DNA from: Acaryochloris thomasi RCC1774
GTDB lineage: Bacteria > Cyanobacteriota > Cyanobacteriia > Thermosynechococcales > Thermosynechococcaceae
Direction of reading: 5' to 3'
Assembly (NCBI RefSeq): GCF_003231495.1
Contig: NZ_PQWO01000036.1
Location: forward strand, 1-29,988
DNA length: 29,988 bases
Shown here: positions 1 through 29,988 of the stretch, piece after piece
Position numbering within the stretch: position 1 is the stretch's first letter
Layout of the letters: every line of letters starts with the position of its first letter
Notes under the pieces: generated by a model
What the model saw: the letters and a program-made list of their open reading frames with translations, nothing else
Databases searched by the model: none
What the model was told of the DNA's origin: nothing
Made by a program: the position numbers and the translations under genes

Positions 1-2
1 TT

Positions 3-242
3 ATGCCGTGGGATTTTCGCAAAGGTATTCGAGCAAAGGTACAGCCGAAGCCAACCCTATCTGTTCCCAAAACTGCTACTCCTTCGCGGTCAGGATGCGA
101 TCGCTCTTATCCAGATGTTTGCATTCCTTCTTCTCCGCCTGACTTGGACTGTGGTGATATTAGCTATCGTCGTTTCCGTGTGGTTGGGGCAGACCCGCAT
201 CGATTTGATGGGAATCTTGATGGAGTGGGCTGTGAGCGATAG
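3..242 (+). CDS. 3' end of a staphylococcal-nuclease (SNase)-like protein with a Cys-rich C-terminal tail; the 5' end lies outside the window
   Basis: The ORF runs from the window edge. The PWDFRKG motif is typical of the end of the SNase fold. It is followed by CDRSYPDVCIPSSPPDLDCGDI...DPHRFDGNLDGVGCE, a tail I recall from cyanobacterial thermonuclease-family proteins. A HIP1 site lies at 97-104. Confidence 0.5.
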   Translation: MPWDFRKGIRAKVQPKPTLSVPKTATPSRSGCDRSYPDVCIPSSPPDLDCGDISYRRFRVVGADPHRFDGNLDGVGCER

Positions 243-313
243 TTATGATTATGGACACGATTGATGTGATGGCTAGGGTAAGTTGACAACAGGCCAAAGA
301 ATTACTTCTGTAG

Positions 314-1006
314 ATGAAACAAGACTTTGATCCGAGCGACAACCTCAAAAAAATTTCGCTCTACACCTTTATCGCTTTTCTATCGATCAGTGCATTTTTT
401 GCCATCGCTAGCGTATTGACTGGTAGGTTCGGGGAATTTGAGCTGAAGGTCTTGATCACGACCTCTGTGATTGCCATTGCTAGTATTTGTTCTTTGTGTT
501 GTTCCGCCTACTCCAGTCGGAAACAAAATACTGTTCCTAGTTACAGTGGCATTGCACTGGCAGGTGCTTCTGCCGTGATGTTGATACTGGGTGTGTGGGC
601 AGAGATTGCTGCTGAAGGGTATTGGAAAAGCACAGCTATTCTCAGCATTTTCGCATTCGCATCCGCACATTCGCTGGCTCTATTAGCTGTGCGCCTGAGA
701 GCAGAGCACGCATGGGTTCAGTTCGTTACAGTCATTAACATCTTCACATTTGCGACTGTTATCTCAGCGACTATCCTTGGCGAGATCAGCAACGAGGGGA
801 ACGTTAAATTTGTCACTATGCTTGCAATCCTTGCGGCACTAGAAACGTTAGTAATTCCTATCCTGGGGCGATTAGTGAAAGTAAAGGGGTCTCAAGTGAG
901 AGAAGTTCTATCCCTCACTAAACGGGTAGATGGAGCCTATGAAGACAAGCATGGAACTCTTTATGAAGTAAAAAAAATATCAGACAAGCCACCTGGAAGT
1001 ATCTAG
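314..1006 (+). CDS. polytopic membrane protein, unknown function
   Basis: ATG-initiated 230-aa ORF with about six hydrophobic helices (e.g. ISLYTFIAFLSISAFFAIASVL, VLITTSVIAIASICSLCC, GIALAGASAVMLILGVW) and a charged C-terminal tail. I recognise no family motif. Confidence 0.55.
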   Translation: MKQDFDPSDNLKKISLYTFIAFLSISAFFAIASVLTGRFGEFELKVLITTSVIAIASICSLCCSAYSSRKQNTVPSYSGIALAGASAVMLILGVWAEIAAEGYWKSTAILSIFAFASAHSLALLAVRLRAEHAWVQFVTVINIFTFATVISATILGEISNEGNVKFVTMLAILAALETLVIPILGRLVKVKGSQVREVLSLTKRVDGAYEDKHGTLYEVKKISDKPPGSI

Positions 1007-1080
1007 GTCATGATTGATTTAAGGAACTATGGAACTTGCCGGATACTGTTCATCAAAGGCCACTGACTGATTGCTGTCCA

Positions 1081-1491
1081 TCAACTAGATTTACTGCTCT
1101 TGTCCTTAGACTGATGATGGGGGATGAACCAAACGAGTGAGGCAACAACAAGGTCAAGGATTGAATGATAAATATTAAGATAGGTTACTTCACCTGATAC
1201 TCTTGAAACCTCGACTAAATCCATTTCTAATCCTGGCTTAGCCAAACTTTCAGCAAGTTCTTCTAGAATTCTTCTCTCAGATAGGACTCTGTTGAGAGTT
1301 GTAAGGTTGATAATAGCAAACACCAAAAAAGCGACAATGAGAATCACTCTGATTGCTACAGGGCGTGTCGCCTTTTGCGCTGCTGTCACGAAGCCTAGAA
1401 TTCCGATAGCCAAAGTAATATAAAGGTTCCATAATGCCTGGAATGCACCAAAGCGCTCGTAAAGAAGAGGAAGAACATCTGTTAATTCCAT
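1081..1491 (-). CDS. small membrane protein, unknown function
   Basis: ATG-initiated 136-aa ORF with at least two clear hydrophobic helices (LYITLAIGILGFVTAA, VILIVAFLVFAIINL), convergent with the preceding gene. Confidence 0.45.
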   Translation of the reverse strand: MELTDVLPLLYERFGAFQALWNLYITLAIGILGFVTAAQKATRPVAIRVILIVAFLVFAIINLTTLNRVLSERRILEELAESLAKPGLEMDLVEVSRVSGEVTYLNIYHSILDLVVASLVWFIPHHQSKDKSSKSS

Positions 1492-1900
1492 ACCGGAGCA
1501 ATAGAGAGTTCTACAGGGGAATGTCTTCTTCTCTCTGGCTTGAGAAAGAATTATGCAAGATGGAACAAAAATTTAGGCGTTGCATGGTCGAAGTATAAAG
1601 CAGTATCCAATCTCTTAACCTATGAAGTGTCCAGATTGATACTCCTTCATATCTATAGAATGACACTATGACCTCATTGCCGGTTGATTGTATCGTTTGA
1701 CGGTATTTTGGACCTGAAGCTCTCTGATGTCCTATTAGCTTCAAAACCCACCATCAAGACTCCTGTCTTTTGGAACTATAACGATGACCGGAACACCTGC
1801 TTGATTGCTCATTGAGTGGCTCTAAAGATCTTTAAAGTGTCATTGAAGGTTATAGGAAAAGTGACTTTGGATGCCTGTTTTTAGTATTCAGCTCTGAATA

Positions 1901-1917
1901 GGCTGTTTCGCAAAAAC
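1901..1917. repeat. solo IS6-family terminal inverted repeat, left-end orientation
   Basis: GGCTGTTTCGCAAAAAC matches the left IR of the complete IS at 4114-4130 (GGCTGTGTCGCAAAAAC) at 16 of 17 positions. No transposase follows it. Confidence 0.45.
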
Positions 1918-2199
1918 ACAATCATTGTTTCCATGAGCTGCACCCGTTTAGGTAGCTGCTCTGGCTGCCTAAGGAGCGAAACACCTAAGTTTTCGTCCTT
2001 GATGCGATTGAGAGTATAGAGAAAAATGTGGAAGAATTGATTCTTTGAGGTCGAAATCATATAGATCTGTAGATAAATCTGACTTTTCTTATCGAAATTC
2101 ATTGATTCATCTGTAGGCAATCTTTTTAATGAAATACTTGAATAAATATCATGCACTTGGATAAAGAACTTTTAGATAGAGGTGGAAGTATATATTTCC

Positions 2200-3222
2200 A
2201 TGAATTCTAGTAATAATACTTTGCAAAAACTTGTGCCACCTTCCGCAAGTGTAAATGATGTGAATGGGATTCTTCCACCTGATGAGGGATTTAGCTACTT
2301 TGATGCTTATGATCAATATCCATTCCTGCATTCAGCAAAGCAGTTTAAAAAAGTCAATGCATGGCGGCTGGCTGATTGTGCATTGCTAGCATACGCCCAT
2401 GAGGATTTTTCTAAGCGGCAGTTTGAGAAGTTTGGATTGCAGAAGTTTAGACTGTTTTCTGGGAATAGTACTCAATGTCATGTCGCTAGCAATGATCAGT
2501 TCTCAATTGTTGATTTTCGTGGTACAGAGATAAAGAATTCCAACCTCATTCAAGATCTCCTGATTGATGTTCGTGCGAATTTTTCTGATTCCTCGCTAGG
2601 TGGGAAAGTCCATGATGGCTTCAAGGCTGCTCTGGATGAAATCTGGTACGGAGAAGATGGCCTTCTACAATACTTGCAACAGCTCAAAAATGAGTTTCAG
2701 GAGATGCATTTTTGGTATACAGGTCATAGTTTAGGTGCTGCCCTTGCTGTTCTAGCTGCTGGAAGGTTCAAGCATGTTCAGGGCATATATACTTACGGTT
2801 GTCCGAAAATAGGTAATTCAGCATTTACAAGTAATTTTGCCCCAACGAATAATTTCTATCGGTTCGTCAATAACAATGATGTGATTCCAGAGTTGCCCCT
2901 AACCAATCTGTGGGTTACATCAGGTACGACAAACCAATTGGGTGTACCTATCCCGTGGGTTGACTTTCATGCTCCAGAACTTTATCAGCAGGTTGGTTCT
3001 CTGATGTATATTGATCAGGCAGGTAAATCCTCAGAAATGCCTAGTTCTCAGGCTCAGTTAATTGATCGTTTTGAAGGGATTGTTAATAATGCAAAGGATT
3101 CTGTTGTAAACCTTATGTCAGCACGCCTTGCCAACTTGCCTGATAGTTTTGTAGATCATGCTCCAGTCTTCTACGCAGTGCATACACGTAACAACTTTAT
3201 TGATTCGCTTGGGGCAGGATAG
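2200..3222 (+). CDS. class 3 lipase (Lipase_3) family alpha/beta hydrolase
   Basis: Nucleophile elbow GHSLGAALA, Asp in FVNNNDVIPELP, and His in VDHAPVFY. The order and spacing fit the Lipase_3 Ser-Asp-His triad. The ATG at 2200 is preferred over the GTG at 2182. Confidence 0.8.
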   Translation: MNSSNNTLQKLVPPSASVNDVNGILPPDEGFSYFDAYDQYPFLHSAKQFKKVNAWRLADCALLAYAHEDFSKRQFEKFGLQKFRLFSGNSTQCHVASNDQFSIVDFRGTEIKNSNLIQDLLIDVRANFSDSSLGGKVHDGFKAALDEIWYGEDGLLQYLQQLKNEFQEMHFWYTGHSLGAALAVLAAGRFKHVQGIYTYGCPKIGNSAFTSNFAPTNNFYRFVNNNDVIPELPLTNLWVTSGTTNQLGVPIPWVDFHAPELYQQVGSLMYIDQAGKSSEMPSSQAQLIDRFEGIVNNAKDSVVNLMSARLANLPDSFVDHAPVFYAVHTRNNFIDSLGAG

Positions 3223-3230
3223 CTACTATA

Positions 3231-3626
3231 TCACCGCACCACCGGCAACTCTTCCCACCGTGTTGTGAACGCCGGCGTACACCGCTCCCGCTTCATGGCC
3301 CACTGTTGGCTGCAGCCCTCGCTAGCAAAGAACACCGCCCGCCGTCCATAAATCCGATTGAGCTGATCGATCGCACTCATGAGTGCTACAGCCTTTTCGC
3401 TATCCCTTCGGTAAAACAGATTGCCCTGCATCGCATTTGCCTGGGAGATATCTAAGAGCATCACCCCCGCCTTTGCATAGCGCGGCCCCTGCTTGTAAAT
3501 TCTCCGTAGCGCTTGCCCTGCCGCATTGATCAGCTTGCGGGTGTCAGCCGTGGGAACTGGGAACTTGGCTAAGGCTGACTGGTCGTAGTATTTGGGGTTT
3601 ATGGTGAATCGGTACAGGAAACAACG
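3231..3626 (-). pseudogene. umuC: 3' fragment (about 130 codons) of umuC, the Y-family translesion DNA polymerase V catalytic subunit
   Basis: Hand translation upstream of the listed ORF keeps the frame open to a TAG at 3627-3629. The product reads ...PVPTADTRKLINAAGQALRRIYKQGPRYAKAGVMLLDIS...GNLF...WAMKRERCTPAFTTRWEELPVVR, which matches the conserved UmuC C-terminus (YxKAGVML, TTRW). The N-terminal about 290 aa, including the catalytic palm, are absent, and there is no umuD. Confidence 0.7.
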
Positions 3627-4113
3627 CTAAGCCTGTAACGCCCTGACAGCAAGGAATACAGGCGCTAATTTTGGCGTATTTTTGAAGGCGCAAATTGCTG
3701 TAACCCTTACTGGTTATGCAATAGAAGGTTTTGCATTTTTTGCTTTTTGTTGTATCTGGCCTGTAATCCCTTTCAGATAAGGCTTTCAGGGACTATTCCT
3801 GAATTTGGCCTTCATTTTCCTGGAACTCATAGTCTGTTGCTCCAGAGTATCTTAACTACTTTGGAGCTTTACTCAACAATGCCGATTAATAATTTATCGA
3901 TCCATTGTCTTGGGTAAGTACTTCTAAGAAAAAGCAAATCTCATTATGTCTACTTTTTATGCACTTTTACCCATCATTTTTTCGTATTTAGAGCTTGAAT
4001 ATGTTGATGTTCTCACTGTGTGAGAGGATCCTTAGAACAAGTCATGTCAACTCTTGAGAGACAAAGTAAATAACTTACTTGAATCCGTAGAACTCTTTAA
4101 CTACAAGTAATAC

Positions 4114-4956
4114 GGCTGTGTCGCAAAAACTGGGGCAGATCGCCTAAGGCTGTAATCTAGAGAGTCAATCTATCGCCTCCTTCTTCCGACATGAACCCTG
4201 CTGAACCGTTCAAGTGGCGTCACTATCAAGCCGAGATTATCCTGCTCAATGTCCGCTGGTACTGCCGTTATCCTCTGAGCTACCGGAACTTAGAGGATAT
4301 GATGCTTGAGAGAGGACTGGAAGTTGATCACAGCACTATTAATCGCTGGGTTCTCCACTATGGCCCTGAACTTGATGATCGGACTCGCCCATACATCAAG
4401 CCCACCAACGATTCTTGGAAAGTGGATGAGACTTATATCAAGGTAAGAAAGAAGTGGATGTATCTCTACCGGGCCATCGACTCGGACGGCAACACCCTTG
4501 ACTTCCTGCTCACTGCTCGACGCAATGCCCCTGCTGCAGAGCGTTTCTTGAGAAAAGTGCTTCTCAATGATTACACCCAAGACCCTCGAGTGATTAACGT
4601 TGACAAGAACCCAGCCTACCCTAAAGCGATTGAGAAATTACAGAAAGATGAAGACTTGCCGGAACGCTCGAAACTCAGAGCAGTAAAGTATTTGAACAAC
4701 TTGATCGAACAAGATCATAGATTTATAAAACGCCTAACTAAAGCAGGGATGGGATTTGGCTCGTTTTATACGGCTCGTCGCACTCTCAAGGGTTTTGAAT
4801 CAATGAACATGATCAGGAAGGGACAGGTGAAGGGCGTTGAGAAAAGAGATGTCATGGGACAGATCTCTTTCATAAACAACATCTTCGGAGTGGCGGCTTA
4901 GTCCTTACATTGAGTTATGGTTTCTTGTGCCCATGCTGAGTATTTGCGACACAGCC
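4114..4956 (+). mobile_element. complete IS6-family insertion sequence (843 bp)
   Basis: The terminal inverted repeats are GGCTGTGTCGCAAA at 4114-4127 and its reverse complement TTTGCGACACAGCC at 4943-4956. They bracket a single DDE transposase gene, and the size is typical of IS6/IS26-type elements. Confidence 0.85.
4191..4901 (+). CDS. IS6-family DDE transposase
   Basis: 236 aa. The N-terminus FKWRHYQAEIILLNVRWYCRYPLSYRNLEDMMLERG is typical of IS6. The DDE residues sit in WKVDETY, YRAIDSDG and NNLIEQDHR. Confidence 0.9.
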   Translation: MNPAEPFKWRHYQAEIILLNVRWYCRYPLSYRNLEDMMLERGLEVDHSTINRWVLHYGPELDDRTRPYIKPTNDSWKVDETYIKVRKKWMYLYRAIDSDGNTLDFLLTARRNAPAAERFLRKVLLNDYTQDPRVINVDKNPAYPKAIEKLQKDEDLPERSKLRAVKYLNNLIEQDHRFIKRLTKAGMGFGSFYTARRTLKGFESMNMIRKGQVKGVEKRDVMGQISFINNIFGVAA

Positions 4957-4978
4957 CTTTTTCCTATTATTTCTAAAA

Positions 4979-7900
4979 TCACTTGGGATGGCTATAGCTT
5001 TTGAAGCAGACCCATCGTCGCATGAGTTCTACGTTATAAGAATACAGACCATTCTGTTGAGAAATCACATCATGGTGAATCAGTCTTTCCAAAGCGGAGC
5101 TGATATTCTCTGCCTCAAGATCCGTTTTCTCTACTAACTGGGCTTGAGTCATAGCACCTTCCCTAAGCTCATAAAGTAGCTCAATTTGGTTGTCAGGTTG
5201 CGTCTCTGAAGCTTGCATCCAGACACCATTAAAGTAGGCATTAGCCTCTCGATAAAACTCTGGAGTATTAACCACTGCTTCAATATCCTCAAGAAAAAAG
5301 CATCTCTCACGTTCGAGTCTTTCTTCACAAATCTGACGATTAAACAAGGTTACAAGAGAATGACAGATAAGTTGTAAAAGATAAGGTTGTCCGTTTGATA
5401 GAGTAATTATCTCGTGAACTGATTCAGGTGTATAGTCAACGTCGAACTCTGGAGAAGGTTGAGTGACAAGCTTCTGAGCCGCGACATCAGGTAAGAAACT
5501 AACTGGGATTGATAATACACACCTATACAAGCTACTCCAATAGTTCTGGCTCATCTCCTGTAGCGTATGTAGGCCAGCAAAGGCGATGGTGAACCAGTTA
5601 TATGTTTGAATCAGTCCACGCAGGAAGTCTAAAATCTGAGGACTAAATAGGCCTCTTGAAATATTGATTTCAATATGCTCAAACTCATCTATCGCTACAA
5701 TAAATCTTTGCTTTTGATTGAATTTATTAACCTGTCGAAAGAATTGGTTCAAGGCATTATAGGGGCTTCGACTAAAAAAATCTGAATATTGCGGCTCTTG
5801 CATCTGATTTTGATGTTCAGGTAAGACACTTTCATATACTCTTACAGCCAATTCATACAGCAGTTCATTCGTGTTTGTATGCCCGACCAACAGCATATTG
5901 AAGTCAATAATTTGTATAGACGCTCCGAATCGTAGCTTCATATTTTGAAGGATTGAAGACTTACCCATGCGCCGATGGCCATAGAGCACTACTGATGGAC
6001 AGTGCTCGGAGTTGCCCCAAAGCTCTTCCAAGTACTGCATAATATCTTCTCTACCTACAAATAAGTCCCCAGTAACAGGTGTACCGACGACATAGGGATT
6101 GACTACAGGCTTGAGAATATTTGTGCGTCCTATCTTACCTCCAGCCTCACTGATAAGCCTGTGCCACCGATTGAGAATTGTCTGCAATAGCGTTTGCTCA
6201 GGATTAGCAACCTCCGAAACAAGATACTCACTCAAATTATTAAGAGCCTCATTCGCTCTTAATAATGCCGCTGCACGATTTACGCGGCTAGTTGCATTTA
6301 TGAAAGTTGTTATCTCTAAGCTGATTTCTCTCAGCGTTTGGAGTGCAGCTAGAACAGTAGGCCGGATAGGATAGTTGCTGGGTTGAAATACCCCAAAATG
6401 TGCCTCTACGCCAGACAGCAAATCAATCGTCCGATAGCTGAGTAAGTCCGCCATAAGTTCAAATGACCACTCGATCTCGTTACCGCCTTGATAGCTATTC
6501 AACTGACTGTAAATAGGCCGATAGTTTGGCAAGTCAAAATCTGTTGAGCGGCTGATGTTTATCTCCGAAAGTGCGAGTAACATACCAGAAAAATGGGTTA
6601 GTGGTGTCTCTCGGCGATCTTGCAGAATGCAGGTTGATGAATATACCCTATGCTCGAAAATACAGCATGGTTTCCTGAAGTTACAGCTCTTCCATTGTCC
6701 GCTCAATTCACTCAACAGTATTTCTCCAAGCGATGAAATTTTATCCCACGCATCAGTCGTTTCTGGAGGGAAAACATAGATGTCCCACTCTGGTTCAGTC
6801 AAAAACTGGTACAAAACATGCAGGGGAGCAGTATGGTGATGCAGATATCGTTTGACCGGCTGGTACACAACCCAACGCTGGAAAGGGTTGCTGAGCAGTT
6901 GTCCAATCACAGCTATCTCTTCTTGCTTGTAAAGAAGAGTTTGAGTTATACAGCGCTGGGTACCAGGAAGTGGAATCACGGACAACGCATCCCACTTAGC
7001 AGGGTGTTTCACCCCCAGTCGAGAACTAAATAAACTGAGTGGCAATTCAACAATATATAGATGAAATCGCAGTGTCAGCAGGATTGCCACCACACCATCC
7101 AATAGGCCCCACATCCAGTCTCCAGAAGACCTACCTATGGCAACACCGATAGCGATACAGATAGATAAGCTGACACAAATGCCTCTACCAAGACTGATAC
7201 CTGCTCCTATACCTCCACTCGCGGCGAGACCCGCCATCACACAAAATAACAAACCTCCAAATGTATTATCTTCAGGATTACCACCTGCCCGTGACATGCT
7301 GTTGACTATGACAAAAAGATATCCAGCAATAAAGCTTGTTGCTAAACCAACAGGAGTAGCAATCACTATTCCGAGAATCCCGCCAACGACCAAGGCAATA
7401 GACAACCATATCAATGCACCAAAGATAAGTGGAACTTGGTAGGCATTCGTGATGATTTCCCAATTTAGGGCGATACTGGGCAGGACACCAAGTATTGAAG
7501 CAAGTATGAGTCCTCCTGCAGTACCAGAATTTACTGCGACGATCGTGCTAGCTGATGCACCTCGGGCAAAACCAACTCCAATGCCTAACACTCCGAAAAA
7601 CACAATGAAAAAAGATGCGCTGATTGCTCCTCCTGCAAGGAGACCTTGTAGCCATCCCAGCCAATTTGCCTTCAAAGAAGTGAGTGCGGTGATAGCCAGT
7701 ATAAGTGGAAGACTGAGTAGAGCCGACACTAAACAAGCAGTACCTGGGATAGCAAGAAATAAACGATTGTAGGCAGAGGAGCGCAAAGCTTGAAAGATAT
7801 GCGAACCTGGTCCAGCTCGATACAAACTAGGATCAGCTTGATAGAGATATTGTTTGAGGCAACTAGGACGAAAGTATGCCCAGAATGCAAGTTGTAGATA

Positions 7901-8038
7901 GTGCAAAGGGTTTAGTAGGCTCAGTTGCAGCGGTATCCGATACTGGTATGTTGGGAAAGTAGGCATATTGCTCGCATTAGTTGGTATAACTTCGATAGAG
8001 CTGTGCTGCGGCTTGCTGCAGACGGGCCGGATGGCCAT
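4979..8038 (-). CDS. membrane-anchored STAND/AAA-like P-loop NTPase: N-terminal polytopic Gly/Ala-rich membrane domain, helical middle region, NTPase, C-terminal winged-helix
   Basis: 1019-aa ORF. Walker A is VVLYGHRRMGKSSIL (5954-5980) and Walker B is FIVAIDEFE (5672-5704). It is preceded by NPYVVGTPVTGDLFVGRE, which is typical of Arch_ATPase/AAA_16-like NTPases. Residues about 90-335 are almost entirely hydrophobic Gly/Ala/Ile/Leu helices. The C-terminus (MTQAQLVEKTDLEAENISSALERLIHHDVI) looks like a winged helix. An alternative ATG at 7966 would remove the 62-nt overlap with the upstream gene. Confidence 0.8.
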   Translation of the reverse strand: MAIRPVCSKPQHSSIEVIPTNASNMPTFPTYQYRIPLQLSLLNPLHYLQLAFWAYFRPSCLKQYLYQADPSLYRAGPGSHIFQALRSSAYNRLFLAIPGTACLVSALLSLPLILAITALTSLKANWLGWLQGLLAGGAISASFFIVFFGVLGIGVGFARGASASTIVAVNSGTAGGLILASILGVLPSIALNWEIITNAYQVPLIFGALIWLSIALVVGGILGIVIATPVGLATSFIAGYLFVIVNSMSRAGGNPEDNTFGGLLFCVMAGLAASGGIGAGISLGRGICVSLSICIAIGVAIGRSSGDWMWGLLDGVVAILLTLRFHLYIVELPLSLFSSRLGVKHPAKWDALSVIPLPGTQRCITQTLLYKQEEIAVIGQLLSNPFQRWVVYQPVKRYLHHHTAPLHVLYQFLTEPEWDIYVFPPETTDAWDKISSLGEILLSELSGQWKSCNFRKPCCIFEHRVYSSTCILQDRRETPLTHFSGMLLALSEINISRSTDFDLPNYRPIYSQLNSYQGGNEIEWSFELMADLLSYRTIDLLSGVEAHFGVFQPSNYPIRPTVLAALQTLREISLEITTFINATSRVNRAAALLRANEALNNLSEYLVSEVANPEQTLLQTILNRWHRLISEAGGKIGRTNILKPVVNPYVVGTPVTGDLFVGREDIMQYLEELWGNSEHCPSVVLYGHRRMGKSSILQNMKLRFGASIQIIDFNMLLVGHTNTNELLYELAVRVYESVLPEHQNQMQEPQYSDFFSRSPYNALNQFFRQVNKFNQKQRFIVAIDEFEHIEINISRGLFSPQILDFLRGLIQTYNWFTIAFAGLHTLQEMSQNYWSSLYRCVLSIPVSFLPDVAAQKLVTQPSPEFDVDYTPESVHEIITLSNGQPYLLQLICHSLVTLFNRQICEERLERERCFFLEDIEAVVNTPEFYREANAYFNGVWMQASETQPDNQIELLYELREGAMTQAQLVEKTDLEAENISSALERLIHHDVISQQNGLYSYNVELMRRWVCFKSYSHPK

Positions 8039-9107
8039 CAGTTTCAGAAATCAAACGTTGGATCTCAGCCTCAGTAAATTCGACTTCAGTTTCACTGAGG
8101 CGTTTTCGTAAAAACTGACTAGCAATTTCGGGAGTAAAGTTGCCAACCATATAAGGGCGACCAAACAAACCTGCTAAGGGTGAGGTCATCACAGGTGAGT
8201 CAGGAAAAAGTAAGTCTAAGTTAGTACGGCTGGCAATGACCAAAGAGAGAGGAGCATCAAAACCATCAGCAAGTCCCCGCAACTCAGATCTCTCGTCTCC
8301 AGAAAATAGGTCTGACCGGGTCATCTTCTCAATCTCGTCAATACATAGAATGTAACGACGTTGCTGCAAAGCTCTCTTCAAGGCAAACCCTCTACAGGTT
8401 TTGATACCGAGAGAGTAGCAAAGAGACTCGAACAAATCGTTCTCACCATGAACCCACTCCATGTTGATAAGAACAAATCCATAGCTTGAGAGTGAGGGTA
8501 CCCTTGGACCTTTCTGGCAAATCATCGAGAGTATAGAAGACTTACCAATCTCTGACATGCCTACCAATGATACGTTGCAGCCTTTAGCTAATTCTACAAA
8601 GAGCTGTCCAAAAAGGTCTACACGGTCAAAAAAGCGGTTCTCATCAGTTATTCGTCCCCGGTCACCGAAAGGCAAATCTGCAATGGTGGCTTTTACAGAA
8701 AGCGGGGAAATTCCTGAACGCTGAGCCATATGCTCTTCTCTAGCGACAGACCATTGGGGAAACCGTTGTGCCCAAAGCCATTGATAAGCTTTCTGCCAAG
8801 GGCTTTCTCCCTTCGGATACCGCCCAACAACGTTTGCTTCATCCGCGATTGAATCTCCTAAGCAGCAACCGGACTCAGCTAAAACTCGACAGATGACTCT
8901 TAGGTTATCTTGGAAAATCTGAACTGGATTATCTGAAATCCAAGAATGACTTAATGATTGAGCAATATCAATGTTCTTCCACTGTTTCTTCTGTGGATCA
9001 AAACGAGCCATGAAAATATCACGCCTCTTGCCGGAAAATCCATATAGATCAACCATCTCAGAAATGAATATGTACTCAAGACTGCTTTGTCTAGGGGAGA
9101 AGTTCAT
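7977..9107 (-). CDS. P-loop NTPase with an N-terminal HTH-like domain
   Basis: Walker A is VSLVGMSEIGKSSIL (8527-8561) and Walker B is YILCIDEIEKM. The N-terminal about 130 aa (LYGFSGKRRDIFMARF...IDIAQSL...GRYPKGESPWQKAYQWLW) resemble the sigma-r4/LuxR-like leader that I recall on cyanobacterial NACHT/AAA-WD40 proteins. The ATG at 9107 is preferred over the TTG at 9125. Confidence 0.75.
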   Translation of the reverse strand: MNFSPRQSSLEYIFISEMVDLYGFSGKRRDIFMARFDPQKKQWKNIDIAQSLSHSWISDNPVQIFQDNLRVICRVLAESGCCLGDSIADEANVVGRYPKGESPWQKAYQWLWAQRFPQWSVAREEHMAQRSGISPLSVKATIADLPFGDRGRITDENRFFDRVDLFGQLFVELAKGCNVSLVGMSEIGKSSILSMICQKGPRVPSLSSYGFVLINMEWVHGENDLFESLCYSLGIKTCRGFALKRALQQRRYILCIDEIEKMTRSDLFSGDERSELRGLADGFDAPLSLVIASRTNLDLLFPDSPVMTSPLAGLFGRPYMVGNFTPEIASQFLRKRLSETEVEFTEAEIQRLISETDGHPARLQQAAAQLYRSYTN

Positions 9108-9659
9108 AAGCGGCAAGAACCTCAAAGCATTTATAGGTCCAGCATAAACCTAGAATGACGCAAATCAAAAGCGAGGAAACATCGATCAACTTAAATTCTA
9201 TTTGTTTTCTATTTTGCACCTATTTTATATATCTACAAGGCTTAGTAATATAGATTTTAAGATGAGTTTCATGCACATATTCTCAGCATAATAGTGAGAT
9301 ACTAAAGCTTTAAATTAGTCTATAAGAATATAGTTGATTGAAGAAAATGGGATTTCTAGAATCTGTAAATATGTAAAGTATTAGCAATTGTGGAGATTGT
9401 ATCATACAAAATAATAATGTTGATGTTGGAAACGGAAAGCGTAACAGATTCCCAGCCTATACTCAAAAAATATCTATCTTGTAAGTTCCTGCGAATTCAC
9501 GACTGAATGATCTTGGGCTTGAGATCTGTTACGGTTCTAAGAACCAGAATGAGGGCCTAGAAAATATATTGAGCCTTTTACCTTCAGCAACCATGCTGTT
9601 ATAGGTTAAATGAATTATTTAGTTCTAACCACAGTATTTTGAAATAAGGAGACATATTG

Positions 9660-10073
9660 ATGAAAATAAAATCTTGGGTATTCAGCCTTGCTTGTAGCTG
9701 TATATCTTTATCTATTTTCGCAATGATACCAACGCCAACCTCAGCAAATATTAACTCAGAAAGAGCTATTCAGGAATGGTCTGGGAATTGGGACTGTATT
9801 ATTGATGGCAGACCATCAAAAATTTCATTTAATTATGATTTTGGCAAAGGATGGGGTATTAGGTTTAGTGACAATGGAGGTCCTTGGAAGACTCTTGTTG
9901 CGAGGCGGTTAGATTCTAATGACCCACCTGCAGATCGCCCAGGAAATCTCTTTCCACTTAAATATGCTGATGATGGGAATCATTGGCTACTAATACTGCA
10001 TGGAGGTAGTCGTAAGGCTAGTGGATATACAACTTGGAATAAAACACCCTATGGACTCCATTGCCAGAAATGA
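9660..10073 (+). CDS. small secreted protein, unknown function
   Basis: AAGGAG lies 7 nt upstream of the ATG at 9660. The N-terminal signal peptide is MKIKSWVFSLACSCISLSIFAMIPTPTSA. The mature part contains two Cys, which may form a disulfide. Confidence 0.6.
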   Translation: MKIKSWVFSLACSCISLSIFAMIPTPTSANINSERAIQEWSGNWDCIIDGRPSKISFNYDFGKGWGIRFSDNGGPWKTLVARRLDSNDPPADRPGNLFPLKYADDGNHWLLILHGGSRKASGYTTWNKTPYGLHCQK

Positions 10074-10392
10074 TAGCTCTTAGCGGAGTAGTTCAAACCA
10101 GGAGAAAACTTCGGACTTAGTAAAATAACTTACATCTACAGTCAGACATAGGTTTTAGGGATTTATCACACACAAAAAGTGTTTCGCTGGCCGTCTGGAA
10201 GTTAAACCTGCCAACGAATTGCTGATCTGTTTGTTCAGGCTGTATGACTTGAGCTGGTGGAAACGATCCATTTTGAGAAAGGCTCTGCAGCCTTTTTATA
10301 GAAAGGCTTCCAGAAAATTTTAATGCCTGCGGAATGTAGAGTATATGGCATATATTTTGATGATGTTGTCTAATCAATTTTAGGATATTAGA

Positions 10393-11343
10393 ATGAGATC
10401 GATTACTCAAATTAATACGTTCGCAATTTCATTTATACTATTTTACTCTTGTCACCAAATTATATACGCACAGGATAAAAATCCTATTAACTTGATATAT
10501 CCATCTAATTCAATTTATAGATCTGTTCAAAAGCGTAGTAATGATCTAAAAATAACTAATGAGAAAGGTATATTGATTAAAGCCCAAGCTAAAAAGACAG
10601 GGATTATTTTTGCAAATCTTTCACAAGGAAGCGAATTCTCTAGCAGTAGAATGCAGCTAACTGACATTCCTTTTTATGGCTTGCATGGTACATATTTTGC
10701 TGATGCGACTGGTGATGGGCGAGCTGATGCAATCGTCGTGAATGATGACAAGGTTACTGTGCGTCGCTCCGATGGGAGTAACTTTACAAGCAATGAAGCT
10801 TGGACTTCCAATCCTTATTACGGTAGCCGAGGAACATACTTTGCTGACGTAACTGGTGATGGACGAGCTGATGCAATCGTTGTGAATGATGACAAGGTTA
10901 CTGTGCGTCGCTCCGATGGGAGTAACTTTACGAGCAATGAAGCTTGGACTTCCAATCCTTATTACGGTAGCCGAGGAACATACTTTGCTGACGTAACTGG
11001 TGATGGACGAGCTGATGCAATCGTCGTGAATGATGACAAGGTCACTGTGCGTCGCTCCGATGGGAGTAACTTTACGAGCAATGAAGCTTGGACTTCCAAT
11101 CCTTATTACGGTAGTCTAGGGACATACTTTGCTGACGTAACTGGTGATGGGCGAGCTGATGCAATTGTAGTAAATGCAGACAAAGTTACTGTACGTCGGT
11201 CTGATGGAAGTAAGTTTATAGGTAATGAAGTATGGGCTACAAATAGAGATTTTCCTCTTCACAGAAGTATCACATTCGCTGACATAAATGCTGATAAATT
11301 AAGTGACTTTTTGGACTATCAGTCAGGCCCAATTTTATATTAG
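10393..11343 (+). CDS. secreted FG-GAP/VCBS-repeat protein
   Basis: Signal-like N-terminus (FAISFILFYSCHQIIYA). The unit YFADVTGDGRADAIVVNDDKVTVRRSDGSNF repeats four times, and FxDxxGDGxxD is the FG-GAP/VCBS calcium-binding signature. Confidence 0.8.
   Translation: MRSITQINTFAISFILFYSCHQIIYAQDKNPINLIYPSNSIYRSVQKRSNDLKITNEKGILIKAQAKKTGIIFANLSQGSEFSSSRMQLTDIPFYGLHGTYFADATGDGRADAIVVNDDKVTVRRSDGSNFTSNEAWTSNPYYGSRGTYFADVTGDGRADAIVVNDDKVTVRRSDGSNFTSNEAWTSNPYYGSRGTYFADVTGDGRADAIVVNDDKVTVRRSDGSNFTSNEAWTSNPYYGSLGTYFADVTGDGRADAIVVNADKVTVRRSDGSKFIGNEVWATNRDFPLHRSITFADINADKLSDFLDYQSGPILY
10675..11250 (+). repeat. four tandem 144-bp (48-codon) coding repeats
   Basis: Units start at 10675, 10819, 10963 and 11107. 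By my reading, units 2 and 3 differ at only two synonymous positions (atcgtTgtg/atcgtCgtg and aaggtTact/aaggtCact). Unit 4 diverges in its second half. Confidence 0.9.
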
Positions 11344-11520
11344 CAACTGGTTTTAGGTTTCCAATCCTGTACATCTGAAATATCGTCTAGCTTTCTTTAG
11401 CTTTATAGTGAACTGACAAATCAAGCAGTTCTGATTCTTATCGTTGTGAAAAGTAACGACATTCTTGTTCTTTTGACACGACAAGTTCAGCCCCCACATC
11501 GAGATAATTATCCGAGTCAC

Positions 11521-11670
11521 CTAAGCTGATCGCCGCTCCAGCCAATAGTAAAGCGCAACGATCGCAACCATCCCTGCGAGACAACCCCAGGCGGCAAGTG
11601 GCATCGGAGGTAGATACCAAGCCTCTGGTACTGAGATCGCATCTCTGGCTTCTTGGGTGTAGGGGTTCAT
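11521..11670 (-). CDS. 49-aa single-pass membrane peptide (below the ORF-track size cutoff)
   Basis: Hand translation gives MNPYTQEARDAISVPEAWYLPPMPLAAWGCLAGMVAIVALYYWLERRSA. Its ATG overlaps the TAA of the upstream gene by 1 nt (TAATG). It has one C-terminal hydrophobic helix. Confidence 0.35.
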   Translation of the reverse strand: MNPYTQEARDAISVPEAWYLPPMPLAAWGCLAGMVAIVALYYWLERRSA

Positions 11671-12092
11671 TACAGGTTTTCCAAAAGCATCTGAAATTGA
11701 TTCTGTTCCTCTTCACTCAAGAGAAATTCAGGATCGACTTTCCAGTCACCGTAGGCAGCTCGCCTGCCTTCAATAGTTACAGATTCGATGTAGTCGAATG
11801 TGCCTGGATCATCTATGAACAAACTGATCTTGTAATCATCAATCGTAAAATCAAATAGATCGCCAGATACGCAGCTCAAGAAAAAAGTATCAAATACTGC
11901 CTGGGCGTTCTTCTCTCCAGATATCATTTTTCTCAGGACTTCTGCAACCTCTCTCGGGCCAACCTGACAGTGAGAATGTTGCAGATCTGTATCAGAGTAA
12001 AGCGTAGGATCATTGAAATCAGGTCGTTCACTACTAAATTTTTGACTCTTTTGCCATTGAGTTAGTAGTAACGATTTTAGTATTGATTTCAT
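11670..12092 (-). CDS. hypothetical protein (140 aa)
   Basis: AAGGAG lies 8 nt upstream of the ATG at 12092, and the ATG is 12 nt after the nuclease stop. I recognise no family motif. Confidence 0.6.
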   Translation of the reverse strand: MKSILKSLLLTQWQKSQKFSSERPDFNDPTLYSDTDLQHSHCQVGPREVAEVLRKMISGEKNAQAVFDTFFLSCVSGDLFDFTIDDYKISLFIDDPGTFDYIESVTIEGRRAAYGDWKVDPEFLLSEEEQNQFQMLLENL

Positions 12093-12104
12093 TTGCACGG
12101 CTCC

Positions 12105-12893
12105 TTACAACGGCAACAACAACTGCATCCCCTTTGGCTTCCTGGCCGTCTCCGGCAACGGCTCCGGCACCTCACGCTTCGCCGCACAATACCTTTCGTA
12201 ACTACAGCGATCGCACTGCTGCCCTTCCTGCGGTCGCCACTCCTCCTCCCGATGGAGCTGCATCGCCAGATTCTCAATCAACCGCTGTGACTCCCGGCGA
12301 TGCTCCGGCGTTACTTCGTAGGGCTTCTTCTCCCCAGACCTCAGATAGATTAAACTCAGCTTCCGCAACGCCTGCCCGTAGACCTGCTTTAGCAACAGAT
12401 CATAGAGACCCAATTGGATATCAATGGCATCTGGCGGACTCATCTGTTTAGTCGTCTTATAGTCAATCAGCTCTAAGCCATCCTCAATGTAGTCCAGCCG
12501 ATCATATTGACCCCGCACCACAAATTCGATGTATCGAACCTGGAACTTACCTTTGATTCCCTGCTCCACACCCAACGGTTTATTCATCGAAGGGTACGGC
12601 TCAATAAACTGCTCAAAGTACCCTTTGAGCATCGACCACCCATCATCAACTTGCTTACTGCTTAGATCCCCTGTGTGGGCTTGCCACATCAACTCAAACC
12701 ATTCCAAGGAAGGTTTGGGGTGCCCATAGTTCCAATCACCGTAGATGTCCTTTAGTGCCGCATGGACAGCTTTACCCAATGCCGGTGAGCCAAAGGCTGA
12801 CTGCTCCTTGAGTCCCCGCTCATAGCGAAAGTAGTAGGACTGCGGACAGCTCTTGTACAGGTTTAGCCGGGTGGCAGAGATGGGGTAAGCCAT
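12105..12893 (-). CDS. PD-(D/E)XK nuclease, Cas4/RecB/AddB-like, with a probable Fe-S cluster
   Basis: Motifs found are YDRLDY, ELIDYKT (the D/ExK motif) and IQLGLY (the QxxxY motif). One N-terminal Cys (YKSCPQSYYF) plus the C-terminal CDRCSYERYC give the C...CxxCx5C pattern of Cas4/AddB nucleases. Confidence 0.75.
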   Translation of the reverse strand: MAYPISATRLNLYKSCPQSYYFRYERGLKEQSAFGSPALGKAVHAALKDIYGDWNYGHPKPSLEWFELMWQAHTGDLSSKQVDDGWSMLKGYFEQFIEPYPSMNKPLGVEQGIKGKFQVRYIEFVVRGQYDRLDYIEDGLELIDYKTTKQMSPPDAIDIQLGLYDLLLKQVYGQALRKLSLIYLRSGEKKPYEVTPEHRRESQRLIENLAMQLHREEEWRPQEGQQCDRCSYERYCAAKREVPEPLPETARKPKGMQLLLPL

Positions 12894-12998
12894 TCACTAT
12901 GCACTGAGACAGTCTACTGTCATTCTAAGACCATATATCAGTTTAGCCTCCATGCCATTCTTGGGCTAACAACAGTCCTTTTAGAAGAAAACAAGATT

Positions 12999-14015
12999 TT
13001 ACTCATCCAGTTCAGCAAGGATGTCTTGTAATTTCTTTTCTAATTCAAGTATCGATTTTTTGAACTTTGTTTTTTGCCGCTTTGATAATTTGGATATTTG
13101 TTTGGAACCAATGGAATCTATTCGTGAATGTAGCTTTGTTATTGAGTCAACTGCATTAGTCTGAACTGTTGGTTTGGCTTTCTTCTTCAATGCGGCGAGG
13201 GAGAGCTTATTGCTCACCGCTTCGTGTAGCAACGAGGCTCTGAGTTTTGGATCCTCTATCCTTCCTAGAAAAATAGCTTTGGTGTATTCAATCTTTCCAG
13301 AGTTATACGCTGCAAGAACTTCAGTCGGTAGTTCAAGTAGAGGCAGTCTTGAGGTGACAAAGGTTTTCACACCTAGCTCTGGAGCTGCTTCAATAAATGT
13401 GGACTCAATTAATGACTTAATACCTTGATCTATTTTAGCTTTACCCTCTGCTGCATTCTTGTACCGATACAGGCTACGGATAGTCTCCTTTTTTGTTTTT
13501 CCTAGCACTAGGGTTAGTAGGTATAGCAATTCCTCTGTATCATCAAGAGCGTTTAAGCTCCTTCTCCTCGTATTTTCAACTCGAGATAGTTTGACTGCGG
13601 TGACATCATCAACTTCTGCGATGTCTACCTTGATCTCAGTGAGACCTGCTGCTGTGGCTGCATCCAGCCTGGTTTCACCTGCAATTAGACGTAACGTTCT
13701 ATCTTTAAGTCTTTGCACCCAGATGGAACCAAGAAAACCGAAACTTTTTATACTTGCAACTAGATCGTTAAATGCTTCCTCATCCCTTTCTACTCTTGAT
13801 TGGTATGGCCTTCTCTGAATCTCAGAGATTGATACTACCGCTTGTGATAGGTTGTTTTTTCCAACCAGTTCTTCTAAATATTTTTCTGAGTCCGCTAGAT
13901 CTTTTTCTAGTTGTGAAATTTGTTGTCGAGCGTTGTCTAAGTCTTTTTGTGTTTCTAGTGCTTTTGAGCTTGTTGATAGGAATGATGAGACTTTCGGACG
14001 ATTTGTTGTGGCCAT
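12999..14015 (-). CDS. parB: ParB-family partition protein
   Basis: ParB N-terminal (Srx-like) domain: RPYQSRVERDEEAFNDLVASIKSFGFLGSIWVQ...LIAGETRLDAATAAGL. The gene lies directly downstream of parA. Confidence 0.85.
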   Translation of the reverse strand: MATTNRPKVSSFLSTSSKALETQKDLDNARQQISQLEKDLADSEKYLEELVGKNNLSQAVVSISEIQRRPYQSRVERDEEAFNDLVASIKSFGFLGSIWVQRLKDRTLRLIAGETRLDAATAAGLTEIKVDIAEVDDVTAVKLSRVENTRRRSLNALDDTEELLYLLTLVLGKTKKETIRSLYRYKNAAEGKAKIDQGIKSLIESTFIEAAPELGVKTFVTSRLPLLELPTEVLAAYNSGKIEYTKAIFLGRIEDPKLRASLLHEAVSNKLSLAALKKKAKPTVQTNAVDSITKLHSRIDSIGSKQISKLSKRQKTKFKKSILELEKKLQDILAELDE

Positions 14016-14022
14016 AATTAAA

Positions 14023-14042
14023 TTAGAAGATCATTCTTCTAA
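14023..14042. promoter_or_regulatory. parS-like inverted repeat TTAGAAGA-TCAT-TCTTCTAA in the parA-parB spacer
   Basis: Perfect 8-bp arms with the same core as the centre of the 38-bp palindrome upstream of parA. A further half-site, TTAGAAGA, lies at 12981-12988 just downstream of parB. Confidence 0.5.
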
Positions 14043-14043
14043 A

Positions 14044-14862
14044 CTACTTGTACAAGTCGAGGACAACTTTTGTTAATGGCTCAAAGTCTTTGTTCGCGGG
14101 ATGCTTTGGGCGATATAGACTGAGTGGTGCGATACCTCGATTTGAGGCATTCTCGAATTCGCTCGAATAGCGAATTCCATTAAAGCAGCGAATATCTTGA
14201 GCACTAAGTACATCAGAGATTTCCTGGTAGAAAGCTTTCTGATCAGCATTACTTGCTACTTTCATGGGAACACCGCCAATGATTTCAGGGGGAGGTTCTA
14301 AATCGAGTGCTTCCGCTTCATTTCTAATCCACTGCAGTAAGGGGTCTATCCCTCCAAGCTTTGCTGACATAGGTAATGGCATGACAATATGCGAGGCTGC
14401 AGCTAGTGCTGAAAAACTCAAAACATCCATAGAAGCAGGAGAATCCAGTATGACTAGGTTGTAGGGGAGTTTGTACTTTTTTAGGTTCTTGCGAAGAATA
14501 AATTCCCTTCCTGTACGGCTAGGAAGATCTAAAGCTACAGACAACATGACATCTCCCCCGAGACACACATCAAATTTGCCCTTAGTGTTTACCCATTCAG
14601 GAGTAACAATAGGGTAGTTGCCTGAAAAATTGCGATCAAAAATTGCAGCCGTTGTATCATGTGGCGCGAGGTCTGGAGGTAAGCCACAAAACCGAGCCAG
14701 GGAGCCGTTTGTATCCAGGTCGATGAACAAGATATCTAAGCCATTTGCTGCTAATTGATAACCTAGCTGTATTGCTAAAGTTGTTTTGCCGACACCACCT
14801 GCATTTGCAACTACCCATAAGATGTTCTGTTTTGAGCTATCAAGCTTCTTTTTCCTTGGCAT
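14044..14862 (-). CDS. parA: ParA-family partition ATPase
   Basis: Deviant Walker A VVANAGGVGKTTLAIQLG, Walker A' IDLDTNGS, and Walker B LVILDSP. It is paired with parB. Confidence 0.9.
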   Translation of the reverse strand: MPRKKKLDSSKQNILWVVANAGGVGKTTLAIQLGYQLAANGLDILFIDLDTNGSLARFCGLPPDLAPHDTTAAIFDRNFSGNYPIVTPEWVNTKGKFDVCLGGDVMLSVALDLPSRTGREFILRKNLKKYKLPYNLVILDSPASMDVLSFSALAAASHIVMPLPMSAKLGGIDPLLQWIRNEAEALDLEPPPEIIGGVPMKVASNADQKAFYQEISDVLSAQDIRCFNGIRYSSEFENASNRGIAPLSLYRPKHPANKDFEPLTKVVLDLYK

Positions 14863-14901
14863 TGGAGTAATCTCACCAATAAATTCATCGAACCATAATT
14901 G

Positions 14902-14939
14902 AGAAATAGATTAGAAGAACGTTCTTCTAATCTATTTCT
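14902..14939. promoter_or_regulatory. perfect 38-bp palindrome 40 bp upstream of parA; candidate centromere or par operator
   Basis: The sequence is AGAAATAGATTAGAAGAAC|GTTCTTCTAATCTATTTCT. All 19 pairs were checked by hand and the match breaks at 14901/14940. Confidence 0.6.
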
Positions 14940-15196
14940 GGTTTGCTTTGTACCACTGCTATTCAACGAATTGATCTCTGTATTCAGTTGCGTCTTGAAT
15001 TGCCTTTTAAATATTCGAGGGTTGCATCATGAGGTCTTTCGCAGCTCATCGTAGTGCATTAGGTTCTTGGTTACAAGCAGGATTTCCAATTTTTGGCCAC
15101 GACTACACAAGGTATTCCTTCGAGCATCTAGTTGAAGAAATTTGCTGCTTGCCACCCTACTGAGTAATCATCCAGTTCAGGGTTCGCCTCTATCTA

Positions 15197-17392
15197 TCAG
15201 AGAGTCTGAGGGATCTCGTCCAACTCAAGCTCTTTCAAGGTTTGATTCACCTGCTTTAGGTCAAATGCTTTCGGATCAAACTCACTCCCGATCCATTCTT
15301 TGCGCTCCCTGTACTCAGGATGCCGGGAATTCTTCAGGACCTTCAGCAAATGAGCATACCCCCAGTCCCCACCACAGTCCTCCGGTGGACAAGCCTGCTT
15401 TCCGGCTAGACACACCGTATAGGTTTTCTTAGGAGCACTCGCTAGCCTCTTTTCCACCTCGATCTCGTGCTGCCACATATCGCCAAAGTCATATAGGTAA
15501 CTGAATGAAAACAACTCATCCCCAAACGACTCCGCTAAAGTTAGAGTCTCGTCCTCCTCCTCCTCACTGATCGAGAATTTGTGAAGATGGTAGCCTTCCC
15601 AACCCATCACAGCCTGCACCACAGAATGGAGCTGGGCCAGCGTCATGCTCTCAGGGACTTGAACCCGTCGCCAAACCTTAGGTCGGACTCCCAACAGCGT
15701 AATTTTCAATTGATAGACGCTAGACACCGCATTCAAAGGCACATCCACAGCCTTTCCCTGGTGCATATCCAAAGATTCCTCTAAAGAGGCCAACTCAAGC
15801 ATTTGCTCCAGCACATCGTACTCACAACGCACCCTACAGTCATCTAACTCCGCGATCATCTCAATCTGCCAGAATATGTCGCCAATGATTTCCGATATTT
15901 CATCCTTGTCGTGATAGGTCAGTGTTAGTAAGTACTCATTGCCTCGGGGCTTCGTCTTCTGCCCTTGAACATAGCTGAACACCTGCCGCTCAATCTCCTT
16001 GCGAACCTTCGCCTTCTTTCGCCCCTCCACCCAGAGCTTGAAGAGCACCTGAACTTCATGCTCAGCAGACGACAAGCCAGACTCCAGATCGACGAACGCT
16101 AACCCAGGAGAATTAACTTCTTCCCTCTCTTGAGACTGCATCTCTGGCGGCTGTTCTTCTCTAGCAATCTTCACCCCAAACATTTCCGGCATTCCATAGG
16201 CCAGATCGAGCATTTGCTCCAGTGCCTCAATATTTTCCTGCCACAGCTCCGCGAAAGTGATGTCTCCACTATCCAGCTCCGCTTGGCCCAGTGGCTCCTT
16301 CCCCGTTAACTTAGCTAATCCTCCCAGCAGTCTGCGCTGTTTGCGATCCAAGGACTTCGCATACACCAACTCTTTTGCCTCATCTTGTACCCGATAGAAC
16401 GCCGCCACCGCCGCCTCTTGCTCCGCTCCCAGCGTATATCTCCTAAACGATCTCTCATCAGTGTGTCCCGTCAACCGCATCGCATGGGCTGGATCCATTC
16501 CCTTCCGCAGCATCTCCGACGCCCCCGTATGCCGCAGCCGATGGGGATGAAGATCCTCAACACCTGCGATCCCTCCAATCGCCTCCACCATCTGATAGAC
16601 CCCGTGATAAGAGAGCCGCTGGCCGCCCCAGCCCCGATGTTGAGAGACAAATAAAGGTGAATCGACCTGTAACTCCTCCCCCTGCTCTCGCCGCCATAGC
16701 AGGTAGTTAGCCACCGCATCCTGACCTGCCACGTTCAACGGCACCATGCGGGGCTGCTTATTCTTCGACTCCGTAATCGTGATCACCCGCTCATTGAACG
16801 ATCCTATGTTGCAGGCCACTACCTCCCCCGCCCGCATCCCGTGGGCCAAGAGCTGCAGCAGCGCCAAATCTCTTACTTGAGTGTCCCCGCGCTGCTCCAC
16901 CGCTGCCCACACCTTCTCCATCAGCTCCTCAGGAATGTCCTGGGGCATGGGCACTGGCAATCGCTCAAATTTGACCCCTGCTGTGGGGTTCTCCGGGCAC
17001 AGTTCAGGGTGAAACGTACTCAACCACCTAAAGAAGCTTTTCAACGCCGTCAGCGCCGCATTCACGCTGCTCTTAGACAAAGCCTTTCCGGGTTTAACCT
17101 CCAGCTCCAGGAGATACCCCTTGTACTGCCCCAGATGCCTGAGCTTCAGCTCCCCCCAACTGGCGTGGGTCCAACCCAGAAAGCGTTTCAACTCGCGCTC
17201 ATAGAGCTTGAGGGAGTTTGCCGCTAGATTGCTACTACGAAGAAACTCCTGCACCACCGGCCACCGGATATCAGCAGGTGCTTCAATCTGTTGCGGCCTC
17301 CCCCGCCGTCGCTGAGACGATACTTCCTCCTCCGCCACCGGAATGGCCACCACCTTCACTGGGGGAATTGATTGTCGAGACTGTGCCTTCAT
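15197..17392 (-). CDS. tyrosine recombinase (XerC/D-like) fused to a C-terminal PRiA4_ORF3-like (PF07929-type) domain
   Basis: The N-terminal half carries the recombinase motifs HGMRAGEV, HPHRLRHTGAS and LTGHTDERSFRRYT (R..HxxR..H..Y). The C-terminal about 190 aa (VYQLKITLLGVRPKVWRRVQVP...LHSVVQAVMGWEGYHLHKF...YLYDFGDMWQHEIEVEK...CPPEDCGGDWGY) match my recollection of the plasmid pRiA4b ORF-3-like family. Confidence 0.85.
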   Translation of the reverse strand: MKAQSRQSIPPVKVVAIPVAEEEVSSQRRRGRPQQIEAPADIRWPVVQEFLRSSNLAANSLKLYERELKRFLGWTHASWGELKLRHLGQYKGYLLELEVKPGKALSKSSVNAALTALKSFFRWLSTFHPELCPENPTAGVKFERLPVPMPQDIPEELMEKVWAAVEQRGDTQVRDLALLQLLAHGMRAGEVVACNIGSFNERVITITESKNKQPRMVPLNVAGQDAVANYLLWRREQGEELQVDSPLFVSQHRGWGGQRLSYHGVYQMVEAIGGIAGVEDLHPHRLRHTGASEMLRKGMDPAHAMRLTGHTDERSFRRYTLGAEQEAAVAAFYRVQDEAKELVYAKSLDRKQRRLLGGLAKLTGKEPLGQAELDSGDITFAELWQENIEALEQMLDLAYGMPEMFGVKIAREEQPPEMQSQEREEVNSPGLAFVDLESGLSSAEHEVQVLFKLWVEGRKKAKVRKEIERQVFSYVQGQKTKPRGNEYLLTLTYHDKDEISEIIGDIFWQIEMIAELDDCRVRCEYDVLEQMLELASLEESLDMHQGKAVDVPLNAVSSVYQLKITLLGVRPKVWRRVQVPESMTLAQLHSVVQAVMGWEGYHLHKFSISEEEEDETLTLAESFGDELFSFSYLYDFGDMWQHEIEVEKRLASAPKKTYTVCLAGKQACPPEDCGGDWGYAHLLKVLKNSRHPEYRERKEWIGSEFDPKAFDLKQVNQTLKELELDEIPQTL

Positions 17393-17436
17393 CTTTCTCT
17401 AGCCATTGAAACCAATGCTGTACAAACCAACGCGCA

Positions 17437-17772
17437 TTAAAACAGAATCGGCTTAATGCGACGCAACACATCCTGAAACAATAAATCAGGACACTCACAA
17501 ATAAACTGCGCCTTTCTGGCCCGGAAATCAAGCGATCGCAACTGGTCCACCATGATCACCCCTGTCACAGCCTCCCCCTCTGGGATAGCTACATAAAACG
17601 GATTTTGACGCTGGGTGTTACTGACCGGACAGACATAGGCAAACCCCATTTTCTGATTAAAGCCATCGTGGCTGATCACCAGAGCCGGACGTTTCCCCAT
17701 TTGCTCATGCCCAGCCTGGGGATCAAAACTCAACCAGATGAAATCTTTTCGCTTTGGAAGATACACTACCAA
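17437..17772 (-). CDS. mazF: MazF/PemK-family toxin endoribonuclease
   Basis: The motif run KRKDFIWLSFDPQAGHEQMGKRPALVIS...VCPVSN...MVDQLRSLDF is classic PemK/MazF. The start is non-ATG (TTG at 17772 or GTG at 17766) and overlaps the mazE stop. Confidence 0.85.
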   Translation of the reverse strand: MVVYLPKRKDFIWLSFDPQAGHEQMGKRPALVISHDGFNQKMGFAYVCPVSNTQRQNPFYVAIPEGEAVTGVIMVDQLRSLDFRARKAQFICECPDLLFQDVLRRIKPILF

Positions 17773-18023
17773 ACCTCATTCCCTTGGGGATGCCCCCAAT
17801 CCACCTCCGACTCAGGTGCCTCTGAGACCTGGGCCAACAACTCATCTAAACTTAGCTCCGGCAACGCTTGAAGCGGCTCTAAAACCAACCGCCCCTCTTC
17901 CACCGTCAACTCCAGCGCATCATTAGCCTGCAGGTGGAGAGCCTCCACCGCATATTTCGGAATCCGCACCGCAAGGGAATTACCCCACTGTCCCACCTGT
18001 GACTTCATCTCAAACCAACCCAT
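17766..18023 (-). CDS. mazE: MazE/AbrB (SpoVT)-family antitoxin
   Basis: The WGNSLAVRIPKYAVEALHL swapped-hairpin motif is present, and the gene lies upstream of and overlapping mazF. An ATG at 18008 (MKSQVGQWGNS) is a plausible true start. Confidence 0.8.
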   Translation of the reverse strand: MGWFEMKSQVGQWGNSLAVRIPKYAVEALHLQANDALELTVEEGRLVLEPLQALPELSLDELLAQVSEAPESEVDWGHPQGNEVW

Positions 18024-18174
18024 AACTCAACACTGACTAGGATACACATAGTATATCACTCTATAAATATAAAATATAGGGCTAATATCTTGGCTATGAC
18101 TAAACTATGACAAATAAGCATGGTAGGATACTATGGACATCTCAATGTCGCTGACACCATAACTTTGCCGCTGC

Positions 18175-18429
18175 GGCAACATTATGCTTTCAAACTCTGG
18201 ATTAGAGGGTCGTAATTCTGAAGACGTGAGATCTCACTACGAGAAATTAGGGGTTCTAGCGATTTTGAACTCAGACTTTCGGCAAGCTTTTGCTTTCAAA
18301 TCAGACTTCTGGCAACATTATGCTTTCCTTGAAATGCTTCCATCAGTAGTTTCTCGACGGAGGAATGAAGCTTTCAGCCTTCAAGCGGCAAGGTTATGCT
18401 TTCAATTTCTGAAAGGTTATGCTTTCAAC
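18175..18429 (+). repeat. five direct copies of an about 20-bp motif, GGCAAsnTTATGCTTTCAA (iteron-like)
   Basis: Copies lie at 18175-18194, 18281-18300, 18311-18330, 18387-18406 and 18411-18429. Copies 2 and 3 are embedded in a longer 30-bp tandem (TCAGACTTyCkGGCAAs...). All lie in the mazE-hicA divergent intergenic region. Confidence 0.6.
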
Positions 18430-18460
18430 GACACTCAAACCAATGCGGTGAGAGGATCGG

Positions 18461-18676
18461 ATGCCGAAGAAGATTCGAGAGATCAAGGCTATGCTCAAAG
18501 AGGCTGGGTTTCTGGTTCGCTCAGGCAAAGGGTCACATAGCAACTGGAAGCACCCCCTGCTCCCGGATGTGATCACGGTGGCCCGCAAGGATGGTGCGGA
18601 TGCGCCGCGCTATCTGGAACGAAAGGTGCTCAAGGCTCTGCAGCAGTTGGAGGACTTACCCCATGACTCAAACTAA
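18461..18676 (+). CDS. hicA: HicA-family toxin (mRNA interferase)
   Basis: KIREIKAMLKEAGFLVRSGKGSHSNWKHP is the YcfA/HicA signature, including the catalytic GSH. Confidence 0.85.
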   Translation: MPKKIREIKAMLKEAGFLVRSGKGSHSNWKHPLLPDVITVARKDGADAPRYLERKVLKALQQLEDLPHDSN

Positions 18677-18884
18677 GTATCGGATGGTCATTGAATGGTC
18701 CGATGAGGATGCTTGCTTTGTGGTGTCGCTGCCGGACTTTGAACGGGTGACGCAGCCGGTGACGGATGGGGCCACCTATGAGGAAGCGGCTCGACAAGGG
18801 CAAGAAGCGATTGAGTCGTTGATGGATTTTTATGTTGAAGAGGGGTGGGTGCTGCCTGTCCCTCAGACGTTGCAAGCAGCTTAA
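18663..18884 (+). CDS. hicB: HicB-family antitoxin, N-terminal HicB fold only
   Basis: The product is YRMVIEWSDEDACFVVSLPDFERVTQPVTDGATYEEAARQGQEAIESLMDFYVEEG. The ATG at 18663 overlaps hicA by 14 nt. At 73 aa it has no obvious C-terminal DNA-binding domain. Confidence 0.8.
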   Translation: MTQTKYRMVIEWSDEDACFVVSLPDFERVTQPVTDGATYEEAARQGQEAIESLMDFYVEEGWVLPVPQTLQAA

Positions 18885-18888
18885 AGAA

Positions 18889-19377
18889 ATGGCGAGGGCC
18901 ATCTCAGAAAAGTGTCGTCGTTGCGCCAAGCTCTCTGCTGCTGAAGCAAAGGAAAAGGAGTGTTGGGTGGGGCAGCCGTGCCATGTCCGTCGCCACGGGT
19001 ACCGGAATCGCGATCGCTACAACAAGCAGAAGAAACAGAAGTATGCGATCGCAACCGGCAAGATAGTTCCAGAGATTACAGTGGCTGTACCTCAGAACCC
19101 TGCGGCCATCCTGCATCTCTATCGAGAGCGGAAGGATGCACCGCTCCATGCGATCGCCGCTGAGCTATGGGTGGGTGGGAAGCAAGTTGCCAAAGTTGAG
19201 CCTGTACATTGTCTCGGATGGACGGGTTCTCAGGCGAAGCAGTATTCCAAGAACATACTTCAGAGCTTTTCGGCTCAGCTTGAAGATTGCCTGCTGGAGC
19301 GGTTTGAGTCTCAAGTGGAACTGAATCCGAGTCAGTGCCCCATCCGTCCTTGTCCCTTGCATCCGGGGATGGGCTGA
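18889..19377 (+). CDS. Cys-rich basic hypothetical protein (162 aa)
   Basis: The ATG lies 4 nt after the hicB stop. It carries CRRC...C...C and CPIRPC motifs and a basic stretch, RRHGYRNRDRYNKQKKQK. I recognise no family. Confidence 0.6.
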   Translation: MARAISEKCRRCAKLSAAEAKEKECWVGQPCHVRRHGYRNRDRYNKQKKQKYAIATGKIVPEITVAVPQNPAAILHLYRERKDAPLHAIAAELWVGGKQVAKVEPVHCLGWTGSQAKQYSKNILQSFSAQLEDCLLERFESQVELNPSQCPIRPCPLHPGMG

Positions 19378-20033
19378 TGGCTATTGTGCAGCTTGAGTTA
19401 AACCTTTGGGAGCAGCTTGCGGTTGCGGAAGAGAATCCCGAGCAAACGGATGTTGAGCAGTTGTGCCTGGGTTTGGATCTGATGCTGACTCAGGTATCGG
19501 AACGGCAGCAGTTAGCGACGGCGGGTGAAGCGTTTCTTCAGATTGCCGAGGTATTTAGTCGGCGGGCAGATTTACTGCTGGGGGACTGGCGGCAGGCTCA
19601 TAGTGAAGAGGGACCAGTCTTAGACCTCGATGCGCTAGAGGGACTGGTGCGGCAGTCGATGTCGTTTGATTTGGATGATTTGATCGCGGAATCGGAGCCG
19701 GTGACACGCCGGACGTTTCCCAAGGATGAAGTGGAATCTCGCGTTGCGATCGTGGAAAAGGAGGTTCTGCTGCAGGAGCTGGATCTGCAGGAGGCTGAGG
19801 ATGTTTTTTCGGTGGTGGAAGAAGAGGATGTAAAGGCGTGGGTGGATGCGATCTCAATCGCTCTGGGGTCAGGGAGCAAGCGGGTGTCATTATCTGACTT
19901 GTGGGTCAAGCTGGGGTTGTCGGCAGGAAGAGTCTGGTTGGCTTTGTTATTAGGGGGCTTCCGTTTAGAGGTCGAGGGTGATTTCTATATGACTCCGCAG
20001 CAGCAGCTCAACCTGAGTGTGGGGGAAGTATGA
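19377..20033 (+). CDS. acidic hypothetical protein (218 aa)
   Basis: Its ATG overlaps the upstream TGA by 1 nt (TGATG). It is highly acidic, and its C-terminal segment is LSDLWVKLGLSAGRVWLALLLGGFRLEVEGDFY. Confidence 0.6.
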   Translation: MAIVQLELNLWEQLAVAEENPEQTDVEQLCLGLDLMLTQVSERQQLATAGEAFLQIAEVFSRRADLLLGDWRQAHSEEGPVLDLDALEGLVRQSMSFDLDDLIAESEPVTRRTFPKDEVESRVAIVEKEVLLQELDLQEAEDVFSVVEEEDVKAWVDAISIALGSGSKRVSLSDLWVKLGLSAGRVWLALLLGGFRLEVEGDFYMTPQQQLNLSVGEV

Positions 20034-20467
20034 AATGTAAGCAACCTCTCGCTGTTATCACGGTTCATCGCCCTTGGGGATATGCGATCGCGCATCTGGG
20101 CAAGGATATTGAGAACCGGAGCTGGTGCCCTCGGATTCCGGTTGGAAGTTTTCTCGCCATTCACAACGGTATGAAATGGGATGCCGATGGGGAATGGTTG
20201 CTACGGCAAAACTATGGCGAGAAGCTTCCCGATCGCAACAGTGACCCCGCTGGTGCCATTGTTGCGATCTCTCAGTTTGACGGTTGCGTAAGGGAGGGCG
20301 AGTCACCTTGGTTCGCTGGGCCAGTGGGTTGGAAGTTGAAGGATGTGGTTGCGATCGAGCCAGTGTATTGCAGAGGCCAGCAGGGGCTGTGGTTTCCAAG
20401 CGCTAAAGACTTAAATACTTTGAGGGAAAATTATCGTCAGTCTAAGACAAGCTTGGCGAAAGTCTGA
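20030..20467 (+). CDS. ASCH-domain (PUA-like fold) protein
   Basis: Its start overlaps the upstream stop (ATGA). The segment VHRPWGYAIAHLGKDIENRSW...FLAIHNG fits the ASCH N-terminal pattern (xPWaxxIxxGxKxxENRxW...IH). Confidence 0.7.
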   Translation: MKCKQPLAVITVHRPWGYAIAHLGKDIENRSWCPRIPVGSFLAIHNGMKWDADGEWLLRQNYGEKLPDRNSDPAGAIVAISQFDGCVREGESPWFAGPVGWKLKDVVAIEPVYCRGQQGLWFPSAKDLNTLRENYRQSKTSLAKV

Positions 20468-20528
20468 GGATGCGATGCTCCGACCGCCCTTCGGCCATCG
20501 CACAGCAGCTCGATAGGGCTGCGGGAAG

Positions 20529-20690
20529 ATGAATCTGCAGAAGCTTAAGAAAGTGCTGAAGCTCTCCTATGGCAGACTGTGGCTAGGACTATTGCTCGGG
20601 GGCTTTGTGCTGGAGTCGAGTTGCGATCGCTTCTATGGGGGGAGGGTTATGGTTGGACTGGGTGGTTGCGATCTCATCTCCAACACCTAG
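20529..20690 (+). CDS. 53-aa ORF paralogous to the C-terminus of the 19377-20033 product; possible gene fragment
   Basis: Hand translation gives MNLQKLKKVLKLSYGRLWLGLLLGGFVLESSCDRFYGGRVMVGLGGCDLISNT. The RLWLGLLLGGFVLE..FYG segment parallels RVWLALLLGGFRLEVEGDFY. The ORF contains or abuts two HIP1 sites. Confidence 0.25.
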   Translation: MNLQKLKKVLKLSYGRLWLGLLLGGFVLESSCDRFYGGRVMVGLGGCDLISNT

Positions 20691-20952
20691 CGATCGCGAA
20701 CTCTCTGGGTGGAGAGTGCGATTCTGCGAAAGTCTTTAATGAAATTTTCTACTGAGGAACTGAAATTCGCACATAAATCTAGTTGGCGTTCAAAAGGTTT
20801 GGGTAAATGGCGAAGTTCTGCCTCTTGCTACTAACCCTTAACCCAGACCTTTTGAACGCTAACCTGGAATTTGATCGAAGTGGCTTCATCGAAAACCTTG
20901 ACGAAGGCGATCCGGAACTGGTGTACTTCAAACGATTACGCGATAATGCCAC

Positions 20953-21026
20953 ATAACAACGCGTTGAACCGGAGCGGCGATTCACGCGGCTTTTGAGATC
21001 AACGTCAACCGTTGGCCCGGTTAACG
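20953..21026 (+). repeat. REP-like structured element, copy A
   Basis: The leader ATAACAACGCGTTGAACCGGA matches copy B at 18 of 21 positions. An outer stem AACCGG (20967-20972) ... CCGGTT (21017-21022) encloses about 44 nt. Confidence 0.35.
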
Positions 21027-21102
21027 CAATCGTTAAACAGCTTCAGTTATCGGTGAGGGCAGTTCTTGGAGGATACTGGTGGGGTACTCACCAACTCCTG
21101 CT

Positions 21103-22035
21103 CTAAAGATGAGTACAAAGCTCAACAATTAGAGATCGCAACCATTCATGAGCCGTATCGCGTTGTTTGCGGTCGTGCCACATCATGCGGACATGAATCG
21201 GATCATGATCCAGCGGTAATTCTGTCAGATGCAGTGCCTTAGCAAAATGACTATGCTGCACACTGCGGTAATTGATTGCTGCAATTAAATCTGAGTTTGC
21301 CAAGATTGCTGGAGCCAGGGAAAATTGGTTCACCGTCAGCATAATGCGGCGTTGCAGTCCTTTTTCGCGGAGGATGCGATCGATAAACCCCGTGGCTTCT
21401 CCAGTGAGAGTGATTAGCAGATGATCGGCTCGCACAAATTGGTCTAGGGTTAACTTGCGTTTGGTGAGGGGATGTTGCTTTCGCATGGCACAAACGTAAT
21501 GGTCTGTGAATAATGTTTGGCTTTGCAGTCTGGGTTTTGAAGCAAACAAAGCTCCCATCGCTAAATCGATTTCGCTTTGCTCTAACAAGGCAGGTGCATC
21601 AATATTCATGCTGGGAACGAAGCGCAGATTGATGCCGGGTGCCTCTTGGGATAATTGCTGCACCAATGGCAGCGCGAAGAGGCTTGCCATGTAGTCATTG
21701 AGGGCGATTGTAAACGTGAGCGTAGAAGTAGCTGGATCGAAGAGAGTTGGCTGAGTCACCTGGCGAATATCTGCCAGACCGTTGCGAATCGGAGTCCAAA
21801 TGGCGATCGCCTTTGGCGTGGGCTTAACACCGCTCGGCACTTTGATAAACAAATCGTCTTTAAAGGCTCGACGCAGCCGATTCAGGGCTTTGCTCACCGC
21901 AGGCTGAGTTGTGGAAAGCTTCTCTGCTGCCCTAGTCACATTCAGTTCTGCCATCACCGCATCGAAGACCACCAGCAGATTGAGGTCGATTTCTATTTTG
22001 AGCGGCGGGTTCATTGCGTCATGCTTTTTAGTCAT
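21103..22035 (-). CDS. LysR-family transcriptional regulator
   Basis: The N-terminal wHTH is DLNLLVVFDAVMAELNVTRAAEKLSTTQPAVSKALNRLR, followed by a LysR substrate-binding-like C-terminal part. It is divergent from the SDR gene. The start is uncertain (22053, 22035 or 22014). Confidence 0.85.
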   Translation of the reverse strand: MTKKHDAMNPPLKIEIDLNLLVVFDAVMAELNVTRAAEKLSTTQPAVSKALNRLRRAFKDDLFIKVPSGVKPTPKAIAIWTPIRNGLADIRQVTQPTLFDPATSTLTFTIALNDYMASLFALPLVQQLSQEAPGINLRFVPSMNIDAPALLEQSEIDLAMGALFASKPRLQSQTLFTDHYVCAMRKQHPLTKRKLTLDQFVRADHLLITLTGEATGFIDRILREKGLQRRIMLTVNQFSLAPAILANSDLIAAINYRSVQHSHFAKALHLTELPLDHDPIHVRMMWHDRKQRDTAHEWLRSLIVELCTHL

Positions 22036-22055
22036 AACGTTTATATTAATCATTC

Positions 22056-22070
22056 ATTAGACAGCATAAT
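22056..22070. promoter_or_regulatory. candidate LysR box (T-N11-A within ATTA-N7-TAAT)
   Basis: ATTAGACAGCATAAT lies in the LysR/SDR divergent intergenic region. The call rests on one motif instance. Confidence 0.3.
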
Positions 22071-22157
22071 AGATTCCCCTTACTGTGGAGACATGGGGAA
22101 ATAAAACAACAAGTAACGCCCCAGCCACAAGCATTTCAGGCAACTTAGGAGATTATT

Positions 22158-22883
22158 ATGTCACTTCAAGGGCAAAATATTGTGATTGTCGGCGGTAGTA
22201 GTGGGATCGGGTTTGAAACGGCACGTTTGGCACTTCAGCAAGGCGCAAATGTGACAATCGCCGGACGGTCTGAAGAAAAGCTAGAAAAAGCGAAGTTTCA
22301 TCTGATTGGGAATGTGTGGACTGTAGTGGCTGATGTGACAGACGAGACATCAGTGAACCAGATTTTTGAGAGACTCGATCAGATCGATCACGTTTTCATT
22401 CCGGCAGGTGGATTGAGCATGGGCAAGATTCTCGATACTGACCCGGATGAGTTTCGTCAAGGATTGGAAGAGCGGATTTTTGGCGCTCTTTATGTGGTGA
22501 GGGCAGCGGTTCCTAAAATGCCGAAGCATGGTTCGATTACGCTGATTTCTGGAGTCCGTGCCGATCGCCCCATTCCAGGTACAACGATGACCACTGTAGG
22601 CGTTGCAGCAGCAGAAGCCCTGACGCGTAGTTTGGCTTTGGAACTGGCTCCCATTCGAGTTAATGCCGTGGCTCCAGGCTGGACAGATACACCGCTGGTC
22701 AGCAATGTGTTGGGCGATAACTACGACGCAGTGATTCGTTCCGTTTCTGAAAAAATTCCAGTCAAACGCATTGGTAAATCTGAAGAAGTAGCAGAGGCGG
22801 TCATCATGCTAATGAATAACGGCTTCATCAACGGCGAAGTTCTCCACATTGATGGCGGCGAACGCCATGTTTCTGCGGCGTAA
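22158..22883 (+). CDS. short-chain dehydrogenase/reductase (SDR) family oxidoreductase
   Basis: The Rossmann motif is IVIVGGSSGIGFETA, and the rest reads ...ELAPIRVNAVAPGWTDTPL...NGEVLHIDGG. AGGAG lies upstream of the ATG. Confidence 0.9.
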   Translation: MSLQGQNIVIVGGSSGIGFETARLALQQGANVTIAGRSEEKLEKAKFHLIGNVWTVVADVTDETSVNQIFERLDQIDHVFIPAGGLSMGKILDTDPDEFRQGLEERIFGALYVVRAAVPKMPKHGSITLISGVRADRPIPGTTMTTVGVAAAEALTRSLALELAPIRVNAVAPGWTDTPLVSNVLGDNYDAVIRSVSEKIPVKRIGKSEEVAEAVIMLMNNGFINGEVLHIDGGERHVSAA

Positions 22884-22932
22884 GCATTGATGTCATTACA
22901 AAACTAATCTCAAAGATACCTTGGAGAAATCT

Positions 22933-23784
22933 ATGTTTCTAATCACTGGTGCAACAGGTAATAATGGACAAGAGATTGTAAAACAACTGGTTGCTGCCGG
23001 ACAATGCGTGCGGATATTAGTACGCGATCCGCAAAAAGCAGCAGATTTACAGGCTTTGGGTGTTGAAATTGCCACAGGTGATCTTGATCACCCTGACACC
23101 CTCGATCGAGCATTCGAGAGTATTGAGAAAGCCTTGCTCTTGCCTGCCAATTCTCTTCAACAAGTTGAACAAGAACAGAATTTCATTGATGCAGCGAAAC
23201 GCGCTGACACCATGCACATTGTGAAATTCTCGGCAGCAGGTGCGGATAGGAATTCCCCGATTCAGATTCTCAACTGGCATGGTCAAGCAGAACAATATCT
23301 GGAGCAATCGGGAATTCCCTTTACCCACCTGCGACCGGTCTTTTTCATGCAAAACCTTCTGCAATTTGCCGCACCAACCCAAAACGAGATTTATCTGCCC
23401 TTTGGTGATGCCACTGTAGCGATGGTAGACATTCGCGATATCGCCGCCGTTGTAGTCAAAGCGTTAATCGAACCCGAACACGAGGGCAAGGCTTACACCA
23501 TTACCGGTGCAGAAGCTCTGACAATGCATCAAGCCGTTGATCGCATTTCCCAAGTACGTGGCAGACCTCTACATTACGTCGCTGTCACCGCTGAGGGATT
23601 CAAACAGGGCTTGTTGCAATGGGGACAACCAGAATGGTTAGCAGGTGCCTTGAGCGATCTGTTGGCAAGCGTTGCCGAAGGTAGACAGTCAGCAGTGACC
23701 ACTGCGATCGCCGATGTCGCCCAAAAACAACCTATCTCATTTGCTCAATTCACTCAAGATTACGCTTCAGCTTTCAAAGGTTAA
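22933..23784 (+). CDS. NmrA-like / atypical SDR NAD(P)-binding protein
   Basis: MFLITGATGNNGQEIVKQLVAAG is the Rossmann motif, and the NmrA-like pattern continues (FTHLRPVFFMQNL). The ATG at 22933 is preferred over the TTG at 22921. Confidence 0.85.
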   Translation: MFLITGATGNNGQEIVKQLVAAGQCVRILVRDPQKAADLQALGVEIATGDLDHPDTLDRAFESIEKALLLPANSLQQVEQEQNFIDAAKRADTMHIVKFSAAGADRNSPIQILNWHGQAEQYLEQSGIPFTHLRPVFFMQNLLQFAAPTQNEIYLPFGDATVAMVDIRDIAAVVVKALIEPEHEGKAYTITGAEALTMHQAVDRISQVRGRPLHYVAVTAEGFKQGLLQWGQPEWLAGALSDLLASVAEGRQSAVTTAIADVAQKQPISFAQFTQDYASAFKG

Positions 23785-23808
23785 TTCTCAAATAGTAGGT
23801 ATCCAATC

Positions 23809-24711
23809 ATGACTAAGATCGACAAAACCAAACCCATTGTTTTAGTGCTTGGCTCCACCGGGCAAGTTGGAAAATTAATTGTGGAAGCCTTGAGTTACGA
23901 CAAGGAAGTTCGCGTTCGCGTGACTTCTCGCAGATCCGAACAGGTTGAAGCACTGCGCCAACGAGGACAGGATGCCGTTTATCTAGATTTAGACGACCCA
24001 CACACCTTTGCGGGCGCACTGGCGGGAGTCGATCGCCTTTTCTTACTCACAGGCTATACAGTAGCAATGCTCGTGCAGAGCAAAACCTTGATTGACGCGG
24101 CGAAAAAAGCAGGCGTACAACACATTGTTCATCTGGGCATTTTTGGCGAGTGGGACTGTACCGATCCGCACTTTGCATGGCATCAGATGATCGAGCGCTA
24201 CATCGTAGCTAGTGGAATGGCTTGGACGCATCTCCACCCAAACTATTTCATGGAAAATCTGTTGGGAATTGCACCTTTAAAGGACGGTGTGTTTTCGATG
24301 TTTTGTGGCGATCGCCGTTTGGGCATGGTTGCTCTCAAGGATGTAGCGGCGGTGGCGGGAACGATATTGCGCGAAGGTTCAACCAAATTTGCGGGTAAGG
24401 ACTACTGGATGAGTACGGTCGCTTTGAATGGCGCAGAAGCGGCCGTAATCTTGAGCAAGGTACTGCAACAAGAAATCCATTGTGACTACAAACAACCCGA
24501 AGACCTAGGAGACCTGTTGATGTCTGGAGATATTCCGGTTGAGCCAAACTATGCTGAGGCGAGTGTGGAGTTTATGCGCCAAGTCATGGATGGTCGGATG
24601 GGCTATATCGGCAGCGTCCGCGATGACGTGCAATTTGTTACGGGTAAACCTTCAACATCTTTTGAGCAATGGGCGATTGAGAATCGCGATCGTCTAATTC
24701 CAAACAAGTAA
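23809..24711 (+). CDS. NmrA-like / atypical SDR NAD(P)-binding protein (second paralogue)
   Basis: VLVLGSTGQVGKLIVEAL is the Rossmann motif. WTHLHPNYFMENL parallels the neighbouring paralogue. Confidence 0.85.
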   Translation: MTKIDKTKPIVLVLGSTGQVGKLIVEALSYDKEVRVRVTSRRSEQVEALRQRGQDAVYLDLDDPHTFAGALAGVDRLFLLTGYTVAMLVQSKTLIDAAKKAGVQHIVHLGIFGEWDCTDPHFAWHQMIERYIVASGMAWTHLHPNYFMENLLGIAPLKDGVFSMFCGDRRLGMVALKDVAAVAGTILREGSTKFAGKDYWMSTVALNGAEAAVILSKVLQQEIHCDYKQPEDLGDLLMSGDIPVEPNYAEASVEFMRQVMDGRMGYIGSVRDDVQFVTGKPSTSFEQWAIENRDRLIPNK

Positions 24712-24802
24712 GCGATTCAAATTACGGCTGAGGAATAGATCGTGACGATCCTTTATCGCACCATTACTGTGAATGGATGCATAAAGATTGTGAAACCGCT
24801 GT

Positions 24803-24885
24803 ATAACAACGCGGTGCAACGGACGGTATACAATTTGTTGGCGGCGATGCAGAGGTAGTCTGCCGCCGCTGACCTTAGCCGTTAA
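24803..24885 (+). repeat. REP-like structured element, copy B
   Basis: The leader is ATAACAACGCGGTGCAACGGA. The outer stem is AACGG (24818-24822) ... CCGTT (24879-24883), and the inner stem is GGCGGC (24840-24845) / GCCGCC (24862-24867). Confidence 0.35.
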
Positions 24886-24889
24886 TTTT

Positions 24890-25072
24890 CAACGACACCG
24901 AAGCGCACCAAAATACAGAGTGTTGTTTGGCAGAGTTTCCTGTAAGCCATGCAGGGAAAAGGCTATAGGCATCCTAAGCTAGGACTGGAGAATCTATGTA
25001 AGCCGCGTGGGAACGCCTCCGATAATCTGGAGGCACTAGAAAAACACCCTCAGAAATCTAGGGAGGCTTGCT
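24890..25072 (+). ncRNA. candidate IS110 bridge (seek) RNA in the 5' non-coding end
   Basis: This about 180-nt non-coding leader sits directly upstream of the IS110 recombinase gene. It contains several short stems (CCTG...CAGG 24938-24954, CCTCC...GGAGG 25017-25034, CCCT...AGGG 25048-25064) and a duplicated TGTAAGCC (24940-24947 and 24997-25004). The assignment is by position and analogy only. Confidence 0.3.
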
Positions 25073-26131
25073 ATGAAAATCTTGGCAATTGATTTAGGGA
25101 AATTCAAGAGTGTGTCGTGTCTTTTGGATACTGAGAACAATCAAACAGAATTTCAAACTATACCAACATTGCGCTGGGCCTTTGAACAGTTACTCAATAC
25201 AACTCACCCACACCAAGTCGTGTTTGAGACCAGTGCAGTCAGTGGTTGGGTTCATGACTTGTGTCAAAGCTTAGGCTATCGAGTATTGGTTGCGAACCCC
25301 AATGCAGATGCTTGGCAATGGCGGAACGTCAAACGAAAAACGGATAAAGATGATGCTCTTAAACTCGCCAAGCTGAGCGCACTAGATCAAATTCAATCTG
25401 TTCATATGCCGACTCCAGCAGCTAGACAGTATAAGCGGTTAGTAAAATTCCGTAAGACTATAGTGAGGCAAATCAATCAACTCAAAAATGGAATACGGGC
25501 TTTATTCTGCGCTCAAGGGATGACTATGTTGACCGGGGCGAAGGCTTGGACCCTTGAAGGACTTGCAAAATTAGAGAAGCATCGAAAGTCTTTATCAGAA
25601 TGCAATATGGAAGAATTATGGCGAGGGGAATTAGATGTGGATCTGACGTTGCTTAACACCCTCTCAGAACAGCTAAATCAACTTGAGAAATACTTGACAC
25701 AACGGGCTAAACAAGAAGAACGAGTGCAACTATTGATGAGTATTCCTGGGGTTGGACGGTGTCTGGCCGAAGTGATTGTCACTTGCTTGGATGATCCTCA
25801 TCGCTTCCAAAATGCGAGACAAGTCTCATCCTATGCTGGCCTTGTTCCTCGTCAACATCAAAGTGGGCAAACCAATCGGCTAGGGAAGATTTCTAAACGT
25901 GGCTCTCGATTATTGCGTTCAACCTTAGTGGAGGCAGCTTGGCTCTCTTTGCAATACAACCCGTGGGCAGTAGAGATTTTTAATCGCATTAGTGGTGGAC
26001 AAAAAACGCGCAGGAAAACGGCGATTGTGGCAGTGGCAAGAAAACTCCTTGTTCGCTGCTGGGCAATGTTACGGCACAATCAACCTTGGAATCCCATGTT
26101 GATGCAACAACTCGTTGAGAAGGCTGCTTAA
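25073..26131 (+). CDS. IS110-family transposase/recombinase (DEDD RuvC-like N-terminal domain plus Transposase_20 C-terminal domain)
   Basis: MKILAIDLGKFKS carries the first Asp. Further matches are VVFETSAVSGW, the coiled middle region, and IPGVGRCLAEVIV...YAGLVPRQHQSGQTNRLGKISKRGSRLLRSTLVEAAW. GGGAGG lies upstream of the ATG. Confidence 0.9.
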   Translation: MKILAIDLGKFKSVSCLLDTENNQTEFQTIPTLRWAFEQLLNTTHPHQVVFETSAVSGWVHDLCQSLGYRVLVANPNADAWQWRNVKRKTDKDDALKLAKLSALDQIQSVHMPTPAARQYKRLVKFRKTIVRQINQLKNGIRALFCAQGMTMLTGAKAWTLEGLAKLEKHRKSLSECNMEELWRGELDVDLTLLNTLSEQLNQLEKYLTQRAKQEERVQLLMSIPGVGRCLAEVIVTCLDDPHRFQNARQVSSYAGLVPRQHQSGQTNRLGKISKRGSRLLRSTLVEAAWLSLQYNPWAVEIFNRISGGQKTRRKTAIVAVARKLLVRCWAMLRHNQPWNPMLMQQLVEKAA

Positions 26132-26329
26132 TGTCTGATTTCAATGAAACGCTCGAACCGTAACTTGCAGATCTACATTGTTTGCTAAGACAAATTACTC
26201 AATTGGATTTCCCGAGCATGAGCTTGTGATTTCTCATAATCTGCAAAAAGGTTGCTCTGGTGAATGAGCCATGCTCTATATTGTAAAGACTCTTGAGATA
26301 ATGCAATATGAAGCTTTTCAACCCAAGAA

Positions 26330-26576
26330 AAGTGAACAGCATTAACAACTCGGATAGTTGGTTAGAAACCAATCTGATACTTTGACTACGCAGACAAAAC
26401 ACCTCGCTAATTCTTGTTCCTCATGGAATGAGCGCTTCAGGCTGAGGAAAAGTAAACAGACTCAGGAGGAAAATCTCTCAAACTATATTGACTCCGTTGG
26501 CGGCTTCATAGTTGAGAAATCCAGGTAAACAGGACGGGGAATTCTTGTACTCCTGCTGTTTATTCGCGACACAGCC
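26330..26576 (+). mobile_element. degenerate 3' remnant of an IS6-family element, including its right IR
   Basis: TTCGCGACACAGCC (26563-26576) matches the right IR of the intact IS (TTTGCGACACAGCC) at 13 of 14 positions. The upstream TTCTTGTACTCCTGCTG parallels TTCTTGTGCCCATGCTG. Further upstream, ATCTCT...GGCGGCTT tracks the end of the transposase gene, with indels and stop codons. Confidence 0.45.
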
Positions 26577-26918
26577 ACTTTTTGAGACCACGCTCTCAAA
26601 TGAGAGAATTCGTATCTCTATCAGATCGAAGAAAGAAATTCATGCAAGGAGTTGCAGACCTCGAAGTATTATTCAAAGCAGCTTAACGACAACTGAGAGG
26701 GGAAATGGGAAGCCTCATGGACTTTTTAGATGATTTGGCTACCCAGATCTGACAATTTCCGATACCCTTCAAACTCATATTTAGAGGATAGCCCAGGATA
26801 ATTTACAGGTGGGAAATGGCCTGATTTGTTGTGCGAGTGCTACCCATTTTGGGTGACTTTTGAACAGTTCCTAAATATATCATGATTTACACATAAGCTA
26901 TAGATTGTTTAAGCTTTC

Positions 26919-26932
26919 CTTGCGGCACAGCC
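26919..26932. repeat. second IS6 right-IR-like sequence
   Basis: CTTGCGGCACAGCC matches TTTGCGACACAGCC at 12 of 14 positions, in the same orientation as the 26563 copy. It abuts the sulfotransferase stop codon. Confidence 0.3.
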
Positions 26933-26933
26933 A

Positions 26934-27728
26934 CTAATATTGTTGCGCTTCCATCCCTTGATCAATTGTCTTGTCAATGAATTCGATATCTTCTTGCGAT
27001 AAATAGTCTAAATGCCCCCCTACTTTGCCTTTCCGTATTAGAAAGCTGTCTGGATCTTTAGTATTTGCCTGTCCAAGGACCGCAGTTTTTAGCTTGTTTT
27101 TACTTTCTAGTTTATTTAAATTTTTAAATGAGCAGTATTCTATACTACGATCAACATATTCCTCTGAAATATTTAGTTCGCCGAGAAAGCTCAGGACTTT
27201 CATTAGTGTGTCTTTAGGGGCAGTGTGTAGATCTTCATATTGAATAGAAATATACGTTCTAGGTCGATCTTGATTTTGAAGCCAAATATCATAAAACTTA
27301 AGTATTTTCAGTACACCGAATTCATCAGATCTAATGAATTCAGAAATCGTACCCTCAAAGTCCTTGCTTCTCTTTGTTGTGTGAAAGTATGAAGACACTA
27401 ATGTATCTTTGATGTTTCGTTTTATTAGTAAAACTTTCTTCCCATGAAATTTCCGCTTACTTGTTGATAATTTATCGTATTTTAATAGAGCTGAAAAATG
27501 TGTCTCGTCATGAGTGAACTTTATTCTTGGTAGACCTATCCCCTTTGTCAATAATTTGGGCGAGAGTATTTCAATCTCTGGCAGATCATACTTTAGTGAT
27601 AAATATTTTCTGATTAATGATTGAAGCCATGTTCTCCCACTCTTAGGATATGAGACTACATATATGTCTGTAGGACCATAAGTAACATAACGAAAAATAC
27701 GGAGAGCAATAACTAGAAGTTTATTCAT
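26934..27728 (-). CDS. PAPS-dependent sulfotransferase family protein
   Basis: The 5'-PSB loop is SYPKSGRTWLQSL (PKxGTTW type) and the 3'-PB motif is LLIKRNIKDTLVSSYFH (RNxxDxxVS type). The gene is very AT-rich. Confidence 0.85.
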   Translation of the reverse strand: MNKLLVIALRIFRYVTYGPTDIYVVSYPKSGRTWLQSLIRKYLSLKYDLPEIEILSPKLLTKGIGLPRIKFTHDETHFSALLKYDKLSTSKRKFHGKKVLLIKRNIKDTLVSSYFHTTKRSKDFEGTISEFIRSDEFGVLKILKFYDIWLQNQDRPRTYISIQYEDLHTAPKDTLMKVLSFLGELNISEEYVDRSIEYCSFKNLNKLESKNKLKTAVLGQANTKDPDSFLIRKGKVGGHLDYLSQEDIEFIDKTIDQGMEAQQY

Positions 27729-27855
27729 TGTGTTAGAATAGAACAGGTCAAATTAATAGTACTTTCAAAGTTAGCGTTTAAAAGGAAACTGTCAGTAGTG
27801 AGTAGCCAAGCCTGCTGAGAGCTGAGCTATTCTGGTAGGCTTGAACATAACCAAG

Positions 27856-28691
27856 GGTTGTGTTGCAACAACTAATTAGGGTACGAGAAAGCTAGGATTC
27901 CCCTGATTTTTTATACAGCTACCCCAAAGATGTCACAAATGAAGTGATTTTGAGACCGAATATCTCCTTTCTCAACACCAACGATCTGCCCCTTGCGAAT
28001 CGCATTCATCGTCTCATACCCTCTGATTGTTCGCTTGGCACTCCAGAAGTCTTGAAACCCAAGTCCTGCTTTGACTCTAAGTTTCACAAATCTATGATCT
28101 TGCTCCAACAGGTTATTCAGGTATTTCACGGGGCGATGTTCACACTCTTCCGATAATTCACCTGATTCTTGCAGTTCCTCAATGGCTCTGGGATAGACCA
28201 CGTATTTATCTGTGTTAATCACTCGGGGAAATTGCTCAACATGCTCTCGTTGTAAGACCTTACGCAGAAAGCGTTTAGCTGCTTGGGTGTCTCGCCTAGC
28301 TGTCAGTAAGAAGTCGAGCATGAAGCCTGATGAATCAATTGCTCGCCAAAGGTAATAGGAGCGACCTTTGATATCGATATACGTTTCGTCTAACTTCCAT
28401 GAGTCGTTGGTGGAGCGAAGATGGCGGCGGCAGCGTGCATCAAGTTCAGGGCTATAGCGCTGAACCCATCGATAGATGGTGGTGTGGTCAACTGAAACAC
28501 CCCGCTCAGCTAGCATTTCAGCAACGTCCCGATAGCTCAGTCGATACCGAAGATACCAGCGCACTGCCCACAGAATGATGCAGGGTGGATATTGGCGATA
28601 TTTGAAAGGGCGATCAACAGGCATAACTGGAAGCTAGGAGTGGCAAGGCTCCTAGCCTACCATCTCCAGCTCCAATCCTTGCAACAGAACC
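27856..28691 (-). mobile_element. second, divergent IS6-family insertion sequence (836 bp)
   Basis: The IRs are GGTTGTGTTGCAAC at 27856-27869 and CTTGCAACAGAACC at 28678-28691, whose reverse complement is GGTTCTGTTGCAAG (12/14 match). They bracket one transposase gene. Confidence 0.85.
27911..28624 (-). CDS. IS6-family DDE transposase, roughly half identical to the 4191-4901 copy by eye
   Basis: The N-terminus is FKYRQYPPCIILWAVRWYLRYRLSYRDVAEMLAERG. The DDE residues sit in WKLDETY, WRAIDSSG and NNLLEQDHR. Confidence 0.9.
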   Translation of the reverse strand: MPVDRPFKYRQYPPCIILWAVRWYLRYRLSYRDVAEMLAERGVSVDHTTIYRWVQRYSPELDARCRRHLRSTNDSWKLDETYIDIKGRSYYLWRAIDSSGFMLDFLLTARRDTQAAKRFLRKVLQREHVEQFPRVINTDKYVVYPRAIEELQESGELSEECEHRPVKYLNNLLEQDHRFVKLRVKAGLGFQDFWSAKRTIRGYETMNAIRKGQIVGVEKGDIRSQNHFICDIFGVAV

Positions 28692-28920
28692 CTCGCCTTC
28701 CGTCTCAGCGCAGCCGTCAAGATATCTGCGATATACCGACCGCATACCCTTCGCTCACAAGCTGTAGGCCAACTGACTCCCCTGCCTCTGCTACCGTCCG
28801 GCCATAGCGATCGCCCGTAATCTCCCGCAGTGCGATCGTTTGGCCGATAGGGTGCAATTGCTTGAGCCGTTGCGTTGCCGCATGATACTGAGCTGGTGAG
28901 ATTACATCCTCCCCACCCAC
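28692..28920 (-). pseudogene. internal fragment of an SNase (thermonuclease) gene: 5'-truncated, frameshifted and cut by the IS6 copy
   Basis: GDRYGRTVAEAGESVGLQLVSEGYAV is the SNase core. The frame ends GISQIS*, but a +1 frame reads VYRRYLDGCAETEGE, which fits the SNase pattern, up to the IS inverted repeat at 28691. No start codon context exists, and a stop lies just upstream at 28930-28932. Confidence 0.5.
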
Positions 28921-28954
28921 CCTGTGGAATCATTCCACAGGCAAACATCACAAA

Positions 28955-28976
28955 GGGACAACCCTAAGACTGTCCC
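28955..28976 (-). terminator. stem-loop downstream of the RRM gene; candidate intrinsic terminator
   Basis: GGGACA (28955-28960) pairs with TGTCCC (28971-28976) around a 10-nt loop. On the minus strand it is followed by TTTGTGATGTTT, and on the plus strand by TTGTTTTTTAT. Confidence 0.45.
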
Positions 28977-29028
28977 TTGTTTTTTATGGATTGAGTTATG
29001 TGATTGTTCGCAGCCTAAAGACAAGGCA

Positions 29029-29298
29029 TTACCAACCAGTGCCACCCCCGCTGTTTGTCTTGGGTCTTGCTTTGTTCACCTTGAGGTCGCGTCCCATCCA
29101 CTCAGCTCCATCAAGAGCTTCGATGGCAGCTTCCTCTTCGGCATCTTTGCTCATCTCAACGAACCCAAAACCTCTGGGGCGTCCGGTTTCACGATCGGTC
29201 GGGAGCTTGACGCTTTTGACAGTACCGTATTCGGCAAAAGCACCGCTTAAGTCTGCATCGGTGACATCGTAGGAGAGATTGCCGACGTAAATTGACAT
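29029..29298 (-). CDS. RRM-type (RNP-1/RNP-2) RNA-binding protein, cyanobacterial Rbp class
   Basis: MSIYVGNLSY is RNP-2 and RGFGFVEM is RNP-1, followed by a short Gly tail. The internal ATG at 29298 gives the canonical 89-aa protein. Confidence 0.9.
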   Translation of the reverse strand: MSIYVGNLSYDVTDADLSGAFAEYGTVKSVKLPTDRETGRPRGFGFVEMSKDAEEEAAIEALDGAEWMGRDLKVNKARPKTNSGGGTGW

Positions 29299-29410
29299 AG
29301 ATTGTTGTCCAGAAAATGAAAGTAAAATCGCAAAGCCTTGAAAAGACAATGCTTTGGTATTCTAGCGGCATCCATATGGAGCTACCCATCCGCTTTGTGA
29401 ATTAGAACAA

Positions 29411-29986
29411 TCACGATGAGTTTGATTGCTTGCCTTGAATCTCTTCAAGCACAAACATCGCCGCCCGTTGCTTGGTTAACTTCTTTTTCCCTGAGATCGC
29501 AATCCCCTCAATTCCTTCCCCTAAGAATTCCATAAAACATATACACCGATACCCTTCTTCAACTTCCTCGAACTCAAAGGTCGGTAACTCCCAGTCCATG
29601 AGCTGACAGATCTCGACCAACCGCCCCACATGATTCTGCCCATCAACCGGAGGCTTCTCTAGCAACGATCGCAACTTCTCCTCCTTCAAATCCACCATCG
29701 GTTCTACTTCAGCGACAACCACCGGCACCTCTGGCACAATCCGCGCATCAACACCCACCAGCTCCCCGTGAACAAAGGCAGAGAGCCATAACCAATAAGC
29801 CCGATGCCGCGCCACTTGTTTACGCAGATCGCAACCCGCCTCCGCCGTCGTCTGCAGCTCACCATCGATGTATACTTCAGCCCAGGCAAAAAAGCTGCTA
29901 TCCTGCGATAACTCTGTACATTTCAGAGCATCCCAAGAATCCTCTTGAATAACAGCGATAGACAACACGCTGGCCGCATCCCGCAC
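29411..29986 (-). CDS. protein with a C-terminal double-stranded-RNA-binding motif (dsRBD); the N-terminus probably extends beyond the window
   Basis: The C-terminal about 70 aa are NHVGRLVEICQLMDWELPTFEFEEVEEGYRCICFMEFLGEGIEGIAISGKKKLTKQRAAMFVLEEI. This fits the dsRBM pattern alpha1...beta strands...GxGxSKKxAKxxAA. The upstream domain is unrecognised, and the ORF is open to the window edge. Confidence 0.55.
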   Translation of the reverse strand: MRDAASVLSIAVIQEDSWDALKCTELSQDSSFFAWAEVYIDGELQTTAEAGCDLRKQVARHRAYWLWLSAFVHGELVGVDARIVPEVPVVVAEVEPMVDLKEEKLRSLLEKPPVDGQNHVGRLVEICQLMDWELPTFEFEEVEEGYRCICFMEFLGEGIEGIAISGKKKLTKQRAAMFVLEEIQGKQSNSS

Positions 29987-29988
29987 CT

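Follow-up and report, generated by a model that had tools for sequence, protein, structure and literature searches.

In STAND proteins, the effector usually occupies the N-terminus and the sensor usually occupies the C-terminus. The nSTAND1 family was defined as a conflict-system NTPase, and an operon of two genes, each coding for a STAND NTPase (nSTAND2), was predicted to yield hetero-multimers (PMC8195603). Comparative-genomics papers predict that such STAND systems serve in anti-invader or programmed-cell-death conflict in multicellular prokaryotes. Here we analyzed a window of 29,988 nucleotides from Acaryochloris thomasi RCC1774 (contig NZ_PQWO01000036.1, the whole stretch of DNA studied), which contains two adjacent NTPase genes that look, by sequence, like an NLR-like immunity or cell-death module. 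PADLOC returned no named defence system for this pair, giving a weak, NTPase-only match to the candidate model PDC-S27, NCBIfam contained nothing meaningful for either protein, and no description of the pair was found in the literature searched. These searches agree with the preliminary description of this DNA, in which the pair could not be assigned to any named system.

The two genes are co-oriented on the minus strand, as established from the list of open reading frames and their translation (Table 1). For the small gene, an alternative TTG start at 9125 yields 382 aa, and the NCBI start, ATG 9011, yields 344 aa; the longer form is supported by P0033 and P0070, two homologues whose alignments extend upstream of the NCBI start. 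The longest open reading frame of the large gene (4979..8038, minus strand, 1019 aa) starts at ATG 8038, which would produce a 62-nt overlap with the small gene. All close homologues begin with the conserved MPTFPTY, corresponding to ATG 7966; therefore, the spacer following the TAA of the small gene (7979-7977) is 10 nt. Both spacings proposed earlier were thus reproduced, and that of 10 nt fits the conserved start. It should be noted that the NCBI annotation of the large gene covers the C-terminal 711 aa only (P0001, 711 aa, is 100% identical to the large protein over 70% of the query). Both open reading frames are intact (376 and 995 codons) and keep all ATP-binding motifs, and translation recovered the four motifs quoted previously (GMSEIGKSS, ILCIDEIE, GHRRMGKSS and FIVAIDEFE).

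Table 1. Coordinates of the gene pair, its protein modules and the flanking elements in the window
Feature	Position	Strand	Basis or remark
IS6-family insertion sequence	4109..4961	+	end 17 nt past the large-gene stop codon
Large gene	4979..7966	-	995 aa from ATG 7966; ORF and conserved start in homologues
C-terminal helical segment and winged helix, aa 901-995, with stop codon	4979..5266	-	
Large-protein NTPase and helical lid, aa 620-900	5267..6109	-	NPYV..FVGRE pre-strand, Walker A, Walker B, GQPYLLQ (GxP motif)
Walker B, large protein, FIVAIDEFE	5678..5704	-	present in 55/55 paired homologues
Walker A, large protein, GHRRMGKSS	5954..5980	-	invariant in alignment A1, present in 55/55 paired homologues
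Conserved HP..WD.L..(I/L)PLPGT linker and ~290-aa alpha-helical domain, aa 314-619	6110..7027	-	no known family
Polytopic Gly/Ala-rich hydrophobic region, aa 68-313	7028..7765	-	~8 helices, GxxxG-rich; hydropathy scans
Conserved large-protein N-terminal motif, aa 1-67	7766..7966	-	MPTFPTY..LNPL..HY.L.AFW.YFRP..LK.YLYQADP.LYR; alignment A1
Small gene	7977..9107	-	376 aa from ATG 9107; ORF, Pfam and AlphaFold2
Small-protein NTPase module, aa 146-376	7977..8672	-	stop TAA 7977-7979; motif conservation in 55-62 homologues
Walker B, small protein, YILCIDEIE	8328..8354	-	translation
Walker A, small protein, GMSEIGKSS	8535..8561	-	GKS[ST] in 55/55 paired homologues
Small-protein N-terminal domain, aa 1-145	8673..9107	-	helical, possibly HTH-like, no known family
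AT-rich intergenic region upstream of the pair	9126..9656	.	GC 0.32; shared with the divergent DUF6006 gene

The small protein consists of a helical N-terminal domain and an nSTAND1-type NTPase with a lid, and lacks a winged helix. Its NTPase scored 29.5 bits against the Pfam nSTAND1 model (threshold 27.1, aa 154-372), was modelled by AlphaFold2 with pLDDT >90, and matched the archaeal ATPase 2qen in Foldseek as the top hit, followed by ORC/Cdc6. Along the sequence, an NPF-type pre-strand is followed by Walker A and Walker B (D257 of the latter does not vary in alignments A2 and A3), and then by the sensor-1 Arg motif VIASR and the GxP motif GHP. The earlier suggestion that the N-terminal domain is HTH-like drew no support from these analyses: we detected no Pfam match at E<=1 and no PDB profile match, and the AlphaFold2 pLDDT of this domain is ~45-70. 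The domain is shared only by P0033 and P0070, and the P0033 version reaches an E-value of only 0.13 against Sigma70_r4_2. Pfam identified no recognisable enzymatic effector domain in the small protein of the window.

The layout of the large protein proposed in the preliminary description, i.e., a Gly/Ala-rich membrane region, a helical domain of ~300 aa, a STAND-type NTPase and a winged helix, was found in full. The N-terminal motif, in which W29, P34 and P46 are invariant (alignment A1), is probably cytoplasmic because it is rich in Arg/Lys. Kyte-Doolittle scans revealed ~8 segments in the hydrophobic region (topology was derived from hydropathy and charge), which contains 15% Gly, 35% Gly+Ala+Ser and 5% charged residues and is flanked on either side by Lys/Arg-rich segments; AlphaFold2 modelled it as long helices with pLDDT <50. 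The window copy has 11 GxxxG motifs in this region versus 5.3 in shuffles, and in most family members the motif is 2-5 fold above shuffles. The region is variable, with lengths from ~95 to >500 aa and little sequence conservation: Myxococcales and several other versions keep the pair with the hydrophobic region absent or reduced to 0-2 segments, and in a subset of relatives a WD40 propeller separates the first transmembrane segment from the remaining ones. The following helical domain is covered by no Pfam or PDB sequence match and is all-helical at aa 330-615 (AlphaFold2 pLDDT 70-89). The NTPase and winged helix (aa 640-990) have pLDDT 85-92; Pfam scores of the NTPase fall just below the thresholds for nSTAND1, AAA_16 and ATPase_2, and the best Foldseek matches, 2qen (TM-score 0.69 with respect to the target) and 2fna (0.65), are archaeal ATPase_2 proteins. 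Residues D760, E761 and E763 of Walker B are invariant (alignment A1). The C-terminal unit, three helices and a beta-hairpin (pLDDT ~90), has weak Pfam matches to DUF7343, MarR_2 and HTH_27, and its winged helix matches those of 2qen and Orc1/Cdc6 in Foldseek. Both products are thus P-loop NTPases, as had been noticed from the sequence, and they are of the STAND/ATPase_2 type by Pfam and structure matches.

Among GTDB species genomes, we found at least 454 relatives of the large gene, and a phmmer search with its N-terminal module (aa 1-619) retrieved 221 cluster representatives at E<=1e-3 among 1.84 billion. The small-NTPase gene is located directly upstream, on the same strand, at ~58 of the 63 large-gene loci whose upstream sequence spans 1.5 kb or more; at five loci the large gene lacks a small partner. 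In the reverse search, the large gene was downstream of the small one at 17 of ~19 metagenome loci that extend far enough downstream. The anticipated co-occurrence of the two genes as neighbours was therefore seen in both directions, and adjacency is kept in several phyla of bacteria as well as in one archaeon; many filamentous and social microbes carry the pair. At many paired loci the genes overlap by 4 nt or are separated by no more than 130 nt, an arrangement suggestive of translational coupling. Several related loci (L003, L012, L025, L029, L051 and L058) are frameshifted or truncated. The neighbourhoods of 15 related loci contain mostly housekeeping genes and sporadic defence genes; thus, the defence-island setting expected earlier was not found around these loci. 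Across the loci examined, no conserved target genes adjoin the pair.

The two NTPase modules are, judged by profile comparison, paralogues (hhalign probability 98%, E 1.6e-13), the small one being shorter and comprising only the NTPase and lid. Their distance matrices co-vary (Mantel r 0.85, 55 pairs; 0 of 2000 permutations reach this value). This co-variation could result from plain co-inheritance in one operon instead of contact.

In the small partners, a variable N-terminal part is attached to a shared NTPase chassis. The nSTAND1 model matches 53 of 56 small partners, and their N-terminal domains include CHAT (5), TIR (4), EAD7 (4), trypsin (4), caspase (4) and Metallophos (3), with single occurrences of EAD4, EAD9, bDLD1 and HNH; locus L003 carries Mrr_cat, and Cyclase, PNP_UDP and XRE-type HTH domains (PF01381, PF13560) occur in other relatives. 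Among small NTPase pairs that are at least 60% identical, 27 of 53 carry non-homologous N-terminal domains. The small protein thus looks like the carrier of a variable effector or adaptor domain, and the large membrane protein looks like the constant partner. The latter resembles a sensor or anchor more than a dedicated effector, since some lineages have lost its membrane region and in others this region hosts a WD40 propeller; in particular, the position of the propeller between transmembrane segments suggests a sensor role. The preliminary description had taken the large protein for a sensor fused to a membrane effector and the small one for a regulator; these roles look reversed, given that effector domains are swapped at the N-terminus of the small protein. 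The conflict or abortive-infection logic proposed at the same time fits the effector domains of the relatives.

We consider it about as probable as all other readings taken together (probability of roughly 0.5) that the pair is one conserved operon for an NLR-like system of paired STAND NTPases, of a kind predicted to act against invaders or in programmed cell death. The interaction, the assignment of sensor and executor, the trigger and the biological role that we infer are as follows. The large protein would begin with a motif in the cytoplasm, cross the membrane through an even number (~8) of Gly-zipper-rich helices, and continue in the cytoplasm with the helical domain, followed by the ATP-binding NTPase with lid and winged helix. 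It would sense a membrane-proximal or extracytoplasmic cue, exchange or bind nucleotide, and co-oligomerise with its small paralogue, and this would cluster and activate the N-terminal domain of the small protein. In relatives, the predicted output would come from a TIR, caspase/CHAT or trypsin domain, an HNH or Mrr nuclease, or a phosphoesterase, and versions with EAD or Death-like adaptors would recruit further effectors. In the Acaryochloris copy, the output would pass through a helical domain of no known family, possibly DNA-binding or an adaptor. The Gly-zipper membrane region may also permeabilise the membrane once clustered.

The genomic setting bears on the alternatives. The adjoining insertion sequence encodes a transposase (4191-4901; DDE_Tnp_IS240, E 3.2e-44) between inverted repeats (4109-4131 and 4939-4961; 23 nt, 87% complementarity), and the contig carrying the pair is plasmid-like. 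The HIP1 site (GCGATCGC) is absent between 105 and 12206, while the whole window contains 13 sites versus 0.33 expected by chance. The GC content of the pair is 0.442 versus 0.459 for the contig. Of the AT-rich, HIP1-free, IS6-bounded block reported initially, the IS6 element, the HIP1 gap and the AT-rich upstream region stand, whereas the genes themselves are only mildly AT-rich. The intergenic region is presumed to contain the promoter of the pair; the number of promoter-like hexamers on its minus strand (9643-9614 and 9423-9396) is not above the shuffled expectation.

If, in line with the preliminary description, the large protein were a self-contained STAND sensor and membrane effector, its oligomerisation would drive the Gly-zipper helices into pores, and the small NTPase would only regulate or license it. 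Effectors of STAND proteins usually sit at the N-terminus, the GxxxG motif is in excess, and the membrane region could be the sole effector in the window copy, because the small protein lacks a recognisable enzymatic one. Glycine-zipper segments are known to permeabilise membranes in the toxin TelE (PMC10434224) and in CDI ionophores (PMC11630599). However, the swapping of classical effector domains at the small N-terminus is hard to square with a purely regulatory role, and a membrane region that varies so strongly in length and sequence, is missing from several lineages that keep the pair, and accommodates a WD40 propeller, a typical sensor, speaks against this reading, which we regard as possible but doubtful. 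It is rather improbable, in our view, that this particular copy is not an immunity or suicide system but a signal-transduction or transcription-control module of the MalT/AfsR type, in which the membrane STAND sensor would activate an HTH-bearing STAND paralogue to alter the expression of, e.g., the divergent neighbouring genes. STAND NTPases fused to DNA-binding domains are ATP-dependent transcription regulators in bacteria (PMC7159879), and the winged helix of the large protein, the XRE-type HTH domains of other relatives, the lack of a consistent defence-island context and the resemblance of the small protein's N-terminal domain to a helical, sigma-70-region-4-like module in its two closest relatives (E 0.13 only, for P0033) are all compatible with such a role. 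Conversely, the HTH assignment of the window protein is supported at no threshold, target genes beside the pair are not conserved across loci, and the window copy is part of a mobile block that is flanked by an IS, lacks HIP1 sites and sits on a plasmid-like contig; furthermore, TIR, caspase, CHAT, trypsin, HNH, Mrr and Death-like adaptor domains occupy the same chassis in close relatives, which places the family among conflict or cell-death systems.

An incidental association, or decaying passengers of a mobile element that have no present function in the strain, is very improbable. The IS6 element directly adjoins the pair, the HIP1-free block is unlike the rest of the contig, and the frameshifted or truncated loci listed above are what passengers might show; against this, the window copy retains intact reading frames with every ATP-binding motif, adjacency spans several phyla and an archaeon, and the two NTPases co-vary.

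With the paired NLR-like system as the preferred reading, sensing through the N-terminal part, as proposed for the large protein, would be unusual in a STAND protein. The Foldseek matches of the NTPase modules also include plant NLR resistosomes, and the pair is predicted, from its sequence, to belong with the known STAND/nSTAND1 conflict systems.

Both genes lie on the minus strand, and the two co-oriented P-loop NTPase genes seen in the preliminary description are confirmed, with the four Walker A and Walker B motifs that it quoted all found in the translation. Because the MPTFPTY start, which corresponds to ATG 7966, is conserved in every close homologue of the large protein, we take this protein to have 995 aa. 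This start leaves 10 nt between the TAA of the small gene and the ATG of the large gene, and the conserved start is the reason why this spacing is preferred over the overlap that had been offered as an alternative. For the small protein, the 376-aa form is favoured over the 344 aa of the NCBI model because both homologues that share its N-domain (P0033 and P0070) align upstream of the NCBI start; the NCBI model appears to begin 32 codons too late. The NCBI protein C1752_12034 (711 aa) is 100% identical to the C-terminal 711 aa of the large ORF. Its model starts at an internal Met and omits the first 284 residues (window 7115-7966, minus strand), which include the conserved N-motif and the entire membrane region. 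A deposited annotation that lacks this 284-aa N-terminal region would hide the architecture from routine database searches.

Features of the gene pair, its two products and the surrounding contig (nucleotide positions refer to the window, aa positions to the protein named)
Feature	Position	Strand	Details
Small ORF	7977..9107	-	376 aa from ATG; 382 aa from TTG 9125; NCBI model 344 aa
Large ORF	4979..8038	-	1019 aa as longest ORF; 995 aa from ATG 7966
Small protein, N-domain	aa 1-145		Helical in AlphaFold2 model, low confidence
Small protein, NTPase and lid	aa 146-376		AAA+/STAND-type; pLDDT >90
Large protein, N-motif	aa 1-67		Arg/Lys-rich, conserved; W29, P34 and P46 invariant
Large protein, hydrophobic region	aa 68-313		~8 segments; 15% Gly, 35% Gly+Ala+Ser, 5% charged
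Large protein, linker and helical domain	aa 314-619		HP..WD.L..(I/L)PLPGT conserved, then all-alpha; pLDDT 70-89
Large protein, NTPase, lid and winged helix	aa 620-995		pLDDT 85-92
HIP1-free 12-kb block	105-12206		Holds the pair, IS6 element, class-3 lipase gene and FG-GAP gene
IS6-family element, complete	4109-4961		23-nt inverted repeats at both ends
IS6 transposase DDE_Tnp_IS240	4191-4901		Within the IS6 element
DUF6006 protein	9657-10073		Apparent signal peptide; divergent from the pair
FG-GAP/VCBS-type protein	10393-11343		316 aa; four nearly identical ~47-aa repeats; divergent from the pair
PD-(D/E)XK/Cas4-like nuclease	12105-12893		In the 12105-17772 backbone
ParB	12999-14015		In the 12105-17772 backbone
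ParA	14044-14862		In the 12105-17772 backbone
Tyrosine integrase fused to PRiA4_ORF3 domain	15197-17392		731 aa
MazF/PemK toxin	17437-17772		In the 12105-17772 backbone
IS110 transposase	25073-26131

A profile-profile comparison of the two NTPase modules spans 225 columns with a probability of 98% (E 1.6e-13), and by this measure the small and large NTPases are paralogues. The aligned motifs, given for the small and the large protein, respectively, are the pre-Walker segment (NPF....FFDRE, NPY....FVGRE), Walker A (GMSEIGKSS, GHRRMGKSS), Walker B (YILCIDEIE, FIVAIDEFE), the LRG Arg (LRGLADG, LRGLIQT) and the GxP motif (GHPARLQ, GQPYLLQ). The Walker A Lys is K189 in the small and K669 in the large protein, and the conserved LRG Arg is R277 and R783, respectively. 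Walker A of both partners and Walker B of the large protein are conserved in 55/55 paired homologues; the small-protein Walker B pattern was matched by regular expression in 44/55. The NTPase distance matrices of the 55 pairs are correlated (Mantel r 0.85), and none of 2000 permutations gave a value as high.

In the definition attributed to Leipe et al. (2004), STAND proteins reportedly have a Walker A of the form GxxxxGK[ST] and a Walker B of the form hhhhD[DE]; the sensor-1 strand is said to end with Arg (hhh[ST][ST]R, as in the TTR of NB-ARC), the helical lid to carry a GxP motif and to be followed by a winged helix, and the whole protein to be tripartite, with an N-terminal effector, the NTPase and C-terminal sensor repeats. 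Both window proteins have the Walker A and Walker B of this definition. The sensor-1 strand of the small protein is LVIASR, with R294 at least 90% conserved in the small-protein alignment A3 and [AST][ST]R present in 38/55 partners; the equivalent strand of the large protein, AFAGLH, has no Arg, and AG[LS]H is found in 52/55 homologues. The lid GxP motif and the winged helix are both present and confidently modelled in the large protein; the small protein ends just past its GHP lid motif and has no winged helix. C-terminal repeats were found in neither window protein, and the effector, NTPase and sensor functions appear to be split over two genes.

In Foldseek searches, 2qen was the best match for both proteins: for the small protein at E 4.5e-8, followed by ORC/Cdc6, and for the large protein at E 5e-9 with a target TM-score of 0.69, followed by 2fna (0.65) and then by Orc1/Cdc6, RuvB and plant NLR resistosomes. 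It should be noted that the large protein was searched as a whole model, in which the NTPase dominates the matches. PDB profile searches with both NTPase modules likewise matched 2qen and 2fna. In Pfam, the small protein passes the nSTAND1 (PF20703) threshold marginally (29.5 vs 27.1 bits), and the large protein scores just under each of the thresholds for AAA_16, ATPase_2 (PF01637; 23.6 bits, gathering threshold 33.2) and nSTAND1 (23.3 bits, gathering threshold 27.1).

The helical domain and the membrane region of the large protein gave no sequence match in Pfam or PDB. The hydrophobic region had a weak profile match (E 0.005) to 5d3m, an ECF folate S-component, which was judged to be a composition effect. 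There are 11 GxxxG motifs in the hydrophobic region, compared to 5.3 in shuffles. Because the membrane region is modelled at pLDDT <50, its topology was derived from hydropathy and from the positive charge on both flanks, which suggest an N-in/C-in orientation with an even number of helices.

Using the large-protein alignment, we scanned one genome per GTDB species and confirmed at least 454 relatives of the large gene. The best 80 of these at least 454 loci come from cyanobacteria, Chloroflexota, Beggiatoaceae and Thiotrichales, Myxococcales, Desulfobacterales, Syntrophobacteraceae, a Hyphomicrobiaceae MAG and the archaeon Methanothrix. Viewed qualitatively, the hosts among the matches listed are mainly filamentous cyanobacteria, Chloroflexota, Beggiatoaceae, Myxococcales and Methanothrix, and also include Cyanobium, Microcystaceae and Acaryochloris. 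At about 58 of the 63 loci among the matches listed that have at least 1.5 kb of upstream DNA, a homologue of the small NTPase lies directly upstream on the same strand, and the two genes share a 4-nt start/stop overlap at many loci; the five loci with no upstream small gene are solo, truncated or divergent copies. In the reverse test, which started from the small protein in metagenome contigs, the downstream DNA was long enough at about 19 loci, and 17 of them carry the large gene. Thus, the two genes, whose neighbourhood the preliminary description had put up for checking, are conserved as neighbours in both directions of the search.

Two loci deserve separate mention. A complete pair with a 4-nt overlap is found in a MAG of Methanothrix sp., a filamentous methanogenic archaeon (locus L059, 9081-12661), which points to inter-domain transfer or to MAG contamination. 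At locus L014, a third large ORF (12897-16658, ~1250 aa) lies directly downstream of the pair; its NTPase is 24% identical to that of the large protein, and it may be an additional paralogue in the cluster.

The N-domains of 56 small partners linked to a large gene comprise CHAT, TIR, EAD7, trypsin, caspase, calcineurin-like phosphoesterase, EAD4, EAD9, bacterial Death-like domain 1 and HNH, and the wider small-protein family has Mrr_cat, adenylate cyclase, PNP_UDP and XRE-type HTH domains. When pairs of small NTPases with at least 60% identity were compared, 27/53 were found to have non-homologous N-domains. In the same 56 partners, nSTAND1 is matched at E<=1e-3 in 53 and ATPase_2 in 16. In the small protein, the N-terminus is a variable effector position of the classic kind. 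At locus L003 (2887-4166), the small partner has an Mrr_cat restriction-endonuclease N-domain, and a frameshift divides it into two ORFs (2887-3654 and 3555-4166); either a sequencing error or a pseudogene could account for this. Many homologues of the small partner (P0040, P0044, P0046 and others) carry the precomputed label PF26355, a family that gave no match when the local Pfam copy was searched.

In the large protein, the N-motif, the helical domain and the NTPase are retained across the family. Its hydrophobic stretch varies greatly, both in length (~95 to >500 aa) and in sequence, and the versions of Myxococcales and a few others have a reduced stretch or none. A phmmer search with the N-terminal 619 aa against 1.84 billion representatives returned only 221 clusters at E<=1e-3. 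In some relatives, a WD40 beta-propeller interrupts the membrane region directly behind its first hydrophobic helix (L007:10001-13819, L056:8159-13942, P0152, P0155, P0156, P0168, P0171, P0186 and P0140); since transmembrane segments flank it on both sides, the propeller would be extracytoplasmic. Among the sensor domains of STAND proteins, WD40 is a typical one; here, it sits N-terminal to the NTPase and only in some relatives. The proteins P0152, P0168 and P0010 end just before the NTPase, which may reflect either an NTPase encoded by another ORF or truncation of the contigs. The 1927-aa ORF at L056 (8159-13942) and P0010 (1473 aa) each contain two tandem N-motif/membrane/helical-domain modules, which implies an internal duplication of the putative sensor part.

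There are 13 HIP1 sites (GCGATCGC) in the window compared to 0.33 expected by chance, and none of them is in 105-12206, suggesting that this block is a later acquisition than the remainder of the contig (12207-29988). The preliminary description had already noted a HIP1-free block bounded by an IS6 element; the element ends 17 nt beyond the stop codon of the large gene. The AT-rich region of about 530 bp reported next to the pair is indeed present on its upstream side (531 bp, GC 0.32). Promoter and terminator scans gave counts that were not above the shuffled expectation. Because ParA/ParB, the nuclease, the integrase, MazF and IS110 are present, the contig looks plasmid-like or otherwise mobile. 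Among PLSDB plasmids, there was no DNA match and no protein match to the pair at E<=1e-20. A defence-island scan of 124 flanking ORFs at 15 loci, using Pfam and PADLOC, found mostly housekeeping neighbours, with sporadic defence-type matches (MADS, methyltransferase, PIN and UvrD); as the scan had no background control, we count it as non-support and not as refutation.

These results support a paired STAND system. We propose that the large protein is the constant membrane-embedded partner, probably the sensor or scaffold, and that the small protein is the shorter paralogue that carries the output domain; both partners would be activated together by ATP-dependent co-oligomerisation. The anatomy, synteny, paralogy, co-variation and domain shuffling are data, and from them we infer everything beyond. 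The earlier proposal of a STAND-type conflict module holds at the level of the class, with no named system, but its assignment of roles, in which the large protein was sensor and membrane effector and the small protein a regulator, probably needs to be reversed: it is the N-terminus of the small protein that varies, whereas the large protein stays constant.

The Gly-zipper region of the large protein may still act as a membrane effector, as originally suggested, because Gly-zipper segments are known membrane toxins. This explanation may matter most for the window copy, whose small protein lacks any recognisable enzyme domain. A further rival is that the window copy is a regulatory module with HTH output. 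The N-domain of its small protein had no Pfam match at E<=1 and, as a three-sequence profile, gave chance matches only against the PDB; an HTH-like fold is plausible by analogy with P0033 and P0070, but P0033 itself matches Sigma70_r4_2 at no better than E 0.13. A housekeeping AAA+ or transporter role was rejected, given the patchy distribution, the mobile context and the repertoire of effector domains.

A more far-reaching version of the paired STAND system is a tentative proposal, to which we give a probability of about one in four: the pair would be a sensor-helper NLR system of prokaryotes, with a true transmembrane receptor as one partner and the small paralogue firing a death or signalling domain. 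What the large protein detects would then be an event that takes place in the cytoplasmic membrane or on its far side (candidate cues are phage adsorption or genome injection, envelope damage and non-kin cell contact) by its Gly-zipper helices or, in some lineages, by an extracytoplasmic WD40 propeller. Through the membrane, it would signal to its own NTPase in the cytoplasm and nucleate a hetero-oligomer with the small paralogue, upon which the interchangeable death or signalling domain would fire.

In animals, plants, fungi and bacteria alike, STAND/NLR proteins have a central part in innate immunity and in regulated cell death, and, to our knowledge, the characterised prokaryotic examples are almost all single cytoplasmic proteins. 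The present operon is unusual in being widespread (at least 454 loci, in cyanobacteria, Chloroflexota, sulfur-oxidising filaments, myxobacteria and a filamentous archaeon) and in splitting an NLR-like switch over two co-evolving paralogues, one predicted to be permanently in the membrane and the other carrying shuffled TIR, caspase, protease, nuclease and Death-like adaptor domains. If the receptor proposal is true, bacteria and archaea would have a two-protein NLR network, and its STAND/NLR immune receptor would do its sensing outside the cytoplasm. If the paired model holds, it would offer a bacterial equivalent of the sensor-helper NLR pairs of plants, a route from membrane or extracellular events to NLR-type responses, and a tractable two-gene system for testing STAND hetero-oligomer assembly.

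Membership in a named defence system was rejected, in agreement with the preliminary description, which could assign none: PADLOC, NCBIfam and PHROGs gave weak NTPase-level matches only. These were the PADLOC models PDC-S27 (a candidate model; E 5.7e-6 over 134 aa of the NTPase), PDC-S01 (E 0.003) and mad8 (E 0.016), the NCBIfam antiphage model DS41_1 (E 0.005; 15.8 bits vs a cut-off of 370) and phrog_6841, a family of unknown function; in PADLOC-DB 2.0, there was no match to Avs or NLR models. Avs and bNACHT, whose abortive-infection logic the preliminary description had invoked, resemble the pair in being modular STAND NTPases in which the N-terminal effector can be exchanged (nucleases, TIR, proteases and transmembrane effectors), but they are single-gene systems with large C-terminal sensors. 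For both NTPase modules, the closest matches by structure and by PDB sequence are ATPase_2/Arch_ATPase proteins, and Foldseek recovers the AAA+ core, lid and winged helix of 2qen (Pyrococcus abyssi) and 2fna (Sulfolobus solfataricus). Unlike the pair, proteins of this type are stand-alone, soluble, ~350 aa long and of no established function, and the archaeal proteins have no membrane region, paired paralogue or effector domains; moreover, the window proteins score under the Pfam ATPase_2 threshold.

Plant sensor-helper NLR pairs, for example those with NRC helpers, are analogous in that two linked paralogous STAND NTPases may divide detection and execution, and NRC resistosomes (9ri9, 9cc8) are among the structural matches of the pair. 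The likeness is one of analogy only: the pair shows no specific sequence relationship to them, no LRR sensors and no CC/TIR helper logic. In plants, the N-terminal coiled coil of the helper forms the membrane pore after activation, whereas in the bacterial pair one partner is predicted to be constitutively membrane-embedded.

The closest described family is nSTAND1, a STAND clade that Kaur et al. (eLife 2021, PMC8195603) defined in systems of multicellular prokaryotes predicted to counter invaders; the clade and the pair share a bias to cyanobacteria, Chloroflexota and other filamentous or social prokaryotes. The small protein matches nSTAND1 marginally, as do most of the linked small partners at E<=1e-3, and its family draws on the same N-terminal domains as effectors or adaptors (TIR, caspase, CHAT, trypsin, EADs and bDLD). 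The architectures in the source data of that paper are single polypeptides with an effector or EAD, nSTAND1, an optional TM and a beta-propeller or FGS sensor. The window pair departs from this architecture in having two paralogous genes, a small protein with neither winged helix nor any sensor, and a polytopic partner, below the nSTAND1 threshold, with membrane and helical regions N-terminal to the NTPase. The nSTAND2 operon (PMC8195603, Figure 6C) is a mobile two-gene system in which both constant cores are STAND NTPase modules, with a predicted toroidal hetero-multimer and variable effectors. The NTPases of the pair belong to a different family: the nSTAND2 NTPase is described there as closer to CR-ATPases and Dap3, and the Pfam matches of the pair and the 56 partners are to nSTAND1, nSTAND6 and nSTAND3 only, with none to nSTAND2. 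A further difference is that both partners of the pair keep Walker A and Walker B, and the nSTAND2 passages of that paper do not mention a polytopic membrane partner.

We found no description of this pair in the nSTAND/STAND papers and supplements, a partial coverage of the literature in which absence is not proof. The large STAND survey PMC13581612 yielded no mention of it; its main text does not use the word "membrane" and has "transmembrane" once, in a figure legend. The chassis and the logic are thus known, and the two-gene split and the membrane-embedded arrangement are undescribed in the literature searched. According to the conflict-system concept (Kaur et al. 2020 and 2021), a constant core is linked to effector/EAD domains that vary rapidly between related organisms, and the systems are significantly enriched in organisms of multicellular habit. 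The first of these features is what the N-domain repertoire and the exchange of N-domains between closely similar small NTPases display. The pair, widespread, well defined, testable and uncharacterised, fits this already articulated conceptual framework.
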